64,000 nt of DNA from the IMG/VR virus record IMGVR_UViG_3300042875_000410. The stretch is one strand, 5' to 3'. Numbering within the stretch: position 1 is the stretch's first letter; each line of letters begins with the position of its first letter. The notes below the pieces were generated by a model that was given only the letters and a program-made list of their open reading frames with translations, was not told where the DNA came from and did no database searches. This document shows positions 1 through 64,000 of the stretch, piece by piece. The stretch is from a virus (lineage: Duplodnaviria; Caudoviricetes). The position numbers and the translations under genes were made by a program.

Positions 1-1
1 A

Positions 2-1906
2 GATAGTAACCTAGTATCAGTTAGTGATCAATCATCTGTATTAATTCCTAGTTTAGCTAGTATAGACGATGTTCGTTCTGTTTATGTAACAGTTAATGGT
101 ACTCAAATTTTTGAAACACTATCAACTTCATCATATGGTTATATGGTATCTCCTACTGGTATTGAAAATAATAGAGCGGCAGTTACAGTTTACAATATTC
201 CTGCTGGTACTAACGTGATTCAAGCATGGTTTTTTGAAACTAACTATCCTGAGTTTAACGGAGTTTGGACAGAATATTTCAACATTACTACAACTACTAC
301 TGTGTTGAATTTAACAAAGCCTATTGCTAATATAGAACCGATTAGTGCTCAGGTATTAGTAGAATATGAAGCATTGGCTGGAGCAGGCAGAAGAAGACTT
401 TCTCCTCCTGATGTGACTTATTATAAATTTGATGGAACTCAACTTACATTCAATATTGACAATAAGCCTAGACCATCAGGTACATATTCTATTGAAACAG
501 TGCATGTTTACTTAAATGGCTTCTTACTAAGATCGGGCTTTGATTATACGCTATCCGTAAGTAACAGTACAATTACTTTCCCTACCGGATTACTTGTAAA
601 CGGTGATGCAATTGCAATCGAAAGCCTTATTGATTATGATTATATAGTGTCTGGTAACACGGTTATTTTATCAACTCCTCTTACATCCGGATCTGTAAAA
701 GTAACTACGTTTACAGACCATGATGGCATGTTGATTAGAACAGAACGTTTCTCAGGTAATTCTATGCGTAGATTTACTCTTAGCTTACCTGTTATTAGTG
801 CAGAGTATGTCTGGGTCTATGTAGACGGAGCACCGTTAATACCTGGATATGACTTTGGACTTCTTCCAGATCAACGAACTATTCAACTTAGTGAATGGAT
901 ATTTGTCAATACGTCAAACGACATTATGATTACCTCTATTAATTCACCATTAAGAAATAACGTTACTTTAGGTTATAGAATTTTTAAAGATATTTTTGAT
1001 AGAACATCATATACTCGATTATCAGATTTTTACAGTACACGTTTAACTAAAGAGTTAACGCTCACTGATACTGAAATTCACGTTGAAGATTCTAGCAGAT
1101 TGATTCCTCCTAATCCTATTAGAAATATTCCAGGAGTAGTATTTGTTGACAGCGAACGTATTGAGTTCTTTGAAAAAGCCAGTAATACATTAAGCAATTT
1201 ACGAAGAAGCACTCACGGCACAGCACCCGCATTGTTTTCTGAAGTTGGAACTAAACTAATGGATCAAAGTACACAACAACAAGTTCCCTACAGTGATGTA
1301 ATTAAGAAGCAATATCATATTACTACCAGCACAACAAATGCTCGAGTATTAAGTACTGTAACTAACTCGTTCAACACATACACATTTGTTATTAGCACTT
1401 CCAGTTATTCCACTGACGTGGGCCCATACCAGTTTGTGTGTGACGGAATTACTCTTTCTACATCGACTGATGCAACTAATCAGGTAACTATTAAGTACGG
1501 TGGAAGGACACTTCGCAAAACAAGTACCTTGGTACATGATTCTAGAAGAGCCTATGATACGACTTCAACAAGTTTAGTAACACTGGATTCTGAATTTACT
1601 GTAGTTTATAATTCGTTGACTAACAATCATGAATTAAAATTAAATATTGAGGGATTTGTTTCCGGAGTGAGATTAGAAATTGAACAAAGAACTGGTCAGT
1701 TCTGGCAACCGATTGAAGAAGTATCTGCTAATGAGTGGGTAATTAAATCTTCGTTATTGACTGCTGTAACACCGCAGGCTATGTTTATACAACAGAAAAC
1801 AACAGAATTACCTGATTATTATTATTATGGTGGAGATCCTACTCTAACAGACAATAATAATTTTGAATTGACAGACGACAATAACAATCCGATAGAGGGA
1901 TATTAA
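2..1906 (+). CDS. Virion structural protein (baseplate/tail), 5'-truncated by the window edge
   Basis: Frame is open from nt 2 through the listed ATG at 143; repeated V-x-V-Y-L/V-N/D-G...G-x-D-Y/F beta modules; acidic C-terminus LTDNNNFELTDDNNNP; first gene of a run of tail genes. Confidence 0.6.
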   Translation, partial: DSNLVSVSDQSSVLIPSLASIDDVRSVYVTVNGTQIFETLSTSSYGYMVSPTGIENNRAAVTVYNIPAGTNVIQAWFFETNYPEFNGVWTEYFNITTTTTVLNLTKPIANIEPISAQVLVEYEALAGAGRRRLSPPDVTYYKFDGTQLTFNIDNKPRPSGTYSIETVHVYLNGFLLRSGFDYTLSVSNSTITFPTGLLVNGDAIAIESLIDYDYIVSGNTVILSTPLTSGSVKVTTFTDHDGMLIRTERFSGNSMRRFTLSLPVISAEYVWVYVDGAPLIPGYDFGLLPDQRTIQLSEWIFVNTSNDIMITSINSPLRNNVTLGYRIFKDIFDRTSYTRLSDFYSTRLTKELTLTDTEIHVEDSSRLIPPNPIRNIPGVVFVDSERIEFFEKASNTLSNLRRSTHGTAPALFSEVGTKLMDQSTQQQVPYSDVIKKQYHITTSTTNARVLSTVTNSFNTYTFVISTSSYSTDVGPYQFVCDGITLSTSTDATNQVTIKYGGRTLRKTSTLVHDSRRAYDTTSTSLVTLDSEFTVVYNSLTNNHELKLNIEGFVSGVRLEIEQRTGQFWQPIEEVSANEWVIKSSLLTAVTPQAMFIQQKTTELPDYYYYGGDPTLTDNNNFELTDDNNNPIEGY

Positions 1907-1909
1907 AAG

Positions 1910-2626
1910 ATGAAAATTAATCAATTACCATTTATAACTTCAGGTACAACTGTTACAAGTTTTGTAATAGTTGATGAGATACTACCGAGAAGAATCCGTT
2001 ACACTGACTTAGTTGATCAAGTTGTTACAGAAATAGGTGCCGCCGAATTTACTGGTCCCACAGGGCCTGCGGGTCCTAAAGGACCGACTGGACCAGCAGG
2101 TTCGAGTGTGGTCCCAGGCCCAACTGGCCCAACTGGACCAGGTCTACCAGATGGTGGATCTATTGGGCAGGCGCTGATTAAAATTTCAGGTCTAAACTAT
2201 GATTATGATTGGGGAACTGTTTCTGGCGGCAGCGGAGTTGGTCTATCTTCGAGAATATTAACTACTGGAACAACAGCATCTCTTGCTGCTAATGCTAGTG
2301 GAAATACAGAAGCAACTGGTTTTAAAACTTATATGTTGTCAAAGGTACAAACTTCTCATGCTGCATGGGTTCGAATTTACTCAGACAGCACTAGCAGAAC
2401 TAATGATGCAGCAAGGACCGAAGGTAATGATCCGTTGCCAGGTAGCGGAGTTATTGCGGAAGTTATTACAACTGCATCCTCTCTAACTCAATTAATAACT
2501 CCCGGAGTTATAGGGTTTAATAATGATGTGCCTACCACTACTACTGTTTATCTATCTGTAACAAACAAAGACACGGTATCTAGAACAATCGATGTTACGT
2601 TAACATTACTACAACTGGAGTCTTAA
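1910..2626 (+). CDS. Collagen-repeat tail fibre/decoration protein
   Basis: Short G-P-T G-x-y repeat (GPTGPTGPAGPKGPTGPAG), followed by a GGSIGQALIK...DYDW segment typical of fibre proteins. Confidence 0.65.
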   Translation: MKINQLPFITSGTTVTSFVIVDEILPRRIRYTDLVDQVVTEIGAAEFTGPTGPAGPKGPTGPAGSSVVPGPTGPTGPGLPDGGSIGQALIKISGLNYDYDWGTVSGGSGVGLSSRILTTGTTASLAANASGNTEATGFKTYMLSKVQTSHAAWVRIYSDSTSRTNDAARTEGNDPLPGSGVIAEVITTASSLTQLITPGVIGFNNDVPTTTTVYLSVTNKDTVSRTIDVTLTLLQLES

Positions 2627-2627
2627 A

Positions 2628-4295
2628 ATGAGTTCTGAAGCTAGAGAGTATATTATAACTTTAAAAAATAAAGAAGATCTTGAATCTTTTTATAATGATA
2701 TGGAGTTGTCTAACGGGGCAAAATTTATTCCTCACCGCGCCATTCCGGTAAAGGATAGAAGACCGGTAAGTCGAAATACTCATTATACGTTATATGCATC
2801 TGAAGCCGAACTTATTAAAAACGATCCTAGAGTGTTGCATGTTGAATTGAGCCTTGAAGAACAAGGTTTAAAATTTAAACCATTTTGGACACAAGCTAGT
2901 ACGTTATGGAACAGGTCTAATACTCTAAGTTCATCTCATAGAAACTGGGGAATATTAAGATCTGTTGAAGGAGTACAAAGAAGTGGATGGGGAACAAACG
3001 GAACTACTAATGTATCCGGAACAGTTAATACAACTTCGAGCGGAAAATATGTTGATGTGGTTATAGTAGACGGACATTTTAATCCCTTACATCCCGAGTT
3101 TGCAGTCAATGCAGACGGCTCTGGTGGGTCTAGGGTTGTTCAATATAATTGGTTACAACATAACCTAGCTGTACTAGGAACAGCACCTGGTACATATGCT
3201 TATACTCCTTATATTGATCCTTCATATCCAGATAACAATCTTGATGGAATATCTGACAGAACAGTAGACGGCGATCACGGGACACACGTTGCTTCTACAG
3301 CATGTGGTAACACCTACGGATGGGCAAGAGATGCAAACATTTATAATATAAGTCCGTACTCAACGAATCCATCTAATACAGGAGCACGGACAATAGATTA
3401 CATCAGAGAGTGGCATAGAACTAAGCCTATTAATCCTGCCACAGGTAGACGTAATCCTACGGTTACTAATCACAGTTATGGAGTATCTATTGAAGTACCT
3501 ATTTCTGAAATTACTATTGTTAGATTTCAAGGTACAGAATTTAGTGGTCCTTTTACGGAATCAGAATTAACCAATTATGGATTGGTTGTAAGTGCAGGAA
3601 ACGTAGCATTTCCAATAAGAAGCGTTGCATACGAGGAAGATTTAATAGATGCGATGAACGAAGGGATTATCGTTGTCGGAGCCGCAGGAAACGATTATAC
3701 AAAAATTTCTAATTTTACAGTTGATACTGGGGATGACTATAATAATTACATTGTTCAAAGTGATGTGTTTACTTATTACTATAACAGGGGCCCATTAGGT
3801 GCAGCATCTGGATCAATTTGTGTCGGCGGCGCAGACGCAAATACAACTGAAACAAAAATTGTTTACAGTAATTGCGGACCTAGGATAGACTTGTATGCTC
3901 CGGGAAGATTTATTGTTGGCGGAGTAAACTCTACTACTGGAGTTACAACTGGAGATAGTAGAAACTCTGCGTATAGAGTGACTAAAAGATCTGGAACTAG
4001 TATGTCTAGCCCACAAGTTGCGGGAGTTCTAGCCTGTCTTGCAGAGCAATGGCCTACTATGAAACAATCACAGGCTAGGGATTACATTAGAAATAAAGCT
4101 AAAATAGGGCAAATTACTGCTACTACAGGCGGTATAGGTGACTATACAGACTTGCAAGGGTCTACAAATAGATTCCTATACTACAATAAAGAACGCCTAG
4201 ATCAAGGTATGGTTGGTCCCAAAGTTAATCAAGGTAATCGATCTAGTACAGGGCACATATGGCCTAGAACTAAAATCTACCGATACGGAAGATAA
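2628..4295 (+). CDS. Subtilisin-like serine peptidase (S8) with N-terminal prodomain
   Basis: Catalytic triad motifs DVVIVDG, DHGTHVASTACG and GTSMSSPQVAG; oxyanion Asn in AAGND. Confidence 0.9.
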   Translation: MSSEAREYIITLKNKEDLESFYNDMELSNGAKFIPHRAIPVKDRRPVSRNTHYTLYASEAELIKNDPRVLHVELSLEEQGLKFKPFWTQASTLWNRSNTLSSSHRNWGILRSVEGVQRSGWGTNGTTNVSGTVNTTSSGKYVDVVIVDGHFNPLHPEFAVNADGSGGSRVVQYNWLQHNLAVLGTAPGTYAYTPYIDPSYPDNNLDGISDRTVDGDHGTHVASTACGNTYGWARDANIYNISPYSTNPSNTGARTIDYIREWHRTKPINPATGRRNPTVTNHSYGVSIEVPISEITIVRFQGTEFSGPFTESELTNYGLVVSAGNVAFPIRSVAYEEDLIDAMNEGIIVVGAAGNDYTKISNFTVDTGDDYNNYIVQSDVFTYYYNRGPLGAASGSICVGGADANTTETKIVYSNCGPRIDLYAPGRFIVGGVNSTTGVTTGDSRNSAYRVTKRSGTSMSSPQVAGVLACLAEQWPTMKQSQARDYIRNKAKIGQITATTGGIGDYTDLQGSTNRFLYYNKERLDQGMVGPKVNQGNRSSTGHIWPRTKIYRYGR

Positions 4296-4327
4296 ACCGC
4301 TTATAATTTAGATGGATAAATATCATT

Positions 4328-4957
4328 ATGGATAACAGAAACATGAACAATTTACCGAATGAAGCTGGAGCAATAGGCATCCAGGGTCATATTAAAATCT
4401 ACGATCCTATCTCTCAAGAAGTCTTTATTAATAAAAGAAACGCTATTCATTATGAGAATTTTTCCATAGCATTGGCACAGAGTATAGCAAATCAAGGCGA
4501 AGGACCCATTGCCGAGATGGTGTTCGGCAACGGAGGAAGCAGAGTTGATAGTACAGGAATCATTACTTACCTTACACCTAACAGTGTAGGAACAAGTGCT
4601 AGCCTATATAATCAAACTTATTATAAAACTGTTGATTCGAAAAGTTCATACTCGTTAGATCCTGCACGTAATTTTATGGAAACTAGACACATTGCTGGCA
4701 CAGTTTATACTGACGTGCTAGTAAGTTGTTTGCTTGATTTTGGTGAGCCGAGCGGTCAAGCCGCATTTGATACAGAAACAAACACTGAATCTAATTTTGT
4801 GTTTGATGAATTAGGATTGAGATCCTTTAATCCAGAAGGTCCGAATACAGGAATGTTATTAACACATGTTATCTTCCACCCTGTTCAGAAATCATTAAAC
4901 AGGATGATTCAGGTAGATTATACAATTAGGATCCAAAGTTTGAGCACCGGAGTTTAA
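4328..4957 (+). CDS. Probable virion structural protein
   Basis: Located among tail genes; TAAATA late-type element 5 nt upstream; beta-rich sequence. Confidence 0.5.
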   Translation: MDNRNMNNLPNEAGAIGIQGHIKIYDPISQEVFINKRNAIHYENFSIALAQSIANQGEGPIAEMVFGNGGSRVDSTGIITYLTPNSVGTSASLYNQTYYKTVDSKSSYSLDPARNFMETRHIAGTVYTDVLVSCLLDFGEPSGQAAFDTETNTESNFVFDELGLRSFNPEGPNTGMLLTHVIFHPVQKSLNRMIQVDYTIRIQSLSTGV

Positions 4958-4960
4958 AAC

Positions 4961-6781
4961 ATGGCTAATTCATATACACTTCGATTCTCAGACCCTACAA
5001 ACACTGGCACAGTGCAGGTATTAGGAACAACATTAGGTCCTGGAAAGAACAATTATAGTACCAGTCTTGATCTAGTCGGGCCAGGATATACTAATTACGG
5101 TCTTGATACTACACAAAATTTTTTAAAATTGTTGGAAAATTTTGCAGGACCTAACCCTCCTATTAATTCAATTAAGGGACAACTATGGTATGATACTAGC
5201 AATCCTAACAGAAAAGTTTTAAGAGTTAATAATGGTGACATTACAAGTAATCGATGGCCAGCTGCTAGCGGAATCTATCAACAAAATTCTGATCCTAGTT
5301 TAAGTTATAGTTCTGGAGTAACAATTGGAGACATCTGGGTTGATACAGTTTCGAATCAATTAAACATACGTGATGCCGATGGATGGACTCTTGTTGGTCC
5401 TAGTAGCTTATCTGGTACTTCAAAGTCCGGAGCAGAAGTTAGAGTCATTGAAACTAATACTAGTACCGTTGCTAATAAAGTAGAGTATCCTGTTATTTTA
5501 AACTGGGCAAACGGCAAAGTAGTTGAAATTATCTCTTATAATGAATTTACTCCTAGAAGTGTTATTGATGGTTTTACTGTTATTAAGGCAGGAACAAATT
5601 TAACTTCCAGAATTCCTACAAGATACAACGGAGTAGCAGAAAGTGCTGCATCTTTATATCTCAGTTCGGGTGTAACCGTTAAAGCATCTGATGTATTAAG
5701 AAATAAATCTATACTTGCACCTCAGATTCATACAGGTACCTTTGTAGTTGAGTCATCTGGCGGTATTCAAATTAAAAAAGATACAACTGCAAAAGCTATT
5801 AAAATATATAGTACTGCATCTGAGGCATTTGTTACCTACGCTAACACTAGCTCTTCTGGAATGAAGATAGGTATTTCTGATAGTTTCTTTGACAAGTCTT
5901 ATTTAAAGCTCACATCTGCAGGATTTGTGGGAGTTAATAATCCTATTCCTACCAAAACATTAGATGTTACAGGTAGCGGTAAGTTTTCAGATGATGTAAC
6001 AATTACTTCTAATACCGATTCTGCTCTAGATGTTTCCGGTGGCGGGTCGTTTGGAAGAACTTTAGAAGCAAACACATTAACTGTAGTAACAACTTCTTCA
6101 ATGGTTGGGCTAATTACAATAGGTCAGCCCGGCGGAAGCGGCACTATTTTACAACCAGCAGAAAACAATTCATATGAATTAGGATCTCCAACTAGAGCAT
6201 TTCGTAGAATTTATACATCACAAATTGGTTCAACTGGATCTACACTTACAATATACGGAGTTGCTTCACAGGCTGTTCAATTAGAAGCTTCTCGACAATT
6301 TAGTGTTATTGGACAGTTTGCAACAACCGGATCTGTATCATTTAATGGATTAGGTAATGTAGCTCTTAATACTACTGCTACCACAGCTTTAATTACAGCA
6401 CAGTCAACAGTTACATCGACCACTGCTACTCAGACGTTGTTAGTAGTTGACACCGCAACATCTACAACTATAGAGCAAGGTGTAAGACAAATCAGCAAGG
6501 CAGATTTCTTATCAGATGTTTACGACATGGTAATGCAGCCAGGGATGATTATTCCGTGGCCAACTTCAACACCTCCCTCAGCGGTTAAGCCAGACGGTCA
6601 GCCTACATGGATTTTATGCAATGGCGGGTCTACATCTACCGTGTTACAGGGAGATTTATTTGGTGTAATTGGTTATACATTTGGTGGAGCAAGTGGTAGC
6701 TTTAGTGTTCCGGATTTGAGATATGCTACTACCACTACAAACATTGTACCAGTTACAATGAACTATATTATAAAGACATAA
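4961..6781 (+). CDS. Tail fibre/baseplate protein with C-terminal tail-collar domain
   Basis: C-terminal PGMIIPW...WILCNG...LFGVIGYTFGG...FSVPDLR is the collar-domain pattern; N-terminal module shared with the next two genes. Confidence 0.75.
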   Translation: MANSYTLRFSDPTNTGTVQVLGTTLGPGKNNYSTSLDLVGPGYTNYGLDTTQNFLKLLENFAGPNPPINSIKGQLWYDTSNPNRKVLRVNNGDITSNRWPAASGIYQQNSDPSLSYSSGVTIGDIWVDTVSNQLNIRDADGWTLVGPSSLSGTSKSGAEVRVIETNTSTVANKVEYPVILNWANGKVVEIISYNEFTPRSVIDGFTVIKAGTNLTSRIPTRYNGVAESAASLYLSSGVTVKASDVLRNKSILAPQIHTGTFVVESSGGIQIKKDTTAKAIKIYSTASEAFVTYANTSSSGMKIGISDSFFDKSYLKLTSAGFVGVNNPIPTKTLDVTGSGKFSDDVTITSNTDSALDVSGGGSFGRTLEANTLTVVTTSSMVGLITIGQPGGSGTILQPAENNSYELGSPTRAFRRIYTSQIGSTGSTLTIYGVASQAVQLEASRQFSVIGQFATTGSVSFNGLGNVALNTTATTALITAQSTVTSTTATQTLLVVDTATSTTIEQGVRQISKADFLSDVYDMVMQPGMIIPWPTSTPPSAVKPDGQPTWILCNGGSTSTVLQGDLFGVIGYTFGGASGSFSVPDLRYATTTTNIVPVTMNYIIKT

Positions 6782-6785
6782 TAAC

Positions 6786-7754
6786 ATGGCATATATCATA
6801 TATAGAAGTGACGGTACAGTATTGTTAACCATGGCAGATGGAGATGTAGATTCTATCACTACTAGTTTAGATTTAATAGGTAAGAATGTTAACAAGTACG
6901 GACAGTATGTAAACAATAATTTTGTAAAACTGTTGACTAATTTTGCTTCTCCTAATCAACCTTTACAAGCACAAGTTGGTCAGTTGTGGTACGACACAAT
7001 TAACAGTAAATTAACAGTCTATGATGGTGTAGAGTTTAATCCTACATACGGCGCAACTATCAGTGGTACGCAACCCGTAACAACAAGTACAGGAGATTTG
7101 TGGTACAATAGCACTAATGGTGAATTTAAAATCTGGCAAGGATATCCTTTAAATCAATGGTTCCTTGTTGATCCTAGAGTAGATCTACAAAATGGTAAAA
7201 TGGGAGTTATGGTTCCTCCTGTAAATATTTTAGAGAATACGTTTAACCAAAAACAAAATGTTTCAGTGCTGTATTCTTACGGTGCTCCGACTGCGTTAGT
7301 GACTACTGCATCCTTTACAATGAGTGCTTCTAGCTCAACAGTGTACTTTGGACAGACAACAGCAACTAATGTTGTTAACGGTATTACAATTTTAGATGAC
7401 CTTGATGTAAAAGGAAATTTATATGTAAGGGGTAATACAGTTTATGATAAGAATTTAACAACTGCATTTGATATTACCACATACGGTGATACAAAAACTG
7501 GCACAACTGGAACAAATCTAACAAACATCAATGATGGAAACAATGCTTTAAGATTAAAAGCATTGCCTAATTTGTTTAGTACCGCAACCTATGTTATAGG
7601 ATCTCAGGCTAAAGTGCTGTGTAATTACAATGCTCTTCTTTCTGTTAGACACTTTACATTAACAAATGTAGGAGGACTTGCTCGCTGGGATACTGTAGAT
7701 GCATATTATAATTCTTTTACCACTTTTAACAATAACATTACATATCAGGAATAA
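6786..7754 (+). CDS. Tail/baseplate protein, paralogous N-terminus
   Basis: N-terminal SLDLIGK...NFVKLLTNFAS...GQLWYDT shared with both neighbours. Confidence 0.6.
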   Translation: MAYIIYRSDGTVLLTMADGDVDSITTSLDLIGKNVNKYGQYVNNNFVKLLTNFASPNQPLQAQVGQLWYDTINSKLTVYDGVEFNPTYGATISGTQPVTTSTGDLWYNSTNGEFKIWQGYPLNQWFLVDPRVDLQNGKMGVMVPPVNILENTFNQKQNVSVLYSYGAPTALVTTASFTMSASSSTVYFGQTTATNVVNGITILDDLDVKGNLYVRGNTVYDKNLTTAFDITTYGDTKTGTTGTNLTNINDGNNALRLKALPNLFSTATYVIGSQAKVLCNYNALLSVRHFTLTNVGGLARWDTVDAYYNSFTTFNNNITYQE

Positions 7755-7756
7755 TT

Positions 7757-9025
7757 ATGCCTTACATTCTCAATAAAACAGATGGAACACAGATTACGAT
7801 AGTACAAGATGCTTCGTTGGATCTCACAACTGATTTAATTTTTGTTGGAAGAAACTATGCAGGTTACGGTGAATGGCAAAATGAAAACTTTTTAAAATTG
7901 CTTGAGAATTTTTCAAATACTATTCCTCCATCTAAACCGATTGATGGTCAACTTTGGTATGATACTGCAAACAAAAGACTCAATGTGTTTGATGGCGCAA
8001 ATTGGAAAAGCATTTCCAATTTAGATGTTAATACTGAAAATCCTAACAATACTAAAATCTACGAATCAGGCGATCTATGGTTTGATAGTAGAGAAGAACA
8101 ACTTTATGCCTACAATGGTGAGAATTTTGTTTTAATAGGTCCTCCTAGCGGCGCCGACACCAGAGCTCAATGGAAAGGCGATGTCGAATACGCACAAGAA
8201 GATACTGGTACACCAAAATACAATATTAAAGCTATTGTAGGAGCAAATGATGAAGTAGTTGCTATGGTTTCTGCAGAAACATATACAGTAACTCAAGCAG
8301 ATCAACCACCACTACCAAAATATCCTATCTATGATTCAGGTTCTACATCAACGATCAGTAAAGGTATTACTTTAAGAGGTGCAAACTACTCAACAGGTGA
8401 ATCAGCGTCTCAGGGAATTTACTTTTGGGGAAGTGCAAGGCATGCAGTTAATGCAAATACTGCAACCACTGCAATCGGACTTGTTACAGATATTCCGCCA
8501 AGTGTAGGTACATTTCCTATTCCGTTTACAACTGGCACAACTTATACCAAAACAGACGCAATCTACACTACTTCATCGTTTTATTATAATCCATTTGATA
8601 AAAGTGTTAAAGCTGATATTTTTAAAGGCGTTGCAACCAGTGCATATTATGCTGACATTGCTGAACGCTATGCCGCAGATGCGGCATATGAATTTGGAAC
8701 TGTACTAATGTTAGGCGGAGAAAAAGAAGTTACTCTTGCTACATTACAGGCAACGACAACGGTTGCAGGAGTAGTGAGTAAAAATCCGGCATATATGATG
8801 AATTCCGAGGCAGGAACCGACGAAACTCACCCCTATATTGCCTTAAAAGGTCGTGTTCCTTGCAAGATTTGTGGCCCCGTTAAGAAGGGCGACCTATTAG
8901 TTACCAGTGGATATAAACAGGGATATGCTACTAAGAAACAGGATCATGACAGTTCGGATGCTGTAATAGGAAAAGCCCTCGAAGATTTCGAAGGCTCTTT
9001 TGGTGTAATAGAAATTAAAGTTTAA
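7757..9025 (+). CDS. Tail fibre/spike protein with probable C-terminal intramolecular chaperone (peptidase G2-like) domain
   Basis: Shared N-terminal module; C-terminal SAYYADIAERY...GVVS...ALKGRVPCK...KGDLLVTS...IGKALE pattern. Confidence 0.55.
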   Translation: MPYILNKTDGTQITIVQDASLDLTTDLIFVGRNYAGYGEWQNENFLKLLENFSNTIPPSKPIDGQLWYDTANKRLNVFDGANWKSISNLDVNTENPNNTKIYESGDLWFDSREEQLYAYNGENFVLIGPPSGADTRAQWKGDVEYAQEDTGTPKYNIKAIVGANDEVVAMVSAETYTVTQADQPPLPKYPIYDSGSTSTISKGITLRGANYSTGESASQGIYFWGSARHAVNANTATTAIGLVTDIPPSVGTFPIPFTTGTTYTKTDAIYTTSSFYYNPFDKSVKADIFKGVATSAYYADIAERYAADAAYEFGTVLMLGGEKEVTLATLQATTTVAGVVSKNPAYMMNSEAGTDETHPYIALKGRVPCKICGPVKKGDLLVTSGYKQGYATKKQDHDSSDAVIGKALEDFEGSFGVIEIKV

Positions 9026-9906
9026 ACAGCCATTGGTGCTTTAATAGCATCGTGACTAGTATAATTTACCAATTCAATATCGTCCATTGTAAACCCTGTG
9101 ATGTTTTTGACAGCAGGGTTTAGTTTTAACTCTGGCAACGGTAATGGCTTACGTGCTAATTGCTCGTTAACCTGATCAACATGATTGGTGTAGATATGAG
9201 CGTCACCTAGGGTAATAATAAGTTCGCCGACTTCTAATTCACAGGCTTGTGCAATCATATGTGTGAACAGTGCATAGCTGGCAATGTTAAACGGTACTCC
9301 GAGGAACATGTCTGCACTACGTTGATACATTGAACAACTTAGTTTCCCGTTGCTTACGTAGAATTGACTCATCATATGGCACGGAGGTAATGCCATTAGT
9401 TCTAGTTCGCCTGGATTCCATGCAGTAATGATATGTCTACGACCGTAAGGGTCTTTCTTTAAGCCGTCAATTAAATTAAGCAACTGGTCGCAATTTTGTA
9501 GGACAACTTTGTTAATACGAACTAACGGAGCACGCCACTTTCGCCATTGCACGCCGTAGACACGACCGAGATCACCTGCATGCCGCTGGAGTCGTTTGTT
9601 TGTCCAGTAAGGTGCTGTGGCATTATCTGACCATATAGTTTTCTTATCGGTATAACGCTCACCGTGTAGGATTTCCTTTAAGCGATTCTCATCACCACTG
9701 CCTTCAATAAACCAAAGCAGTTCGCTAACACAGGCACGCCATGCTAGCTTCTTAGTAGTAACAGCAGGAAATCCTTTCTGCAGATCAAATCGCAATTGTA
9801 CACCGAACTTACTAATAGTCCCGACTCCAGTTCTATCGGGTCGCTGTTCACCTGTTGCTAAAATGTCTTTAAGTGCATTGAGATATGCTTGTTCTGGATG
9901 TGTCAT
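9022..9906 (-). CDS. thyA: Thymidylate synthase (ThyA type)
   Basis: DRTGVGT, LPPCH catalytic Cys, YQRSADMFLGVPFNIASY. Confidence 0.97.
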   Translation of the reverse strand: MTHPEQAYLNALKDILATGEQRPDRTGVGTISKFGVQLRFDLQKGFPAVTTKKLAWRACVSELLWFIEGSGDENRLKEILHGERYTDKKTIWSDNATAPYWTNKRLQRHAGDLGRVYGVQWRKWRAPLVRINKVVLQNCDQLLNLIDGLKKDPYGRRHIITAWNPGELELMALPPCHMMSQFYVSNGKLSCSMYQRSADMFLGVPFNIASYALFTHMIAQACELEVGELIITLGDAHIYTNHVDQVNEQLARKPLPLPELKLNPAVKNITGFTMDDIELVNYTSHDAIKAPMAV

Positions 9907-10379
9907 AAGTTGTATTCTTTTATTGTATATTTTATCGGGTCATTAAGTATAGCGTGTTCTTTAACCTTTGTAAAGTGTTCTTTTACATAGGTAAGGTCAA
10001 AAAACTTATCACACTCATAGTCTGCATCTATTTCGGTAATATAAAATCTGTCAATAATATCGAGATATTGTTCATAAACGGCACTTCCGCCGATAATGAA
10101 AATTTCCTTATCAGGGTATTCTACAGAACAAAAATCTAAGGCAGCACCGCAGTCGTCAAAGGTGTGATCACCTAGCACTCTCTTTCTGCTTATCACTACA
10201 TTAATTCTATTAGGTAAAGATTTACCCAAACTATCATATGTGGTTGAACCCATAATAACAACTTGATTAGTTGTCATTTGTTTAAACCACTGCATATCAC
10301 CCCTAAGGTGAGGCCAGGGCATTTGACCATTAAATCCTATGCCCTGGTTTCGTTCAACTGCAACTAAACAGTTAATCAT
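9903..10379 (-). CDS. folA: Dihydrofolate reductase
   Basis: GIGFNGQMPW, VIMGSTTYDS, LPNRINVVISR, FIIGGSAVY, FYITEID...DKFF. Confidence 0.95.
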   Translation of the reverse strand: MINCLVAVERNQGIGFNGQMPWPHLRGDMQWFKQMTTNQVVIMGSTTYDSLGKSLPNRINVVISRKRVLGDHTFDDCGAALDFCSVEYPDKEIFIIGGSAVYEQYLDIIDRFYITEIDADYECDKFFDLTYVKEHFTKVKEHAILNDPIKYTIKEYNL

Positions 10380-10984
10380 TAAGCTTCGGCTTTTGTTGCC
10401 TTAGCCGTCTTCTTAACTGGCGGAGACATTTCGTCTGCTTTGCGGCGCATCTCTGCTGCCTGCTTAGAAAGTTTGTCTGCCATTGACCGCAAGTCAGATG
10501 CAGTAACTGGTGCTTCTGCAATTGTAGGAGCAGTGTCGACAATAATATCATCGACAATAATTTCTTCCTTGGCTTCTTTTTTAGTAACGGTAGATTTTTT
10601 CTGACCATCACTAACAGCCAAATCCTCAACAGTGATTCCTTTCTGAGTTGCAATCATTTCATTGAGTTCATTCAATGGAATTTGTGTTTGAGTATTGGGA
10701 GTCATTAACACGAGATTAGTGGGAACTTTTTTAAGTTGTCCACGGGCGTGTAACCAACTTAGCATTACATCACCGTCTGGGAATCGGCGTGTTGCTAAGA
10801 TGTCAGCTAACTCGTTTGCTTGTTGACCGGATTCACTTTGAATAACGCTCATCAAAGCATCGTGATTAGCATCTGGCAAGCCACTAGTCCCAACTACTAA
10901 TGCGTTGTTGGGCTCTCCCGGAACAGTCCTATAAACTACTGCTACTCGAGCAGCATTATTTTTCATTTTTCCCACATGTTTCAT
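10379..10984 (-). CDS. Hypothetical phage protein
   Basis: ORF with GGAG Shine-Dalgarno, tiled into the operon; no recognised motif. Confidence 0.6.
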   Translation of the reverse strand: MKHVGKMKNNAARVAVVYRTVPGEPNNALVVGTSGLPDANHDALMSVIQSESGQQANELADILATRRFPDGDVMLSWLHARGQLKKVPTNLVLMTPNTQTQIPLNELNEMIATQKGITVEDLAVSDGQKKSTVTKKEAKEEIIVDDIIVDTAPTIAEAPVTASDLRSMADKLSKQAAEMRRKADEMSPPVKKTAKATKAEA

Positions 10985-10996
10985 GTGAATCTCCTT

Positions 10997-11239
10997 TTAT
11001 TGTTTTGGTGCTTTGTCGTCTGACTTAGGAGGTGCAACAGCATTTAAGAATGCGTTTAGTTTATCAAATACTGTGCCTACTCCGGACGCTTCTGAAGCTC
11101 CAAATGCCCCTCTACGAACTGCAACATCAATGATCGCACGGATATTTGTTAGATCAGTGATTGTAAGATCTGGTTGTTGCGGTGGCGCAGCCTCTGGAGT
11201 TACTTGACTAGCGTCTTGAACTGTTTCTTGGTTTTCCAT
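10997..11239 (-). CDS. Hypothetical protein
   Basis: AAGGA SD; tiled into the operon. Confidence 0.55.
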   Translation of the reverse strand: MENQETVQDASQVTPEAAPPQQPDLTITDLTNIRAIIDVAVRRGAFGASEASGVGTVFDKLNAFLNAVAPPKSDDKAPKQ

Positions 11240-11530
11240 TTAATTAATTCCTTTTTTATGTAAATGTTGACATCCTAATGATAACATAGTTAGTTCTTTA
11301 GGATCCTCGATTCCTATTTCAATAACAGAAATCATTTTCCTATTTGCATCTAAACTATATTTTCCTTGTATAGCGTATCTGCTATTTAAATTATATTCGA
11401 TCCATTGTTCTATAATTTTGGTATCAAACTTTGAATCAATAGAGATTTTGGAAAAATGTTCTGGAATAAAAGATAGTTTTCTAAATCCTAGAACATTTAA
11501 AGCATTTACCGTTCCTCTATTTAATGCCAT
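11240..11530 (-). CDS. Hypothetical protein
   Basis: TATAAATA at 11544-11551 (- strand) and AGGTAG SD upstream. Confidence 0.55.
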   Translation of the reverse strand: MALNRGTVNALNVLGFRKLSFIPEHFSKISIDSKFDTKIIEQWIEYNLNSRYAIQGKYSLDANRKMISVIEIGIEDPKELTMLSLGCQHLHKKGIN

Positions 11531-11542
11531 AATCTACCTATA

Positions 11543-12811
11543 TTATTTATAATGCGCGGTCTGGCCGAATGGAGAAATTATGGCATCGTTACCGTGAATA
11601 ATAAAGATAGTATCACAATAATCTTCATCTCCCCAGCTACCGCAGGGATAACCGTCAGTAAACATAATAAACTTCTTGGGTTGAATATCATTGTACTTCA
11701 TGAATTCCCAGTTTGCATCAAAATCAGTACCACCGCCACCTTGGCAATCGTACTCGTTAATATCATCAGCAGTATCTCCGGTAAATTGTTTGTAACCGTA
11801 TACGTTAGTATCAAAACACCACAAATCTAATTTAAAGTCCTTGTACTCATCCATAATACCTTTGACTTCTGACAAGAAATCTTTAGCCATAGCATCTGAA
11901 ATACTACCAGACATATCGATTGCTACAGATACGTCAATAGTTTCTTCATTCATCATACCTGGCAAGATAGCGCCACATTGTTGACTCTTGCGGTTAGGGC
12001 GAGCAAAGCTAAAATTGCTTTTAAGAATACTTTGGATATTCATGCGCAACAGTTGTCGCCAGTCCATCTTTGGCTCAGTAAAGTCTTTGATCATTCTAGC
12101 AATACCTGCAGGCACTTTACCTGCACCTGCTGATTGAGCAGCCGCTACCATAGCTTCTTTGATCTCATCACGGATTTGTTTCTTTTCTTCTGCAGTCAAA
12201 CGTGGCCGGCCCTTACCACTTCCGTTAATTTCTTCTCCATCTTTGCCTTCACCTTCCCCATCTTCACCCTCACCATCTAGGTGTTCGTCGAGCAATTCCC
12301 CTAATTGGGAAATATCAATCTTTTCAGCCTTGTCGTAAAGGTCCTGATAAATCTGCTCGTAACTCCATCCGCGATATTTGTCGTCCTGGAAAATCTTAAT
12401 AAAGCTAGGAACTGTACCGATACGTTCGTCTTTAAGAATTTGGTTAGCGGCATAGTCTGCGGCAATGTTTGACAGTTGAGGGTCGCGCCCGTCTCGCCGA
12501 CCCATATGATCAAATACATTATGGAGGACCTCGTGTGCAAAGCCAAACTCTGCTTCCTTAGGAGTAAGTTTATTTACAAATCCTAAATTAAAATAAAAAT
12601 TGCGACCATCTGTTGCAAGGGTTTGACACCAGTCGCTAGCCTCTACCATTTTCATTCGGGTAGCAAGATTACCAAAAAACGGATGGCGGAGCAAGAGCCC
12701 AACTCGTGCGGTAATTAGTTTATCGAGAATTTTAGCTTTTTCACTTTCGCTAAAAGTTTTACCTAACCAATCTTGTTTCTTTTGTTTTTCTTGTTTCATT
12801 ACTGCGGACAT
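11543..12811 (-). CDS. DUF2201-type metallopeptidase plus vWA domain protein (MoxR partner)
   Basis: TLATDG, HEVLH zinc motif, acidic Gly-rich linker, MIDAS DMSGS, GGGTDF, FTDG. Confidence 0.85.
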   Translation of the reverse strand: MSAVMKQEKQKKQDWLGKTFSESEKAKILDKLITARVGLLLRHPFFGNLATRMKMVEASDWCQTLATDGRNFYFNLGFVNKLTPKEAEFGFAHEVLHNVFDHMGRRDGRDPQLSNIAADYAANQILKDERIGTVPSFIKIFQDDKYRGWSYEQIYQDLYDKAEKIDISQLGELLDEHLDGEGEDGEGEGKDGEEINGSGKGRPRLTAEEKKQIRDEIKEAMVAAAQSAGAGKVPAGIARMIKDFTEPKMDWRQLLRMNIQSILKSNFSFARPNRKSQQCGAILPGMMNEETIDVSVAIDMSGSISDAMAKDFLSEVKGIMDEYKDFKLDLWCFDTNVYGYKQFTGDTADDINEYDCQGGGGTDFDANWEFMKYNDIQPKKFIMFTDGYPCGSWGDEDYCDTIFIIHGNDAIISPFGQTAHYK

Positions 12812-12837
12812 TTATTACTCCTAGTTGCGATAGTACT

Positions 12838-12866
12838 ATTATACATTCAATTTATCAAAAGAGCAA
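12838..12866 (-). promoter_or_regulatory. Sigma70-type promoter of the vWA gene
   Basis: TTGCTC-17 nt-TATAAT on the - strand. Confidence 0.55.
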
Positions 12867-12867
12867 G

Positions 12868-12890
12868 TAAAAAGGCCCCTAAGGGCCAAT
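12868..12890 (-). terminator. Rho-independent terminator after the MoxR gene
   Basis: GGCCC-TTAG-GGGCC-TTTTT on the - strand. Confidence 0.7.
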
Positions 12891-12891
12891 T

Positions 12892-13974
12892 TTAACCTTC
12901 CATTGCCTGGATAATGTACTTGCCGTACTTATCGTGGAACTTGTCAAAGTTCTTCAATTTGCTAGCATCAAACGGCAGTTGATAGTTAGTCAACGCAACC
13001 TTTGCACCCATAACAACTAATTCAGTTGGGAAGTTATCCATCATGAATCCAAAGAAGTTGTCTGCCATTTCATCCCAGTTCTTAGCTTTCTTTTTATCAG
13101 CTTCTTGGAGCTCGTAGCACAGGCTAATAGTCAACGAATACATAGCAGAGATTTCTTTGATATCCGATTTCTTAATCTTACCTGCTAAGATATCTTCTGG
13201 TTTCGGCATCTGTTTAGCAACCTTGCGGTGTGCCATAAATTTAACAGCAAGGCCCTCACCGATAGCACCTGCAATCAAATCAGTTAATGTGTTTTCTGGA
13301 ACATCATCTTCCTCCAACAATTCGGATACAAATGACCACGAGCGAGGAGTAGCAAATGAGCGTGAGCTAGACTTTGGATCAAAGTCATACAAGTCCTGCT
13401 TGGCAAAACCAATATAACCGACAACCTGTTCGTGAATTCTATTGTTAACTGCCCACTGATGCCAGTCTTCAAAATCTGTACGGAGTTCCAAATGCAGGAA
13501 ACGGTTAGCCAACGGAGCAGGCATACGATAAGTAACACCCTTGTCAGTTTCACGGTTACCTGCGGCAACAATGCTAACACCTTTTGGCAATTGATAAGTA
13601 CCAACACGACGATTCAATACTAACTGGAAAGCCGCTGCCTGTGTAGCAGGAGCCGCAGAGTTCAATTCATCCAAAAACAGAATAGCAGTAGACTCTGGAT
13701 CTGTAGGCAGTTCTGCAGGAGGTGCCCAAGTCATTGTATTGGAAGTAGAATTGTAATACGGAATACCTTTAATGTCAGTAGGTTCCCATAAACTCAAACG
13801 AACGTCGATGACTTCGCGATCTGACTCATCGCCTAGTTGTTTAACAATATCGGATTTACCAATACCGGGGGGACCCCACATAAAAACCGGACGTTGCTTT
13901 TTCAAGCATTTACGGATAGCTGCCTTAGCTTCGTTTGGACCAACTGTGCGATTTGCGGAAATTTCTTTTGACAT
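12892..13974 (-). CDS. MoxR-like AAA+ ATPase
   Basis: Walker A GPPGIGKS, Walker B ILFLDELN, AAGN, PAPLANRF, FATPRSW. Confidence 0.88.
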   Translation of the reverse strand: MSKEISANRTVGPNEAKAAIRKCLKKQRPVFMWGPPGIGKSDIVKQLGDESDREVIDVRLSLWEPTDIKGIPYYNSTSNTMTWAPPAELPTDPESTAILFLDELNSAAPATQAAAFQLVLNRRVGTYQLPKGVSIVAAGNRETDKGVTYRMPAPLANRFLHLELRTDFEDWHQWAVNNRIHEQVVGYIGFAKQDLYDFDPKSSSRSFATPRSWSFVSELLEEDDVPENTLTDLIAGAIGEGLAVKFMAHRKVAKQMPKPEDILAGKIKKSDIKEISAMYSLTISLCYELQEADKKKAKNWDEMADNFFGFMMDNFPTELVVMGAKVALTNYQLPFDASKLKNFDKFHDKYGKYIIQAMEG

Positions 13975-14024
13975 AGTGCGCTTTCTTTAAAAAACTGTTA
14001 AAGTAAATTGTTTACAGTGTCACT

Positions 14025-14053
14025 ATTGTAGCAAAGATCTGCGGTCTTGTCAA
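14025..14053 (-). promoter_or_regulatory. Sigma70-type promoter of the MoxR gene
   Basis: TTGACA-17 nt-TACAAT with extended -10 TG. Confidence 0.75.
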
Positions 14054-14439
14054 GATGTTTTCTGTTTTTCTGTAAATCTTTTTTGGGCTCTATGAAATTT
14101 AGCTATGTTGCCAGAAAACAACACTAATTGTACTGCGGTTTTCTCACCAAAAACCCATATTTTTCGAGCAGTTAAGTAAAACGGGCAATCAATATTTTGA
14201 TCTATCCAAATGGCTAATTCATTAGTGAATAAAATGGGTTCTTCAAATTTTATCTCATAACATTTAATATCTGCTTTCTGGAGACATTCGAACCCTTGCT
14301 CAGTTAGGCGTAGCCCACCTTTGAGCTTGTTTCTGGTGTTAACCCACCAGGTAGGAATAGTTTTTTTGATCCTTTGTTCGTCGGCGGGCAATCCTAATGA
14401 CTCCAGGACAGCTTTGGTTATTTCATGCTTCGGATTCAT
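14050..14439 (-). CDS. Hypothetical protein
   Basis: Tiled ORF, no recognised motif. Confidence 0.55.
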   Translation of the reverse strand: MNPKHEITKAVLESLGLPADEQRIKKTIPTWWVNTRNKLKGGLRLTEQGFECLQKADIKCYEIKFEEPILFTNELAIWIDQNIDCPFYLTARKIWVFGEKTAVQLVLFSGNIAKFHRAQKRFTEKQKTS

Positions 14440-14722
14440 TTTCGACTTTTTCTCCGGTAGTCAACTTATACACGGAAAAGTCTGTTGTATTGAAAGTTTT
14501 GTTTAGTTTTTCGGATAGATTAAACGCATGTCCACTATTTGAAAAACTTACTTTTTTATACTTTGGACCTAGTTGTTGTGCTACTACACTGCTGGTTTTT
14601 AAATTGATAGGTTTGTCTTTGTAGAATACAGCCCAGATAGCATCAGCTTCCAAAACCTGATCAGTTTTGTAATTCTTTTTATTTGTAATCTCTAATAAAA
14701 TATTTGGTTTTGGTCTGCTCAT
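14423..14722 (-). CDS. Hypothetical protein
   Basis: GGAGA SD; TAAATA at 14749-14754 upstream. Confidence 0.55.
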   Translation of the reverse strand: MSRPKPNILLEITNKKNYKTDQVLEADAIWAVFYKDKPINLKTSSVVAQQLGPKYKKVSFSNSGHAFNLSEKLNKTFNTTDFSVYKLTTGEKVENESEA

Positions 14723-14763
14723 ACATACGTCTCCGAAAAGTGCGTATATATTTAGCAGGGTAT

Positions 14764-14985
14764 TTAAAATTTACCACCATCCATTTTAATCTGGATTACA
14801 TCATTATTTTGATTTTTTGCTATTACATCTAACTCGCCTGCAAGCCTAGTCATTACAATACTAAGACTATTTTGCAAATCTGTAACCTCTTTTATGCTTA
14901 AAGTAACTGAATTTTGATTACTTTTAATTGCAATTCTAGCTTTATTTAAAAAGTCTTCAATCGGTAATGTATTGAGTTGTTTCAT
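14764..14985 (-). CDS. Hypothetical protein
   Basis: ATGA overlap with the upstream gene. Confidence 0.5.
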   Translation of the reverse strand: MKQLNTLPIEDFLNKARIAIKSNQNSVTLSIKEVTDLQNSLSIVMTRLAGELDVIAKNQNNDVIQIKMDGGKF

Positions 14986-15479
14986 TGTTTGTTAACTGTG
15001 TTTAGTGCAGCTTTCATTTCGGATTCTGTTTTGTAAGGCCCATGAAAGGGATACCTTTCAAGAGTAATTAATTTAGGACAAAAACTTTTAACCCACCCTT
15101 TACGGAATTTAATAACATAGTAACCTGCACAATATTGACTTTTACTTTTATCACTTTTAGCAAATAACGGTAACTTTTTCTTTACGTTATACATAGGATC
15201 GTATGGTTTAGATCCGCAAGGATAATCATATATGGAAAATGTTACAGATTCTGGTTCGTTAGATTTTTTAACAGAATCACTTAAGGTAATTCCTAACTCT
15301 TGTTTAAGTTCATCTAAATTTTTAAATTCAAACTTTTGTCCTTTGCGTAAAAATTCGTAACCTTTTTTATGTTTAGCAATGGACCCTATTTTTTTGTCTT
15401 CGTCCTTAATAAGCCATTCTTTATTTGGTACTAATACTTTTGAAATTACATTCATATTATCTTCCTTGCTGATATTCAT
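14982..15479 (-). CDS. Hypothetical protein
   Basis: ATGA overlap; CxG/CP motifs; no family recognised. Confidence 0.5.
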   Translation of the reverse strand: MNISKEDNMNVISKVLVPNKEWLIKDEDKKIGSIAKHKKGYEFLRKGQKFEFKNLDELKQELGITLSDSVKKSNEPESVTFSIYDYPCGSKPYDPMYNVKKKLPLFAKSDKSKSQYCAGYYVIKFRKGWVKSFCPKLITLERYPFHGPYKTESEMKAALNTVNKQ

Positions 15480-16468
15480 GCTGAGTAACGAGCATTAAGA
15501 GGTTCTGCATAACTAGTAACCTGCTCGCCAATCTTAGGCAGATCGTATTCTGCACAGTATTTTAATAGTCGTACACCGACTTGTGGAATATTCTTATTTG
15601 CAGTGGTTGCACCAGTGATTGTTTCTGTAATTAACAACTTAATATTATTGGGCTGTGCGGTAAGATCGCACAACACTACATTTCGATTATAATCATCCAA
15701 TACACGATGCTCGACACCTTCGTGATCAGTCCACTTCTGCAACATCATATTGTTCCAATTGTAGCCTTTGCTATCGCGGTCTGCAAATGCTTCACGAAGT
15801 CCAATTTTGTTCTTTGTACCCTTTTCACGGACACCGGGATATGCACTGAAGATGTTGTCGCTTGTATCGCCACGCATACATTTTTCAAACAACAACCAAA
15901 TAGGATCAGGTTCGGGTTTCGGCAACAGTGTTTTCTTGTCGATTACACGTTTACCTTTTTCATCAAAGTAGCCCTGGTGCGTTGTAGTAACTTGCATTAC
16001 TCCGTTATACTGTTTTACATTTGGTGCAATTAATTGTGCGAAGTCGCCGTCTGTCGAAATAATCACATGGCTGTCAGCTGGATGACTTTGAATCCAGCCT
16101 GCAATTAAATCATCAGCTTCGAGCTGCGGATGTTGTAAAACAGTACAATTAGTCTTGTTGGTAACAAAATCTTTAAACTGATCAAACGTTTCCCAAAACA
16201 CTCGATCCTCTTCTTGTTCGCGTGGACTCTGAGCTGCCCGGGCTTCTGTACGCTGCCGCTTATAGGGAGCATAATAGTCCTTGCGCCAGCTACGCCCCTC
16301 TAAGAAAAAGATAACATGGTTACCATTAAATTCTCGCCACGCCTTGCGAACACTGCTCAATACAGTAGAGATACTCATACCTACTTTGTCTTCGATGCTG
16401 CCACGAACTACGTGACGTGCCCGAAAGAACGTGTTTGCTGTATCCACAAGGATATATGTTTTTGACAT
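15476..16468 (-). CDS. 5'-3' exonuclease / T4 RNase H-like (FEN family)
   Basis: ILVDTAN, LEGRSWRK..Y..YK, LEADDLIA, STDGDFAQL, GDTSDNI...PGV. Confidence 0.92.
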   Translation of the reverse strand: MSKTYILVDTANTFFRARHVVRGSIEDKVGMSISTVLSSVRKAWREFNGNHVIFFLEGRSWRKDYYAPYKRQRTEARAAQSPREQEEDRVFWETFDQFKDFVTNKTNCTVLQHPQLEADDLIAGWIQSHPADSHVIISTDGDFAQLIAPNVKQYNGVMQVTTTHQGYFDEKGKRVIDKKTLLPKPEPDPIWLLFEKCMRGDTSDNIFSAYPGVREKGTKNKIGLREAFADRDSKGYNWNNMMLQKWTDHEGVEHRVLDDYNRNVVLCDLTAQPNNIKLLITETITGATTANKNIPQVGVRLLKYCAEYDLPKIGEQVTSYAEPLNARYSA

Positions 16469-16935
16469 TAAAATACTTCCGACTTACCGTCGCCTAAATT
16501 GTTTACGTTAATAAATCCACTACCTCTACGATCCATGTCAACGCCAGATTCTGACCCAACACCTTTGCAAAGTTCTTGGAACCACTGATCAACAACTGCC
16601 TCTTCTGTTTCGCCTTTGTAACCAGCTTCTTTTAACTGTAACACAAAGTATTCATTCCAGTCAAGCTCAAAAAAACCATTGCGGATATTGTCCTTGTTTA
16701 CATGAGTATCCAGTACCGCCACCCAAGGTTCTTTTTTTTCAGTAGCAAGCGCCTTTGGTCCAAGCTTCGCAAGTCTTTCTTCTTCTTGTGCTTGTACTGC
16801 TGCCTGTCTTGCTCGTTCCGCTTCTCTTTGTTGAGCCGCCGTTTCGTCTACTGCTTGACTCATTCTAGTCTCGGCATCGGAAATAGCTTTTTCGATCTTA
16901 TCAATGCCAAAAAGTTTTTTAATAAATTTGTTCAT
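16468..16935 (-). CDS. Hypothetical protein with coiled-coil N-half
   Basis: Tiled ORF; heptad-like Ala/Glu/Gln stretch. Confidence 0.5.
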   Translation of the reverse strand: MNKFIKKLFGIDKIEKAISDAETRMSQAVDETAAQQREAERARQAAVQAQEEERLAKLGPKALATEKKEPWVAVLDTHVNKDNIRNGFFELDWNEYFVLQLKEAGYKGETEEAVVDQWFQELCKGVGSESGVDMDRRGSGFINVNNLGDGKSEVF

Positions 16936-16936
16936 A

Positions 16937-17785
16937 TCAAGTACCCCATTCGTTCTTAAACAATGGAACTTGCAATCTATCGCTATAACGGAGTCCGTTT
17001 TTCATAGCGGCTATTGCTACTGTTTTATTATTTAATGCGTAAACACTCTCTACTCCACCTACCGGCATCAAATATACATGGCCAGTAAATCCTTCAGCGC
17101 GGAATTCTTCTGTAGCCCTTAGTGCATCTTCGATATCTTGTTCTGTTTCTACAACAAACTTCAAATATGCTGTTCCATAATTCTCATAGTCGCAAACAAC
17201 TTTGGGTTTAATAGCATCTTTCCAGGGCTCGCCGCTTGCCGGCAGTTTAGCACTTACGCTAAATGTAATCTCTCTATCATCTCCGCCGAATGTCCAGTCT
17301 GTTAGATATTCTTTAAACTTTTCAGTTAAACGCATTGTACCGTTAGTTTCAAAAGTAATTTCTTTAAGACCTTTCATGCAAGGTTGATTCAGCAAATCTG
17401 GATAGGCCTTTTGCCACCCCAACAACGGCTCACCACCCGTGATAACAAGATGTTCGTCACGCCATTCTTTAAACGGCAATGTATCAACTACAGCCTTAGC
17501 AAGACCTTCAGTTTCGATCATCGGGCTTAGGTCTTTAAATGCAGGATGCCAACTTGCATAACTGTCGCAGCCTGTGCTAACTAGCGGAAGTGATTTGTAT
17601 TCTGCAAATTCAACAGCACGTTCTGCAATTTTATCTGCTTCTGCGCTCAGTTCACCGCGTGGCATACCAAAACCTTGACAGGTAAAGTTGCAGCCATATG
17701 TACGTAAGAATACAGAAGGGACGCCCATATAACGCCCTTCTCCTTGGATTGAATAGAATAGTTCGGATACTTTAATTTTGCTCAT
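16937..17785 (-). CDS. queE: 7-carboxy-7-deazaguanine synthase (radical SAM)
   Basis: ELFYSIQGEG...PSVFLRTYGCNFTC, then a long insertion before CDS; VITGGEPLL, ETNGT, SVSAK, LKFVV, LMPVGG, SDRLQVPL. Confidence 0.9.
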   Translation of the reverse strand: MSKIKVSELFYSIQGEGRYMGVPSVFLRTYGCNFTCQGFGMPRGELSAEADKIAERAVEFAEYKSLPLVSTGCDSYASWHPAFKDLSPMIETEGLAKAVVDTLPFKEWRDEHLVITGGEPLLGWQKAYPDLLNQPCMKGLKEITFETNGTMRLTEKFKEYLTDWTFGGDDREITFSVSAKLPASGEPWKDAIKPKVVCDYENYGTAYLKFVVETEQDIEDALRATEEFRAEGFTGHVYLMPVGGVESVYALNNKTVAIAAMKNGLRYSDRLQVPLFKNEWGT

Positions 17786-17815
17786 TTAATAGACCTTTAA
17801 GAGAGGTGATAAGTA

Positions 17816-17843
17816 ATTATACATTATTATTTAGGCGTGTCAA
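17816..17843 (-). promoter_or_regulatory. Sigma70 promoter of queE with an embedded TAAATA element
   Basis: TTGACA-16 nt-TATAAT; TAAATA at 17828-17833 lies in the spacer. Confidence 0.65.
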
Positions 17844-17861
17844 CTATAAAGGTAAAAATAA

Positions 17862-18713
17862 ATGAAAACAGTAGTAATCTGGCAGATACATAATTATTGC
17901 ACAGGCGGCTGCGAATATTGTCCAAAAACATTTTGGGGAGGTGACAAACCTAGACACGTAGATGAATATCTAGCAGTAGCAAACACATTTATAGACCATT
18001 ATGATAAAAAATTAGGAAGACATATTGACTGGATATTTAATGGTGGCGATCCGTTGGAATTTTTTGATTTCCCTGCACTGTTAAAACTATGTAAAGAAAA
18101 TGGCGGAAATACTACACTACATACTGCCGGAGGAAAACTTTGGATGGATTGGTGGGCTATAGAACCTCATGTAGATTTTTTAAATCTTACATGCCACTCT
18201 TGGCAAAATTTAAATCTTATTAAATTTATTGTAAAAGCATTTCAAAAAAAATATAAACCATTTCATTTAGGTGTTCCTATTCGACCTGATTTTTTTGATG
18301 AAGATCTTAACCGCATAGATGAGCTCGAATCTTCACTAGGAATTAAAGTTGGAAAAGAATTATTATATGTACAGGCTAGCAACTATCTAGGAAGATTAAA
18401 CTATACCAAAGACCAGTTGATATATTTGTTTGGGGAAGAATGGGTTTTAAACAATCATGTCAGTGTTAACAAAACTTTTGAAGAAAGATCTGCAGAGAGT
18501 GTGCAGTCTAATCCTGTCTTTACAGGCAAACTATGTAATACAGGTATAGAAAGAATTAATATAAGTGGAGAAGGTTGGGTCCGAGGAAGCGATTGTAATA
18601 ATTCGCCTTTGGGAAATATATTTGATGGTAGTTTAGAACTACCATCTACTCCTCAAATTTGTAAAATGCAAGCCTGCATTTCGTCCGCAGATCAACTTAT
18701 AACAAAATTTTAA
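17862..18713 (+). CDS. Radical SAM protein with Twitch/SPASM-like C-terminus
   Basis: CTGGCEYC (CxxxCxxC), GGDPL, C-terminal CNTG..RINI...GWVRGSDC...LGNI...C...C. Confidence 0.8.
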   Translation: MKTVVIWQIHNYCTGGCEYCPKTFWGGDKPRHVDEYLAVANTFIDHYDKKLGRHIDWIFNGGDPLEFFDFPALLKLCKENGGNTTLHTAGGKLWMDWWAIEPHVDFLNLTCHSWQNLNLIKFIVKAFQKKYKPFHLGVPIRPDFFDEDLNRIDELESSLGIKVGKELLYVQASNYLGRLNYTKDQLIYLFGEEWVLNNHVSVNKTFEERSAESVQSNPVFTGKLCNTGIERINISGEGWVRGSDCNNSPLGNIFDGSLELPSTPQICKMQACISSADQLITKF

Positions 18714-18985
18714 GTATTAAAAATATTAGACCATTGTTTTAATTTTTCAATCTTAGCAGCTTTTGCAACTTCTAAGTGCTCTAACGATATTACATTCTTT
18801 TCCAACATAATATCGATCATTGCTAACATATCGCCTAATTCTTCTTCAAGGTGTTCTCGATTAGTTTTGGACTTACCTGGCTTGAAGTTGTCAATACCGA
18901 ATCGACTAATCTTACTTACTGCTTGAATTACTTCAGCACATTCTTCTTGTAGAATGTCCATCACTTCTTTAGTTTGACTGTTCAT
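18710..18985 (-). CDS. MazG-like nucleotide pyrophosphohydrolase
   Basis: LQEECAEVIQAVSK and LEEELGDML (ExxE/ExxD motifs). Confidence 0.8.
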   Translation of the reverse strand: MNSQTKEVMDILQEECAEVIQAVSKISRFGIDNFKPGKSKTNREHLEEELGDMLAMIDIMLEKNVISLEHLEVAKAAKIEKLKQWSNIFNT

Positions 18986-18990
18986 TTATA

Positions 18991-19167
18991 TTATCCGTTA
19001 TTGAGTTGTTCTTGGAATCTGCTAGTAAATGCATCTTTTAGGCATGAGTATTTTTGTTGTGTCTTTGAGTTTACATAAAAGATCCAAGTTTGCTCGTTGA
19101 TAATTTCTATATTTTTGATAATAAATGTTGTTCTATCAGCCGATTGCCAGACACTTCCAATTTTCAT
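18991..19167 (-). CDS. Small hypothetical protein (58 aa, absent from the ORF track)
   Basis: Manual translation MKIGSVWQSADRTTFII...QLNNG; ATGA overlap with the upstream gene; fills the gap exactly. Confidence 0.6.
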   Translation of the reverse strand: MKIGSVWQSADRTTFIIKNIEIINEQTWIFYVNSKTQQKYSCLKDAFTSRFQEQLNNG

Positions 19168-19622
19168 TTTACTGCCTTTTCTTCTAGATATTCTGTATTA
19201 TGGATCCACTTATTCTTTACAAGAAAACCCCATTCTCGTTTTTGTGGACCAGGCATGAACATTGTCCAACAGTCTGTTCCTTCTTTAAGCTCAACACGGT
19301 GATAGCTATTAGCAGGGCAAATACGGCAGTGCCCAGGACCACGCCAATGCCGTGTTTCACTGATCTTGGCACCTTGTGAATCAAAGTTAGGAGTCCATTC
19401 ATAATAACCGCCTTTTAAGATAAGTGTAGCGTAAGACCATGGATGATCATGTACATCATCGGGGTCTGACTTAAGAAACTTGTGAATGAACACATTAAAG
19501 GGGAAATGCTTTCTGTCTTTAAGAAAAATGTAGTAGCGTTCGAGGTAAGGTTCATTATTTTGTCTATCCATTACAATTCTTTTGCGACCAACACGTTCTA
19601 AAAAGTTTAGAAACCATTTCAT
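19164..19622 (-). CDS. Cupin-fold protein
   Basis: HDHPW..ATLILKGGYYE and YHRVEL cupin metal motifs. Confidence 0.7.
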   Translation of the reverse strand: MKWFLNFLERVGRKRIVMDRQNNEPYLERYYIFLKDRKHFPFNVFIHKFLKSDPDDVHDHPWSYATLILKGGYYEWTPNFDSQGAKISETRHWRGPGHCRICPANSYHRVELKEGTDCWTMFMPGPQKREWGFLVKNKWIHNTEYLEEKAVK

Positions 19623-20692
19623 TTGATCATCTCCAGTAATTTATTTGCACTAAAGAATAGTTCTGTTAAATCAGCTGCCTGCTTGCGAACCTGCGGCACC
19701 CGCTTGTCATAATGAGACATAGTAACAATAATGTGATGACATAATTCTTGTCTATGTGCTAGGTAACTGTTCCAGTCCTTAGTCCACTCACTAGGATATT
19801 TGAATCCTTCATAATACATTTCACTATAACTTAATCTATCCGGCACCATAGGTATAGCATCTACTAATGCACCTTCGTAGCAACTAATACCCAGTGTCTC
19901 TTGCAAATTTGCACTGAAAATAATCTTAGCACGACCTAGCAACTTGTGATATTCATGCTTGTCCAACTGCGTATCTTGACACACAATAAATTCATATTGT
20001 GGTAAGTGTGTAGCCAAGTCACGGAAAATTTCAACCTGTTTCTCTGGAGCAATACGATGTGGGAACAAGATAAGATCATGCTTGGAACTGGTGTTATAGT
20101 TCTCTAAGGTATCAGCCATATATTCCATGGGCCACCCTGTACGAACAATTTGCTTGTCCTGCATATAACGCATAGAACCTGTTCGGAAATCAATACCTAA
20201 CAAATTTTCCATAAACATTTCAATATGAAATTTTGTTGCAAAATAGTTGTGATCAAATGCGTGGAAGAAACTCTTTTCGGCGTGTCTAACCCAGGGCCTG
20301 TTGCCAACAAGACGACCTAGGAAGTCTTGAGGGTCATAACTACCGGCGTGCCATAGTCCATGTGTTGTTACTGGAATACCCAGCAACTCACTCATATACT
20401 TGAGATTGATGATACCAGGGTGCCAAGCATCAGTAAATATAAAATGATCACCTGCATGAACGGCTCCGTCGCAAAATAGCCGACCCATCTGCTCAACCTG
20501 CCGAGCTTTGTAGATGTTTGTGCCGCCAAAATTAAGAAAAGCCCCAGGGGTAGTAGCACTAGGAATATCTGTGGGACCAGAGATAATTTGAACATTGTGT
20601 CCTGCCTTTTTAAGTAGATCAGGTACATGAGTCTTCCATTGACCCGTATACCTTGTCTCGACAGATTCTAAATCAACGAGAAAAATTGTCAT
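19619..20692 (-). CDS. GT-B fold glycosyltransferase (GT4-like)
   Basis: FPHRIAPEKQ, AKIIFSANLQETLGIS..EG...IPMVP. Confidence 0.8.
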   Translation of the reverse strand: MTIFLVDLESVETRYTGQWKTHVPDLLKKAGHNVQIISGPTDIPSATTPGAFLNFGGTNIYKARQVEQMGRLFCDGAVHAGDHFIFTDAWHPGIINLKYMSELLGIPVTTHGLWHAGSYDPQDFLGRLVGNRPWVRHAEKSFFHAFDHNYFATKFHIEMFMENLLGIDFRTGSMRYMQDKQIVRTGWPMEYMADTLENYNTSSKHDLILFPHRIAPEKQVEIFRDLATHLPQYEFIVCQDTQLDKHEYHKLLGRAKIIFSANLQETLGISCYEGALVDAIPMVPDRLSYSEMYYEGFKYPSEWTKDWNSYLAHRQELCHHIIVTMSHYDKRVPQVRKQAADLTELFFSANKLLEMIK

Positions 20693-20915
20693 TGTTTTGG
20701 CCTCTAGGCTTATAATCCTTGCGGTAGTTTTTACGATCGCCCTGATAAGGAGGACGAGAAAAATACCTGTATTCCTGTGACCTATACAAGTCTGAAGGGT
20801 TATAAGGAAGGAGGTTAAATCTGCAATGATCTAACCAAGCATCGAGATCATCAAAGATCTTTTCAACTTCGGGTTTCATACGAAGAGTTTTCTGAATGTA
20901 GGCAGGTTGTGCCAT
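20673..20915 (-). CDS. Hypothetical protein
   Basis: Tiled ORF with AAAGG SD. Confidence 0.5.
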   Translation of the reverse strand: MAQPAYIQKTLRMKPEVEKIFDDLDAWLDHCRFNLLPYNPSDLYRSQEYRYFSRPPYQGDRKNYRKDYKPRGQNNDNFSR

Positions 20916-20921
20916 AATGTT

Positions 20922-21323
20922 TTACCTTTGTGTAGTATTAAAGGGTTGAGGAAATTTAATGAAGCAGCCATTCTCGCCGTCTTCACTTACGTCAATCCAG
21001 ATCTCACGACCTGGATATCTTGCCGAAATGGTTCCATGAAGATCACGGCTTATCATTTCACAGGATTTGTGGTTAAGTTCGAGTGTACCATCTGCATAGC
21101 AGTGCTCTAACCAACGCTTAAACTGAATAAACTCAATATCACGATCATCGTGAAATACTTGAATATAGATTTTAAAATGGAAAATGTGACGGTGCGGAGT
21201 ACCGAGGAAACTAACATCGTACATGTTGCCTGTGGCAAGTTTGGGGTCTGTAGCCGCAGCCGGATACATATGAACACCCTCCTTACGAAAGGTGACCCAA
21301 ATCATATTAAGTTCTTGATTCAT
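20922..21323 (-). CDS. QueD/6-pyruvoyl-tetrahydropterin-synthase-like T-fold protein
   Basis: H...HRHIFHF zinc-ligand pattern, SCEMI, VSEDGENG (echoes the QueD C-terminal V-x-E motif); lies in the deazaguanine cluster. Confidence 0.6.
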   Translation of the reverse strand: MNQELNMIWVTFRKEGVHMYPAAATDPKLATGNMYDVSFLGTPHRHIFHFKIYIQVFHDDRDIEFIQFKRWLEHCYADGTLELNHKSCEMISRDLHGTISARYPGREIWIDVSEDGENGCFIKFPQPFNTTQR

Positions 21324-21496
21324 TACTGTGCTTTAACCTTTGTGGTTTTTTTAGCGGGTGCCGATTTTTCAGGAAGATTATCTTTCATCATATTATAGAT
21401 TTCCCATAACTTCCAGTCAATGCTTTCGAGCAATTTAAATAATTTTTCTTCTGAACTTTGTTGATTTGCTTGTTTTGTAACTTTAGAGTTAATCAT
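21323..21496 (-). CDS. Small hypothetical protein (57 aa, absent from the ORF track)
   Basis: Manual translation MINSKVTKQ...SIDWKLWEIYNMMK...KVKAQ; overlaps both flanking genes. Confidence 0.6.
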   Translation of the reverse strand: MINSKVTKQANQQSSEEKLFKLLESIDWKLWEIYNMMKDNLPEKSAPAKKTTKVKAQ

Positions 21497-22005
21497 TTTA
21501 TTACCTTGTCGTTTTTATATTGTGCCCAGTCTGTAAACTTACTACGATCCATTAGTGTGTGTAGACTGTGGGACCATACACCGGGATTAGTTGCCTTAAA
21601 ATCTTTGTCGTCAATCTTTAACATAGTGTTATAGTTCCAAAGACGAATGTAAGGAATAGGTACACGAATTTGTGGAATAAAATTATCACGCTCGCAAAGC
21701 CCGCCTTCGTGGAATTCTTCTACTTGGTGAATTGGAATATCCAATGAACACAGGTATTCTTTATCAAGGAAGAACATAATCATTTCTTCCCAGACTTTGT
21801 GTTCTTCGTAAGTTTGTGGATTATAACTATGATTTGCGCCAAAGAAAATATGCTCGCAACCTTGCAAGTTTAGTGCAATATGCTCGCTAGATTGAACTCC
21901 TGTAACAAACAATGTTTTCATGCCGTATGCAGGAGTGTGCTCAACTTCAGTACCAGTAAAGAAAATTACATCTTCACTAATACCTGTATCGTAATCACGC
22001 TTCAT
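21493..22005 (-). CDS. Hypothetical protein in the base-modification cluster
   Basis: Globular ORF (EVEHTP, HIFFGANHS); family not recognised. Confidence 0.55.
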   Translation of the reverse strand: MKRDYDTGISEDVIFFTGTEVEHTPAYGMKTLFVTGVQSSEHIALNLQGCEHIFFGANHSYNPQTYEEHKVWEEMIMFFLDKEYLCSLDIPIHQVEEFHEGGLCERDNFIPQIRVPIPYIRLWNYNTMLKIDDKDFKATNPGVWSHSLHTLMDRSKFTDWAQYKNDKVIK

Positions 22006-22279
22006 TTTTCTTCTTACGTTTAGTTTTAGTAGTATTAACTTTAACAGAATTCTCGTACTCTGTCAAGGCTTTTTGGACATCTCTGAGTAATGCCTCATCG
22101 TCCCATTCTAAAACAGTTTTACCGTCTGGAAATGTAGTAACAGTTAAATGACTGCCTTTTACCACAGTGGGATCATTTGGAAATGTTAATCTAGCACTGC
22201 CAATAGTACCGGGCATTTCCATAGACTCTGATATTTCGGCAGACATAATAATGTCTGTTTTCTTTTTACCTGTTGCCAT
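21995..22279 (-). CDS. Hypothetical protein
   Basis: AAGGA SD; tiled. Confidence 0.5.
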   Translation of the reverse strand: MATGKKKTDIIMSAEISESMEMPGTIGSARLTFPNDPTVVKGSHLTVTTFPDGKTVLEWDDEALLRDVQKALTEYENSVKVNTTKTKRKKKNEA

Positions 22280-22280
22280 A

Positions 22281-22484
22281 TTATTCCTTAAAATAACTTT
22301 CCATTATGTCCAACTTGTCTTGATATTCAGCAATCAATGCTACTTCTTTTTCAATAGCATCCATTAAGTCAGTATGGTCATGTAGTGCCATGGGATTGCT
22401 CAACATAATGTCTACATTCATTTTGTGCTTGAAAATGTGTGCTTTAAAATGGTGTTTTAATACGCTAATAATTTCTTGTCTCAT
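22281..22484 (-). CDS. Hypothetical protein
   Basis: AGGAG SD; ATGA overlap. Confidence 0.5.
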   Translation of the reverse strand: MRQEIISVLKHHFKAHIFKHKMNVDIMLSNPMALHDHTDLMDAIEKEVALIAEYQDKLDIMESYFKE

Positions 22485-24139
22485 TCTATATCTCCTAATG
22501 TGCCTTCTTCAAGTTTTCGTAGTTCGTCGTCATCTGGGTTAGCAAGATCAATTTCTTCAACCTTAGTAACTTCTTCAATTTCGAACAAGTTATTAAACTT
22601 GTTTTGAGCAGGACCGCCTTGTAGTCGAGCACCTTCTAAACTACGCAGGAATGGACCAGCTTGTTCGATCATTGCAAATGCATCTGCTTTAGTAGCAGTA
22701 TTAAATAAGTCTTCAACAAAGCTGTTGAAGTATAAGATATTACGGGGAACCCAATCACTAAACTCATCGCTCATATCCTGTCCCTTGACTTTCTTCCATT
22801 GCTTCCAAGTCAGCTTGTCTTTAGATTTAGCAATCTCAATGTCCATTAATTGTTGAGCACGTTGAACAGCAACAATATGACATTCGACATTATGTCCCAT
22901 CATCAATGCATAGGCAAAGCTATCCCAACTTGTTCTATTTGGAATCTTACCTAATTTGTTAAGTCTAGGTACAACATGGTAGTGTTCTGGTTCTAAATGG
23001 TTAAATTCAATTTTTCCACCACGTGGACCAAAACCTAATTCTTCGTCTGTTTTACGAACGCCTAAATCGTAGTAGGCAATGTCAGCCATTGTTAGTCTGC
23101 GACCGATTGACGATTCGAAAGGGAACGGGATATCTGATCCTGATAGTGCTTTGTTATCTGGTGCCTTGTCCATAATAACACTCCACCTTTTTGGCGTGTG
23201 GACTGCGTTTGTGTAGACAAGTCCGTGCGCTGTTGCAATGAACGGTGAGGCGCAGTCAAAAGATATGGTAATTTCTTCATTGATGTGTTTCCTGATTTGT
23301 CTTTGAATTAAAGTTAAGTAGCAACTCCAGTCAAGTTGCGCTGTACCCAAGAAGTGGATCCAGTTTTTGCCCTTCAGCAAACCATCTTCTCTAAGTGTCA
23401 TTAAACGCTTGAGAGTAATATCCATCTTGCACATGTTAGCACCACCAAAGGCCCAACCTTCTGCTTCACGCCCTGCATACTTACCTGCCGGGTCGCTAAA
23501 TTCTTTTACACCTGCATACCACTTTTCAGCAGTGTCCCAATCACTACCTTGCAGAACGTTGAGCCATTTAGTTTGACCCATTCTGTTCATCAAAAAGTAA
23601 TCGTTATTGTATCGAGTCTTATCTAAGCAGTCATCAAATGTCTTTAGTCCAGTTTTAGGACTGTGAATGTGATCACATGCCCATGTTGGAACGTCTAGCA
23701 TCATTGACCAATCGGCTGTGACTTCGAGCCACTCGAGAATCTTCTGACGAGTCTTAGTAGCTTCCTTGCCTTCAAAGTCTAACCAGTCAAACTTAAGAAC
23801 ACCCTTACCAATCTGGTATCCACCTGAGTCGCCTAAGATCATAGTGTTATTACGATCACGCTGTTGAATCATGGACTCTTGTTCTAAACTCTTAGTAAGA
23901 TCTAATTGTGCATGACCCGCAGAGTACAGACCGTATTTGTAAGTAAAGTATCCTTGTTCAGGATTTAAAAAGTTCATACCTTCGATACCACGATCAAAAC
24001 CTGCAGGAATACGATCTGTTGGTACGAATTCACCTAGTCGTTGTTTAGCAACATAGGTACTGTAGAAACTACTAATTGCAGGCAAATAGACTGCATAGTC
24101 TTTCTGTAATGGTGTTAGGTTAACTTGTTGTTTCGTCAT
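22481..24139 (-). CDS. dpdA: DNA 7-deazaguanine transglycosylase, DpdA2-like (TGT fold)
   Basis: TGT catalytic motif LGDSGGYQ, MMLDVP, LNVLQG, GWAFGG, IHFLG, SFDCASP; neighbours queE and queD-like. Confidence 0.8.
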   Translation of the reverse strand: MTKQQVNLTPLQKDYAVYLPAISSFYSTYVAKQRLGEFVPTDRIPAGFDRGIEGMNFLNPEQGYFTYKYGLYSAGHAQLDLTKSLEQESMIQQRDRNNTMILGDSGGYQIGKGVLKFDWLDFEGKEATKTRQKILEWLEVTADWSMMLDVPTWACDHIHSPKTGLKTFDDCLDKTRYNNDYFLMNRMGQTKWLNVLQGSDWDTAEKWYAGVKEFSDPAGKYAGREAEGWAFGGANMCKMDITLKRLMTLREDGLLKGKNWIHFLGTAQLDWSCYLTLIQRQIRKHINEEITISFDCASPFIATAHGLVYTNAVHTPKRWSVIMDKAPDNKALSGSDIPFPFESSIGRRLTMADIAYYDLGVRKTDEELGFGPRGGKIEFNHLEPEHYHVVPRLNKLGKIPNRTSWDSFAYALMMGHNVECHIVAVQRAQQLMDIEIAKSKDKLTWKQWKKVKGQDMSDEFSDWVPRNILYFNSFVEDLFNTATKADAFAMIEQAGPFLRSLEGARLQGGPAQNKFNNLFEIEEVTKVEEIDLANPDDDELRKLEEGTLGDIE

Positions 24140-24491
24140 GTTCTTTACTTAATATTATTGTAGCATCTAGTTGTATCTTGGCTTTCTTTAAATTACCCAA
24201 GGCAATGTTAATAGCAGGGTGTTCTTTAGCCAATACTTCGAGCTGCAATTCTTCGTCACGCTTTTTTCGTGCCCAGTCAAGTAATGCTTCTGCCTCACTA
24301 GTTAATGCTACATTGGCAAAGTTTGAAGATACTTCTTTCCAAACTTGCCCGTCGTATACTTCTATGGTATTGATATTTGTATTATAGCGCAACATTCCCG
24401 CAGATTGCCCACCGGAAGGAATGTACGGATTCATTGGACTACCTCCTTGTACCTGGAGATATCGACCTGAATGAGCTATTCCTTTTATCAT
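24120..24491 (-). CDS. Hypothetical protein
   Basis: GMLRYNT...IEVYDGQVW motif plus a coiled-coil C-half. Confidence 0.5.
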   Translation of the reverse strand: MIKGIAHSGRYLQVQGGSPMNPYIPSGGQSAGMLRYNTNINTIEVYDGQVWKEVSSNFANVALTSEAEALLDWARKKRDEELQLEVLAKEHPAINIALGNLKKAKIQLDATIILSKEHDETTS

Positions 24492-25222
24492 GTCTGTGCA
24501 GGAATGATATACTTGTAAGTAGCTAAACCGCTGTCAAGTGTAATCTGTAGAGCACCTTCGTTGCTTAAACTCATCATAGTATTATTAACATCTGATGCTT
24601 TAAGAATTGCAAGTACGGGAGCAACAGGCCAAGTCCATCCTTTATTTAGGTTGCCGGTGACACCTGTAGCAAAAATAAATTCACCACCGTGGCTTGCTTG
24701 ATCACCAAAAGTAAACTTCAACTTGTCACCATCTGTCTTAGCCAAGAAAGTTGTGTGCTCATTGTTAGCGGCTGCTTGAAACGCAAATCTTTGCACACTA
24801 GCTAAACTTGGAGCAACTTCAACATCCCACTTAACACCACGGAACTTAACAGTCTTTAACTTTTCGTTAATGATTTCAGTGTTCATAAAGCGGTAGTCAT
24901 TCTTAAAGTCGCCCCCTTTGTTTTCAAAGTGTAGGCCTGTTGGAATTTCTTCACCGTTGCGATCTTGTTTAACAACTTCAATCTTTGCATCTTCTTTGTA
25001 TTCTGGGCAATCTAGCAAATACTTTAATTTGTTCATTTGCGGCATACCAAAAACGCCAGTCATGTCTGCTTGCGGGCTAGCAGTTTCACCATACATAATA
25101 ACTGTACGGTCATCGGCCATACTGTCGATAGTGGTCTTTTTATCGTCGCCTGTAATTTTAACGATGTTTAAGAAGCCCAGGCTATGTGTGTGGCTTACGA
25201 TGTCTTGTAGAATGTCTTTCAT
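24488..25222 (-). CDS. DNA sliding clamp (gp45/PCNA-like)
   Basis: 244 aa two-domain size; directly downstream of the polymerase; C-terminal ITLDSGLATYKYIIPA resembles PCNA/gp45 termini; a clamp loader gene is also in the window. Confidence 0.65.
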   Translation of the reverse strand: MKDILQDIVSHTHSLGFLNIVKITGDDKKTTIDSMADDRTVIMYGETASPQADMTGVFGMPQMNKLKYLLDCPEYKEDAKIEVVKQDRNGEEIPTGLHFENKGGDFKNDYRFMNTEIINEKLKTVKFRGVKWDVEVAPSLASVQRFAFQAAANNEHTTFLAKTDGDKLKFTFGDQASHGGEFIFATGVTGNLNKGWTWPVAPVLAILKASDVNNTMMSLSNEGALQITLDSGLATYKYIIPAQT

Positions 25223-25239
25223 ATTAATTCCTTTTGTTT

Positions 25240-25268
25240 AGTTTATTTAGATTTGCGAGTAAAGTCAA
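25240..25268 (-). promoter_or_regulatory. Sigma70 promoter of the clamp gene with overlapping TAAATA
   Basis: TTGACT-17 nt-TAAACT; TAAATA at 25244-25249. Confidence 0.55.
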
Positions 25269-25277
25269 TGATTATTT

Positions 25278-27950
25278 TCAATCAAAGGAAAATAATTTGC
25301 CAAAGGTATTGTCTTGGGTAGTTGATTCTAAATCCCAATCCAGCACACCGATGAGGTTGTCCAGTTTGTTGTTAATGATAGCAGTTTCCATTTCGCTGTG
25401 ATCGAATGGCAGGTCTTGGAACCATTTAGGTAATCGCATCTCATCGACCGGATAAGCAATGGATGTGTAGCCTAATGGATTGTCTTTAACTTTACAAACA
25501 ATGACCTTCATGCCGTCAACAATGCCCATTGAGTATTTGTCACCGTTCATGCGTTTTAGCGTATTCCAGTTAATAGCAGCACGGACATGCCCTGGCATAT
25601 TAGCCTTGCCTTGTTTAGCTTCCTTGGCTTGATACTCTGTGATGTTGTTAGCTCGTTTGGGACTACCCTTCTCCCAACCTGGACGGGCTTTGAACTCAGT
25701 CCGGAACGCACTGATCATTTCTAGAATTTCTTGTTCCTCTGCACCATTCAGTACTCGAGTAAGAACTTCTTCTAAGAACTTTTGCATAAATTCGGGAGTA
25801 TCACTACGCTTAAGATCTAGACCCATAGCTTTGATCTTACCTGGCTTACCGTCAGTGTCCTGTCTCTTACCATCTTTGTCGTAATACAATACTGCATAAC
25901 GTTTCTTGGTAATGAACAGGCCTTTAACAGCAACAATTTCTCGCCCACCTTTGATAACCTCACCGCGTGTCTTTGGGCAATGAAATGCATCCAACATGAA
26001 CTGCGGGAATGTTGCATTTACGTTTTCGGCAATCTGATCATACAACTGAATAACAACATCTCTATCCCAAGGGATTAGCTTTTTGTTAATATCAGTCTTT
26101 AGCGTATTATAAGCTGAGAAGTAGCAACTGTCAGTATCACCGTAGATAATACTCTTACCTACGTGATCAAACTCACCGGTAATCATTTCATTGACTTTGC
26201 CTGCCATATGCTTGGCAATCTGCCTGCCAACAAGTGTAGTGGACTGCCCAATACGCTTATCAAAGAATCTGCAACCAGGATTCAAAATAGCACCATACAA
26301 ACTATTCAAGTTAATCTTCTTGACCAACTGTCGCTTGTCCCAATACTCTTCTTCGATCTTGTTACCTGCTTCGATAGCTGCCTTGAGCTTCTTCTGCATA
26401 TCTTTACGTTCAGCATACCATCGCTTTAACAGTCCAGGAATAATGCCTTCATGTTCATAGGTAAAGATAGTGCCGTTGGCGCTTAACATCCAAGGTTGAT
26501 TACTGTCAAAGATTAACTTATATGCTTCAGCTGCACTCATAATATCACTTTGATCGTTTTCCCAATCAACTGTAATTTCAAATGCACGGTCCTGTTGCAT
26601 AACTGCTTCATACTCTAGGCTACCAAACATACCTTCCCAAGCCGCCGCAAATGATTTTTTATGAACCATCATTTGTTCATCGATATGTTGATCTGTCCTG
26701 TCCTGACGTAACTGACCGATGATAGTTTCTGGACCCATGTTGAGCGCACGAATAGCTGACGGATACAATGAGTTAATGTCAATAGATCCGATCCAGTCGT
26801 GGATACCTTTCTTGGGATATGCAACATAAGCACCTGCTGCCTGATTATTTGCGTCCTCGTCACGTTTGGCACGATTGGGCACAATGAGACCACGGTGGTG
26901 GGCTTCGTTTACAATAGCCTGTTCAGTTACAGCAACTGCACCCATTGTGGTCTGTAATAGCACCGTACATTCGTGTGCCAGTGTGTTAGCAAGATCGATA
27001 AACTTTAGTTTCTTATCCAGCTTGTCTAACAATGCGGTATCTTGTCTGTTGTACTCAATGAACTTACGGAAGTCATTGTTATATAACTGATCAAGTGTAC
27101 CTTCATAGTGAGTCTTGCTCTCGCCTACTTCCATCTCTCCAATGGCATCCAGTCGGTAAGTGTGTCGCTCTTCATATGTGTATTTGCGGTACAGCTCGAG
27201 ACTGTCCAGATGAACACGACCAACCAGATCATAAGTAACAGCCGCTTTTCCATATTTTTCGTACTCTCTCTTCTTGGGAAATTGACCCCACAGACAAAAT
27301 CTACGAGTGTCTTCTTTACTCAGTGCTTTGATAACTCTGTTAACTGTGTAAGGGATATCATAGCCTTCACTGTTCCATCCACTGAGAATGTCAGCATCTT
27401 GAATGAGATCCAAAAACGCATCTAACATCTCTGCTTCAGTTTCAAACAGATGTGTATTAGGAAAGTCCTTAACTAACGCTGTTGCTTGCTCCATTGTCAG
27501 GGTCTTTGGAGGAACAGCAAAGCAGACCAGTGTGTCTAACCATTGTAGGTGAACAGCAATCGATGTAATAGGCATGAAAGCATCCTCGGGGGTGCTATAA
27601 CCTCTTTCAGGATCAAAGTCCACCTCAATGTCGAAGAACGCCACATTGAGTTTAGGCGGTTCGTGATTGAGATAGTTTTCTTCTAGGGTTTTGAATACAG
27701 TGTTGATGTCTGATTCATACAGTCTGTGGCTGCTGTGGATCCGTTGTTCTTTTTGAAAGTCTTTGTAGGACCTTGTGACAACTTTATTTAGATTTTCACC
27801 GTAAATTGATTTGTATTTTCCGCGTTGATCGGGATAATAAAATGTATATCTTGCAGGAAACTCCTGAAAGATTCTGCCTTTCTTTAGATCACGCTCAACG
27901 ACATGCACAATGTCTTTGTCGCGATCCCACATGGCATCGACGTAGCTCAT
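25278..27950 (-). CDS. Family B DNA polymerase (T4 gp43-like); probable start is the ATG at 27950
   Basis: Exo I FDIEVD, Exo II WNSEGYDIPY, Exo III YNRQD; pol motifs DINSLYPS, KINLNSLYG, YGDTDS; AAGGAG SD precedes MSYVDA. Confidence 0.97.
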   Translation of the reverse strand: MSYVDAMWDRDKDIVHVVERDLKKGRIFQEFPARYTFYYPDQRGKYKSIYGENLNKVVTRSYKDFQKEQRIHSSHRLYESDINTVFKTLEENYLNHEPPKLNVAFFDIEVDFDPERGYSTPEDAFMPITSIAVHLQWLDTLVCFAVPPKTLTMEQATALVKDFPNTHLFETEAEMLDAFLDLIQDADILSGWNSEGYDIPYTVNRVIKALSKEDTRRFCLWGQFPKKREYEKYGKAAVTYDLVGRVHLDSLELYRKYTYEERHTYRLDAIGEMEVGESKTHYEGTLDQLYNNDFRKFIEYNRQDTALLDKLDKKLKFIDLANTLAHECTVLLQTTMGAVAVTEQAIVNEAHHRGLIVPNRAKRDEDANNQAAGAYVAYPKKGIHDWIGSIDINSLYPSAIRALNMGPETIIGQLRQDRTDQHIDEQMMVHKKSFAAAWEGMFGSLEYEAVMQQDRAFEITVDWENDQSDIMSAAEAYKLIFDSNQPWMLSANGTIFTYEHEGIIPGLLKRWYAERKDMQKKLKAAIEAGNKIEEEYWDKRQLVKKINLNSLYGAILNPGCRFFDKRIGQSTTLVGRQIAKHMAGKVNEMITGEFDHVGKSIIYGDTDSCYFSAYNTLKTDINKKLIPWDRDVVIQLYDQIAENVNATFPQFMLDAFHCPKTRGEVIKGGREIVAVKGLFITKKRYAVLYYDKDGKRQDTDGKPGKIKAMGLDLKRSDTPEFMQKFLEEVLTRVLNGAEEQEILEMISAFRTEFKARPGWEKGSPKRANNITEYQAKEAKQGKANMPGHVRAAINWNTLKRMNGDKYSMGIVDGMKVIVCKVKDNPLGYTSIAYPVDEMRLPKWFQDLPFDHSEMETAIINNKLDNLIGVLDWDLESTTQDNTFGKLFSFD

Positions 27951-27960
27951 ATAGTTCTCC

Positions 27961-27980
27961 TTACCGCTTATGGCCGGCAA
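27961..27980 (-). promoter_or_regulatory. Hairpin abutting the polymerase SD (candidate translational operator)
   Basis: UUGCCG-GCCAUAAG-CGGUAA directly followed by GGAGAACUAUAUG. Confidence 0.4.
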
Positions 27981-28019
27981 CCGTTCTTGTGATCATTTAT
28001 AGCTGATCAAACTTTTCTC

Positions 28020-28319
28020 TTATATATTTAACAATCTAATATAGCCGATGACGTCTATAGTGACTAACAGTAGGTAGTTGGCTACCATACCTGTGCTCTT
28101 TCGAGTCCATGATGCCCATGCAAAAATTGCACATTGCAAAATAAATATCGGATACAGATAGAAAAACAGCGGATCAGTTGCACCTGCTGCCAATGTCAGA
28201 GAGCAGCCTAAACTCATTAACCATGCTGAAATTTCTAACGAAAATCGGACAGGCCATTCTCGATAGTCATTCCTGGCCCAGTTGTACACGTTTCCAAGTA
28301 CAGTTGTAAGTCTAGTCAT
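28020..28319 (-). CDS. Small membrane protein
   Basis: Three hydrophobic segments. Confidence 0.55.
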   Translation of the reverse strand: MTRLTTVLGNVYNWARNDYREWPVRFSLEISAWLMSLGCSLTLAAGATDPLFFYLYPIFILQCAIFAWASWTRKSTGMVANYLLLVTIDVIGYIRLLNI

Positions 28320-28672
28320 TAATCTGCCTGTCTTGTAATAAAATTTACCCTAATTTTTTTAGGATTAAAATATTTTGTTACTACATTCTGTGCAGTTAGC
28401 AAATCAAACTCTTTACAACTAAAAATATCAAAGTATGCAGTTCCGTCGAGTTCCATAAAATGACCACAAATATTACTTGTAGTTATTAGCTGCATTAAGC
28501 TGTAACCTTGTTTTGAATCTCCAGGTAACAAATATTCGATTATAGGTTCTCCGTACGCGACCATGTCGATCTTGTCAACAAGGTCTTTTACAAAATTATA
28601 AATGTTATCTTTGCAGTGAATTTGTTCACAACCACTACAATCTAACATTAAATGATATCCCCAGTGGCTCAT
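28319..28672 (-). CDS. speD: Pyruvoyl-dependent S-adenosylmethionine decarboxylase-like protein
   Basis: GYHLMLDCSGC, GYSLMQLITTSNI (self-cleavage Ser in TSN, usually ESH), DIFSCK. Confidence 0.8.
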   Translation of the reverse strand: MSHWGYHLMLDCSGCEQIHCKDNIYNFVKDLVDKIDMVAYGEPIIEYLLPGDSKQGYSLMQLITTSNICGHFMELDGTAYFDIFSCKEFDLLTAQNVVTKYFNPKKIRVNFITRQAD

Positions 28673-28941
28673 TAGTCTTCACGACGATTAGCGTGACCTG
28701 CAATATCGACAATAGTTTCAAGATCGTCGAATTCACGGAACACTTGATCCCATTGATCTTTCTGTGCAATTTTGATTGCTTTGCGAATAACACTAGGTTT
28801 TACCTCTAGTTCTTCTGCCACTGCTTTGATAGTTTCATTCAAACCTTCAGTGAGGTCTTGAATTTCCTGCATAACAGTCATACCTTCGGATACGATCTGT
28901 TTGATTTTTGCCTGTTCTGGTGCGCCAAATGCTTTTCCCAT
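28672..28941 (-). CDS. T4 DsbA-like double-stranded DNA-binding protein
   Basis: 89 aa helical pattern (IKAVAEELEVKPSVIRKAIKIAQKD) parallels T4 DsbA; replication context. Confidence 0.65.
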   Translation of the reverse strand: MGKAFGAPEQAKIKQIVSEGMTVMQEIQDLTEGLNETIKAVAEELEVKPSVIRKAIKIAQKDQWDQVFREFDDLETIVDIAGHANRRED

Positions 28942-28961
28942 AATATCTCCTGTGAGTATAT

Positions 28962-28990
28962 AGTATACAGGGTTGTGATTACAAGGTCAA
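28962..28990 (-). promoter_or_regulatory. Sigma70-type promoter
   Basis: TTGACC-17 nt-TATACT, then AGGAGA SD. Confidence 0.65.
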
Positions 28991-29608
28991 ACTTTTTTCT
29001 GTGTATTCTGCCCTAGTCCAACCAAGAAGAAAGTTTGCTTTCCAATCATTTTGTGCAAAGCCAGTAAGGTTTTTCCATTGATCTCTGTGTGCTAGAACCT
29101 GTCGAGATGCATCACGCCAGTCAGTGTGTCGTACCTTAAAATCAAACATCTGCATAGATTTTAGGAATGTGTCGTAGTCGTAGTTGTCATACTCGACGTG
29201 CAGTACTTCATAGATATTACCAGCGTCATCTACTGCATCTAATGCAAAATCAAATCCCCATTTCTGTGGAGTTTTCAATAACCACTCTGCCTCGGGAATA
29301 TCCTTTTTTATTTTTCTTAGTTGATGTTCTGCGTAGTCCTCGTATCTGCAACGATGCAGGATCAATGAGTGATCTAGTATTAGACCTATATCGTTATATT
29401 CTAGAGCAAACCAAGGTTCTTGCCAGCAGCGATGATTAAGTATAGGATGGTCTATAGGATGGTGCATCATCCCGTAATATTTCTGTTCTGCTTGATTTAA
29501 TTCAAATCCGTCTTTGTCATAGAATTTAAAATCTTCTGCAACAACATTGTAGATGGGCTCACTACAGACAGGATTTGATACTACCGGTACATCAAATCTT
29601 TTAAACAT
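28979..29608 (-). CDS. Hypothetical protein
   Basis: Globular aromatic-rich ORF; no family recognised. Confidence 0.55.
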   Translation of the reverse strand: MFKRFDVPVVSNPVCSEPIYNVVAEDFKFYDKDGFELNQAEQKYYGMMHHPIDHPILNHRCWQEPWFALEYNDIGLILDHSLILHRCRYEDYAEHQLRKIKKDIPEAEWLLKTPQKWGFDFALDAVDDAGNIYEVLHVEYDNYDYDTFLKSMQMFDFKVRHTDWRDASRQVLAHRDQWKNLTGFAQNDWKANFLLGWTRAEYTEKSLTL

Positions 29609-29611
29609 GTT

Positions 29612-29821
29612 TTATTTTTTTGTGGGCTGCTTTGCATCGTAGTAGGCTGCTATAGCCATACGATCTTTCTTTTCTGGATCTTTGTTTTTAAATTGACGAT
29701 ATTGATTTGGGTCAGCAGTTTGAAAACGTTGTTTCCAATAGTCAATAGGCATATCGGGCCTTAGTTTAGGCTGTGGTCCGACTGGCTTAGTTTGTTGAGC
29801 AGGCTCCTCTGTCGGTGCCAC
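29612..29821 (-). CDS. Small basic module; may be translated as a -1 frameshift extension of the 897-aa protein
   Basis: GTG start with a poorly spaced SD; its frame stays open upstream across the A-AAA-AAG at 29839-29845. Confidence 0.5.
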   Translation of the reverse strand: MAPTEEPAQQTKPVGPQPKLRPDMPIDYWKQRFQTADPNQYRQFKNKDPEKKDRMAIAAYYDAKQPTKK

Positions 29822-29845
29822 CGGTTCCTGCTCAATTACTTTTTT
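29795..29845 (-). promoter_or_regulatory. Candidate programmed -1 frameshift signal
   Basis: TC-A-AAA-AAG-TAA followed by the perfect 9-bp inverted repeat TTGAGCAGG...CCTGCTCAA. Confidence 0.55.
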
Positions 29846-32529
29846 GATTTCTTCTTTTCAGGAAGACCTTTGTGCTTAGTTGATGCAAAGTCTTTGGCAT
29901 CTTTCTTGCCCATATCCTTGGCTACTTTGGCAACTTCTTTACTGGCAGGCTTTTCACCTTTTTGTGCAGCATGAACCATGCCCATAAACTTTTGTTGCTG
30001 CTTGCTTACTGCTTTTTCACTCAGGACCTGTTGCAATGAGTGGGCAAGACTTTCCATATATACATCAACTTCGGATACTGACTGTTCCATACTTCTCAAC
30101 TCACCAAGTGTGTCGGAAACAAAGTCTTCATCATAGCTGATCAAATATCTTGCCTCCTTTGGCGACATGTTTAATTCTTTGACCAGCACCATGCCTATTG
30201 CGTTGATCAATTCATTTTCTTGTGCAGGATCGTATTTGATTCCACGATCTGATAGAATTTTAGCAACTTGATAACTTGTGCGATCTTCCGGTGCTTCCGC
30301 TACACCTTGCTCACTCTCGCCTATTTCAAGTTCGCCGCGACTAGCCATTCGGTTTTGTAATTTATCCAGATTACCCGACTGCAACTGACTATCAAATTGT
30401 GGTAGCATTTGAGCAAGGGTATCAGGATCCATTTCAATATCAAATTGATTTGATAGTATCTGTTGCCAATTTAGTATTCTTCTTTTTTCTGGTGTTCCTA
30501 TAGGAGCCATGACTACTGCTTTTAGATATGCCATTGCTAAATGTGTTTTGTTTGCTCCAGAGCCTTCCGCCACACCTTGCTCAGGACTATGTCTCAGATT
30601 GGCTATGTAACCATTGGGACCAGTCCATTGATCTTTATAGTCTTGCCATTCGTTCTGACTCCATGCTATAGGGAACATTTGCCAGGCCCACATTCCATGG
30701 GTATTAAACTCGCTAGAAAATTCCTGTATGTCTGCCAGTGTAATACCCGAGGTCTTGGTCTGTTTAGCAACATCAATCAACCAGTGCGCCATGGTTTCGC
30801 CACCGTCTTCGAATTCGCTTAATTTTTTTAATTTATTAAATCTATCTGCACCTTGCTTGGCAAACTCACGGCAAAGATCTTCAAGCCATTTTATAAATTC
30901 CTGACCAAATTTGGCCAATGCAGTCTCGGGGTCGCTGCCTGTTCTTGCAGTGAGGGACTTATTCAAATTATCTACACCTTGCCTGGCACCAGCACCGCCT
31001 GTGATCTGTCCCATCATGCTGTCAAATCTCTCATCGCCTGTTGCCTCCGCCACACCTTGCTTTTTATTTCGCAACAGGCCCACCTGTTTTAGTTTTGGGT
31101 CCATGAAGTAATAAACATTCCCGTCAGCACCCACAGCATGACTTTTACTTGCAGTGTATCCAGTTCTTAATTCATCAGGAGTTGCAGGTCTTACTTGTTT
31201 CACTGATTCACGCAAATCGCCTTCTTCAGGGTCTTGGCCAGTTTTTACAAAATGTTCAAGTTCTTCAAGTGAATAACCAACTTGATCGGCTAGGTTTTGT
31301 TTGTCTTCTGGCGACATTCTGCGCCATCCACTTCTTATTGTTTGTAGTTGTAGGGACAACTCGTGGCGTCTGGTCATTTCGTTACCAGCATTAGTTACTG
31401 GACCGTTTAAAATGTTTCTGATTTCTGAAGTATAGTATGCGTCTGCTTTACCTGCCATTTGACTACCGTACTGTTGACCTAATGTTTTCCCACCAAACTT
31501 TTTGACTTGTTGTGCGCTTAATACTTTGGCAAGATGCGTAAAATCTTTTCCGTTTCTTATTGCGGCTACTAGTTTTTCTTCGGCCGCTTCAATCCATTCT
31601 TGGAATTCAGGATCTGCTTGAACGGCCAAGTTGTCTACTTCTTGATTATAGAAGTCAATTGATTGTTGGTGCCCATCTGTACCTGCGGCATTAGCTGGCA
31701 TGTTTACACTTGAGCTACCAAATGCCTCCGCCACACCTTGCTTTGGCAAATCACTTAATTGATCCGGAATATAGTCTTCATCGTAACTTAATAAGTAACG
31801 AATTTGTTTTGAACTCATTCCTGCTTTCTTCATGTATTGAGCCATCAATCCGATGAGTTCATCTTCTTTATCTGGGCTGTAGGTAATGCCGTCTTGAGCC
31901 ATTTGCTGTCCAATGGACAACTTAGTTTGATCCGCTGGGATACTCAAATACTGGTCGCCTGGCATACTGGCTCCACCTTCCTCTACACCTTGCTGCTCTG
32001 CTTTTGCTTTGGCCTCATCTCTAGTACGACTATAACCTTGGGCTATTGCTAGTTGTACTTGATTAGGGTAGACAGACGTTTTGAACATTTTACCATCTTT
32101 AACAACATACCAGTCTGTTGGATCTAAGTCGTGTCGTTCATCATCGCCGCGATTGAATGCACCACCTACTCCACGAAATGGCATGCCTGCTTCTGCTAAC
32201 TTTGATTTTAGTTGATCAATTTTTGTGCGTAGAGATTCCATATAGGGCTTTTTATGTTTTGCAGCGCCCTGCTTTTGTTCTTTTTTCTTATCCTTGTGTG
32301 CGCCTGCACCACTGGACTTGGCATTCTTAGCAACAAAATTACGGGGAGTAGTTGCAGGAACTTTGTCTTTACCTGCTTCTTGTGCCAAGATATTTCCGCG
32401 CTTTTGGACTTTGCCTAACGAGCTCGGTGCTGTAGCAACACTACCTGAACCGGTTGCACCTGCTGTCATTGACTCTAATGTATAGCGAGTTTCGTTATTG
32501 CTTTTTGATTTTTTAAATTCGTTGTTCAT
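29836..32529 (-). CDS. 897-aa modular protein (candidate head-packaged polyprotein), five QGV(A/E)E linkers, C-terminal DUF3008-like module
   Basis: QQGVEEG, KQGVAEA, KQGVAEA, EQGVAEG, EQGVAEA separate unrelated segments; C-terminal KAVSKQQQKF...DFASTKHKGLP resembles DUF3008. Confidence 0.6.
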   Translation of the reverse strand: MNNEFKKSKSNNETRYTLESMTAGATGSGSVATAPSSLGKVQKRGNILAQEAGKDKVPATTPRNFVAKNAKSSGAGAHKDKKKEQKQGAAKHKKPYMESLRTKIDQLKSKLAEAGMPFRGVGGAFNRGDDERHDLDPTDWYVVKDGKMFKTSVYPNQVQLAIAQGYSRTRDEAKAKAEQQGVEEGGASMPGDQYLSIPADQTKLSIGQQMAQDGITYSPDKEDELIGLMAQYMKKAGMSSKQIRYLLSYDEDYIPDQLSDLPKQGVAEAFGSSSVNMPANAAGTDGHQQSIDFYNQEVDNLAVQADPEFQEWIEAAEEKLVAAIRNGKDFTHLAKVLSAQQVKKFGGKTLGQQYGSQMAGKADAYYTSEIRNILNGPVTNAGNEMTRRHELSLQLQTIRSGWRRMSPEDKQNLADQVGYSLEELEHFVKTGQDPEEGDLRESVKQVRPATPDELRTGYTASKSHAVGADGNVYYFMDPKLKQVGLLRNKKQGVAEATGDERFDSMMGQITGGAGARQGVDNLNKSLTARTGSDPETALAKFGQEFIKWLEDLCREFAKQGADRFNKLKKLSEFEDGGETMAHWLIDVAKQTKTSGITLADIQEFSSEFNTHGMWAWQMFPIAWSQNEWQDYKDQWTGPNGYIANLRHSPEQGVAEGSGANKTHLAMAYLKAVVMAPIGTPEKRRILNWQQILSNQFDIEMDPDTLAQMLPQFDSQLQSGNLDKLQNRMASRGELEIGESEQGVAEAPEDRTSYQVAKILSDRGIKYDPAQENELINAIGMVLVKELNMSPKEARYLISYDEDFVSDTLGELRSMEQSVSEVDVYMESLAHSLQQVLSEKAVSKQQQKFMGMVHAAQKGEKPASKEVAKVAKDMGKKDAKDFASTKHKGLPEKKKSKK
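30293..31993 (-). repeat. Dispersed in-frame 18-22 nt direct repeat, consensus GCAAGGTGT(G/A)GCGGA(A/G)G on the coding strand
   Basis: Copies at about 30293, 30563, 31043, 31724 and 31976 (spacings 270, 480, 681, 252, all multiples of 3); 31042-31063 and 31723-31744 are identical over 22 nt; partial copies at 34558, 34381 and 33611. Confidence 0.85.
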
Positions 32530-32891
32530 TTCTTCATCCAGTTTGCTACAGGGCTTACGGTATATGTATTGTCCAGTTCGCGACTTTCCATATCACCTTT
32601 ATTTACATCTTTATAGTTTGCACCAACTACCTTGTATGCTTGTTTAAGCATTTCTTGTTCTTCTTTACTGTAAGGATGAGTAGTTTTAGTTTTACCCGCC
32701 CAACTCTTACCATTCATTTCGATGGGGTCTTTTCCGTTGGCTCCTGCTACTGCCATGCCTAATCTATAGGATGTATAAGTGCTGTCGGCTCTTTCACCGT
32801 CCTTGTAGGTATTTAAACCACGAGTAGCCTGTTGCTGTCTCTTGGTAATTTTACCTGTTTTCATCTCAGTGATTAGTTCATTGATGCGCAT
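32526..32891 (-). CDS. Basic protein starting MRINELITE (probable start 32891), candidate internal head protein
   Basis: TAAATA 5 nt upstream of this ATG; N-terminus resembles the T4 capsid-targeting peptide. Confidence 0.55.
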   Translation of the reverse strand: MRINELITEMKTGKITKRQQQATRGLNTYKDGERADSTYTSYRLGMAVAGANGKDPIEMNGKSWAGKTKTTHPYSKEEQEMLKQAYKVVGANYKDVNKGDMESRELDNTYTVSPVANWMKK

Positions 32892-32895
32892 AATG

Positions 32896-33171
32896 TTATT
32901 TATTTCTTCCGTACCATAGTTCAAACCATGCGGGAGAACCAGATTTAATTCCATGCTCTTTCATGTATTTAGCCTTATCTACAGCACCAGATTTAACGTA
33001 ATTGGATTCTCTTACGGATGCATTGTATTCGTGCAGTCGTTCTGTAGCATTTAGCCCGCCCATATAGCTAACAGTCTTTAAGGCGTGTATAGGATCTTCC
33101 GGTGCAAGATAGCAATCGTCCGGACTGTCCTTTACCATGTTTTCGTGAGTGATGTAATACTGCTTGATCAT
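32896..33171 (-). CDS. Hypothetical protein
   Basis: ATGA overlap with the 1606-aa gene; C-terminal GIKSGSPAWFELW. Confidence 0.55.
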   Translation of the reverse strand: MIKQYYITHENMVKDSPDDCYLAPEDPIHALKTVSYMGGLNATERLHEYNASVRESNYVKSGAVDKAKYMKEHGIKSGSPAWFELWYGRNK

Positions 33172-36100
33172 TTTCTAATAAGATTTTCGATCAGTGCGCC
33201 CATAATATTTTCAACATCTTCACCTACTGGCACACACTTGTCTTTACCGTTCTCAGTACCGTTGTAGCGATAATTTTTCCAACAGGCTTTACCATCAGCA
33301 CCTTTTTTCTTAGCTTCGTCAACGGCATTCATCTTGTTTAATAGTTCCTGTGCCTTTTCAACACTGATCATATAACGACCAGTTCTATTAGGATCAGCGG
33401 CTTTTTGCAACCACTCTTTATTAAATCCTGCAGATGCTGCTGGTTTAACATCGCTAGGAGCGACCTGTGTTACATTGGGTTTGCCTGTTAAACGATTGAT
33501 ATTAGGATCATCGCCAGGTGTAACTCGAGCATTTGCTCCAGCGGACCCTAGTGCCATTGCACCTGCAAGTCCTAATCCTGCTAGTTTAGATCCAAGTCCT
33601 TCATCGACCTCTTCCGACATACCTTGCTGAAAAGATTTGAATACCACACGAGCAATTTCTTCAACATTCTTTGGAGATAGTTTTTTACCTAGCTGTTCTT
33701 TTGCCTGTTGATAGATATCGTTGATGTTTGGGTTTTCAAAGTTATTTTCGGAATCCCAATATGTAAATGATACTTCTTCACCATTTACTGTGAGTGTGTA
33801 AATATTTTGATTAACATCAGTATCTAAGTCAACGAGCTCAACGCCTTGCGTCACAGGCTTTTGAACCTGTTCAGGACCCACTACTCCCAAATACTTAACA
33901 GCATAGTCCAGTGCTCGTTTAACACCAGCTGGTCCTGCCAATGAATCAAACGCAGGCTGGCCACGTTTGAAATTGACCTGATCGCCAACTTCATCCCAGT
34001 CTCCGTGTGCTGTAATGTCTATCAACTCACGAGCCGAACCCGGAAATTCTTCAAATCGAGTCTGGCCCATTCTGCCCCACAAGTTAGGTAGGGCGGTGTG
34101 ACGACCACGTGCATCTATGTATTCATTAGTCTCTTGATCACGCACATACGCATGTACTACTGAGTGTCGGCTGATATCGTTTGAGATTTCTTCTTGTTCT
34201 TCTGGACTTAGATCGTTCCACTCATCATCATCCATTTGCATGTCCGGTGCGCCAGCAGACATGTTGTATTCCCAGATATATCCTATTGGATACCTCTTTG
34301 GATTATGCTGATTTATAGCAACGGCCAGTACCATGCATTGTCCTTCCATGTAGTCGGCTTGCGCCTCTGCTCGGTCAGCGTCTTCCGCCACATTGTAATC
34401 AGGCATAGGTCTTTGACCAGGGCGACCTTTAACTCCACGCTTCTCTGTGCTTGGTGGTTTCGTTGGAGGAACAATGTCACCCTGATTTCTATATGGCTGC
34501 GGAGCCTTTTTAGGATTGCGGACATCGATAGGAGACTGTGCTACTACGATAGGAGCACCTTCCGCCACACCTTTAGTATCGTTAGCAAACTGTTTCTTAG
34601 TTGCCTTGACAATGCCACTGAAACGCTTGTCGGCTTTTTTAGTGTTGCCTGCCTTGTCAGCAGCACTGGCTTGTGCGCCGGCAGCCTTCTTATACTGTCC
34701 TAACTTTTCATTGGACAACTCTGCAACAATCTGCTTCAATCCTGCTAACGCACGACTTTCATTAACTTTAGGGTCCATGCCTAGTTCTTTCTGACTCTGC
34801 AAATAGTCCCAAACACTGACCAACATCATCTCGGCCTTGGCAATCTTTTCTTGTCCCCACTCTGGTAAGTTGTCGTTGTTCTTGATTGTTTTTAACAAGC
34901 CATCAACAGCACGAGCCATAGTGCGTAGATTGCTCTGCGCCATTCCTGCTTCGTCGTCGTATTCACTATTGAATTCTTCTTTCTTTAAATTGCCCCAATC
35001 GTCTTTCTCGCTAGAATACTTGCGGCTATTACGATCTGCTAATGCACCTTTCTCCATCTTGGCTCTGCGCTGTTCTCTATCACTGTCGAACTTAGCATAC
35101 TTCTGTGCTTCGCGTCCTTGTGGATTGATTAGGTCTCTAACCATTTGACTGGTCGGCGCATTTTCAAACATTGGCGTTTTCTGTGTTCTAATCAATGCGT
35201 TAAATAATCTTTGTTCTGCAACCGGTACTGGTTGTGGTGCTGCTGCGGGCTGTTGAACAATGCCCATACCTTTTCTTGAGATGTCCATAAGATGTAGTAT
35301 CCAATCTTTACCTAATTGTTGTGCGTTAAATCCCTGCGCCCATACTGCATACTGCTGTTCCGGAGTAGCATTGGGATTTTTTAGAACATCGCGTAGTTTA
35401 GTAAAACTTATAGGTCGTGTTCTTGGGATAGTTTCCAAACCGACCTTAACATGCTCGTAGCCCGGAAACTTATTAACAGCCTTCATTAGCGCACCTGCGA
35501 TAGGCATGTCTTTACGATCTTCACCTACCATGATAACAATGTTGTCATACTTGGGAGGCTTGCCCGGCTGCGGACTGATCAATTCGTGTTTGACCTTTTG
35601 CATTAAACTTCCACCTTGCATTACAGCACCGATATTGTCAGCATACTGCGGATATAGTTTATGCCATGTCTGTACCTTAACGTCTGTTGGGATAGGATCG
35701 TCTGCACCCACTGCATTGCCAATAAACAGGTAAGGATCACCGCCTAATTCGTTGGCCTTCTTAACAGTTTCGTTAAACAAGTCTTCGTGTCCTAGATGTC
35801 CTGCAAAACTACCAACTGCTACCACTGCGGTCTTTAGGGGACCTTGACGTTTTGCACCCGGTTGAGCCATTTTAGCAGCCATAGCCGACTTCATCTGCTG
35901 ACTAGTGACTTTAAATATTTGACCGTTAGGCATATTAACAACAACACCTTCCATGTTGTCGCCTAGCGCATCTTTGCCTGCTAATTTAGGATTATTAATA
36001 ATAGCATCGCTTAGTGCTTGTTTAGCTTGATCGAACGCAGGCTTATTAGCTTTGTCTTTAGGATCTAAGTTTAGAATAGGATTAATAATCTTGCTGACGT

Positions 36101-37988
36101 TAATGCCTTTTTGTTCTAGATTATTACTGACAATTTTAATGTTGCTATCACTGGCTGCTAACAAACGCTTTTTGATCTTGTCAGCATCGGGTCTTTCGTC
36201 TCCTGTGCTGTATTGTTTGAATACAAAAGGCACCAGTGTCATCTGCTTGCCTAGCTTTTTAGGATCGTAAGGAATATTGACAAATTTTAGTCCTTGGTCA
36301 GTTTGTTGTGCCATGGGATTATACATCATTTCTGCTTGTACAATAGTGTCTGCAGGTAGTGATTGTATAAACTTGCTACCGGTAATCAATGCCAGTGCAT
36401 TGTCATAATTCTTTGTTCTTGCCAATGTCTCTGCATCCTGACCTTTTTCTTGACCAAAGCTGGTAAAATAACCTACATCATCTTGATACAATGGAGTAGT
36501 CACTTTGCTGGTCATGAAGAACGGACGACCACTTTGATCTTTACCGAATCGAATGCCTGCGCCGTCTACTTTCAAACTGATAGGCACACCGTCAAGTTTG
36601 CCACCATTGTCTGCAATTGCCTTGGCAATTTCTAAGAAATCTGCATTCTTCATTTCTGCTGTACTTACACGACCATCTGGCAGTCTGTTGTACAGGTGTT
36701 TGATACCTTGGCGAGCATAGTCTGGCTTTGCTGCTACTTCTGCTGCGGCATCTTCTGCTACTTCGGTACTGAGTGCATTTCCTCGTTTGGCATTGAACTG
36801 GTCTGCATAGTCCATTGCCATCTTAACTGCTTCTTGTCTTAGGCCTTGAGCATTTGGTAAGTTTAGAGGCTTAACCCCTCCACCGCCTAGCAACATAGCA
36901 TCTACTGCGGCAAACTTAACATCACGATCTCGAGCTGGATCATCTTTAGTAATCATCTGTGCTCCGGGTCCAAATAGAATGTCTAGGAATGCACGAGTTA
37001 CGGATTCAATTTGTTCAGGTTCAAACGACTTGTTCATTAGCTGTAGTGTTCCTACAAAGCTACCTTGCAAGTTTCGATCAGCAACACCACGCTTACGACC
37101 GAAGTTCATCTGGAACTGTTGGTCTAAATTTTGAATATAGTCGCGGTCTTTTGGATCCAGCAGTTGCATAACAGGAATGCCGTCTTTTTCCATATGCTGT
37201 CCTGTAGCAGGATCGATGTATGGCTTATACTTTATGCTCATGCCGCCGCCCTGAGAACTGCTGACTGCAAAACTGTAGTCGCTGTCTGTAACGGGAGCAT
37301 CACTAATCTTAACACTTTTCTTAAGTACTCGGGCTACATACTTTTCACTGGACTGTGCATGTGTTAGAGCACGGTTGATATATTTGTGGAATACACCTTT
37401 AATACCAGCAGCCATGTCATCATAGTGACTACTATGACTGTAGGCAAACCATTCAGTTGGTGCATTTGTTTTAGCGTCATACGGACCTAATTCATAATCA
37501 ACTTGAATACGAACCTGCGGATCATCTAGCAACCAAATGCTTGATAACGAACTGTTAAATCCTAAGAATGTGCCGTTGCCAACTTTCTTACCAATAATAC
37601 TCTTTAACCAAGCAGTGACTTCATCGCCCATATCCTGGTCAATCTGCGTGTCGATGTCGCCAACTTTTGTTTTCTTTAGTTTGTTTAAGAAGTCCTGTGT
37701 ATTGATTCCCTTAACATCAAAGAATTGTAAGCTGCTACCACTGAGCATCTTTCCCGATGCCAATAGTTTTGGATCCCAAATATATTTGCCGTAGGCTGCT
37801 TTAAATGATTCGTTTTGTGCAGACAATAATTCTCGCAGTTGAGCCACCATGTGATCACGGTCGTGAATCTTTAGATCAATTTCTTCTGCTTCTTGATCAG
37901 CAGCACCTTGCCAACCTGGACTTTGACTTGATACATTGCCGCCTTCGAGCAATGGTTTTTTATTTCTGATTAGGTCGAACAACTGCAT
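33168..37988 (-). CDS. 1606-aa multidomain protein: Pol-beta-like NTase, ligase-like (KxDG) NTase, HIGH-family nucleotidyltransferase, then small cassette modules including a Cys-His-Asp domain
   Basis: LSGSS (82-86) and GDID (110-113); SLKVDG K473, QAEMMY, MEGVVV, FKV; GSFAGHLGH (731-734), VGEDR, ISFTKLR; GQC1218...H1279...D1292ARG; VAE/MSE/VDE linkers. Confidence 0.7.
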   Translation of the reverse strand: MQLFDLIRNKKPLLEGGNVSSQSPGWQGAADQEAEEIDLKIHDRDHMVAQLRELLSAQNESFKAAYGKYIWDPKLLASGKMLSGSSLQFFDVKGINTQDFLNKLKKTKVGDIDTQIDQDMGDEVTAWLKSIIGKKVGNGTFLGFNSSLSSIWLLDDPQVRIQVDYELGPYDAKTNAPTEWFAYSHSSHYDDMAAGIKGVFHKYINRALTHAQSSEKYVARVLKKSVKISDAPVTDSDYSFAVSSSQGGGMSIKYKPYIDPATGQHMEKDGIPVMQLLDPKDRDYIQNLDQQFQMNFGRKRGVADRNLQGSFVGTLQLMNKSFEPEQIESVTRAFLDILFGPGAQMITKDDPARDRDVKFAAVDAMLLGGGGVKPLNLPNAQGLRQEAVKMAMDYADQFNAKRGNALSTEVAEDAAAEVAAKPDYARQGIKHLYNRLPDGRVSTAEMKNADFLEIAKAIADNGGKLDGVPISLKVDGAGIRFGKDQSGRPFFMTSKVTTPLYQDDVGYFTSFGQEKGQDAETLARTKNYDNALALITGSKFIQSLPADTIVQAEMMYNPMAQQTDQGLKFVNIPYDPKKLGKQMTLVPFVFKQYSTGDERPDADKIKKRLLAASDSNIKIVSNNLEQKGINVSKIINPILNLDPKDKANKPAFDQAKQALSDAIINNPKLAGKDALGDNMEGVVVNMPNGQIFKVTSQQMKSAMAAKMAQPGAKRQGPLKTAVVAVGSFAGHLGHEDLFNETVKKANELGGDPYLFIGNAVGADDPIPTDVKVQTWHKLYPQYADNIGAVMQGGSLMQKVKHELISPQPGKPPKYDNIVIMVGEDRKDMPIAGALMKAVNKFPGYEHVKVGLETIPRTRPISFTKLRDVLKNPNATPEQQYAVWAQGFNAQQLGKDWILHLMDISRKGMGIVQQPAAAPQPVPVAEQRLFNALIRTQKTPMFENAPTSQMVRDLINPQGREAQKYAKFDSDREQRRAKMEKGALADRNSRKYSSEKDDWGNLKKEEFNSEYDDEAGMAQSNLRTMARAVDGLLKTIKNNDNLPEWGQEKIAKAEMMLVSVWDYLQSQKELGMDPKVNESRALAGLKQIVAELSNEKLGQYKKAAGAQASAADKAGNTKKADKRFSGIVKATKKQFANDTKGVAEGAPIVVAQSPIDVRNPKKAPQPYRNQGDIVPPTKPPSTEKRGVKGRPGQRPMPDYNVAEDADRAEAQADYMEGQCMVLAVAINQHNPKRYPIGYIWEYNMSAGAPDMQMDDDEWNDLSPEEQEEISNDISRHSVVHAYVRDQETNEYIDARGRHTALPNLWGRMGQTRFEEFPGSARELIDITAHGDWDEVGDQVNFKRGQPAFDSLAGPAGVKRALDYAVKYLGVVGPEQVQKPVTQGVELVDLDTDVNQNIYTLTVNGEEVSFTYWDSENNFENPNINDIYQQAKEQLGKKLSPKNVEEIARVVFKSFQQGMSEEVDEGLGSKLAGLGLAGAMALGSAGANARVTPGDDPNINRLTGKPNVTQVAPSDVKPAASAGFNKEWLQKAADPNRTGRYMISVEKAQELLNKMNAVDEAKKKGADGKACWKNYRYNGTENGKDKCVPVGEDVENIMGALIENLIRK

Positions 37989-37992
37989 TAAA

Positions 37993-38355
37993 TTATCCTA
38001 GATTGTATTTGTCTTTTTTAATATCTTCACGATAGTGATCGTATAGTCTCTTGCACATTTCTTCACGTAGGTCTTTGGGAAATACTTTGCCTAACTTGCC
38101 CTTCATTTCCTTGTACTCGTAATATTCTTTGCAACCTTTTTCCACCATGGGCATAAACAATTCCAGCACCATTTCTGGGCCACACTCTTTTAGAGTTTTA
38201 AGTTTTTTAGCAATAGGAAAGAAGTAGTCTTTGTGCAGTTTATCGTGGTCAACGATGTACCAGAAAAGATCATCGTCAAATTTTTCATCAGTTTGATCTT
38301 TTCTTTTGTTAGTGTTGAGGTCCATAGACCTACCGAAGAATTCTACTAGTTTCAT
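37993..38355 (-). CDS. Hypothetical protein heading the candidate head-protein operon
   Basis: Starts MKLVEFF; TAAATA 7 nt upstream. Confidence 0.55.
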   Translation of the reverse strand: MKLVEFFGRSMDLNTNKRKDQTDEKFDDDLFWYIVDHDKLHKDYFFPIAKKLKTLKECGPEMVLELFMPMVEKGCKEYYEYKEMKGKLGKVFPKDLREEMCKRLYDHYREDIKKDKYNLG

Positions 38356-38365
38356 AATCTAATAT

Positions 38366-39070
38366 TTACCCTTTTAACTTGGCTAAACCCAAAAACTCTA
38401 GCCCTTTAATGTACATCCAACCTATGTCAAATTCCCACCACTTCTGACTAAACTTAGGATTTGCGATATCTGCATGGTGATTATTGTGCAATTCCTCACC
38501 GCCGATCCATATGCCCCATGGCATTAAATTTTTACTCTTATCTTTAGTGTCAGTATTGCGATATCCCCACCAATGTGCTAGTCCGTTTATTACACCTGCT
38601 GCAAAAAAAGGTATCCACAACATCTGTACACCCCATACTAAGAATCCCCACCAACCAAATAACAACACGTCTATAACCAACATTACGAGAATACCCAATC
38701 GGTGATGGGGTGTATAAAGTGTACGTTCAATCCAGTCTTTAGGAGTACCCATTCCGTATTTCATAACCATGTCAGCATCACTGCCTGCTTGATTATAATA
38801 CTTGACTCCTCTAAATACTAAATTCCAAATACCAAACACATGCGGACTGTGTGGATCACCTTCTACGTCAGTATTTTGATGATGTTTACGATGTACTGCC
38901 ACCCATTGTTTAGTGGTCATACCTGTAGTGAGCCATAACCAGAAACGCATAGCGTGTGCCAGTACTGGGTGAAATTCAACGCCTCTGTGACTTTGACTGC
39001 GATGTAGATATAGTGTAACACACATTATAGTAATGTGTGTAAACAGTAACGTTATTAAAATTAAATTCAT
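38366..39070 (-). CDS. Delta-9-type membrane fatty acid desaturase
   Basis: His boxes HRSQSH, HRKHH and HNNHH; DPHSP; WWEFDIGW; transmembrane segments. Confidence 0.93.
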   Translation of the reverse strand: MNLILITLLFTHITIMCVTLYLHRSQSHRGVEFHPVLAHAMRFWLWLTTGMTTKQWVAVHRKHHQNTDVEGDPHSPHVFGIWNLVFRGVKYYNQAGSDADMVMKYGMGTPKDWIERTLYTPHHRLGILVMLVIDVLLFGWWGFLVWGVQMLWIPFFAAGVINGLAHWWGYRNTDTKDKSKNLMPWGIWIGGEELHNNHHADIANPKFSQKWWEFDIGWMYIKGLEFLGLAKLKG

Positions 39071-39074
39071 AGTG

Positions 39075-39091
39075 TATTTACCCTATAAATA
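39075..39091. promoter_or_regulatory. Back-to-back late-type promoters
   Basis: TAAATA on the - strand (39075-39080) and TATAAATA on the + strand (39084-39091) inside a 26-bp divergent gap. Confidence 0.6.
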
Positions 39092-39096
39092 TCATT

Positions 39097-39549
39097 ATGA
39101 GTATCAGCGACGACCCGCAATATTGGATCAACTTACAGTGGCCAGCGGCTCCTAATCAAGACGATTATTCTGTATTTTCTAGCTATTGTATAGGTCGTGT
39201 TTTACTGTTAGGTAGCACTCGACTGCTGTTGCCCTTGTGTACAGAAGCGTGGGACGTAAATCCTGTATATGATGACCCTAAAATCCAGTCTAGGGATTGG
39301 TTTACACTAGACAAACACTGGGATACTATTATCGTAGACGGTGCGTTAGCATTTGGTAAAGATTACTGCGAGCAGTTGTTAAAAGCAGTATTGCCAAACT
39401 GTGATCGTTTTATTGCCCGTAGTTTCCTAAACCCTAACTGGCCCACTAAGTATGCTCAATATTTTCCTAGAGCACACGAATTAACACCTGTTCCACAAGA
39501 ACACCCCATCAACGAAGTTTATACATTTTACATATGGAACAACAAGTAA
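39097..39549 (+). CDS. Hypothetical protein, possibly a minimal class I SAM-methyltransferase fold
   Basis: RVLLLGST (motif I-like) and DTIIVDG (motif IV-like). Confidence 0.4.
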   Translation: MSISDDPQYWINLQWPAAPNQDDYSVFSSYCIGRVLLLGSTRLLLPLCTEAWDVNPVYDDPKIQSRDWFTLDKHWDTIIVDGALAFGKDYCEQLLKAVLPNCDRFIARSFLNPNWPTKYAQYFPRAHELTPVPQEHPINEVYTFYIWNNK

Positions 39550-40124
39550 TATTAGCCATGTACTCAGGCGGCCTGGACAGCCTAGGTATGATCTACAAAC
39601 TGTTAACAGAACCCGAGTATAAACACTATGTTCTACACATACATCACATACACCATCACAATGTAGAACATAGAGATCGTGCTGAAGCTGTAGTTGTTGA
39701 CCGTGTGCTGAAAGAATTAGAAAGTATGGGCTATAGTTTTATCTTCAGTGAAAGTGAGATAGGCTCACAGCCCTACAATGGGCAGTTCATGTATGACACA
39801 GACAGCATCAACTTCTTTGCTGGCTATATTTGCTCTGTTAATCCACGTATTGTACGAGTTGCTATGGGGATGCAGGCCAACGATCATAACCATAGTTTAG
39901 AGGAACGCAGAATACGTGCCAATGCTATACTGACAGCATTTACACCTGTGGAGAAAATATATCCTGTGTTAGATATGACCAAGCGTGAAATATACGATAT
40001 GTTACCAGAAGGTTTGCGTAACATGTTTTGGTCGTGCCGGCGTCCAGTGTACAGTGAAAAAAATATCGCACCTTGTCTAAAGTGCGATACTTGTGTGAAA
40101 CTGCGTGAGCAGGGTATACGTTAA
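39534..40124 (+). CDS. QueC-like PP-loop ATPase with C-terminal Zn site
   Basis: MYSGGLDS, PVLDMTKREI, WSCR...PCLKCDTC; shorter than QueC and lacks the VPxRN motif. Confidence 0.7.
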   Translation: MEQQVILAMYSGGLDSLGMIYKLLTEPEYKHYVLHIHHIHHHNVEHRDRAEAVVVDRVLKELESMGYSFIFSESEIGSQPYNGQFMYDTDSINFFAGYICSVNPRIVRVAMGMQANDHNHSLEERRIRANAILTAFTPVEKIYPVLDMTKREIYDMLPEGLRNMFWSCRRPVYSEKNIAPCLKCDTCVKLREQGIR

Positions 40125-40126
40125 AC

Positions 40127-42523
40127 TTATACTGCTGTAAATGTTTTAGTCAACGGAACTAATGTAATCGCAGTTGATATTTTGTTAGTTGAACCATATT
40201 GGAATATTGGATCAGCATACAGTACTGTGTTTGTACCAGTACCGTTGATAGCACGATTTGAACCATCTCCAACAGGTATGTTGAATGTACACACACCAAA
40301 CTGCATGGATGCTGAACCACTCATTGTAATACCGTGAGTATCGGACCCTGCTCCAGTGTTGTTAAGAATAACTTCACCCATACCCCATTGTACTGAACCA
40401 CTTAGGGTAATAACAGAGCCAGTGTTGGCATCCAATGAACTTCTCAACATAGTTCCTAATGAATCGTTTGCTTGGTTAAGTACTTGTCCTGTACCGTTAG
40501 TTTCAAGATTGTTTATACTACAAAAGCCACGTTGGATATCTATTAGATATACAGAGCCACCGGCTCTAGCCATGGTACAATCATTCATTTCCACTCTGCT
40601 ACCTGTGCCAGTGTTATCCGCATAAACACAACTCTTAGTGGCGTTGCCTTGATAGCAGTATACATCGTTTAGGTAAAGTTTTGCTGGATTAGATCCAGTT
40701 AACTCGATACTGTGATACGTATCGTCGGTGCGAACGGCAATATTAAATAGGCCAAATCTATTAACGTTTATAGCGTTTGTGCCGGTGTTTGCCGGAGTGA
40801 TAGTAACATGTCCCTCAATCCAAATAGGTACATGGCCGGCATCGGGAGTTTCGCCACAGATAAAAATATTTCCACGAGTCAACGCCACATTCTCTGTGAT
40901 AGAACTCTTTAGGAAAATAAACTGTGGGTTATCAACGATAGAACCGTTTATGTCAATTACTAAACTAGTATCAGCAATCCTTGCTTCAATATAGGCCAAT
41001 GCCGACGCGATATTTTTGAAAGGTTTGTGTAAACTGCCATCAGCGGTGTATGTGCCCGTATTAGTTGGGTCGACAATCCATTGACTATCCGCTGTGTCGA
41101 TATATACACTAACGCCTTCACTGTCGAGGATATCGCCCGGTACTGTTAGAGTACCATCATTGCCAAATTCCCAAGTATTGCCACCAAGAACATCACCATT
41201 GGTGTAGCCACCTGTGATTACCTGTACAACTCCAGACTGTGTGGTTTCTGTGTAAGCACGGCCGCCTGTGATTCTAACATCGCCACCATAACTACTGCCT
41301 GCGGCATTCTCAACAGTTACATCGCCGCCGGTGATTTCCACAAATCCAGGATTGCCCGTGGTAGAAGTGTTAAAGTGAGCAACATTGCCCCCTTCAATCC
41401 TAACATAGCCACCTGTGTCGTTAAGGCCTTCGCCGCCGCGTAATTTAACATCGCCACCACTGCCGCCACCTTGGCCCCATCCTTCAGTGTTGCCGTTGGT
41501 GTCACCTCCAACTCCGCCCCAAATGTAAACATCGCCGCCTTCACCTGTGGTGCTGGTTGAGCCGTAGCCACGCTGGCCTTGGATCACAATACGTTGAGCG
41601 TTGGTGTTGTTTTCTGTAGCTGTCGGTCCTGTGACGATAACTTGATTTTCGCTGTCGTTGCTTAACTGTAGTGTTGGACCACTAAGGGTGGTAGTAACAT
41701 CGTAGCCCATATTAGATTTAGTTGGCAGAGTCAAGCCTTCCGGTAGTTCTAGACTGCCATCAAATCTAAATGTCCATGTGTAGTCAGTTGACGTGGTCTC
41801 TGTAGTAATCTCAATTCCGCTATTGGCAGGCATGTCAGCTTGGTTTACAAGTGTTAATTGAAATTCATTGCCTCCTGATATGTAAACATCGTCTGCGGCG
41901 TCTAACGTAATATCTCTTCCTGAACGAATAGTTATATCATCGTCGCCAGTGGCCATGCCAAAGTAACTGTTACTTTCACCAACACCGTTAACTATGTCCA
42001 ACCCAATGGTGTTGATGTAGTTGTAATTAAAATCAATGTCATCTATTGTTATAGGCTCTGGGTGTGCTGTAGCCAGTGTTATGGTGTACAATGGTGGATT
42101 ACCACTAGAGATTACATTGGTCACTGTTGATGCGAGATCATCAGTGTTGGGATTTATCACTAGGTTGATGTTGCTGTAATTATAGGGAAAGGCAAGATTG
42201 CCATCAAAATACTCCACCCATCTTGACAACAGATCATCGAGATACAGTCCAATATTATCTCCCATCTGTACAGCAATAGATCCAGTGGTATAGGCAAAAG
42301 TGTGTTCACTACCGTCGTTAAAATTATCTGAATAAGTTTTTTCTGCTGTTATTTTATTACCAGTACCACCAATGGATTCTAATCCGCTCCATACCGTTGT
42401 GCCATCACCAACTCTCAGTTGATTATTAGTAGTGTCGTAGCCTGCTTCACCTAAGGCCAGTACCGGATCGTTAGTAGTCCAATTAGCGGCTGTATCTCTA
42501 CGTAGTTTGATTCTTGTTGTCAT
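40127..42523 (-). CDS. Tail fibre / receptor-binding protein with Mtd_N-like N-terminus and Gly-rich GGxVxIxGG repeats
   Basis: RIKLRRDTAANWTTNDPVLALGEAGYDT...VGDGTTVWSGL; beta-helix-like C-terminus. Confidence 0.75.
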   Translation of the reverse strand: MTTRIKLRRDTAANWTTNDPVLALGEAGYDTTNNQLRVGDGTTVWSGLESIGGTGNKITAEKTYSDNFNDGSEHTFAYTTGSIAVQMGDNIGLYLDDLLSRWVEYFDGNLAFPYNYSNINLVINPNTDDLASTVTNVISSGNPPLYTITLATAHPEPITIDDIDFNYNYINTIGLDIVNGVGESNSYFGMATGDDDITIRSGRDITLDAADDVYISGGNEFQLTLVNQADMPANSGIEITTETTSTDYTWTFRFDGSLELPEGLTLPTKSNMGYDVTTTLSGPTLQLSNDSENQVIVTGPTATENNTNAQRIVIQGQRGYGSTSTTGEGGDVYIWGGVGGDTNGNTEGWGQGGGSGGDVKLRGGEGLNDTGGYVRIEGGNVAHFNTSTTGNPGFVEITGGDVTVENAAGSSYGGDVRITGGRAYTETTQSGVVQVITGGYTNGDVLGGNTWEFGNDGTLTVPGDILDSEGVSVYIDTADSQWIVDPTNTGTYTADGSLHKPFKNIASALAYIEARIADTSLVIDINGSIVDNPQFIFLKSSITENVALTRGNIFICGETPDAGHVPIWIEGHVTITPANTGTNAINVNRFGLFNIAVRTDDTYHSIELTGSNPAKLYLNDVYCYQGNATKSCVYADNTGTGSRVEMNDCTMARAGGSVYLIDIQRGFCSINNLETNGTGQVLNQANDSLGTMLRSSLDANTGSVITLSGSVQWGMGEVILNNTGAGSDTHGITMSGSASMQFGVCTFNIPVGDGSNRAINGTGTNTVLYADPIFQYGSTNKISTAITLVPLTKTFTAV

Positions 42524-42536
42524 TTATCTGCTCCGA

Positions 42537-42743
42537 TTATGCTGTTCCACCATCTAAGGTGATGTCTGTTGCTGTAGTGTAGGTCCAGGCTGAATCGCCA
42601 CCTTCTACATAGTATTTTGCTTGATTGTTGGTGATTGCCAGGCTAGACGACCAACGATCGCCGGTCCATGTGTAGGTTACTGCGTTGGTAGCCACATAAC
42701 TTTGGCCCACTGTGGGCGATGAGGGAAATGTTATTGCTGTCAT
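42537..42743 (-). CDS. Small virion accessory protein
   Basis: FPSSPTVGQSY...YTWTGDRW motif typical of fibre caps; TAAATA 6 nt upstream. Confidence 0.5.
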   Translation of the reverse strand: MTAITFPSSPTVGQSYVATNAVTYTWTGDRWSSSLAITNNQAKYYVEGGDSAWTYTTATDITLDGGTA

Positions 42744-42760
42744 AATGTGTATTTACCCTA

Positions 42761-43468
42761 TCATAGTCCGAATCTTGCCCGTAGAGCCGCATAGTTCTGT
42801 AGTTGTTCTGCTTCAGTTAGCACTCTATTGTATAGTAGGATAACAGCAAGTTTGCCTTTGAATCCTCTACTAAAGTAACCTTCCCCCCATACATAAGGAG
42901 TAGATCCCCATGATTGATTGGTTCTGGCGGCTCCTAGTATATTCCAACCTGTGACCAAATTCCCTGCTCCTGGAATAACAGTACCGTTTATGTAATAGTT
43001 AGTTGCTGTTAGATATGCCCAGTCAGCGTTGTTGCCTGGATTTTGTATACTCCATGGACTTGATCCGTTAGCATTACCAAATCGCATGGTACGGTCAGCA
43101 TCAACACCTAGTCCATATGCTAGATTAGCATCATCTACATTGTAACTGAAATCAGGTTGAAATACCAGTGTACAATCTTGATAGTTCTGTGATAGGCTTG
43201 ATGTCATACAATTTGCCGAGTCGCCATCAAATATAAAGTAACTAGAAGTACCGCTGTTGACAAATCCCACGGTCCCATTTAATGAAGCATCAGCACCTTG
43301 ACCACTTATATCAAACCATGTGGCAGATTGCGAGCCTGGATAACTGGCTGTGATGCCTGCATCTAGATGAGCGATAAGGCCGTCTGTGACAATGGGCGGA
43401 GGCGGCGTGTGACCCCTCAGTGTAACACCGTTGCTGATAGTCTGTGCTGATCTAATAGTTATTGACAT
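42761..43468 (-). CDS. ConA/LamG-like lectin domain virion protein
   Basis: VTDGLIAHLDAG...SYPG...WFDISG; FKGKLAVILLYNRVLTEAEQLQNY. Confidence 0.8.
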   Translation of the reverse strand: MSITIRSAQTISNGVTLRGHTPPPPIVTDGLIAHLDAGITASYPGSQSATWFDISGQGADASLNGTVGFVNSGTSSYFIFDGDSANCMTSSLSQNYQDCTLVFQPDFSYNVDDANLAYGLGVDADRTMRFGNANGSSPWSIQNPGNNADWAYLTATNYYINGTVIPGAGNLVTGWNILGAARTNQSWGSTPYVWGEGYFSRGFKGKLAVILLYNRVLTEAEQLQNYAALRARFGL

Positions 43469-43485
43469 ACTTTTATTTTACCGTT

Positions 43486-46400
43486 TTAAGTAACAAGAGT
43501 TGTTCCATACAGAGGCCACCAAGATGTAACGCCGTCACCAACAAGATAAATCAATTCTGCTGTTCCCTCAGGAGCAACATTTACCGCACCGTCGATGGCT
43601 CCATCTACAGTTAATGTACAATTACTGGAGATGTTGACAATAACTAATCGTTGTCCCGCCGTCCCGGGAGGCAATACAACAGTATGACCATCACTGCCAC
43701 TATAACCACCAACCACTGTACAGAACAGTAAGTTGAATGTAACATTAGTAATCGTTAGCGTAGTATTAACACCATCAAACTCGTAGGTTTCTTGTCCTGT
43801 AACTACTGTCAATACTGAAGTACCAGAACTATTTTTAATGTCTCCACCATCAGGCAGTGTTAAACTACCATCCCCAGCAAAGGTCCACAACTGTGAAGTA
43901 GCACTGGTATCAACATTTGGTACTTTTATGTATATTTGATCATCTGCGGCCACTTTGACATACTTGTCATCGTTGCCCAGGAATATGCTGGTCTGTGCCA
44001 TATTCTCACTGATCAAATGTATGTGTCCGCTTTCACTGCCTTCGGTTGTGCCGTCTACTATATTGACACGCAGGTAATTGGATCCAGCACCTGGAGCATA
44101 AGTTCCAGTAGTAACAATAGTGACAGTAAATGTTTCTTCGCCTTCAACAATAGCATCGTTAGCTATCATTAGCATGTTGGTATTAGTATAATTAAAACCG
44201 CCACCATCTAAAGTCCAATTAGCAGCCGCAAATGTTCCTGTTAGTACGGCAGGTGTGAAGTCTGCGGCTGTAATACCTGTGCCGGTAATTATGTATTCTA
44301 CATCACCCTGAACATACTGAAGACCGCTAGCGTCCCACAATGTTATAGAAATAACAGTACCTTCTGTGCCAGTGCTCACATAAGGGTCAGGATATGTCAC
44401 TGGATCAAGTTCATGTAAGTATTGCTGATAACCTTGATCAGTGGGGTAGTCAGCAGTCATATACGAATTATATGTCGAACGCAGAACTAGACTAGTTGCC
44501 TGTCCCGGACTGTTTGGAGTCAATACTAATGTGCTAGTCGTGTCTACAATGGTAGCACCGTTTGGTAATGTTAACCCACCATCTGCGGCAAATGTCCAAG
44601 TATTAATTGCTGTTGATGTGCTAGCAGTTTCAATGTAGACATTAGGATCACTGTTGTTGCCCAGGATTGTGCTGGCTGTGCTTAATGTTAAGACACCATC
44701 TGTGCCAAATACCCAAGTGCTGGTTGTAGCAGTTGAATAAGTTTGAACAACAATATTACCCCCATTCTTTTCAATCTTAACATACTGATCATCATCGCCT
44801 AGGAATAGATCAACTGTGGTAGGATTGCCTGATATCAAGTGTATGTGATTTGTTTCAGTAGTGCTGGTACTGCCAGTTGGACGAATAACCAAACTCTGTC
44901 CAGCACTGGCTCCAGGTGGGGATATAATCGTAGTAGTGTTTGTTTCACTTATGGTGCTACCTTGGGGGAATTCTAATTCCCCATCTGTGCCAAATGTCCA
45001 GGTGCTGTTGGTAACAGTTGAGTAAGTTCCAACAACTATGTCACCACCGTGATCTATTTTAACAAACTGGTCATCGTTGCCTAGATATAGATCAGTCTCG
45101 CCACCAAAGCCTGCTGTCAAGTGTATGTGATTACCATCAACAACTGTGGGATAAATCAGCAATGCTTGAGTAGCACTAGATGCACCTGCGGGTTCAATTC
45201 TAAAAGCCCCCATACCCGATGATATAGTAGCACCGTCGTTTAATGTTAATGTACCATCCGATTCAAGTATAAATTCAGCGTCATTGTTAACTAATCTATC
45301 ACCTAATGCTGTGGTACTGTCACCTGTGTACAGTGTGCCTATTAGAAAGGCACTGCTGTCGACGATTGGTGTAACAGTGGCAACGGTTATGTTTGACGTA
45401 TTGTCAGTGTCAGTCTTATCTGCGTTGACCACTGTAATGTCGCTGGCCGATGTGTCTAATGTACCAGTAAGATTTGAGGCTCTGAAATCCCATGCACCCA
45501 CTGCGAACGGGTCGCCTGTGGCAGGTAACTGTGCTATTAGAGCATGGAAGTCACTTGGACCTTCAAACGACCCAAAGCCACCGGCAAGTGCTACATAATC
45601 TTGTTTGACCGCTAGGTTACTTCCGCCGCCTTGACCAGCCAAGAAGTCGGAACCACTGACTGAAAGCGTATCTATATTATCTAATAGTCGTTGCCATACT
45701 ACTGTACCATCTAGATTATATTTGGCCACTACACAGGAAATGTCAATAGGATCGTCGGGCCCTGGATTGGGCACAGTTGTAGTGAACAGTGAACCAGACA
45801 GATAAAGTTTATCATCAGCACCAACCACTATGCTGGTGGCAATTGCTCCACAGTCGCCCTCTACACGACGGCTCCACTGTTTGACACCTGCACTGTTGAA
45901 TTTAACTAAATTCATACAAATACCGGGTCCAGCATTGTCGACTTCGTATTGTCCGCAGACATAGACGTTACCCTCACTGTCAATGTCAGCATCTGCTCCA
46001 GTACTGTCATATCCCTCGTCAAACAATATGGCCCTTTGCCAGTCAATGGTACCATCGCTGAGATACTTGACCACCAGCATGTGATTGTCTGTATCGCCTT
46101 CCCCACCCAGTTGATCCATATATCCAACGGCTACTACTTCGCCTGTGGGTCCAACTGCCATGCCGTAGGCTTCTTCGTCATCCTGTCCGTCTAGTTTTTT
46201 TGACCAAATGATTGAACCATCTTCAGCATCAACTTTAGTGGTTGTCACATAGCCACCGCCAAGGTTGTCAAAAGTGTAACCAACCATGACGGGATTTCCG
46301 TCCGATGCTACATCAACTACCTGGCTGTTACTGTTAATGCTCTCGCCAAACGCATAGGTCTTGCTCCATTCAACTGAGCCGCCGCCGCTGGCAATTTTAG

Positions 46401-49400
46401 TTAAAGTGGACTTTTCCTGTCCGCCATCGGTATTTGTTTTTCCCGCTACATAGATGAATCCATTGGTTGGATCTACGGCCAGGCCCCATCCATCTGTTTC
46501 GTAGCCTGTACTAAATCGTGTGGTCCAAATTCGTGTGCCAGATGTGGTGTACTTGCCCACTGAATAAAATGACCCGCCACTGTCTTCCCCGTGATAGAAA
46601 AGAGCAATCACGTTGCCAACACTGTCATATTCTACACTCAGTGCTATCAGTGGTGTATCTAGTAGAGGAGTTGCTGACTCAAATGTCTGTACCCACACGT
46701 TGCTGGCAGCACTGCCGCCGCCCAATACACTAACTCCATTGCTGTCAAGGATATCACCACCTGGTGGTAGTATGATATTGTTGTTGACAAATGTCCAAGT
46801 GTTGGTTACAGTAGAAGATCCACTGACACTGCCCAAGGCCAGTGTTTCACCAGTGAGTCCAACTATGTCAGTGACATAACTAACGCTGAGACTACTTGTT
46901 GACAATATTGCGGTTGATGTACCGGTTGACCACGTCAGGGTAGTCACAGTATATGTGCCAGTTGAAGAAATACTATCTATGTCACTGGTAAGATCAGCTA
47001 TGGTTATATTGCCAAAGGTGCCAGTAACGCTGCCATCGATGGGCAGTTGTGCCACCAATACTCTTGTCTCATTAGTGCCAGTACTGTCATCAATATCCGA
47101 ACTGGTTACAGCAGTGACCGCTATCTTATCTTGATATATATCGCCTACTCTGTGGCCAGAACTGCCGCCGCCGTCAGCACCTTGATCTATTATAACTACA
47201 CCCGCATCAGTTATCAGTATACGACTGTATAACATTTCTCCGTTGGCAGGATTGAGTTTTGTTATCCATAACTGTGGCTGTCCTACTGGCGGACCAGGTA
47301 TGGTTCCAGTTACATATACATTGCCACTGGCGTCAAAACTTAAATCGTATGCTCCTGTACTGTAGGAGCCGGGGCCGCCGTCTGTAATAGGGTCAAGTTC
47401 TCCCGTCGCTAGATATGAAGCCCATATCAAGTCACCATCTGTGTCGAATTTAGATACCACGGCCTTTTGATCAGGGTCATCGTTGACTATGGTATAAACA
47501 TAGCCACCGTTGTATATCACCGCAGCGGCTAGATCTCCTGTGGTAGTGACTAATTCTTTGGTCCATTGGTGTATGCCATTGATGTCCCACTTGGATAACA
47601 TCGCACGTAAACCGCCGTCATAATAATCACCTATGGCCCAAACATCACCAGTGGCAGGGTTAACAGTCACAGCACGGTATTGTCCATCGACAGGAAGGTC
47701 TTCAAAATCCTCGGGTATGATATTGCCGGTCCAAATTGGTGTTCCGCTGTCTCCATCGATTTTAATCACTACAGGAGTAGTACTGTACGAGATGTTGTCA
47801 TAGTAAGAACCTGCTAGATAATAATTTCCAGAATTATCACAGGCTATATCCACAGCAGAAACATACCCATCCACGAAACCTAGACTTCCTTGGGCTATTC
47901 CGCCCAGTCCAAGATTTCCATCAGTGTCCATATAGCCGGACCAGCAACCGAAGCCGCTGACAACAGCAGTGGCCAACCAGTAGATTCGATCATTGCTGTC
48001 TATGGCAAAGGCCTGATTGACCGCACCGCAATTGGCACCACTGTTGTCATGCCATGTTCTACTCCATAATAAATTACCATTGGTATCGTATTTTAACAGT
48101 AGACTATCTACATCATTTAGGCCGCCGTCACCAAATAGTACACCACCTAGCACATATACATTGCCCACGCTGTCATAGAAAGCACCGGTGCCTATGGTAT
48201 AACTAGAAGTAGTGACCGCAGTGGTTATGCCGCCAAATTCTGCTGCCCAGTATGGACGAATTACTCCACTACTGGGTACTTGTATTGTCACGCTGTTGTT
48301 GCTGACAGATAACTTGGTATTATCGCCACCATCTATGACAATGGCATCGCTGTCAACATTGGCAGTACTGATAACGGTACCATCAATGGCCAATCCGTCT
48401 AGGTATGTTTCTGGACTTGGGATCTGTGTTGGACTTGCGTCTAACCATACACCGCCGGTGGCAACATAGGTACGTCCTTCAACAGTGTCAAACCATTGCG
48501 AACCAGGCGTAGTCGCTGCTGGAGCAGTATCTGAAATTATCACTGCACCGAGTACAATGTTGGTATCTCCCTGGACAGTTAAGTTGCCGGTGGTGTTTAC
48601 TGTGATGAGAGGGTTGCCGTCAACTGTGACATAGTTGTCTTGGTTAACTCCCAGTGCCACTCCGCCGATATAGATCGTGCCTGTTCCAACATAGATACTA
48701 CGCCATTGACTTGATGTAGATCCTAGATCGTACTCTAGATCAGCGTCGGGAAGGATATGGCCAGGCGCAGTCAGTGCACCATCTTTACCAAAACTCCAAA
48801 GATTTGTCACATCTGTACCAATCTGTACACCCACGTTGGTCAAAGTTGAATCATAGGGTAACTTGACGTAGTTAAGGTCATCACCGAAGAATAGATCTAC
48901 AGTGGTAGGGTCATCACGCATGATGTGGAAATGTGATGCGACGGTTGGCACACACTCCGGAGTGTTACCAAACAATACTGTGCCACGATCGGTGGTTAGT
49001 TTAATACCATCTAAAGTACCGCTACCAATAGTTCCGTACGGTAATACGATATCTCCAGGGGCAGTTAATGTGCCATTACCACCAAATGTCCAATTGCTAC
49101 CAACATCATCGCCGGCACTGATTTGTATGTCTGCAATAGATTTAATTAATGCGTTAGTCGTTGTGTATAACGCATTACTAGAGGTGGTTAATGTTATTGT
49201 ACCATCAGTACCTAATATTACACTGTAACTGCCTGTAGTTAATCTATCTTCTTGTGCTCGCTCACCTTGTGGACCAGTTGGTCCTGGATCTCCTTGTGGA
49301 CCTGTTGGACCTACAGAACCTGGATCACCTGTTGCACCTGCTGGTCCTGGATCACCGATGTCACCTTGTGGACCAACAATTTGTCCAACATCGTTCCACG

Positions 49401-50106
49401 CTGTATTCGTTCCCCAGAACCATACACGACCTGTATCAACAGCAATATAACCTTCACCGAAGTTAGCACTCAGTGGAAGAGACAATGAATTAGTTACTGT
49501 ACCTAATAGAACAATACTGACACCTTGATCTCCAGTTAGACCTCTAGGACCGGGATCGCCCTGTGGACCAGTTGGACCAACAGCACCCGGATCTCCACTT
49601 GCGCCTGCTGGGCCAGCAGGCCCACTAATACCTGTATTACCTTGTGGACCAGTTGGTCCTACAGCCCCGTTTTCACCCGCAACGCCTTGGGGCCCTTGAA
49701 CGCCTTGTGGACCTGTGGGGCCTGTTACTCCTGCATTTCCTTGAGCACCCGAAGGTCCAGATGGTCCAACATCGCCTTGAATGCCCTGAGGGCCTGTTGC
49801 TCCTGCATTTCCTTGAGCACCCGAAGGTCCAGTTGGCCCCACTGCACCTGCATTTCCTTGTGGACCAGTTGCACCCGAAGGTCCTTGTGGACCAGTACTA
49901 CCGTTTACACCTGAAGGGCCAGTTAGTCCTACATTTCCTTGTGGACCAGTTGCACCCGAAGGCCCAGTTGGTCCAGAAACGCCGCCACCTATTCCGCCTG
50001 CATAAATTTCGTCGAAGTTAGCATTTACTTTGACAAATGCAGAACGAATGCTTTCACCATCACCTGCTAGTTCTCCCGAACCTATACTAATTGTCTGTTT
50101 TGTCAT
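43486..50106 (-). CDS. 2206-aa long tail fibre: gp9/gp10-like anchor, collagen domain, two beta-propeller regions, Calx-beta-like segment
   Basis: N-terminal ISIGSG...[21 protein letters not shown]; long G-x-y tract; YDSVGNV propeller repeats; repeated WTFGxDGxLxxP and HIHL...LGxDxxYVK modules. Confidence 0.8.
49250..49980 (-). repeat. Collagen-coding G-x-y tandem repeat region
   Basis: GP(T/S)GPxG repeats; near-identical DNA copies such as CCTTGAGCACCCGAAGGTCCAG at about 49739 and 49810. Confidence 0.9.
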
Positions 50107-50115
50107 TGCAAGTCC

Positions 50116-50550
50116 TTAATGATTAATTCTAATATTGTTTACAGTACCATCAGTCCAATCACTTACTCTGGCTCTAATCCAGACATAGTTTCCGGTAAAA
50201 TTATAACTCTTTATATTAGTAGTTGCAGTAGTGTATTCGACGCTTGAAATGTTTTCTTCGCTAATCAGTCCTGTTGTATCAATAGACATGTTGTTTGTGC
50301 CTAGCTCAACAGAAAACCAGTCAGTGGACTGCGGTGAGGACGCAAGCGACCCCTGCATCTCTATCTTTCCGATAAACTCGTTTATATTGATTTGGACAGT
50401 GTGAAAACCGTCGCTACCCCCGAAGTAACCGTCACCTTTTATAGGATCGCTGGCATAAATTAGGGCAGTTGTACCTGTATTAGGATAATCTAATACTACT
50501 GTACTGGATGAATTGACGTTGAACGTTAAACTTTGGCTTAGTGATGGCAT
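50116..50550 (-). CDS. Probable virion structural protein
   Basis: Beta-rich; TAAATA 8 nt upstream; directly upstream of the fibre gene. Confidence 0.5.
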   Translation of the reverse strand: MPSLSQSLTFNVNSSSTVVLDYPNTGTTALIYASDPIKGDGYFGGSDGFHTVQININEFIGKIEMQGSLASSPQSTDWFSVELGTNNMSIDTTGLISEENISSVEYTTATTNIKSYNFTGNYVWIRARVSDWTDGTVNNIRINH

Positions 50551-50584
50551 AGTAACAATATTTATGCTACTATACCACTTTCAC

Positions 50585-51274
50585 TTATACGGAAAAAGCA
50601 GTCTCTCTAAGGATAAACTCTTCAACTTTTTTGATGTATCCGCTCAAATATATGCCTACCATGCTGAGCATTTTGTCGTCTTCTACGTACATAAAGGGAT
50701 CTTGTGCGTAGTGTCTAGTGCTTACAAGCCATCGTCTACTGGTTTCGCTAATGTCTAGCTTGTCTCCGTACTTATCTGCCCAGGTTACAAATGTAGCTCG
50801 CTTGTCTGCAGGGAATCTTGATTTAAAATATACCCTGTATTTGTACTTTTCTTTGGGAAATACGTCTCGCAGTATCTTTTTATGACCATTACTAAGCATG
50901 AATTCTAGTTCTTGGTCCGTAGTCGGCCCGCTTATCTTTCTAATCCACTTGTTTAGATCTTTATCTATTGTTTCTAATATAGATTTGTCTGTGCAAAATA
51001 GATTAAAATGCGACCCTTCTACTCGAATTTTTACATCGGGGTTGTCAATGAACGGTGCTACTAAGTTAGTAAACTCTAAGTAATCTGCTTTGTTGATTTG
51101 CAAAGCAGACAGCCTATCAACGTGCATACCTTTACCAGTAGCACACCACTCTCGAACAATATCGACTCCGCTGTGAACAATTCTAGAGGCTCCTACTTGT
51201 CTACATTCGACTTTGTAGGGCCACTTGTTATAGAACAGTTTACTGGAGTTCAGTTTCTGTATCTGTGTTTTCAT
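50585..51274 (-). CDS. Hypothetical protein (probable start 51274)
   Basis: Tiled after clpA; no family recognised. Confidence 0.5.
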   Translation of the reverse strand: MKTQIQKLNSSKLFYNKWPYKVECRQVGASRIVHSGVDIVREWCATGKGMHVDRLSALQINKADYLEFTNLVAPFIDNPDVKIRVEGSHFNLFCTDKSILETIDKDLNKWIRKISGPTTDQELEFMLSNGHKKILRDVFPKEKYKYRVYFKSRFPADKRATFVTWADKYGDKLDISETSRRWLVSTRHYAQDPFMYVEDDKMLSMVGIYLSGYIKKVEEFILRETAFSV

Positions 51275-53531
51275 CTGGAATCTTTGATTTAATGACTGGC
51301 ATAACATCAACAATGTTAAGTTTTAGTTGTTCGTCTACTACATTAACTTCAACTACTCCGCCGTTTGTTAATTTACCAAAAAGAATTTCACGACTCATAG
51401 GTTTCTTAATGAATTCGTCAATAGTTCTTTGCAAAGGACGAGCACCCATTTTACTATTAAATCCTTTGGCAATTAAAAATTCAACTGCTTCGGCATTGGG
51501 TTTAACATGAATATTTTTGTCTTTAACTAATGCATTGAGCTCGTCAATAAATTTCTTAACAACTTTGATCATTGTAACATGGTCTAACTTACCAAACTTA
51601 ACAATACCATCTAAACGATTGCGGAATTCAGGCGCAAAGAATTTGTTAACAGCATCTTTAGGATCACTATCACGCTCTAGACTACCAAAGCCTACTGAAT
51701 TCTTTTCAGCATCTGCGGAACCTAAGTTTGATGTCATAATGATAATAGCATTGCGACCATCTGCCTTTTTGCCGTTACTACCGGTAATAAAACCATTGTC
51801 CATTAATTGTAGCATAACAGTTAGTACATCCGGGTGAGCCTTTTCGACTTCGTCTAATAAAAGAACACAGTTAGGTGTTTCTTGTAAGCATGTAATCAAC
51901 TGTCCTGCATTTTCATCAAATCCTACGTATCCAGGCGGCGCTCCAATAAATTTAGCAACACTATGTTTTTCCTGAAATTCACTCATATCAAATCGTACAA
52001 GTTTAATTCCCATACCAGTGGCGAGCTGTTTAGCAGCTTCAGTCTTTCCTACGCCAGTAGGACCTACAAACAAGAAACTACCGACCGGCTTATTAAATGG
52101 TTTTAATCCTGCTTGGGCAATAAAAATCTTATCTAACAGGCTAGTGATAGCATTTTCTTGACCGAAAACCTTGTTACGTAGGCCTTTTTCCAGACTTGCA
52201 AGATTAACACCTTCTTTTGAGCTAACCTGTTCAATTGGAAGATTAGCCAGTCTTGCAACTTCAAAAACAATCTCGTCATGATCAACAACTCCGTTTTCTT
52301 CGTCCTTAACTTTAAATCGAGCACATGCACAATCAATTAAGTCTAGCGCCTTATCTGGAAGCTTCTTGTCAGTCATGTACTTAACAGAGTAGGTTACTGC
52401 ATCAGTAATGGCTTGATTGGTAATCTTAACACCGTGGTGTTTTTCGTAATACTTCTTAACACCTTTTAGGATCTTAATAGTAACTGCTTCACTAGGCTCG
52501 TCAATAGTAACACGCTGGAATCGACGCATTAGGGCGCGATCTTTTTCAAAGTGCTTGCGATATTCTTCCCAGGTAGTACTGGCGATAACTTTTAGTGTAC
52601 CTTTTGTCAGCATAGGCTTGAGCATATTTGCCATGTCGTTACTGTTACCATTTGCAGCGCCTGCCCCGTTCATCATATGTGCTTCATCGATAAACAGAAT
52701 ACAATTTTTCTTCTTTTCTAACGCACTGATAATAGCTTTAAGACGTTCTTCAAAATCACCACGATACTTACTACCGGCAAGCATAGAACTAATGTCCATA
52801 CTATAAACAGTGTGATCTTGAATAAATGTAGGAACAGTACCTTCAATGATTTTTTTAGCCAAGCCTTCTGCAATAGCAGTTTTACCTACACCGGGATCAC
52901 CGATTAAAATAACGTTACTTTTGTTTCTTCGAGCAAGTACTAGTTGAACTTCTTCGATTTCTTTTTCACGACCGATAACTGGATCAATTTTCTTTGATTT
53001 TGCTTTTGCAGTTAGATTGGTGCAGAACTGACTAATCATCCTTTCAAGTTGGAGATTAGATCGTGTGCTACCTGCAGAACTCTCCTCATTGTCTTCTTTG
53101 CTATATTCTTTTTGGATAAAATTTAGGAATTTATCTTTATCGATATTTGCTTTTTTAATAAAGTGCGTGGCATAGCTTTTCTTTTCAGCAAACATGCTGA
53201 TAAAACAATCAACTGGTTCAATAACATTTCTACCAGTAAACAACACCTGAGTAAACGCTCGATTTAAAACGCGATCAACTGTATTTGTTTTTTTAGGACG
53301 ATCGACGCTTGGGTTAACAATTTCCTTTAAATCTTCTGATATATATTTTTCTAAGTCTGTAATTAAACTTTTAACGTCAGCACCAAAGCTACCGAGGAGT
53401 TTTGCAAATTCTTCGTTAGTAACTAGCCCGTGCAAGAAGTGTTCAAGAGTAACATACTCGTGTTCGTGTTCGTTGGCTAGACTCACGGCTGATTCGAAAA
53501 TCTGCTCAAGATCTTTATTTGGTTGTAGCAT
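51240..53531 (-). CDS. clpA: Clp protease ATP-binding subunit ClpA
   Basis: N-domain EYVTLEHFL; two Walker A motifs (GDPGVGKT, GPTGVGKT); DMSEFQEKHSVAKFIGAPPGYVG; ClpP-docking VGFG loop; GARPL. Confidence 0.93.
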   Translation of the reverse strand: MLQPNKDLEQIFESAVSLANEHEHEYVTLEHFLHGLVTNEEFAKLLGSFGADVKSLITDLEKYISEDLKEIVNPSVDRPKKTNTVDRVLNRAFTQVLFTGRNVIEPVDCFISMFAEKKSYATHFIKKANIDKDKFLNFIQKEYSKEDNEESSAGSTRSNLQLERMISQFCTNLTAKAKSKKIDPVIGREKEIEEVQLVLARRNKSNVILIGDPGVGKTAIAEGLAKKIIEGTVPTFIQDHTVYSMDISSMLAGSKYRGDFEERLKAIISALEKKKNCILFIDEAHMMNGAGAANGNSNDMANMLKPMLTKGTLKVIASTTWEEYRKHFEKDRALMRRFQRVTIDEPSEAVTIKILKGVKKYYEKHHGVKITNQAITDAVTYSVKYMTDKKLPDKALDLIDCACARFKVKDEENGVVDHDEIVFEVARLANLPIEQVSSKEGVNLASLEKGLRNKVFGQENAITSLLDKIFIAQAGLKPFNKPVGSFLFVGPTGVGKTEAAKQLATGMGIKLVRFDMSEFQEKHSVAKFIGAPPGYVGFDENAGQLITCLQETPNCVLLLDEVEKAHPDVLTVMLQLMDNGFITGSNGKKADGRNAIIIMTSNLGSADAEKNSVGFGSLERDSDPKDAVNKFFAPEFRNRLDGIVKFGKLDHVTMIKVVKKFIDELNALVKDKNIHVKPNAEAVEFLIAKGFNSKMGARPLQRTIDEFIKKPMSREILFGKLTNGGVVEVNVVDEQLKLNIVDVMPVIKSKIPDENTDTETELQ

Positions 53532-54024
53532 TAATTTTTTCCTTTTTAGCTTTCTTTGCGGCCATTGTCCATTTTAATGGACTGGTCCTATCTTGATAAG
53601 TAATACCTTCTAAATGATCGAACTCATGTAAAAAGCACTTACAGTTGTATCCGTCGAACTCACCTTCTTCCCATTCTCCGGAACTGTTTTGCCAACGTGC
53701 TTTAATAGCTGTTGGTCTTTTAATTTTAACATAAATTCCAGGGAAACTCAAACATCCTTCCTCCAAATCTTCTGTTTCATTTGTATTTGCAATGATAATG
53801 GGATTAAAAAATGCCATGCCTGCATCTGGACTTTCTCGATGTCCCATAACAAATACTCTAGCTGTTAGACCTAATTGATTTGCAGCAAGACCTATGCCAT
53901 CTTGTGCGTACATAAATTCGAGCATCTGCCTTTCGAGTTCTTTTGGATTTAATATCGGATTATTAAAATCAAAGTCTGGCATTCTTTCTCTAAGAATTGG
54001 GTTTGGAAATTTTACTATGTTCAT
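53515..54024 (-). CDS. def: Peptide deformylase
   Basis: GIGLAANQ, EGCLS and HEFDHLEG motifs. Confidence 0.95.
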   Translation of the reverse strand: MNIVKFPNPILRERMPDFDFNNPILNPKELERQMLEFMYAQDGIGLAANQLGLTARVFVMGHRESPDAGMAFFNPIIIANTNETEDLEEGCLSFPGIYVKIKRPTAIKARWQNSSGEWEEGEFDGYNCKCFLHEFDHLEGITYQDRTSPLKWTMAAKKAKKEKINATTK

Positions 54025-54032
54025 AATAATAT

Positions 54033-54857
54033 TTAAGAAACTATTTGACGTATAAGATCTTTTTGTTGATCAGTAAGGTTTGTGGGTGTTTTTAAATTAA
54101 TAGTTATCAGTAATCTACCCCGCATTCGATTATCTTGCATAAATGGCATACCGTATCCCTGCACACTCATTATTTGTCCGTGTTGTGTACCCGGGGGAAT
54201 GTTTATTTCTAATGTTTTATTATCTAATGTAGTAAATTGTTTCAAACACCCAATAATTGCTTCTAAAGAATTTACATCTAACGTTCTTACTAAATCGTCA
54301 TTGTTTCGTTGAAAGACTGCATGTGGTATGACATGAATAGTTAAATGAATATCACCTCTAGGTACACCACTAATACTGTCATCACCCATTTCTGATAGTC
54401 TTAGTGTAGTTCCATCCCTAACACCTGCTGGAATTTTTACTTCAAGTAATTGTTCTCTACCGGATGGTAGTTGTATATTGGCGATCAATTCTTTTCCACT
54501 AAATGCTTCCTCTAGCGTTATTTGAGTTTGAAGATTCATTATCCTGTTGCGAACAGGTTGCTGTCTACGCTGTCCAAATATATCACCAAATGGGCCGCCC
54601 CCAAACCCCCGTAGGATATCTTCAAACCCCGGAGGCATTCCTCCGTACTGTTGAAATCCACCCTGTGGCTGCGGATTATCATATTGTGCTTTTTTATCTA
54701 CATCCCCTAACGTGTCGTATGCTACTGATATTTCTTGAAACTTGGCAGTGTCTCCTCCACGATCCGGATGGTGTTTGGCTGCAAGTTTACGATATGCTTT
54801 CTTGATATCGTCTTGCGATGCCGAACGATCAACGCCTAAAATATTGTAATAATCCAT
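54033..54857 (-). CDS. dnaJ: Type II DnaJ/CbpA-like co-chaperone
   Basis: J-domain with HPD, G/F linker, C-terminal domain; no Zn finger. Confidence 0.92.
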   Translation of the reverse strand: MDYYNILGVDRSASQDDIKKAYRKLAAKHHPDRGGDTAKFQEISVAYDTLGDVDKKAQYDNPQPQGGFQQYGGMPPGFEDILRGFGGGPFGDIFGQRRQQPVRNRIMNLQTQITLEEAFSGKELIANIQLPSGREQLLEVKIPAGVRDGTTLRLSEMGDDSISGVPRGDIHLTIHVIPHAVFQRNNDDLVRTLDVNSLEAIIGCLKQFTTLDNKTLEINIPPGTQHGQIMSVQGYGMPFMQDNRMRGRLLITINLKTPTNLTDQQKDLIRQIVS

Positions 54858-54864
54858 AAGTAGA

Positions 54865-54907
54865 AAAAGGTATAGTAAATTATACTATACCTTTTGGGTT
54901 GTGTCAA
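54865..54907 (-). promoter_or_regulatory. Consensus sigma70 promoter of dnaJ-def-clpA overlapped by a 13-bp inverted repeat
   Basis: TTGACA (54902-54907)-17 nt-TATAAT (54879-54884); inverted repeat AAAAGGTATAGTA/TACTATACCTTTT at 54865-54895. Confidence 0.7.
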
Positions 54908-54914
54908 CTGCTAG

Positions 54915-55145
54915 TTATTTCTTTTCCGGAACTGCTGTTCCCTCTACCTTTTTACGAACTTTAACCTTTTTGCATTCCTGCACAGGCTTACCGTCTTTGC
55001 CGTTAATTACTTTACCGGCTTTGTCTTTTTTCTCTGTGCATACTTCTTTCATTTCCCCTTTTCCTGGACCTTCTTTGTCGTCGGCAGCATATGCATTACC
55101 CATAAGTGCTAGTGCAAGTCCTGCTACAAAAATAATATTTTTCAT
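54915..55145 (-). CDS. Small secreted basic protein
   Basis: Signal peptide ending AYA; two Cys; Lys-rich. Confidence 0.6.
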   Translation of the reverse strand: MKNIIFVAGLALALMGNAYAADDKEGPGKGEMKEVCTEKKDKAGKVINGKDGKPVQECKKVKVRKKVEGTAVPEKK

Positions 55146-55156
55146 TTTAATTTCCT

Positions 55157-55561
55157 TTAAATTAATGGTTGTGGTTCTTGTGGTACTATTAGTTTACCAC
55201 TTACGGTTGTTGCATACGGAGATGCACTGGTACTGCCTGTCGAAGGTACGCCAAATGTTGGAGCCCTGCTTGATAATATGTCGGTTGTTGAGTTGCCATT
55301 TATAACTCCTCCTAATTTTTCCTGTCCTCTGCTCCACGCAGTAACTCCTACTATAGCACCCATTGCTATATGAAAAAGTCCTGCACCTTGCAGTGTTAAC
55401 GGTTGCCACTGAGATGTTACACTTCCTTTGTCCATAGCTTGTAACATGCTCCATAAGATTGGAAATATAATAAAGTCAGTTATGCATACTATCATATACA
55501 TCCATCCCATAGCTGGACGCCATTTTGTATTCATCCAGTCTTCTTTGCTACGGGCTGTCAT
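55157..55561 (-). CDS. Holin-like protein (GTA 3TM holin type)
   Basis: KWRPAMGWMY followed by TM segments, WQPLTL, FHIAMGAIVG; lysis-cassette context. Confidence 0.65.
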   Translation of the reverse strand: MTARSKEDWMNTKWRPAMGWMYMIVCITDFIIFPILWSMLQAMDKGSVTSQWQPLTLQGAGLFHIAMGAIVGVTAWSRGQEKLGGVINGNSTTDILSSRAPTFGVPSTGSTSASPYATTVSGKLIVPQEPQPLI

Positions 55562-55567
55562 AATATA

Positions 55568-56104
55568 TTATAGTTCAGGTTGTGGTTCTTCTGGAACAAT
55601 ACGTTTACCACTTGCAGTCATTGCAAATGTTTGACTATTTCCTTGTTGACCAAATCCGCCAAAACCTACGGGGACATTATTTCCAAAACTACTAGTCGGT
55701 GTTGCTCCGAATGCTGGCCCTGAACCGAATCCACCGTTGTTTGTTGAAGAAATAGTAGAAGAACCTAATGGTCCACTAATTGTTGTCGATGAAGTTTTTG
55801 GTCCTCTATCCCATCCGGAATTTGCCGCCTTCAATGCTTCTTTCTGTGCTTCCTTGTCACCGGGACTTGCCAACATGATACCACTTAGTGTACCTGTTAA
55901 GAATGTAGCAATAGGAATGATTAATTCAAAGAACTTTTGATCAATTGGGCTAATAGCGTTAAGTGGTTGTGTGACAAAAATTAACGAATATAACACTACG
56001 AATACAATTCCAAATAATGTCAATGACAAGCAAATGCCGATGAAAAATTTCAATCGAGCCATTAACTGCTCTTCGGTATAAATGTGTTCTGTTTTATTTT
56101 CCAC
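55568..56104 (-). CDS. Two-TM membrane protein in the lysis cassette (probable GTG start at 56104)
   Basis: AAGGAG SD before GTG; two hydrophobic helices; G/S/T-rich tail. Confidence 0.55.
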   Translation of the reverse strand: MENKTEHIYTEEQLMARLKFFIGICLSLTLFGIVFVVLYSLIFVTQPLNAISPIDQKFFELIIPIATFLTGTLSGIMLASPGDKEAQKEALKAANSGWDRGPKTSSTTISGPLGSSTISSTNNGGFGSGPAFGATPTSSFGNNVPVGFGGFGQQGNSQTFAMTASGKRIVPEEPQPEL

Positions 56105-56384
56105 AGTTTGCTCCTTGTGTGTTAGGCGCTCCTGCAACTGGAGCAGAAATTGTTTTAGTCGGTTCATCTTTTGGTGGTCCTAATCTTGGGTCTCGTTGCC
56201 CTTTAAAAATGTGTTCGGGACAGGTACGAGTTACATCACAGGTGGGTAACTTGCATATTTGTTTATCCCAGTTATCTGGATTTTGGCAAGGATAACGAAA
56301 ACTGTCACCATTGCTAAAATATGCTAACGCAAGCGGTGCTAATAGTAATACAAACACCCACTTGAGTAATTTTTTATCTTCCAT
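56094..56384 (-). CDS. Membrane-anchored Cys-rich protein (antiholin-like topology)
   Basis: N-terminal TM, then YPCQNP...CKLPTCDVTRTC. Confidence 0.45.
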   Translation of the reverse strand: MEDKKLLKWVFVLLLAPLALAYFSNGDSFRYPCQNPDNWDKQICKLPTCDVTRTCPEHIFKGQRDPRLGPPKDEPTKTISAPVAGAPNTQGANCGK

Positions 56385-56406
56385 TACTCGGCTCCTTTAT
56401 ATACCA

Positions 56407-56679
56407 TTATTTAACGCTTTCAAAGATTTTTCTTTGGGTGTTATACCACTCATTCCAGCCATCTACTTTATTAGCACACTCGTAATATAATCCGTAGTTC
56501 TTAACCACAGTTTTAAGCAAGTCAGTGATAGCTACTTCTTTGCCAGTATTATCTACTGTAGATAATTCTGGGCATTTTTCTTGTAGAGCAGGAACAGCAT
56601 CTGGAAAGTTTCTTTTAACTGGAGTAGGTGCCGCACATCCTACCAATAATACAGCAAGTCCTAAAATAATTATTTTCAT
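56407..56679 (-). CDS. o-spanin (Rz1-like lipoprotein)
   Basis: Lipobox LVGC; Pro-rich; follows the i-spanin. Confidence 0.75.
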   Translation of the reverse strand: MKIIILGLAVLLVGCAAPTPVKRNFPDAVPALQEKCPELSTVDNTGKEVAITDLLKTVVKNYGLYYECANKVDGWNEWYNTQRKIFESVK

Positions 56680-57209
56680 TTCTTAGGCTCTCCTGCTGCT
56701 TTGTTTAGTTTTGCCGCGGCATCATGTATATCGATTAATTCTTTAGGAACTGGGCAATTTTCAATATACTTTATAACTTCTTCTACGCGAACTCTTTCGG
56801 GACCCTGTACTTCTTTGATAATTTCTTTAGTTTCTAATTTATCAATATACTTTGTTATATACTCTGTCTTGCCCTTAATATACTCTTTTTGTTTTACAAT
56901 TTTTTCTTGTACAACAACATTTTCTTTCTTAGACTCAACTTCGGCCGCAGCAACTTTAGTTTCTAACTCTTTAACTCGATCACGCCACATCATTTCTGTA
57001 GTGTAGCCGCCTTTAAAATAAATTCCCGCAGTTAACAATACAGCACTGACTATTTGAAATGCTAATGCGTATTTTGACAGTCCGGGAATTTTGTTTAAAA
57101 TTTTGTGCAGTACAAAAAACGCCAGGATGAAACTAATAACCCCTACAATCAATATTATATTGACAATGTACATCAACAGGGTGTCAGGGAGGAATGATAG
57201 TAACCACAT
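56676..57209 (-). CDS. i-spanin (Rz-like)
   Basis: N-terminal TM helices, coiled coil, C-terminal C-x-x-P; sits between endolysin and o-spanin. Confidence 0.7.
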   Translation of the reverse strand: MWLLSFLPDTLLMYIVNIILIVGVISFILAFFVLHKILNKIPGLSKYALAFQIVSAVLLTAGIYFKGGYTTEMMWRDRVKELETKVAAAEVESKKENVVVQEKIVKQKEYIKGKTEYITKYIDKLETKEIIKEVQGPERVRVEEVIKYIENCPVPKELIDIHDAAAKLNKAAGEPKK

Positions 57210-57210
57210 A

Positions 57211-57846
57211 TTAATGGCCTAGAACGTGAAGTGCGTGATTGTAATGTTTGATACGATCTTCTAAACCAATTGTACCACCGTTGATACGCTTAGTCAATGT
57301 TAGAATGTCGCCTTTGTCTGCCCACTGATTTAAGTTGTTGGCTTCCCAGAACCAGGCAGCACTTTGCACACAACCTTCGAATGTTGTTAGATGTTCGCCA
57401 GCTTCTTCAACTGAGATTTCTAAACTTTGTGCATATCGTGTATAGTTGTCCTTGCCAGTTAGCTGAATTAGACCACGACCGCAATAACGAAAACCGTCGC
57501 CTGACTCTTCTGGACCATTGCCCATACGTCCACCGTAGACCTTATTGGCAATCATTTCTGGCTTGCCTGCATATTGAGCAGCAATGGCATCGTCGGAGAA
57601 ATATTTAGGAAAAATCTTGCGTAGTGTCACAGCACGATAGTTTAAGTTTTCTTTGATTGCTCTATAGCCACCTGACTCGTGTGCAGTCTGTGCTAGGAAT
57701 GCAGCAACACGTGGCGCTGTTTCAATATCATAATCTGGAAGAATTTGAGATATTGCTTCGTACCACTGCTCTGCATACGGAGGATTTCCGCCTACACACT
57801 CTTTAAACTTTGCCAATGTAAATTCAAATTTAAATCCGTTACTCAT
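57211..57846 (-). CDS. Glycoside hydrolase family 19 endolysin
   Basis: AAFLAQTAHESGG, GFRYCGRGLIQLTGKDNY, SAAWFW, TKRINGGTIGLEDR. Confidence 0.92.
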   Translation of the reverse strand: MSNGFKFEFTLAKFKECVGGNPPYAEQWYEAISQILPDYDIETAPRVAAFLAQTAHESGGYRAIKENLNYRAVTLRKIFPKYFSDDAIAAQYAGKPEMIANKVYGGRMGNGPEESGDGFRYCGRGLIQLTGKDNYTRYAQSLEISVEEAGEHLTTFEGCVQSAAWFWEANNLNQWADKGDILTLTKRINGGTIGLEDRIKHYNHALHVLGH

Positions 57847-57865
57847 TTTTTATCCTTTTTAAATT

Positions 57866-58615
57866 TTACCAACTGTTTTTTTCTATAACAACAGCCTTGT
57901 CGCCGTTCCTTATTAAAAATTTGTTATCTATCTTATTAATTTCGTAGCTGCCCATGTACTTGGCCAAAAAGAACATTTGACTTTGACTAGCTTCATCTAG
58001 ACTTAATTTGCCTGGGACAGTATGCTTTACATCTTCATAATCACCGATTGCAATAAACTTGGCTTGTATATCACCGGCATAGGGACGTTTGAAAGTTAGC
58101 ATATTGTTTTCATCTAATGTAACATCCATTGCACCTTGATCAAAGAATTCCTGTACATCGTTTTCTTTGATTGCTACTATTTTACTTTGATATGCTTCGG
58201 ACGTCATGGGGATATGTGTTTTTACAGAGTCTTCGTTAAACTCTACACTGGTAGATTCTTTCTGATAACGGAATCTCCATTCGTTGAATCTGCATAAATG
58301 TCCAATTCCACCTAATAATTCTTGTAATTGATTTTTTAGTTGGGGAGTTCTTTCAATTTCAACGAACACTTGATATTGTCCGTCGTTCTCTTCTCCTGCA
58401 CTCATGTCGGCATCTAGAATAAAGTCGTAACCTTTTTCAATAAATTCCATTAGATCAATTGCGGGATGTTTTTCTCTAACACGGAAACTTAGTACAACGA
58501 TATCAGTATCCTCTCCCATTTTGCTGCTGTATCTGTCAACGGTAAATGTCTCTGATACGTAGTTTTCTAAATCACCGTAACGGAGACCTTCGTTTAAATT
58601 ATGCTGTTTGGTCAT
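57866..58615 (-). CDS. Hypothetical protein (probable start 58615)
   Basis: Tiled; GAGG SD upstream; N-terminal LNEG. Confidence 0.5.
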   Translation of the reverse strand: MTKQHNLNEGLRYGDLENYVSETFTVDRYSSKMGEDTDIVVLSFRVREKHPAIDLMEFIEKGYDFILDADMSAGEENDGQYQVFVEIERTPQLKNQLQELLGGIGHLCRFNEWRFRYQKESTSVEFNEDSVKTHIPMTSEAYQSKIVAIKENDVQEFFDQGAMDVTLDENNMLTFKRPYAGDIQAKFIAIGDYEDVKHTVPGKLSLDEASQSQMFFLAKYMGSYEINKIDNKFLIRNGDKAVVIEKNSW

Positions 58616-59129
58616 TTGGTGCAACCTCCTCGGGTGTTTCTTGTGCGACTGAATCAACGCTAACTTCTTGATTGCTGTATTTCATTAGCTCTGCCATTCT
58701 ATTATTTTCTTTATTTTCCTTGCCTATGTAGATATCTTGCATTAATTTTTTAGGCATTGTAATTTCCACAGTCCAAATAGGATGTGCATCAATCTTACCC
58801 TTCTTTGTGCCCGGGCGGTAGTCGCCAGGATCTTTAATCTTTCTGGGCAATAGCACTTCTTCTTTGGCAAATACAACTTGACATCCGTAATCCACTAAAC
58901 GCTTTCCGCCTTTAGGATCTGGCATATCTGCCCTGGGCCACATGAACTTACAGGTAACATCGTAACGATTTACGTCAGGCCCTTTAATAAGTTCTCCGTC
59001 TTCCCAGTTTGTAAAAACATAGATATCTAACTCATCAAGTACTCTCTCAAAGTCTTTTAGTACTTTAAATGCTGAGTTATTCTCGCTGAGTGTTTGTAAG
59101 TTTTTGATAACGTCTATAATGTCGTGCAT
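58599..59129 (-). CDS. Hypothetical protein
   Basis: TAAATA at 59149-59154 upstream. Confidence 0.55.
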   Translation of the reverse strand: MHDIIDVIKNLQTLSENNSAFKVLKDFERVLDELDIYVFTNWEDGELIKGPDVNRYDVTCKFMWPRADMPDPKGGKRLVDYGCQVVFAKEEVLLPRKIKDPGDYRPGTKKGKIDAHPIWTVEITMPKKLMQDIYIGKENKENNRMAELMKYSNQEVSVDSVAQETPEEVAPNDQTA

Positions 59130-59255
59130 TGCGGTTCTCTCTATTGAATATTTAGCTAAACGATACCTGGGACTCGTTTTTGGCCTATTATGTCGGAGAT
59201 TTTAAGTTTGATCTTAAATACTTTGCAGGTTGATCAACATGATCAGGAGGTAAAA

Positions 59256-60011
59256 TTGCCTAGAGCCAAAAGAAGAGAAAGGGATTTTTCTATGGAAAAA
59301 GACCCTAGATTCCAAAAGAGCGCCGAGAGTAACTTGATTCCCATCAAGCAATACTTGAAGCGAAACCAGCAAGTCAATATAGTTCCACGGAACTTGTCTC
59401 AAGAGCAGTACTTAGAACTGCTTAAAAATCCTAAAAAATGTATAGTATTTGCCATCGGACCTGCGGGTACGGGTAAAACTATGCTGGCCGTGAAAATGGC
59501 TATTAAACTGTTCAAAGAGGGCATGGTTAAAAAGATCGTGGTTACTCGACCAGCAGTTAGTGTGGATGAAGAGCACGGGTTCTTGCCGGGAGACCTAAAC
59601 GCTAAAATGGCGCCATGGACTCGACCTATATTCGATGTCTTCGAAGAATACTACCACCCGCGAGAAATTGCGAGTATGCTAGAAGATGGTTCAATAGAGA
59701 TTAGTCCGTTGGCATATATGCGAGGCAGAACATTTAAAAACGCCTTCATCGTTGCCGACGAAATGCAAAATGCCACACCATCACAGATGAAGATGCTGTT
59801 GACACGCATCGGAGATAACAGCCGAATGGTTGTTACAGGAGATTTAAATCAGGCTGACAGACCCAGAGAAAATGGGTTGCTAGAATTCTGCAATTTATAC
59901 GGCCAAGGAGGTGATTATCGTATGATTGCTATGGCGGAGTTTGGTATACAAGACATCGAACGTCACCCTGTTGTTAAGGAAGTCTTGCGTATTTACAAAG
60001 AAGAAGATTAA
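59256..60011 (+). CDS. phoH: PhoH family ATPase (probable TTG start at 59256)
   Basis: GPAGTGKT, RPAV, GFLPG, PLAYMRGRTF, DEMQN, GDLNQAD, RHPVV; AGGAGG SD before the TTG. Confidence 0.95.
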   Translation: MPRAKRRERDFSMEKDPRFQKSAESNLIPIKQYLKRNQQVNIVPRNLSQEQYLELLKNPKKCIVFAIGPAGTGKTMLAVKMAIKLFKEGMVKKIVVTRPAVSVDEEHGFLPGDLNAKMAPWTRPIFDVFEEYYHPREIASMLEDGSIEISPLAYMRGRTFKNAFIVADEMQNATPSQMKMLLTRIGDNSRMVVTGDLNQADRPRENGLLEFCNLYGQGGDYRMIAMAEFGIQDIERHPVVKEVLRIYKEED

Positions 60012-60016
60012 GAGGG

Positions 60017-60060
60017 TAAACCGGGCGGCAGATCAACCTGCTCCACCTCCGCCCGGTTTA
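60017..60060. terminator. Bidirectional hairpin between convergent phoH and clamp loader genes
   Basis: 12-bp inverted repeat TAAACCGGGCGG / CCGCCCGGTTTA. Confidence 0.7.
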
Positions 60061-60061
60061 A

Positions 60062-60985
60062 TTACTGAAGTCTTGCCAGTTTAACCAGCGTAGCCGCTAA
60101 GTTGATTTCTGCATCTGCAATCAACGTGTGATCAACTAGACCTTGTTTAATGACCAGTAGAGCCTGGTCTTTCTTTTCATCACTATCGCCAAACAGTTCG
60201 AGATTGTCATACATCCAGCGATAGATGTCTTCCATCTCTTCAGGACGGGCTTTACCACAGAGCAATTTTCGTGCATCTTGGATTTTACCTTTCTTAAACA
60301 ATTCGACCATAGCAATCTTATAGTCAGCCCCACCGCTATCACCTGTAGTGGGTGCAGCTAACACATTATCTTCTGTTACATTTTGTTGTACTAGGTTAAT
60401 ACACTTACGAAGATCTGGGTAAGCAGTTTTAACATAGGTGTCAAGTGTGTCAAGATCAAAGTCAATATTCTCAGTTACTAAGATTGTAGCGACCCGAGCA
60501 GTGAATTCCGTTTGGTCGGTCTTCTCCACATGAAAACCCTGGCAACGACTATGCAGTGCAGGAATAATTTTATTCTTATAGTTGCAAGTTAAAATAAATC
60601 TTGCTGTATTAGAATAAGTTTCCATTAGCCCTCGCAAAATAGCCTGTGCGTTAATGGACAAATAATCAGCTTCGTCTAATAGCACAACCTTAAACGGACC
60701 AAATGGGATCATTTGTACGAAGTTTGTAATCTTATGGCGTACATTGTCGACATCGTTATCTCGACTAGCGTTAATTTCCAATACATCAAATTCTTCAATA
60801 CCTAGCTCGTTTAATAGAACTTTTGCCAATGTAGTCTTACCAATACCAGCTGCACCACTTAGCAACAAGTGCGGAATGCTACCCTCCTTGATCCATGACT
60901 CAACCTGCCGCTTTTGTGAAGCATCTCGAAATACATAGTCTTCAACCTTTTTAGGTCGGTACTTTTCTACCCATAGTTCTTTCAT
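60062..60985 (-). CDS. Clamp loader subunit (gp44/RFC small subunit-like)
   Basis: WVEKYRP, GAAGIGKTT, EINAS, LLDEAD, ALHSRC. Confidence 0.93.
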   Translation of the reverse strand: MKELWVEKYRPKKVEDYVFRDASQKRQVESWIKEGSIPHLLLSGAAGIGKTTLAKVLLNELGIEEFDVLEINASRDNDVDNVRHKITNFVQMIPFGPFKVVLLDEADYLSINAQAILRGLMETYSNTARFILTCNYKNKIIPALHSRCQGFHVEKTDQTEFTARVATILVTENIDFDLDTLDTYVKTAYPDLRKCINLVQQNVTEDNVLAAPTTGDSGGADYKIAMVELFKKGKIQDARKLLCGKARPEEMEDIYRWMYDNLELFGDSDEKKDQALLVIKQGLVDHTLIADAEINLAATLVKLARLQ

Positions 60986-61077
60986 TCTTCTTTACCTTTT
61001 GCTACAACACACAATGATACTACCAACATGCCTAAATAAAAACCTATAAAAAGTCCACCTATAAATGACCAAATCAT
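60982..61077 (-). CDS. 31-aa membrane peptide (absent from the ORF track)
   Basis: MIWSFIGGLFIGFYLGMLVVSLCVVAKGKEE; ATGA overlaps at both ends. Confidence 0.5.
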   Translation of the reverse strand: MIWSFIGGLFIGFYLGMLVVSLCVVAKGKEE

Positions 61078-61241
61078 ACCAGTTCCTCAAAAATTCCAAA
61101 CACTTCTGCTAAAATAATACAAACACCAGCCATTAGCAAATTTCCCTGCATTAACCAGCAGCCTGCTCCTATGCGAATAACACTCTTTACAAGGCTGACA
61201 TAAAAATGTCCCTTGCTTGTGTCTTTAGGTTGAATTTCCAC
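61074..61241 (-). CDS. 55-aa membrane protein (absent from the ORF track)
   Basis: GTG start; EIQPKDTSKGHFYVSLVKSVIRIG...LAEVFGIFEELV; tiled. Confidence 0.55.
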   Translation of the reverse strand: MEIQPKDTSKGHFYVSLVKSVIRIGAGCWLMQGNLLMAGVCIILAEVFGIFEELV

Positions 61242-61383
61242 GGCGAAACCATCCTTTAATTGTTTGAAAGAGATTATAAAATCTAAAATGATAATTAGTC
61301 AGTATCGGTGGATGGTTAGGACACCTGCCTTGATTATAGTCGCATGAAGAACTATATTCTTTTTTACATAGATCACACTTCAT
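61225..61383 (-). CDS. 52-aa Cys/His protein (absent from the ORF track)
   Basis: MKCDLCKKEY...CDYNQGRCPNH; possible zinc binder; tiled. Confidence 0.5.
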   Translation of the reverse strand: MKCDLCKKEYSSSCDYNQGRCPNHPPILTNYHFRFYNLFQTIKGWFRRGNST

Positions 61384-61576
61384 TAATTAAATCCTTTAGT
61401 GCAGAAAAAGTTTTGTCGTCCATGCACATATCAAATCGAGTACGTTCACTGTTTGGATCTTTGGCACCATCAAAGAAAGTTGATACTCGTAAGTATTTTG
61501 TTCCAGTTGGCATGTCGATGTCTCTAATCTCAACATAGGTCTTCATTCCACCTGTATCGCTAATTAATCGTTTCAT
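61373..61576 (-). CDS. Hypothetical protein
   Basis: GGAGG SD; ATGA overlap. Confidence 0.5.
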   Translation of the reverse strand: MKRLISDTGGMKTYVEIRDIDMPTGTKYLRVSTFFDGAKDPNSERTRFDMCMDDKTFSALKDLINEV

Positions 61577-61980
61577 CGTAGTGCCTCCATTGTGATAATT
61601 TTGTCAATCTCTTTGCCAAAGTCTGCATCGTTGGTAATGACATACAGACCGTTTGAACTACGATCAGTCTTTTTATCATAACGGCGTGTTTCTACAACAC
61701 GACCACCGTTGGCGACATAAACTGTAAAGTGCAAGGCACGTTCTGGTTGATCAATGCTAGCAGGCCCGGCACTGATTGCCATTGACCTAGAAAGTCTATT
61801 CACTGAAACTGCTGAGTCTTTTTCTTGATTTTGTCGCTTCTCCCATTCGGCACCTTCCATTAGTTTCTTAAGAAACCAACGTGCTAACACTCCCGGACGT
61901 TTAACTTTCTTTTGAACGTCCGGTCTAAAATCTGATTCTTCTGCGTATTTTTCTGACGCTGTTACTGCATATCCATTCAT
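61573..61980 (-). CDS. Hypothetical protein
   Basis: Tiled ORF. Confidence 0.5.
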   Translation of the reverse strand: MNGYAVTASEKYAEESDFRPDVQKKVKRPGVLARWFLKKLMEGAEWEKRQNQEKDSAVSVNRLSRSMAISAGPASIDQPERALHFTVYVANGGRVVETRRYDKKTDRSSNGLYVITNDADFGKEIDKIITMEALR

Positions 61981-62441
61981 TGCTTATTCCTTTCTGCTTC
62001 TGCTACACGTTTACGCAGGCTTGAACTACTAAAAGAATGATCTCGTCCGTTGTACACAATTTCAATTCCGCGCTTCATACAAATTTCTTTACCTGTAAAC
62101 TCTTTGTCTGCATACTCTACACCTAATATTCTAACATCTACTGGCAGAATAAGCAATAGGTCTTCAAGGTCTTTTTCTGTTTGATAGACAACAACTTCAT
62201 CCACATTGCGATTTGTACTGACCTGTATTTGTCGTTCTACAATAGTTTGTATAGGTGGATTCTTTGTGTCTGGTCGATCAATAGTTGGATCAGTTTGCAG
62301 TGCAGCAATTAGATAATCACAATGATTCTTTGCTTCTGCCAACATGGCAACATGCCCTGCATGGAATAGATCAAAACTGCTGAATACAATTCCTACCTTT
62401 AATCCATCTTCTTTTAGTTGTTTTATTTTATTGAATATCAT
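61977..62441 (-). CDS. Glycerol-3-phosphate cytidylyltransferase-like (TagD family) nucleotidyltransferase
   Basis: FSSFDLFHAGHV, CDYLIAAL, ER, RILGVEY, FTGK, RDHSFSSSSLR. Confidence 0.85.
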   Translation of the reverse strand: MIFNKIKQLKEDGLKVGIVFSSFDLFHAGHVAMLAEAKNHCDYLIAALQTDPTIDRPDTKNPPIQTIVERQIQVSTNRNVDEVVVYQTEKDLEDLLLILPVDVRILGVEYADKEFTGKEICMKRGIEIVYNGRDHSFSSSSLRKRVAEAERNKQ

Positions 62442-62676
62442 CTTTAAGATAACTTATAATTTTTTTCTGTTCTTGTTCATTGAGCCACTCTGCTTCAGTG
62501 CTTCCAAAGTTGGGACACATTTTCATCATGTCGTCTAAGAACCATTTTAACTGATATAGATCCTGTTTAACACCCCAAGCAATGAATCCGTCGTTGCGAG
62601 CGTTAGAGCATTCTGAAACTGCTGCTCTAACCTGTTGGAATGTTTCTATAATATTGTATGAATGTTTGTGGCCCAT
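62428..62676 (-). CDS. Hypothetical protein (probable start 62676, leaderless)
   Basis: ATG lies 6 nt after a TATACT -10 box. Confidence 0.5.
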   Translation of the reverse strand: MGHKHSYNIIETFQQVRAAVSECSNARNDGFIAWGVKQDLYQLKWFLDDMMKMCPNFGSTEAEWLNEQEQKKIISYLKDDIQ

Positions 62677-62682
62677 ATAGAT

Positions 62683-62720
62683 AGTATAGAGGTAAAAAAA
62701 GGGCCCGTCAAGACCCTTAT
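62683..62720 (-). terminator. groES terminator with a nested sigma70 promoter
   Basis: AGGGTC-TTGAC-GGGCCCT followed by a T tract; TTGACG (62706-62711)-17 nt-TATACT (62683-62688). Confidence 0.6.
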
Positions 62721-62734
62721 TCCCCAATATCTTG

Positions 62735-63115
62735 TTAGATTCCCGGGATATTAAAGTTTACATTCGAACCTGCTCCGATAGTTTTTCGAATATCTACATC
62801 GTCTGGTCTTTCTTCTGCACTCATCAAAATAGCAGTATTATCTACTCGGCGTAGCTCAATAATGTTTCCATCTTCTTGTTCTACTTCAAAAGTTCGCGTC
62901 CATCTACCATGTTCGACACATATCCAGTCCCCTACAGATACTTCGTTCTGCTCTGGACCAATGGCCCATACCCGGCCCCATCTCGGCTTAACGCCTCGAG
63001 ACTTTCCATTGTCTGATTGAATTACAATACCCGATGCAGTTTTTTGTACACCGAAATCCATATCAGAAACAATTACGTGATCTCTGATTGGGCGAATTTT
63101 GCCTTTAGTTACCAT
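62735..63115 (-). CDS. groES: GroES co-chaperonin
   Basis: IRPIRDHVIV, TASGIVI, GRVWAIGP, VSVGDWI. Confidence 0.88.
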   Translation of the reverse strand: MVTKGKIRPIRDHVIVSDMDFGVQKTASGIVIQSDNGKSRGVKPRWGRVWAIGPEQNEVSVGDWICVEHGRWTRTFEVEQEDGNIIELRRVDNTAILMSAEERPDDVDIRKTIGAGSNVNFNIPGI

Positions 63116-63385
63116 TTATTCTCCAGTAGTTTTTGTTTTATTAGATGCAACAATACCTGATTGTGCTTGTTTAACTTTAGAAGATTCTGGAATTGCTTTA
63201 GGGTTGTTTTCATAATACTCAGCAATAACTTCTTCGCGTTTGCGAACAATTTTTCCACCTGGGCCTAATTCGTCCCCTCTTGCATTTACTCTTGCGTTGC
63301 CGATAGCAGGCATAAGTTCATTTTGCGTCATGAGCTTATCCATGTCTACTTCTTTACCCTGCATTGTTTTATACACTCTTCCCAT
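63116..63385 (-). CDS. Hypothetical protein
   Basis: AAGGAG SD; NARVNARGDELGPGG. Confidence 0.55.
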   Translation of the reverse strand: MGRVYKTMQGKEVDMDKLMTQNELMPAIGNARVNARGDELGPGGKIVRKREEVIAEYYENNPKAIPESSKVKQAQSGIVASNKTKTTGE

Positions 63386-63395
63386 ATCTATCTCC

Positions 63396-63914
63396 TTATT
63401 TTAGGAATTCTTTTATATCTAGATCGTATTTAATGCTATCAATTCGGTGAACTCCGATAAGATATAACACATAGCTTGCTACACTACTTCCACGACCGAC
63501 TCCCCACACGATTTTATTCTCTCGCATAGTGTCTACTAAGTATTTAAGGTAGAACAACAAATCAAACATGCCATGTTGGATAAAAAGTAGTAGTTCTTGA
63601 TCTACTCTTGCACGTTGTTGTTCTGTAGTGCATCGATCATACAACCAATCGACTATAGGAAACTCACTGCATTCTTTGGGCATAAACCAAGTGCATTGAT
63701 TTGCTTCATCAAAAAATGCCACATCTTCTTGGGGTTGCTGCCACTCTTGTAGTGGAACAAGGTTGTCTTTGTTAGTGTCGACAGCAGTATTGAACTGAAC
63801 TACTGTGTTGCTATCGAGGTAGACGTTTTGTAAACTTTTGAGTTTGCCCGAATACAAGTGTTCAAATAGTTCACTAGGATCTAGAAAGACGGCACCGTAT
63901 TCATTGGTATTCAT
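63396..63914 (-). CDS. Stand-alone fragment of DNA polymerase III alpha (probable start 63914)
   Basis: RVDQEL..F...LFYLKYLVD..RENKIVWGVGRGSSVASYVLYLIGVHRIDSIKYDL..KEFL matches the DnaE GRGS region; stops before the catalytic PDxDxD. Confidence 0.8.
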   Translation of the reverse strand: MNTNEYGAVFLDPSELFEHLYSGKLKSLQNVYLDSNTVVQFNTAVDTNKDNLVPLQEWQQPQEDVAFFDEANQCTWFMPKECSEFPIVDWLYDRCTTEQQRARVDQELLLFIQHGMFDLLFYLKYLVDTMRENKIVWGVGRGSSVASYVLYLIGVHRIDSIKYDLDIKEFLK

Positions 63915-63920
63915 ATTAAC

Positions 63921-63950
63921 ATTATACGCACCTACTGCATACAATGTCAA
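63921..63950 (-). promoter_or_regulatory. Sigma70 promoter, leaderless transcript
   Basis: TTGACA-18 nt-TATAAT, then 6 nt to the ATG; the ORF-track TTG start is the -35 box. Confidence 0.65.
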
Positions 63951-64000
63951 TTATCTACGTTAATAAAATCGTCTAAATTCTTATTTTGATTTGCCAACTT

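Follow-up and report, generated by a model that had tools for sequence, protein, structure and literature searches.

Programmed -1 frameshifting of the dnaX/IS3 type is a known kind of bacterial recoding. In dnaX of Escherichia coli (tau/gamma), as at the locus described here, an A_AAA_AAG heptamer is followed, after about 5-6 nt, by a simple stem-loop on its 3′ side, and one mRNA gives (in our case, would give) two products that have their N-terminal part in common. The OrfA/OrfAB systems of the IS3 family (IS911, IS150 and IS3) likewise combine heptamers of the A_AAA_AAG type with a 3′ structure, and their trans-frame fusion is the longer product, as it would be here. The A_AAA_AAG heptamer is less slippery in bacteria with a separate tRNA-Lys(CUU); E. 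coli has a single tRNA-Lys. In E. coli, A_AAA_AAG shifts more readily than any other known heptamer (PMC5009743). Other elements arrive at the same end during transcription: Thermus dnaX by slippage on a run of 9 A/T, and elements related to the IS3 family by transcriptional realignment on homopolymer runs (PMC5009743).

In phages, C-terminal extensions produced by frameshifting are carried by structural proteins of T3/T7 (gene 10A/10B), Lactobacillus phage A2 and Listeria phages A118, A500 and PSA, and Ig-like domains are among them (Fraser et al. 2006, as cited in PMC5009743). They resemble the case proposed here in that (i) a shift close to the 3′ end of the gene equips part of the copies of a protein with a small accessory module, and (ii) one and the same module may be in or out of frame, depending on the phage. 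The gpG/gpGT tail assembly chaperones, which lambda-like and other tailed phages encode, offer a further parallel, i.e. a conserved -1 frameshift of dsDNA phages with a short and a long product.

The large uncultured phage analysed here most likely makes two versions of an 897-residue modular protein, since a conserved A_AAA_AAG heptamer with a stop codon next to it, together with an RNA hairpin, would permit a -1 slip. We found no published report of this frameshift, and the site appears to be a previously unreported case of the dnaX/IS3 type.

Layout of the locus and of the putative signal

The relevant features of the window (the whole stretch of 64,000 nt that was analysed) are as follows:

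29836-32529, minus strand: zero-frame ORF of 897 aa (P0001), encoding a modular protein
29845-29839, minus strand: slippery heptamer A_AAA_AAG in the X_XXY_YYZ phase (zero-frame codons TC-A AAA AAG)
29838-29836, minus strand: zero-frame stop TAA, immediately 3′ of the heptamer
29835-29795, minus strand: putative 3′ stimulatory hairpin, with arms UUGAGCAGG (29835-29827) and CCUGCUCAA (29803-29795) and inner pairs between them
29839-29750, minus strand: linker of 30 codons in the -1 frame (VIEQEPVAP...KLRPDM), with third-position variability that fits this frame
29749-29615, minus strand: 45-aa C-terminal module in the -1 frame (PIDYW..F..ADP..Y.QFKNK.PEKK..MA.AA.Y.AKQP.KK)
29614-29612, minus strand: -1 frame stop TAA, 3 nt before the ATG of the next gene (29608)
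29821-29819, minus strand: GTG, the gene-caller start of a 69-aa ORF, rejected as a real start

The 897-aa protein, which is probably a virion-packaged cassette protein, contains five QGV[AE]E[AG] linkers (at residues 180, 264, 491, 651 and 741) as well as YMESL motifs at residues 96 and 824, and its last module (residues 833-897) is DUF3008-like. The 3′ end of its ORF reads ...GAA AAG AAG AAA TCA AAA AAG TAA on the minus strand, and the heptamer is in phase before the stop, as the original prediction had stated. Read in the -1 frame, the sequence from the heptamer onwards gives KKVIEQEPVAPTEEP... and, again in agreement with that prediction, runs on into the 69-aa ORF; this frame is open until the TAA at 29614-29612. 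The Shine-Dalgarno (SD) sequence of the 69-aa ORF was correctly described as poorly spaced, with GTG 29821 lying 4 nt after AGGA. The frameshift would add 75 residues to the 897-aa protein, giving a predicted product of 972 aa. An extra basic module of about 76 aa had been proposed: the predicted extension has 75 aa, and the word basic applies to the last 45 residues only (pI 9.7), because the first 30, the proline-rich linker that encodes both hairpin arms, are acidic (pI 4.6). Two predicted peptides are characteristic of the long product, i.e. the Glu-C peptide KKKSKKVIE, which spans the junction, and the tryptic peptide VIEQEPVAPTEEPAQQTK, which lies within the linker, 5′ of any start codon in the -1 frame.

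A perfect 9-bp stem begins 3 nt past the heptamer, exactly where it had been predicted. The free energy of the hairpin (RNAfold) is -20.4 kcal/mol, compared with -10.0 ± 2.5 for 200 shuffled sequences (z -4.2), none of which was as good. The absence of a U tract 3′ of the stem also proved correct and no minus-strand terminator was predicted at this position, so an intrinsic terminator was rejected.

An in-phase heptamer, an open -1 ORF that has no conserved start of its own and a 3′ RNA structure about 5-9 nt past the heptamer, which together characterize dnaX/IS3-type sites, are all present. Overlap between genes makes long open -1 frames frequent in the window (they follow the stops of 21 of the 83 ORFs of 100 aa or more). 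This ORF is the only one with both an in-phase heptamer and 60 or more codons of -1 extension. The 10-mer AAAAAAGTAA is found twice in the window against 0.55 copies expected; the second copy (14548-14557) was dismissed as a chance match, encoding an in-frame K-K-V-S inside a 99-aa ORF. A search of positions 29500-30000 gave no match to an Rfam frameshift element, only a chance lncRNA match (E 0.97). The sequences 5′ of the heptamer differ between contexts. At a distance of 10-14 nt from it, where dnaX has an SD-like stimulator that is not obligatory for sites of this type, no conserved GGAG- or AGGA-like element was seen in the junction listings. No tRNA genes were detected in the window or in the one related 125-kb record searched. 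A sequencing error was rejected, since two other metagenomes contain identical copies of the locus and there are only six A in the run. The window alone is suggestive, and proof therefore rests on the relatives.

Conservation among related loci

The comparison set consisted of 169 metagenomic loci with the 45-aa C-terminal module. In 88 of them (54 distinct junctions) a long ORF precedes the module and has it in its -1 frame; the module is in the +1 frame in none of the 169. The original prediction had named the heptamer, the stem and an in-frame fusion as the things to look for in relatives; all three were found there, and the comparison supports a reading by programmed -1 frameshifting. The signals are present and conserved. 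An in-phase A_AAA_AAG or A_AAA_AAA occurs at all 54 distinct frameshift-type junctions, and TAA abuts the heptamer in 43 of 45 distinct sites, being one codon further in the other two. The codon that supplies the first A of the heptamer varies (GCA, TCA, ACA, CCA, CTA, GAA or AAA); its third base is invariably A, and the seventh base of the heptamer is only G or A. The heptamer was found behind at least five different upstream module ends. The best tblastn match to the 897-aa protein (L001) was set aside as uninformative on the frameshift, as it is a different, 1470-aa polyprotein that has one cassette in common.

The GAGCAGG/CCUGCUC core of the hairpin begins 5 nt past the heptamer in 41 of the 45 distinct sites, and the others lack a hairpin and have runs of 9-10 A. 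This 5-nt spacer is fixed, and it is retained in locus L194 although the stop lies one codon later. The arms also encode conserved residues (E-Q-E and P-A-Q), and the arm codons are constrained at the nucleotide level, with the rare codons GAG in 41/41 and CAG in 40/41 cases versus a background usage of 18% and 25%, respectively. The 7-bp core is invariant across the sites and, since it never varies, yields no covariation evidence. The inner pairs covary modestly (GC four times versus UA four times at one pair, and one CG-to-GC change), with a covariation score that is reached by 5 of 500 shuffles and slide controls that are not clearly worse. In a low-resolution tree all sites of the hairpin type fall into a single clade; what the 41 sites record is thus conservation over a long time, and they do not count as 41 separate events.

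The -1 frame shows coding constraint. Variability is highest at the third codon position of this frame (e.g. 0.03/0.04/0.18), and the linker and module are stop-free and under purifying selection down to about 40-50% identity. The distance from the heptamer to the QFKNK motif ranges among relatives from 29 to 57 codons, in whole codons throughout.

In-frame homologues exist as well. The module matched 1224 representative clusters (E up to 0.001) and is nearly always C-terminal in the best 150 of these. Most members of the family carry it in frame; the production of two isoforms is thus not required throughout. The AlphaFold2 model of the module is composed of two helices with zero beta strands (pLDDT 81). 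Neither Pfam nor PHROGs gave a match for the module, a Foldseek comparison of the model with the PDB returned nothing significant, and a tblastn search of 50,697 cultured-phage records found no match to the module or to the N-terminal 125 aa.

Proposed mechanism and rival explanations

We consider it very likely that a programmed -1 ribosomal frameshift joins the 897-aa protein to the 75-residue extension. When a translating ribosome reaches A_AAA_AAG, lysine tRNAs would sit on AAA and AAG, and the conserved hairpin, with its core 5 nt downstream, would then be located at the mRNA entrance. A fraction of the ribosomes would back up one base, re-pair on AAA_AAA and decode GUA AUU GAG..., adding the flexible acidic linker and the two-helix basic module of 45 aa, and the unshifted ribosomes would stop at once on the adjacent UAA, giving the 897-aa product. 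We infer the ribosome as the place of the slip, and likewise its efficiency and purpose.

Exactly the same protein would result if RNA polymerase made the shift, i.e. if slippage on the A run added one A to some mRNAs, which were then read conventionally into the extension. All 23 distinct sites that lack the hairpin have 9-10 A, a length on which bacterial RNA polymerase slips efficiently (PMC5009743), and this suggests transcriptional slippage at those sites. The window, however, has just six A before a G. A transcriptional slippage site would be expected to have about nine or more A/T, and the runs on which bacterial RNA polymerase is described to slip have 9 A or T (PMC5009743). Moreover, all 41 distinct A6-7 sites possess the hairpin, at a spacing typical of ribosomal stimulators, and it occurs in none of the A9-10 sites. 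Slippage by the polymerase is thus improbable for the locus in the window. The complementary pattern is the one to be expected from two different mechanisms: the A6-7 route with hairpin, to which the window belongs, is probably ribosomal, and the A9-10 route without it probably involves RNA-polymerase slippage or an extended slippery run. If in-frame fusion is included, the family would reach the same outcome by three routes.

A different type of explanation dispenses with the shift altogether. The 69-aa ORF, or a 46-aa ORF starting at ATG 29752, could be an independent small gene with its own start, the heptamer being merely part of the Lys-rich tail of the upstream protein. Such C-termini, ending in AAA AAA or AAA AAG, are indeed common in the family even where there is no shift, and open -1 frames are frequent in the window, as noted above. 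Both starts are preceded by SD-like sequences (AGGA 4 nt upstream of GTG 29821 and AAGG 6 nt upstream of ATG 29752), and the ATG, at the D-M-P-x-D-Y-W position, is kept in most frameshift-type relatives. Initiation at GTG 29821 was nevertheless rejected, as this codon is not conserved and occurs only in the lineage of the window. The AAGG before ATG 29752 is not conserved either, and is missing in L002 and L003, while the -1 ORF has no ATG, GTG or TTG in its first 60 codons in L199 and L118 and no start codon before codon 58 in L133. In addition, the 30 codons upstream of the ATG are conserved as protein, with variability at the third position of the -1 frame and length changes in whole codons only, the -1 frame extends back to the heptamer without a stop in all 88 loci, and relatives hold the same residues in frame within longer proteins. 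An independent gene is therefore quite unlikely, and the internal ATG could additionally yield the module alone in the window. It is more difficult still to accept that the gene is in decay, or that a frameshift mutation in it is tolerated, so that only the 897-aa product matters and the downstream frame is a relic. Many relatives have the module in frame, and the change of a single base could have disrupted a fusion that the ancestor possessed; against this stand the purifying selection on the stop-free linker and module, the conservation of the heptamer and hairpin at synonymous positions and the identical copies in independent metagenomes, which leave this explanation with hardly any probability.

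Differences from described systems and significance

The split of the phage family into A6 sites with a hairpin and A9-10 sites mirrors that between dnaX of E. coli and of Thermus. The differences from dnaX are that (i) the dnaX-shifted ribosome terminates early and the shifted product is shorter, whereas here the shift would bypass the stop and add 75 residues, (ii) dnaX has a contributing upstream SD-like element, of which no conserved counterpart was seen here, and (iii) the gene families are unrelated. IS3-family frameshifting serves transposase genes of mobile elements, in contrast to the modular, probably virion, protein of a phage considered here, in which, moreover, the zero-frame stop abuts the heptamer nearly always. 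The phage structural proteins differ in their carrier, which here is a cassette protein with QGVAE linkers and not a capsid or tail-tube protein, and in the module itself, which is a predicted two-helix basic domain of 45 aa and not an Ig-like fold: no Big_2, I-set or FN3 domain was found in it, its AlphaFold2 model having two helices and no beta strand and Pfam giving no match. A further difference is that here the heptamer, stop, hairpin and linker stay with the module, and it is the upstream partner that changes.

Frameshifting might set the number of copies that carry the C-terminal module. Taking this further, we tentatively propose that the heptamer, the stop next to it, the hairpin, the Pro/Glu linker and the 45-aa module may constitute a portable recoding cassette, which would have stayed intact while recombination placed it after five or more different modules of phage cassette proteins. 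Members of the family would alternate between slippage on the ribosome (A6-7 with hairpin), slippage of the polymerase (A9-10, which may precede the module or even lie within it) and fusion in frame, and would in this way tune the number of virion-packaged copies with the module, a stoichiometry dial for head-cargo proteins.

Gene callers split the gene into the 897-aa protein and an orphan 69-aa 'hypothetical' ORF, and as a consequence protein databases lack the predicted 972-aa product, a problem that also affects dozens of distinct metagenomic phage contigs. For research on recoding, the family provides a natural comparison series, with one module and three apparent expression routes in close relatives, and the strict complementarity of its sites (41/41 versus 23/23) may be used to test what makes the hairpin dispensable. 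As regards phage biology, it points to large uncultured phages regulating the stoichiometry of the C-terminal module on their modular proteins, which are probably packaged into the virion.

The gpG/gpGT frameshift differs from the present one in that it lies between the tail tube and tape measure genes, involves about 120 aa plus 100 aa and has another function. A tail assembly chaperone of this kind, for which an ORF of about 100-150 aa and a -1 ORF of similar size would be expected, was rejected for the locus, as the carrier ORF encodes 897 aa and adjoins the PolB gene, the AdoMet decarboxylase gene and a 1606-aa modular ORF. When the cassette pattern was scanned for before other modules, the leftover matches were either in-frame KKxxEQE motifs in unrelated ORFs or ordinary tail-chaperone sites. 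Two examples of the latter (L281 and L288) are quite unlike this locus.

Candidate slip site and predicted shifted product of the 897-aa ORF

The candidate -1 frameshift site lies at the 3' end of the ORF encoding the 897-aa modular protein, and is composed of the following elements.

Features of the candidate frameshift site and its reading frames
29836-32529, minus strand: ORF of the 897-aa protein, with the 3' end ...AAG AAG AAA TCA AAA AAG TAA
29845-29839, minus strand: slippery heptamer A_AAA_AAG, in X_XXY_YYZ phase
29838-29836, minus strand: zero-frame stop TAA, abutting the heptamer
29835-29827 and 29803-29795, minus strand: base-paired hairpin arms UUGAGCAGG and CCUGCUCAA, directly 3' of the stop
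29614-29612, minus strand: TAA stop of the -1 frame; the ATG of the next gene is 3 nt further on

This inspection confirmed the ending TCA AAA AAG TAA with an in-phase A-AAA-AAG before the stop, as well as the stem just past it. As originally noted, there is no U tract 3' of the hairpin, and no minus-strand terminator is predicted at the site; the site does not match any Rfam family. The hairpin region (61 nt) has a folding energy of -20.4 kcal/mol (z -4.2); 200 dinucleotide shuffles gave -10.0 +/- 2.5 kcal/mol, and not one of them was as good (0/200).

Following a -1 slip the reading would be K-K-V-I-E-Q-E-P-V-A-P..., open for 75 more codons, giving a predicted product of 972 aa. The original prediction of an extra basic module of about 76 aa is borne out for the 75-aa extension and its last 45 aa, which form a basic module (pI 9.7), while the first 30 aa constitute an acidic, proline-rich linker (pI 4.6).

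Long open -1 frames are common in the window (following 21 of the 83 ORFs of >=100 aa) because the genes overlap; among these 83, only this ORF combines such an extension with an in-phase heptamer. The window sequence by itself is no proof of frameshifting, and lysine-rich tails are common in the family. A second copy of AAAAAAGTAA (14548-14557, minus strand) was rejected as a recoding site, since it encodes an in-frame K-K-V-S within a 99-aa ORF (14423-14722).

Three arrangements of the module among relatives

Comparative evidence is the core of the case for the putative frameshift. IMG/VR and JGI metagenome contigs were scanned with the 897-aa protein, the extension and the module alignment, which yielded 242 loci (designated by L-numbers), 169 of them with the module. 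In class A (88 loci, 54 distinct junctions), the module is located in a short open frame that is shifted by -1 from a long ORF upstream of it. None of the 169 module-bearing loci has a +1 arrangement, and only at contig ends do short ORFs of the module lack an upstream partner. The original prediction had left it to the relatives whether heptamer and stem are kept or the two ORFs are fused in frame, and both situations were found. An in-phase A_AAA_AAG or A_AAA_AAA is present at all 54 distinct class A junctions, and the hairpin in 41 of the 45 distinct 85-nt sites; the stop abuts the heptamer in 43 of the latter and is placed one codon further in the other two. In class B the module is an in-frame C-terminal fusion of long proteins, e.g. 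L004 and L008, which match the window's protein in their N-terminal domains.

Class C (19 distinct loci: L007:4340-4420 and 18 others, including L213-L232 and L138-L146) contains an in-frame module broken after ...KNKxPEKKK by GAA AAA AAA AAG TAA, a 10-A run. The -1 frame supplies its last helix (MATAALYKARQP...); a protein made by a -1 shift would have exactly the length of the in-frame relatives. As the stop overlaps with an ATG (TAATG), termination-reinitiation may replace slippage here and yield a free peptide of ~17-19 aa.

When 1.84 billion representative proteins were searched with a profile, 1224 clusters with the module were recovered (E <=0.001). In the best 150 of these it is almost always located at the extreme C-terminus of proteins of 48 to ~1000 aa; as predicted from classes A and C, they also include orphan ORFs that are short and proteins truncated at profile position 45. 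In five loci (L088:2501-3370, L178:2259-3221, L176, L194 and L115) the -1 frame runs beyond the module into more modules (e.g. NENFADGK...GGRKGQLAHWLANMKAGRAKK), so that the frameshift sits mid-protein and adds ~110-320 residues.

Expression of the extension and the nature of the probable shift

Several observations suggest that translation enters the -1 frame at the heptamer and not at a separate start codon. GTG 29821, the possible start of the 69-aa ORF, is restricted to the window's lineage. There is no ATG, GTG or TTG within the first 60 codons of the -1 ORF in L199 and L118, and no start before codon 58 in L133. The usual ATG in D-M-P-x-D-Y-W is replaced by a V codon in one subgroup, and the AAGG preceding this ATG in the window is missing in L002 and L003. 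The distance between the heptamer and the QFKNK motif of the module varies from 29 to 57 codons, with the frame always kept and zero stops. Nucleotide variability of the linker is highest at third positions of the -1 codons in all three length groups (0.03/0.04/0.18, 0.51/0.49/0.78 and 0.67/0.56/0.87). In L006, L115 and L117, the residues right after the shift (E-R-Q-L-E-P-T-M-D-L-D) are the ones read in frame by class C.

The signals also appear to be under selection as nucleotides. The codon supplying the first A of the heptamer is GCA, TCA, ACA, CCA, CTA, GAA or AAA; thus, the residue is free and the third base fixed. Base 7 is only G or A. At least five unrelated endings precede the heptamer (...KGLPEKKKSKK, ...AWKAKNKAKK, ...YFESLRAKVEELAKK, ...NKGYKSHKAKK and ...ALESKK). 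The hairpin core GAGCAGG/CCUGCUC starts 5 nt past the heptamer in the 41 hairpin sites, and this spacing is unchanged in L194, although its stop lies one codon later. Since the core is invariant it provides no covariation evidence; inner pairs show modest compensatory change. The codons of the 5' arm (GAG in 41/41 and CAG in 40/41, compared with 82% GAA and 75% CAA elsewhere in the same genes) probably constitute better evidence of RNA-level constraint than pair covariation. In dnaX-type sites the base of the stimulatory stem is placed at the mRNA entry of the ribosome (PMC5009743). With AAA in the P site, AAG in the A site and the 5-nt spacer, the stem base would lie ~12 nt from the first P-site base, at this entry, in the arrangement customary for -1 stimulators.

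The site shows the tested sequence features of a canonical bacterial -1 frameshift signal, with the exception of the optional upstream SD-like element, and the family is a further case of the known dnaX/IS3-type design. It is very probable that the extension is expressed by means of a -1 shift, as a fusion to the 897-aa protein; that the shift is purely ribosomal is also probable, if somewhat less so. Ribosomal frameshifting of this type would generate isoforms of 897 and 972 aa, unshifted ribosomes terminating immediately at the adjacent UAA. This codon may also assist through slow decoding (the "shifty stop" effect). Its near constancy is found within one clade, so function is not separable from inheritance there; suggestively, it recurs at the class C sites, which are placed separately.

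Slippage of RNA polymerase is another possible route. The bacterial enzyme is efficient at slipping on 9-nt runs of A or T, and Thermus dnaX relies on such slippage where E. coli dnaX uses a ribosomal shift (PMC5009743). Every one of the 41 hairpin sites has an A6-7 run, and A9-10 runs are present at all 23 distinct hairpin-less sites (4 from class A, 19 from class C). Folds downstream of the long runs are mostly unremarkable (z -0.3 to -2.2; -3.4 in L115). The likeliest mechanism at window-type sites is ribosomal frameshifting; for the remaining sites it is slippage of the polymerase or a slippery run of extended length.

In a low-resolution tree of the module, the hairpin-type sites form one clade, class C a second together with L210, L115 and L117 (three of the four class A sites with long runs), and most in-frame forms a third. 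The 41 hairpin sites consequently record long conservation of a single origin, not many independent origins, maintained while recombination brought in different upstream modules. The slip site is found at no fewer than three different positions across the family. Because the module is in frame in most family members, the two isoforms are a refinement specific to the lineage, with no general need for them. The special value of the family is that it offers a natural series, one module with three expression solutions. In this it works like the extensions at the C-terminus of capsid and tail proteins, where certain phages encode the accessory module in frame and others out of frame (PMC5009743). 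Our literature search found no paper on the module-bearing family or DUF3008.

The tail assembly chaperone G/GT site was rejected as the identity of the window's site. A scan for the cassette pattern detected two ORFs, of 119 and 123 aa, in L281 (4564) and L288 (12123, minus strand), ending LKKK-stop on A_AAA_AAG and followed by a -1 ORF of ~70-110 aa; these look like ordinary chaperone sites of this kind.

The module, its carrier protein and the phage

The module (29615-29749, minus strand) is predicted to be a two-helix domain (AlphaFold2, pLDDT 81), with no match in Pfam, PDB or cultured phages; an Ig-domain extension was rejected. Model m1578a59d02ad (29615-29800, minus strand) superposes on parts of uncharacterised viral proteins of the ESM Atlas (TM 0.64-0.72 over 47-49 residues), some of which carry a DUF5824 or cytidylyltransferase-like domain. 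Phage proteins may carry the module widely as an appendage. It forms the conserved C-terminus of a family with a variable middle, so that it may plausibly act in targeting, anchoring or packaging.

The 897-aa protein contains five QGV[AE]E[AG] linkers, two YMESL motifs and a DUF3008-like last module. A different polyprotein of 1470 aa (L001:970-5382), with a cytidylyltransferase/NMNAT-like N-terminus, has one cassette in common with it (residues 490-687 of the 897-aa protein, 88% identity), flanked on both sides by QGVAE linkers, which is direct evidence of cassette shuffling between proteins. A stand-alone 69-aa DUF3008-like homolog of Synechococcus phage S-SCSM1 (L243; MK867354.2, 91626-91835) is annotated as a virion protein. 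Two genes away, an NMNAT is annotated likewise; this neighbourhood recalls the window, where a 1606-aa ORF with an adenylyltransferase-like part adjoins the 897-aa ORF.

The window (40% G+C) is derived from a large uncultured myovirus-like phage. Its family-B polymerase (25278-27980) shares ~50% identity with that of Sinorhizobium phage Phosso and 46% with that of Agrobacterium phage Atu_ph07, both with genomes of >450 kb. Genes for tail fibre and virion proteins are located in the vicinity. A 763-aa ORF (51240-53531, minus strand) very strongly matches the phage Lon-like ATP-dependent protease family (phrog_4871, E 3e-250).

Follow-up and report, generated by a model that had tools for sequence, protein, structure and literature searches.

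An apparently undescribed family of mosaic, putative cargo proteins joined by a DNA-conserved linker in uncultured giant phages related to T4 and Rak2

The internal proteins IPI-III and Alt of phage T4 carry an N-terminal capsid-targeting sequence that ends in hydrophobic-x-Glu and is removed by the S77 protease gp21; IPII and IPIII, for example, begin with MKTYQEFIAE. Residues 8 and 10 of this sequence govern its processing, which is blocked by Asp at position 10 (PMC9026906). The loci are hypervariable, injection of their products along with the DNA is assumed, and every cargo is encoded separately and receives one or two cuts. In phiKZ and SPN3US, many head-internal proteins of the inner body and ejection type are also cut after Glu, at redundant sites; the enzymes gp175/gp245 cut at S/A/G-x-E, and the substrates are products of separate genes and not of cassette arrays. 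The cutting of one translation product at repeated short sites is familiar from the Q/G sites of the picornavirus 3C protease (here and below, a slash in a peptide marks the predicted or known cut). Polyproteins of that type belong to RNA viruses and consist of essential proteins in fixed order.

Two further systems concern the joining and exchange of modules. The polyvalent proteins of phages and conjugative elements (Iyer, Burroughs, Anand, de Souza and Aravind 2017, PMC5512222) have many unrelated domains (2 to 15) per polypeptide, extreme mosaicism, a predicted packaging and delivery with the DNA, a catalogued set of domains and often a peptidase that processes the protein itself; the word "linker" does not occur in the text of that paper, and its passages on these proteins describe no DNA-level conservation. 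T4-like genomes undergo motif-mediated modular shuffling that involves PeSL promoter-terminator cassettes (PMC2839356, PMC4122927), and glycine-rich motifs take part in the modular shuffling of gp38 adhesins (PMC3157838). In both cases variable modules are bordered by short conserved motifs in the DNA and are exchanged at or near them; PeSLs are intergenic, and the glycine-rich motifs of gp38 are structural parts of a single domain.

In this study, we examine two neighboring ORFs, P0001 and P0002, in a 64-kb stretch of phage DNA (the window), which belong to a large and apparently undescribed family of mosaic proteins, putatively cargo, in uncultured giant phages. They resemble the T4 internal proteins in having hydrophobic-x-Glu N-terminal peptides and hypervariable loci and in belonging to a lineage with a T4-type protease and capsid protein, but differ in that up to about ten unrelated cargos would share one chain, in the near-identical internal linker, and in a second kind of address, a capsid-protein-like leader. 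Like polyvalent proteins they combine unrelated domains in one polypeptide that evolves as a mosaic, whereas their processing would be carried out in trans by the head protease; searches of Pfam, NCBIfam and PDB sequences found neither the polyvalent domain repertoire nor a peptidase in P0001 or P0002. Assignment to the phiKZ lineage is contradicted by the T4-type head genes of relatives and by the DNA polymerase of the window, which is closest to those of Rak2-like, Atu_ph07 and Phosso phages. As in the shuffling systems, a conserved DNA motif stands at the borders of modules whose content and order differ among relatives; unlike PeSLs, all copies are in frame within coding sequence, and unlike the gp38 motifs they join independent domains and also resemble a protease site. 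In contrast to picornavirus-type polyproteins, the predicted cargo is variable and accessory, and the virus is a dsDNA phage. The preliminary description of this DNA knew of no such system, which is too strong for the general idea, since the T4 internal proteins, Alt and the polyvalent proteins cover it between them; for the array architecture and the uniform, DNA-conserved, in-frame linker we found no description.

Table 1. Positions of the two ORFs and their parts in the window
Feature	Coordinates	Strand	Remarks
P0001, 897-aa cassette polyprotein (predicted)	29836..32529	-	shared leader, six cassettes and DUF3008-like tail
P0002, 1606-aa protein	33168..37988	-	capsid-targeting-like peptide, ~940-aa conserved block, then ~seven cassettes
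P0001 family leader, residues 1-113	32191..32529	-	conserved in most homologues
P0001 leader residues 12-53, capsid-protein-like	32371..32496	-	BLASTP and hhalign
P0001 linker 1, QGVEEG, residues 180-185	31975..31992	-	
P0001 linker 2, QGVAEA, residues 264-269	31723..31740	-	DNA CAAGGTGTGGCGGAGG
P0001 linker 3, QGVAEA, residues 491-496	31042..31059	-	
P0001 linker 4, QGVAEG, residues 651-656	30562..30579	-	
P0001 linker 5, QGVAEA, residues 741-746	30292..30309	-	
P0001 C-terminal DUF3008-like basic tail, residues 833-897	29839..30033	-	
P0002 N-terminal peptide MQLFDLIRNKKPLLE/G	37944..37988	-	T4 capsid-targeting form
P0002 residues 16-942, enzyme-like domains	35163..37943	-	
P0002 EYDDEAGM cassette, residues 1004-1077	34758..34979	-	KVNE/S at its end
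P0002 KGVAEG linker, residues 1139-1144	34557..34574	-	same DNA core as P0001
P0002 cassette, residues 1203-1383	33840..34382	-	
P0002 QGMSE/EVDE/G, residues 1455-1464	33597..33626	-	
Small gene between P0001 and P0002	32526..32891	-	

Five QGV(A/E)E(G/A) linkers divide the 897-residue protein into pieces of 184, 84, 227, 160, 90 and 152 residues, as had been noticed from the sequence at the outset. In P0002 a single KGVAEG is accompanied by a decayed copy, QGMSEE, and by several borders of the hydrophobic-x-Glu kind; the decay of QGMSE is visible in the DNA as 2 mismatches in 16 nt. When the whole 64 kb was translated in six frames, GV[AE]E occurred seven times, six of them inside P0001 or P0002. 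The 16-nt DNA core of the linker, with up to 3 mismatches allowed, is present in 7 copies in the window against 0.48 expected, and all seven lie in frame on the coding strand.

The linkers coincide with the limits of homology. The ends of BLAST matches between P0001 and 119 homologues cluster at residues 184, 268, 495, 655 and 745, with a further cluster near 113, at KLAE/A. Module borders were taken from these end points; single-linkage clustering of modules merged them into one large cluster. In P0002, for which eight border motifs had been proposed, most do fall at homology breakpoints: KVNE/S (1077), KGVAE/G (1143), NVAE/D (1202), QGMSE/EVDE/G (1459/1463) and AVDE/A (1558), while PLLE/G (15) is the end of the capsid-targeting-like peptide. 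The exception is EVAE/D (412), which may not be a shuffling border because residues 8-938 form a block that is collinear in some relatives; this motif also lies past the point, near residue 366, where the stand-alone homologue found in cultured phages ends. Because the modules that flank a linker turn up separately in other proteins, some as stand-alone genes, the objection that linkers might fall inside folded domains finds no support, and on these alignments the linkers are true module borders. Structure prediction adds little to this, as mosaicism caused query-anchored MAFFT alignments of fragments to misalign most rows and P0001 was folded as a single sequence: the AlphaFold model, of low confidence throughout (mean pLDDT 41, pTM 0.22), places three linkers in coil and two at helix ends.

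QGVAEG-type linkers are present in hundreds of metagenomic proteins, from phages of roughly 260-345 kb, and the number, content and order of modules all differ among these proteins. Homologues share 8-37% of the P0001 query at 60-95% identity. Module order is not fixed even between close relatives, as a relative with an 81% identical polymerase has two cassettes in swapped order. The P0002 cassette of residues 1203-1383 is 95% identical in protein and 94.6% in DNA to its counterpart in one relative, where the remaining modules reach no more than 53-59% identity and the cassette lies on the opposite side of the adjoining Pro-rich cassette. The EYDDEAGM cassette recurs in more than 40 family proteins in differing contexts. 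A megablast search with the region matched none of 50,697 phage records, and in tblastn of P0001 against cultured phages the DUF3008 tail alone found matches, in cyanophages; therefore neither leader nor array occurs in any cultured phage of that collection. Residues 1-366 of P0002 match a stand-alone gene in Campylobacter and Vibrio phages, and residues 31-686 are matched by three adjacent genes of a Xanthomonas phage.

We asked what the linker conserves, using 452 linker-like hexamers from the 119 homologues for the peptide and 45 linkers on 7 contigs, found via protein matches, for the codons. Glu stands before the predicted cut in 98.5% of the hexamers, with Asp only twice, and Val or Met stands two residues ahead of that Glu in 91-96%; Gln and the residue after the predicted cut are more variable than these. 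The pattern of substitution, as read from the hexamers, is of the T4 gp21 (hydrophobic-x-Glu) type. The resemblance to a prohead-protease site that had been proposed for the linker thus stands for the T4 enzyme and falls for the phiKZ type, as the relevant position holds Val or Met and not Ser, Ala or Gly. The DNA is conserved as well. Val is encoded by GTG in 38 of the 45 linkers (background 12%), Ala by GCG in 43 (8%) and Gly by GGT in 43 (41%), whereas GAA and GAG are used for Glu at background. Retention of the rare GTG and GCG codons in almost every copy suggests that the linker is additionally an in-frame recombination joint. A gp21-type site would not require Gln, Gly and the synonymous codons to be as conserved as they are; as far as alignments can indicate one, this surplus suggests a further function of the sequence as DNA.

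The same excess conservation is an argument for a different view, namely that these are uncleaved beads-on-a-string proteins, polyvalent or cytoplasmic, in which the linker is uniform solely as recombination homology and resembles a protease site by coincidence. DNA homogenization alone could explain much of the uniformity, given how strongly the synonymous positions are held and that Gln and Gly are kept although neither is a known requirement of gp21-type proteases. Both genes adjoin replication genes, away from the head module, and some polyvalent proteins, in the treatment given them in PMC5512222, are packaged or transferred uncut. This view accounts poorly for the Glu: its near-invariance and the scarcity of Asp, while GAA and GAG vary freely, argue for protein-level selection on the very residue that the protease needs. 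Moreover, decayed P0002 borders that lack the DNA motif retain hydrophobic-x-Glu followed by a small residue, and stand-alone cassettes have targeting-like peptides of their own. We regard uncleaved proteins as unlikely, though deserving of some weight.

We give very little credence to the view that the 18 nt act on RNA or translation, as a rare-codon pause, an internal GTG start or the target of a nuclease or regulator, with the peptide as a by-product. It draws on the rarity of GTG and GCG codons here and on the occurrence of AGGTG, and sometimes GGAG, in the motif, but leaves unexplained why all copies of the motif lie in frame on the coding strand and why amino-acid substitutions follow protease logic. 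An internal start at the linker was rejected as the main explanation, as the replacement of GTG by GTA in about 15% of copies makes such a start unlikely; a RegB-like GGAG target was also rejected, GGAG being present in a minority of copies only.

Cleavage in the head would call for a prohead protease, which the preliminary description proposed to look for. The window is without head genes, and so the protease is shown in relatives only: three of them (G004, G006 and G008) encode a Peptidase_S77 protease of the gp21 type and a Gp23-type capsid protein. Of these, G008, a genome of 338.5 kb (97% complete), is syntenic with the window, has a 63% identical DNA polymerase and carries its polyproteins in the same slot; its head genes comprise the S77 protease, scaffold, portal and Gp23-type capsid protein, the last with ALLE/G, ALLE/G, ILE/N and LAE/N in its N-terminus. 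No capsid, portal or protease match was found in G007, a 343-kb contig with linkers; we read its missing head module as located off the linear contig and not as a counter-example. The string TATAAATA, a T4 late-promoter sequence, showed no enrichment in the window.

The N-termini of the family members also direct attention to the head. P0002 begins with a peptide of the T4 form (about 10-20 residues ending in hydrophobic-x-Glu), and its start ...NKKPLLE/G shares KPLLEG with T4 gp23, ...NKWKPLLEGEG. Targeting-like starts of family members and stand-alone cassettes include MRIKQLLE/S, MKIDNIIAE/S, MRAREFISE/S and MLLRQLFE/S, the third of which belongs to a stand-alone version of the 1203-1383 cassette. 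For the small gene between the two ORFs, the likely true start gives MRINELITE/M, which is capsid-targeting-like, and its homologue in G008 starts with MKIKDIIME/D. The P0001 leader, which contains YTLE/S (16-20), a DUF7230-like basic stretch, KPYME/S (94-99) and KLAE/A (110-114), fits the T4 form only partly: the first candidate site is T-L-E or V-L-E, so that the third residue before the cut is not always hydrophobic. Leader residues 12-53 instead resemble residues 35-77 of the capsid protein of related giant phages (BLASTP E 0.004; hhalign probability 83%, E 8.5e-6), which comprise an x-x-E site followed by a TAGATSAGxVAT segment, and the Glu of YTLE/S is aligned with that of LAE/N in the capsid protein.

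No module of P0001 could be assigned a function with confidence in searches of Pfam, PHROGs, NCBIfam and PDB sequences, and Pfam searches of nine large homologues returned only domains of unknown function and sub-threshold matches. The P0001 tail scores 18.1 bits against DUF3008 (PF11450), below the 24-bit Pfam cut-off, but matches phrog_30268 at E 7e-24 and is 75% identical to ORF93, a DUF3008 protein of cyanophage S-SCSM1 that was detected in the S-SCSM1 virion by proteomics. The proteome of that virion also holds an NMNAT-like enzyme with a targeting-like start, weakly similar to P0002 residues 704-826. As leads only, a language-model search suggests that the N-terminal part of P0002 may be nucleotidyltransferase-like and may be followed by a KxDG-motif segment and a cytidylyltransferase-like (HxGH) segment.

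These observations bear on where a cut would take place. The window encodes an S8 subtilase (2628-4295) and a Lon-like ATP-dependent protease (51240-53531), and the Lon-like gene flanks the polyprotein region both here and in G008, so that either enzyme, or one of the host, might cut the polyprotein outside the capsid to give products that act in the cell and are not injected. We know of no after-Glu cleavage specificity for these enzymes. N-termini of targeting-like form, a leader resembling the capsid protein and homologues located in virions each indicate the head. We consider cleavage outside the capsid improbable.

From these comparisons we infer the following course of packaging, cleavage, injection and recombination. 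An N-terminal address, in the form of a capsid-targeting peptide of the T4 kind or of a leader that reproduces the segment of the capsid protein round its LAE/N-type site, would bring the whole chain into the assembling prohead. There the gp21-type S77 protease would cut after Glu at the V-A-E/G linkers, and also at the weaker hydrophobic-x-Glu borders, to free separate proteins of 5-60 kDa that would remain within the head and may accompany the DNA into the host. The 18-nt linker, CAA GGT GTG GCG GAA GGC, would at the same time provide an in-frame stretch of DNA identity at which recombination could add, delete, reorder and exchange cassettes with the reading frame intact. As a whole, this account of address-led mosaic polyproteins, cut by the head protease and recombined at linkers, is to our mind the best explanation of both ORFs, and one that we think somewhat probable. 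It lends partial support to the original proposal that the two are head-packaged polyproteins cut into delivered effectors. More tentatively, and as a conjecture we would not yet call probable, the 18-nt element may be both a cut site, through which one capsid address could load and release any string of cargo proteins, and a portable joint for the exchange of cassettes inside one giant phage or among several that co-infect, in a polyprotein-level, integron-like system with an address derived from the capsid-protein segment round a candidate maturation site.

If the proposed course of packaging and cleavage is true, giant T4-like phages pack many accessory proteins with a single address and a single protease, and do so evolvably. 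In metagenomes, hundreds of proteins already bear the linker, which would then serve as a marker of capsid cargo and would disclose a large pool of unknown small proteins that are likely to be active as infection begins. The combination of address, linker and cassette would offer a ready design for bringing foreign proteins into capsids, as an extension of the method based on the T4 capsid-targeting sequence. Conservation of the linker at the DNA level provides a testable case of a coding motif that may be maintained by, or for, recombination.

The two cassette polyproteins, P0001 and P0002, sit in a single co-oriented gene string that runs from a family B DNA polymerase to the tail-fibre genes, beyond which lies a Lon-like protease (see table). 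The polymerase is nearest to those of the giant phages Phosso, Atu_ph07 and the Rak2/CBB group (43-50% identity), and a DNA-level search of cultured phages with the polyprotein region gave no match. The Lon/Clp-like protease adjoins a peptide deformylase gene, and this pair, kept in the related giant-phage contigs G008 and G007, borders the variable polyprotein region. The string is headed by a fatty-acid desaturase family gene with 64-65% identity in both contigs, but located elsewhere there. A subtilase among tail-fibre-like genes was weighed only as an alternative processing enzyme, and a QueE-like gene with its neighbours suggests a 7-deazaguanine DNA-modification cluster.

Positions of the polyproteins and of other features discussed
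Feature	Position	Strand	Remark
P0001	29836-32529	-	897 aa
P0001 leader, residues 12-53	32371-32496	-	similar to residues 35-77 of the capsid protein in related giant phages
P0002	33168-37988	-	1606 aa
142-aa ORF as listed	32526-32954	-	true start probably the second Met, ~32891
209-aa ORF	28979-29608	-	downstream of P0001
Family B DNA polymerase	25278-27980
Tail-fibre genes	40127-50106
Lon/Clp-like ATP-dependent protease	51240-53531	-	phrog_4871, E 3e-250
Peptide deformylase	53515-54024	-
Peptidase_S8 subtilase	2628-4295	+	Pfam E 3e-29
Fatty-acid desaturase family gene	38366-39070	-	Pfam E 2e-12
QueE-like radical SAM gene and neighbours	16937-24139	-	phrog_2076
Capsid protein compared with leader	L212:9954-11138	-	residues 35-77: x-x-E site, then TAGATSAGxVAT

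Linkers occur in P0001 as QGVEEG at residue 180 and as QGVAEA, QGVAEA, QGVAEG and QGVAEA at residues 264, 491, 651 and 741, and in P0002 as KGVAEG at residue 1139; across the 64 kb, read in all six frames, GV[AE]E has a single further copy. A 16-nt DNA core, allowing ≤3 mismatches, is present in 7 copies versus 0.48 expected, all in frame and on the coding strand. These positions and counts confirm that the linker recurs in both proteins, as the preliminary description held. QGMSEE of P0002 is one of the 7 matches and is therefore a decayed linker copy.

The linkers coincide with the borders of exchangeable modules. A protein search with P0001 returned 380 relatives, each covering just 8-37% of it, often at 80-95% identity, and nearly all with several QGVAEG copies at changing spacing. 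The BLAST end points cluster at residues 184, 268, 495, 655 and 745, and also at ~113 (KLAE↓A, the arrow marking a predicted cut after Glu), the end of a leader common to most members. In P0002, residues 8-938 are collinear with long ORFs of some relatives; a stand-alone gene of Campylobacter and Vibrio phages corresponds to residues 1-366, and residues 31-686 have Xanthomonas phage matches spread over three adjacent genes. Tentative labels for this N-terminal half, drawn from weak matches and language-model similarity, are nucleotidyltransferase-like, RNA-ligase-like and cytidylyltransferase-like. The C-terminal 660 residues are split into cassettes bordered by KVNE↓S, KGVAE↓G, NVAE↓D, QGMSE↓EVDE↓G and AVDE↓A. 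At 95% identity, the cassette at 1203-1383 stands out in one relative (polymerase 81% identical), whose other shared modules reach only 53-59%; there it and the neighbouring Pro-rich cassette stand in reversed order, so the order of modules can change. Modules of the polyproteins recur as stand-alone genes, so that a linker cannot fall inside a single folded domain. The quality of the AlphaFold model obtained for P0001 was too low for use.

Conservation of the linker extends to its DNA. In the window, the linker Ala is GCG in 5/5 copies versus 8% of Ala codons, and Val is GTG in 4/6 versus a 12% background. Among 45 linkers from 7 contigs found via protein matches, whose sites are non-independent so that p-values overstate, and whose flanking modules are unrelated, GTG appears in 38/45, GCG in 43/45 and GGT in 43/45 (GGT background 41%). 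The simplest reading of these sequences is that junctions would be made and homogenised by recombination inside the linker; shuffling at conserved motifs has precedents in T4-like genomes (PMC2839356, PMC4122927, PMC3157838). The linker Glu codon tracks background usage in the same 45, and its drift while Glu stays argues that protein-level selection also acts. In 452 hexamers with ≤2 mismatches to QGVAEG (shuffled control, 38), the Glu before the cut is kept in 98.5% (Asp twice), Val two residues before it in 91% (replaced mostly by Met), the preceding Gly in 91% (Ser, Asp), Ala in 90% (Glu, Ser, Thr), Gln in 72% (Glu, Lys, Arg) and the Gly after the cut in 64% (Ala, Glu, Asp, Thr), a pattern compatible with the predicted cleavage.

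The exact 17-nt linker is found in at least 120 IMG/VR contigs, several of them 260-343 kb long. G008, one of these contigs (338.5 kb, 97% complete), is syntenic with the window, its polyproteins occupying the same slot between polymerase and Lon-like protease. Its head module has genes for a portal, an acidic core protein, an S77-family protease (Peptidase_S77), a scaffold and a capsid protein of Gp23 type, and recurs in two more giant phages. Judged by these genes, the linker-bearing lineage is one with T4-type head maturation. The capsid proteins start M..ALLE↓G/S..ALLE↓G..ILE↓N..Y/H-L-A/K-E↓S/N-ATAGAT..., a row of predicted hydrophobic-x-Glu sites of the kind cut by T4 gp21; gp21, gp175 and gp245 all cleave after Glu (PMC5694885; PMC9026906). 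G007 (IMGVR_UViG_3300032268_000986; 342,865 bp, rated 99% complete) has linkers and, in common with the window, replication genes (its polymerase is 67% identical). No capsid protein, portal or S77 protease was detectable in it; either it is less complete than estimated or it has head genes that cannot be recognised.

Two kinds of capsid address can be proposed. P0002 begins MQLFDLIRNKKPLLE↓G; the T4 record has MTIKTKAELLNKWKPLLEGEG at the start of gp23 and MKTYQEFIAE at that of IPII/IPIII. The first ten residues of IPIII suffice for T4 head incorporation and for packaging fused foreign proteins, and processing of this peptide is governed by residues 8 and 10, Asp at 10 blocking it (PMC9026906). 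Like starts occur in other family members and stand-alone cassettes (MRIKQLLE↓S, MKIDNIIAE↓S, MRAREFISE↓S, MKTTDFINSYTE↓D, MLLRQLFE↓S) and in ~10 further G008 genes, four at the polyprotein locus. Starting at its second Met, the 142-aa ORF would begin MRINELITE↓M and no longer overlap the 91-aa ORF upstream; its G008 homologue begins MKIKDIIME↓D. A minimal case of the address-linker-cassette grammar is a 302-codon minus-strand ORF of the IMG/VR sequence L200, which joins the targeting-like start MLLRQLFE↓S to an NMNAT-like GRFNPPHxGH enzyme, a QGVAE↓G linker and a Pro-rich cassette 90% identical to P0002 residues 1144-1199. The 209-aa ORF, with YNVVAE↓D at residues 20-26 (a near-match to the P0002 border NVAE↓D), may be another substrate.

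The highly conserved P0001 leader differs from the P0002 peptide. Its match to the capsid protein has modest statistics (BLASTP E 0.004; profile comparison probability 83%, E 8.5e-6); the Glu of its YTLE↓S aligns with that of the capsid protein's LAE↓N, and TAGATSAGxVAT is common to both. We read the leader as probably copied from the part of the capsid protein that surrounds LAE↓N; it may be a second, capsid-protein-derived address.

Evidence from another phage bears on a virion location: mass spectrometry of CsCl-purified particles of the T4-like cyanophage S-SCSM1 detected ORF93 and ORF91, and NMNAT-like proteins recur across cyanophage virion proteomes (PMC9602691). ORF93 is a 69-aa DUF3008 protein 75% identical to the P0001 tail; ORF91, an NMNAT-like enzyme starting MKSFLQFLKE, has weak similarity to P0002 residues 704-826.

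The earlier proposal, that P0001 and P0002 are head-packaged and cut by the prohead protease, is thus supported in part, by module borders at linkers, changing order, the T4-type head module of relatives, N-termini that resemble T4 capsid-targeting sequences and the virion homologues of two modules in S-SCSM1. The string QGVAEG in the sense of a cassette linker was not found in the literature searched. The polyprotein system would work like T4 internal proteins and Alt, and overlaps with the 'polyvalent protein' concept (PMC5512222). Three features set it apart: a uniform in-frame linker, the conservation of that linker at the DNA level, and a leader resembling the capsid protein.

Follow-up and report, generated by a model that had tools for sequence, protein, structure and literature searches.

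The 64-kb stretch of viral DNA analyzed here (64,000 nt; Caudoviricetes), hereafter the window, contains two open reading frames in which one short linker recurs between protein modules. This raises the question of whether the linker is only a joint in the protein or whether its DNA is also a point at which related phages exchange these modules. ORF A (29836..32529, minus strand) encodes an 897-aa cassette polyprotein of seven modules: A1 (residues 1-184), A2 (185-268), A3 (269-495), A4 (496-655), A5 (656-745), A6 (746-820) and the DUF3008-like A7 (821-897). ORF B (33168..37988, minus strand) encodes a 1606-aa polyprotein with linkers at residues 1139-1143 (KGVAE), 1199-1202 (NVAE) and 1455-1459 (QGMSE). 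Together, the two ORFs contain five GVAE linkers and four decayed or variant copies. An AF2 model of ORF A places all six linker sites in coil (pLDDT <50) between helical blocks, but this is a low-confidence model (mean pLDDT of 56). The same 897-aa architecture was found in an independent database protein (P0002).

All five GVAE linkers of the window read GGT GTG/GTA GCG GAR, preceded by CAA in ORF A (n = 4) and by AAA in ORF B (n = 1). The linkers at residues 264-268 (31726..31740, minus strand) and 491-495 (31045..31059, minus strand) of ORF A are both CAA GGT GTG GCG GAG. With their flanking codons (AAG before, GCA after), these two copies are identical over 22 nt (31042-31063 and 31723-31744) and are flanked by unrelated modules (A2/A3 versus A3/A4). 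The two other copies of ORF A are CAA GGT GTG GCG GAA (residues 651-655; 30565..30579, minus strand), flanked by GAG and GGC, and CAA GGT GTA GCG GAA (residues 741-745; 30295..30309, minus strand), flanked by GAG and GCA. The GVAE copy of ORF B is AAA GGT GTG GCG GAA (34560..34574, minus strand), followed by GGT. The variant copies, all on the minus strand, are QGVEE in ORF A (residues 180-184; 31978..31992; CAA GGT GTA GAG GAA) and, in ORF B, NVAE (34383..34394; AAT GTG GCG GAA) and the degenerate QGMSE (33612..33626; CAA GGT ATG TCG GAA), where two residues have changed and the third-position G's are still kept. Finally, the A6/A7 junction carries the decayed linker QSVSE (residues 816-820; 30070..30084, minus strand; CAG TCA GTA TCC GAA), and the same junction reads EQGVAE or KQGMAE in relatives.

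A repeat search of the window recovered an 18-nt family with seven copies (30294, 30564, 31044, 31725, 31977, 33611 and 34559 on the plus strand), the eighth copy being the NVAE linker. This search confirmed the repeat positions given in an earlier note on this DNA, including the 22-nt identical pair with unrelated flanks. That note had also stated that all spacings between copies preserve the reading frame. This holds inside each ORF (270, 480, 681, 252 and 948 nt, each divisible by 3) but not between the two genes (1634 nt), an exception of no importance because its two ends sit in different ORFs. When allowing up to three mismatches to a 14-mer, we found 11 matches in the window against 2.9 expected, and none of 100 shuffled sequences reached 11. 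Three weak matches were attributed to chance, as they lie in another reading frame (16333), within a collagen-like repeat (49676) or on the opposite strand (30104).

We then compared the window with related sequences, all of which are metagenome assemblies. The close relative L204 is 92-95% identical at the nucleotide level and colinear with positions 38368-29751 of the window. Only three indels or replacements separate the two, each running from linker to linker, such that all six breakpoints fall at linkers. The first is a replacement of A2+A3, bounded on the left by the variant QGVEE (residues 180-184) and on the right by the linker at residues 491-495; the same boundaries were found relative to L003. 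The second is an indel of module A5 (90 aa), whose left and right boundaries are the linkers at residues 651-655 and 741-745. With its 3' linker, this module constitutes a unit of exactly 270 nt (30295..30564, minus strand), missing from L204, P0003 and P0004. The corresponding junction of L204 is a hybrid linker, an exact mix of the two flanking copies. The only other homologue of A5 that we found (92.7% nucleotide and 94% amino acid identity) is in L001, in a different polyprotein gene. The third is a replacement in ORF B: modules B3+B4 are absent from L204, the left boundary is the KGVAE linker (residues 1139-1143), and the right boundary is at or just after the degenerate QGMSE. In addition, a block of homology with L096 begins just past the variant NVAE.

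Module A4 gives a case of recent transfer. With its 3' linker, this 160-aa module (30565..31044, minus strand) is 99.8% identical to L001 at the nucleotide level. The block shared with L001 spans 507 nt at 99.8% identity, and both of its ends lie inside linkers (residues 491-495 on the left and 651-655 on the right), whereas the polymerase region of the two phages is only 67% identical. Likewise, L003 and L004 are 99.8% identical over 2419 nt in a block that ends at a linker, with polymerase regions 74% identical. We found A4 in 39 proteins, which range from 286 to 1372 aa. In these proteins, 27 distinct neighbors flank it on the left and 28 on the right, and its boundaries always read x-G-(V/M/I/L)-x-E. 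Its partners in relatives include sigma-70 region 4, SET, lysozyme-like and peptidoglycan-binding domains (precomputed Pfam matches). Fossil linker-like words were also found within A4 itself (QGVD at 30970-30981 and QGAD at 30844-30855).

The same tendency was observed across loci. Of the 13 internal ends of blocks with 97% identity or more, 9 are no farther than 20 nt from a linker core, and one recent shared block ends at a QGID motif rather than at a linker. Over all HSP ends in polyprotein regions, 34% lie within 15 nt of a linker, versus 7.5% at random. About two thirds of these ends are thus away from the consensus linker, many of them simply reflecting divergence or degenerate linkers. 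These results show that the breakpoints of exchanges and indels coincide with the word to the nucleotide and that single modules have recently moved horizontally. The prediction of the earlier note that module breakpoints in relatives would coincide with the repeat was therefore borne out by the comparison with L204, by the recent blocks and by the linker-bounded A4. The linker looks like a built-in, in-frame crossover point, at which related phages swap, gain or lose modules.

We next analyzed the codons of the linkers relative to background codon use, defined by the 54 ORFs of the window. GTG represents 12% of Val codons, GCG 8% of Ala codons and GGT 43% of Gly codons in this background. The five GVAE linkers of the window use GCG in all cases (binomial P ~ 3e-6) and GTG in four of five (P ~ 9e-4 for at least four). 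These P values are inflated, since linkers are not independent: the phages share ancestry, and the same populations occur in several samples. The sole GVAE of the window outside a linker (NGVAES, position 5627, in the ORF at 4961-6781) is written GGA GTA GCA GAA. The metagenome search for the word that the earlier note had proposed, run here as a 16-mer, found the identical sequence in at least 120 stretches of IMG/VR, which belong to a single broad clade of large phages (polymerases 58-67% identical). After correction for how the loci were found (ascertainment), we counted codons in 166 linkers: GGT was used in 96%, GTG in 86% and GCG in 86%, whereas the rest of each ORF gave 44%, 18% and 7%, respectively. 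V-A dipeptides elsewhere in these ORFs are encoded by GTGGCG in only 6% of cases.

The conservation is confined to the word. It collapses outside positions -3 to +17 and is common to 251 unrelated junction contexts. Between relatives, the 4-fold sites of module A4 diverge by 18-43%, and the GGT/GTG/GCG sites of the A4 linker do not diverge at all. The variant linkers QGMAE, QGVEE, QGVVE, EGVSE and QDVAE are single-nucleotide derivatives of the word, which indicates identity by descent rather than convergence on a peptide. As a control, we used 22 N-terminal leaders resembling the T4 capsid-targeting sequence (CTS) in the fetched loci (MKxFxDY(V/I/L)AE). These leaders encode Ala by GCA, GCC or GCT (GCG in 0 of 22) and Val by GTA. 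As they contain (V/I/L)-A-E with ordinary codons, they argue against a reason for the codon choice that lies in translation or in the protease. The conservation of the linker DNA, including its synonymous sites, thus far exceeds codon bias, in line with the earlier note, which had pointed to GTG and GCG as GC-rich choices in an AT-rich genome. We rejected the possibility that the word is a Chi-like, genome-wide signal: in five whole contigs, it occurs only 5-12 times each and is clustered within a few genes rather than spread over the genome (no match for the reversed control).

Breakpoint data by themselves do not prove that homology caused the crossovers, because functional selection alone also leaves breakpoints at domain boundaries. 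Illegitimate joins could arise anywhere and only those survive that are in frame, at a domain boundary and provided with a protease site, the DNA identity being a non-causal leftover of ancestry. Survivorship of this kind predicts breakpoints at linkers. T4 recombination works at microhomologies of 2-10 bp or 6-10 bp (PMC9391042), so a 17-nt word would not strictly be needed. However, a selective filter leaves unexplained the 86-96% silent-site identity of 251 unrelated junctions, in phages with polymerases only 58-67% identical. Silent sites of the adjoining modules differ by 18-43%, and protease-type sites that are not at junctions carry ordinary codons. It also fails to account for the perfect register of the junctions, which show no length variation, or for the one junction that is an exact hybrid of two copies. 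We consider it unlikely that selection acted alone. A causal role of DNA homology in the crossovers, as opposed to its merely marking where recombinants survive, nevertheless remains an inference, without read-level evidence of ongoing recombination. Movement of the cassettes as circles is likewise only inferred.

A second set of alternatives attributes the exchange to a factor that recognizes the word. In its general form, the word would be the site of an unknown sequence-specific factor (a nickase, a helper of strand exchange or a signal for template switching), which drives in-frame exchange, in addition to encoding the protease site. The polyproteins would then be a truly site-specific system for shuffling protein modules, comparable to an integron for protein domains; we regard this as improbable. 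In a narrower form, a dedicated phage nuclease, nickase or recombinase, as yet unknown, would recognize the word and start cassette exchange in an integron-like or homing-like manner. One exact word kept across a clade is indeed a pattern typical of enzyme recognition sites, and the authors who described the PeSL elements of T4-type phages raised the same possibility for those elements (PMC2839356). Nevertheless, we detected no tyrosine recombinase (PF00589) in the five linker-bearing contigs scanned (completeness of at least 99% for two), in a scan whose controls were positive and which did not include the window. No conserved candidate gene stands out beside the polyprotein genes, and the word is neither palindromic nor hairpin-forming. 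Moreover, general recombination of the T4 type would in principle suffice (PMC9391042), and exchange between genomes by plain homology would likewise need one shared word. We give little credence to a dedicated site-specific enzyme. In contrast, a RecA/UvsX-like gene is present in three of the five linker-bearing contigs, including both that are at least 99% complete. These observations agree with the suggestion of the earlier note that cassettes are exchanged without an integrase.

The silent sites might instead be constrained by RNA or translation, recombination at the word being a by-product. The GTG-GCG pair could act as a rare-codon pause for co-translational folding, the word could cause a Shine-Dalgarno-like pause, or it could form an RNA structure or a protein-binding site. 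The two rare codons are placed exactly between folding units, and the copies that end in GAG contain GGAGG. But GGAGG occurs in only ~14% of copies, since 86% use GAA, and the other rare codons (GTC and GCC) are not used, which indicates that what is conserved is one specific sequence and not codon rarity. Furthermore, no fold is common to the copies (z-scores of -1.2 to +0.4), the pairing partner of the linker differs for each copy, no Rfam match was found, and the CTS-type sites lack these codons. A constraint of this type appears very doubtful. Finally, metagenome assemblers can create chimeras at repeats and could have joined different phages into false mosaics, but this is hardly tenable, given that final metagenome assembly usually relies on k-mers longer than the word (17-22 nt), that independent records repeat the architecture of the window (P0002; L005, 99.6-100% identical) and a second sample that of L204 (L205), and that contig joins have no bearing on the codon result.

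We consider it likely that ORFs A and B are cassette polyproteins whose linker serves both as an in-frame crossover word and as a protease site. In this explanation, the two ORFs would belong to a large uncultured T4-related phage and carry small autonomous modules on a 5-residue linker, (Q/E/K)-G-V-A-E. At the DNA level, a word of about 17 nt, (G/A)AG CAA GGT GTG GCG GAA G, common to all junctions and to all phages of the clade, would provide in-register microhomology for the general machinery by which the phage itself recombines and replicates (UvsX/RecA type, without integrase). A crossover between copies within one genome would delete or duplicate a linker-to-linker unit, and a crossover between co-infecting genomes would replace or insert a cassette. 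With a single reading frame for the word, all products would be in frame and have an intact linker. The selective cause of the fixed silent positions is inferred: only junctions that keep the word go on exchanging, such that cassettes with the consensus linker spread.

At the peptide level, the hydrophobic-x-Glu of the linker would be a site of the type cut after Glu by T4-class prohead proteases. The proteases of T4, phiKZ and SPN3US all cleave after Glu (PMC5694885), and the T4 CTS is MKTYQEFIAE (PMC8442874). Linker variants keep a hydrophobic residue at P3 and an invariant Glu at P1, as G-(V/M/I/L)-(A/T/E/K)-E, an observation made on sequences without cleavage data. Module A7 is 74% identical (amino acids) to ORF93 of cyanophage S-SCSM1, annotated as a virion protein in a record based on mass spectrometry of virion proteins (PMC9602691), so that a place in the virion is suggested by homology alone and for this one module. 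ORF93 alone matched the window, and neither ORF91 (NMNAT) nor ORF92 of S-SCSM1 had a tblastn match there at 1e-3. In related contigs, CTS-like leaders ending in Y(V/I/L)AE precede A7-type domains. The evidence for the protease itself is incomplete. Peptidase_S77 was identified in two of the five linker-bearing contigs, but tblastn of two S77 proteases of the clade found no match in the 64-kb window, and no S77 protease was detected in a relative rated 99% complete (divergent S80-type proteases were outside the search). Pfam and PHROG scans found no peptidase family in ORFs A and B, remote homology not being covered. The QGVAE peptide is probably a cutting site of the head protease, and the polyprotein would then probably be cut into separate cargo proteins in the head; cleavage and packaging are both inferred without data.

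Several known systems share features with these polyproteins. The internal proteins IPI-III and Alt of T4 combine a capsid targeting sequence with the gp21 protease (PMC8442874, PMC5694885, PMC2839356 discussion). They are likewise head cargo, highly variable between relatives and processed after the Glu of a hydrophobic-x-Glu site, the T4 CTS ending in IAE where the linker reads VAE. However, T4 internal proteins are encoded by separate small genes, each with its own CTS and a single cut, whereas here many modules share one ORF with the site repeated between them; unlike in T4, the protease gene is not in the window and the fate of the cargo is only inferred. The polyvalent proteins of phages and conjugative elements are very long mosaic multi-domain proteins delivered with the DNA, for which processing into functional units has been proposed (Iyer et al. 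2017, PMC5512222). As here, many unrelated domains share one polypeptide and architectures are mosaic among relatives. An embedded MPTase peptidase was proposed for polyvalent proteins, whereas the Pfam and PHROG scans showed none in ORFs A and B, and that study describes neither a conserved linker nor a junction at the DNA level (PMC5512222).

Other systems resemble the linker in how units are exchanged. The PeSL (promoter-early stem-loop) cassettes of T4-type phages carry short conserved repeats in plastic genome regions, and insertions, deletions and replacements between relatives end in these repeats (Arbiol et al. 2010, PMC2839356; PMC4122927). The authors proposed homologous recombination by the phage machinery without an integrase, drew the comparison with integrons and showed mini-circles experimentally (PMC2839356; PMC4122927). 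The linker is similar in that close relatives differ by indels and replacements with breakpoints in the repeats. However, PeSLs are intergenic, consist of a sigma-70 promoter and a terminator hairpin and move whole genes, whereas the linker is intragenic, translated in one frame and moves protein modules; all copies are in frame inside ORFs A and B, without promoter or hairpin. Another case is that of T-even tail-fiber adhesins, in which recombination reportedly occurs at conserved motifs of gp37 and at glycine-rich motifs of gp38 (Tetart et al. 1996, 1998, as cited in PMC3157838). These are also in-frame exchanges within coding sequence, at short conserved motifs between variable segments, that yield chimeric proteins. 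In the tail fibers, however, the motifs belong to the structure of a single protein and exchange involves homologous variants of a segment, whereas the linker joins unrelated autonomous modules, has silent positions fixed across the clade and is probably removed from its context by proteolysis.

Exchange in integrons depends on the tyrosine recombinase IntI and on attC sites that fold, and each integron cassette is a gene of its own. Like integrons, the polyproteins consist of serial units that can be exchanged, are delimited by a recurring site and are gained or lost as wholes. They differ in that no integrase was found in the five linker-bearing contigs, the linker does not show attC-like folding and the cassettes are joined in frame within a single protein. 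Among GenBank phages, nothing closely matched 24 kb of the window, and a 35-nt query spanning the word gave chance-level matches only, so that no cultured carrier is known. A full-text literature search for QGVAE returned only papers on alpha-synuclein, and we found no description of this linker system in the literature on prohead-protease polyproteins and CTS cassettes.

Botstein's linker sequences are reportedly an old precedent of homology-guided modular shuffling in phages. Relative to these linkers, to PeSLs and to tail-fiber motifs, shuffling here takes place within genes, in frame and on protein modules, and one short word apparently has two readings, its DNA serving crossover and its peptide serving proteolytic release. 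With more than 200 junction contexts in more than 100 contigs, the system is widespread in an uncultured clade and is not the curiosity of a single genome. For T4-type vectors, it suggests a simple rule by which cargo arrays could be made swappable and self-releasing. If our explanation is true, the linker would be an unusually clean natural case of silent sites kept for evolvability or for the spread of cassettes, and large phages would be able to re-assort their injected cargo (probably counter-defense and takeover factors) rapidly without ever breaking the reading frame.

The window derives from a large uncultured phage without near relative among the GenBank phages searched, and profile scans identified in it a B-family DNA polymerase, a clamp loader, a Lon-like protease and a collagen-like tail fibre. 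The Lon-like ATP-dependent protease (763 aa, 51240-53531; phrog_4871, E 3e-250) is kept in L001, a fetched metagenome locus, with 64% nucleotide identity. Two genes on the minus strand, ORF A (29836-32529; 897 aa) and ORF B (33168-37988; 1606 aa), both contain a recurrent pentapeptide that lies between protein modules and is encoded by a DNA word of about 17 nt. This linker reads QGVAE at residues 264, 491, 651 and 741 of ORF A and KGVAE at residue 1139 of ORF B; variant forms are QGVEE (A180), NVAE (B1199) and QGMSE (B1455), and a decayed form, QSVSE, is found at A816.

We observed that seven 18-nt copies in the window form a single DNA repeat family. Allowing up to three mismatches, the 14-mer occurs 11 times relative to 2.9 expected occurrences; three of the weakest matches are unrelated to linkers. 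The earlier note had described two copies identical over 22 nt (31042-31063 and 31723-31744), spacings that preserve the frame and an unusual choice of GTG and GCG codons. The identity was confirmed, the spacings are multiples of three inside each ORF, and the codon bias is real: across 54 window ORFs, Val is encoded by GTG in 12% of cases and Ala by GCG in 8%, whereas the five GVAE linkers use GCG in 5/5 cases (P ~3e-6) and GTG in 4/5 (P ~9e-4). The sole non-linker GVAE of the window is encoded by GGA GTA GCA GAA. The degenerate QGMSE copy (CAA GGT ATG TCG GAA) retains the third-position G's despite the alteration of both residues.

Within ORF A, modules A2 (31726-31977) and A6 (30070-30294) are paralogues (39% at the amino acid level; common motif ...SYDED(Y/F)...D(Q/T)L), and one module type is therefore present twice in one polyprotein. 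Judging from sequence alone, A1 appears to consist of two modules meeting at 32170-32200 (...SKLAEAG/MPFRG). In two metagenome loci (L003 and L004) and one database protein (P0005), an A6-like module lies between the A1 halves and the second half is preceded by a consensus EQGVAEG linker; at that mid-point, the window presents KLAEAG, an L-x-E site with ordinary codons. The interior of A4 contains CAA GGT GTA GAT (RQGVDN; 30970-30981) and CAA GGT GCA GAT (KQGADR; 30844-30855); every A4 homologue has kept both words, and breakpoints never fall at them. These are either fossil linkers fusing three older mini-modules, or QG(V/I)D constitutes a second site type.

A scan of IMG/VR for CAAGGTGTGGCGGARG yielded at least 120 stretches, and many of those among the matches listed carry several copies with in-frame spacings, on contigs of up to 524 kb. 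The polymerases encoded on five word-bearing contigs each share 58-67% identity with that of the window, which places the carriers in a single broad clade of large or jumbo phages. One contig (G002, behind locus L159; 524,565 nt) encodes the polymerase twice, near 18.7 kb and 508.5 kb, and one pair of linker matches recurs towards its two ends (11.3-11.5 kb and 524.0-524.4 kb). This record may be a concatemer assembly or contain a long terminal duplication, and both its size and its "100% complete" label therefore need caution. In L001 (contig G001), the polymerase match (45631-47901) contains one in-frame TAG, which may represent a split gene, an error or recoding.

To guard against circularity, linkers were defined by peptide, (Q/E/K)GVAE in open frames no shorter than 80 aa; one exact-match copy was removed per locus that had been fetched by DNA pattern. 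The 166 remaining linkers use GGT (96%), GTG (86%), GCG (86%) and GAA (86%), relative to 44%, 18%, 7% and 80%, respectively, in the rest of the same ORFs, which extends the departure from background codon usage well beyond the window. V-A dipeptides elsewhere in these ORFs are encoded by GTGGCG in only 6% of cases. The P values are inflated by the shared ancestry of the contigs, but the size of the codon effect is not in doubt. Nucleotide conservation is at background level beyond positions -3 to +17, and the word joins 251 mutually unrelated flank pairs. The commonest variant peptides (QGMAE, QGVEE, QGVVE, EGVSE and QDVAE) are single-base derivatives of the word. This indicates that the linkers descend from one DNA sequence and not from repeated convergence on a peptide.

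A conserved RNA structure finds no support: none is common to the seven window copies (z -1.2 to +0.4) and an Rfam search gave no match. Alternatively, the codons could accompany this type of protease site wherever it occurs. In many cyanophage-like contigs, the DUF3008-like module A7 directly follows leaders such as MKSFKDYVAE and MKKLTDYIAE; a third form is MKSLHDYIAE (leader loci include L020, L028, L035, L045, L053 and L056). All are close in sequence to MKTYQEFIAE, the capsid targeting sequence that the T4 head protease removes (PMC8442874), and their association with the DUF3008-like domain suggests a widespread, putative head-cargo family in T4-like cyanophages. The 22 such leaders in the fetched loci end in (V/I/L)-A-E, the same site type as the linker, but their Ala is encoded by GCA, GCC or GCT (GCG in 0/22) and their Val by GTA. 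The unusual codons therefore track junction status, not the hydrophobic-Ala-Glu site.

The linker peptide could nonetheless serve as a proteolytic release site of head cargo, an inference that is consistent with several observations in the absence of cleavage or packaging data. Its Glu is invariant and its P3 hydrophobic, as at sites of T4-class prohead proteases, whose cleavage follows Glu (PMC5694885). An AF2 model of low confidence (mean pLDDT 56) places all six linker sites in coil (pLDDT <50) between helical blocks. In cyanophage S-SCSM1, the A7 homologue counts as a virion protein according to a mass-spectrometry-based study (PMC9602691). There, ORF91-93 encode an NMNAT-like virion protein, a 520-aa virion protein and the 69-aa A7 homologue as adjoining separate genes, whereas A7 is a C-terminal polyprotein module in the window. 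Peptidase_S77 genes were found in two linker-bearing contigs; against the inference, none was found in the 64-kb window, nor, with the Pfam model and a clade protease query, in G003 (behind locus L147; 342,865 nt, rated 99% complete), which carries five linker copies. The head protease of G003 may be divergent in type or lie outside the contig.

The metagenome locus L204, reached via database protein P0004, is colinear with window 38368-29751 (92-95% nucleotide identity) and presents only three differences. About 117 nt stand in place of B3+B4 (34560-33605) and a 166-nt module in place of A2+A3 (31976-31060), and A5 (30564-30313) is missing. The proposal that the repeat is a crossover point is supported here: all six difference ends fall at linkers, five in clear words and the sixth at a degenerate QGMSE/GGMEE site. 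By our rough estimate, about nine linkers, each extended by 15 nt in both directions, take up ~3% of the 9.5-kb stretch, and 6/6 ends by chance would be of the order of 1e-9. The A5 junction of L204 is a single linker that combines the GTG of the left window copy with the GCA that flanks the right one, which is the product expected from a crossover between two direct repeats.

Module exchange was also observed among other relatives. The window and L001 share A4 across 507 nt with 99.8% identity, beginning at GCAAGGTGTGGCGGAGG and stopping at ...GGCGGAAGGCTC, relative to 67% in the polymerase regions; A5 is found in L001 within a different polyprotein gene (92.7% nucleotide identity), where it is also bounded by linkers. 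L003 and L004 share 2419 nt at 99.8%, ending at a linker, with polymerase regions 74% identical. For blocks at least 97% identical across all fetched loci, 9/13 internal ends are no more than 20 nt away from a linker core, and a recent block shared by L003 and L110 is an exception that ends at a QGID motif. Within polyprotein regions, 34% of HSP ends are within 15 nt of a core, relative to 7.5% of random positions. A4 occurs in 39 database proteins (286-1372 aa) with 27 left and 28 right neighbours, always bounded by x-G-(V/M/I/L)-x-E, and ORF B modules share chains with A4 in other phages. Relatives differ by 18-43% at four-fold sites within A4 but show no difference at the GGT, GTG and GCG sites of the A4 linker. 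Every sequence used for comparison is a metagenome assembly; chimeric joins across the 17-22 nt repeat are unlikely, and the architectures of the window (P0002, L005) and of L204 (L205) recur in independent records.

Among known mechanisms, PeSL-mediated shuffling in T4-type phages comes closest; it likewise involves short repeats at indel breakpoints without an integrase and has been compared with integrons (PMC2839356). However, a PeSL is an intergenic element with promoter and terminator by which whole genes are moved, and the linker shares neither this defining location nor the promoter with hairpin. The nearest in-frame precedent is recombination at conserved motifs of T-even adhesin genes, where homologous variants are swapped inside one structural protein (PMC3157838, citing Tetart et al.). 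T4 internal proteins offer an analogy for the cargo and protease side, and polyvalent proteins for the mosaic multi-domain make-up, although no conserved linker is described for the latter (PMC5512222). Our literature search found no paper on the QGVAE linker, and a database search no cultured phage carrying the word.

The absence of an integrase, proposed from the window alone, holds for tyrosine integrases in the five linker-bearing contigs (0/5), and a RecA/UvsX-type recombinase is encoded by three of them, the two of at least 99% completeness among these. In T4, microhomologies of 6-10 bp readily give deletions and amplifications (PMC9391042), so that a shared word of 15-22 nt would be ample. 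In the most likely reading, crossover between copies within one genome would delete or duplicate linker-to-linker units, and crossover at the word between co-infecting relatives would exchange cassettes or add new ones; as the word is always read in one frame, the products would stay in frame and the linker intact. We take silent-site conservation to be the footprint of this exchange, without data on ongoing recombination or circles. The decayed A6/A7 junction and the QGVD/QGAD words of A4 fit, without proving, the view that junctions and cassettes keeping the word would go on spreading and that loss of the word would freeze a junction.
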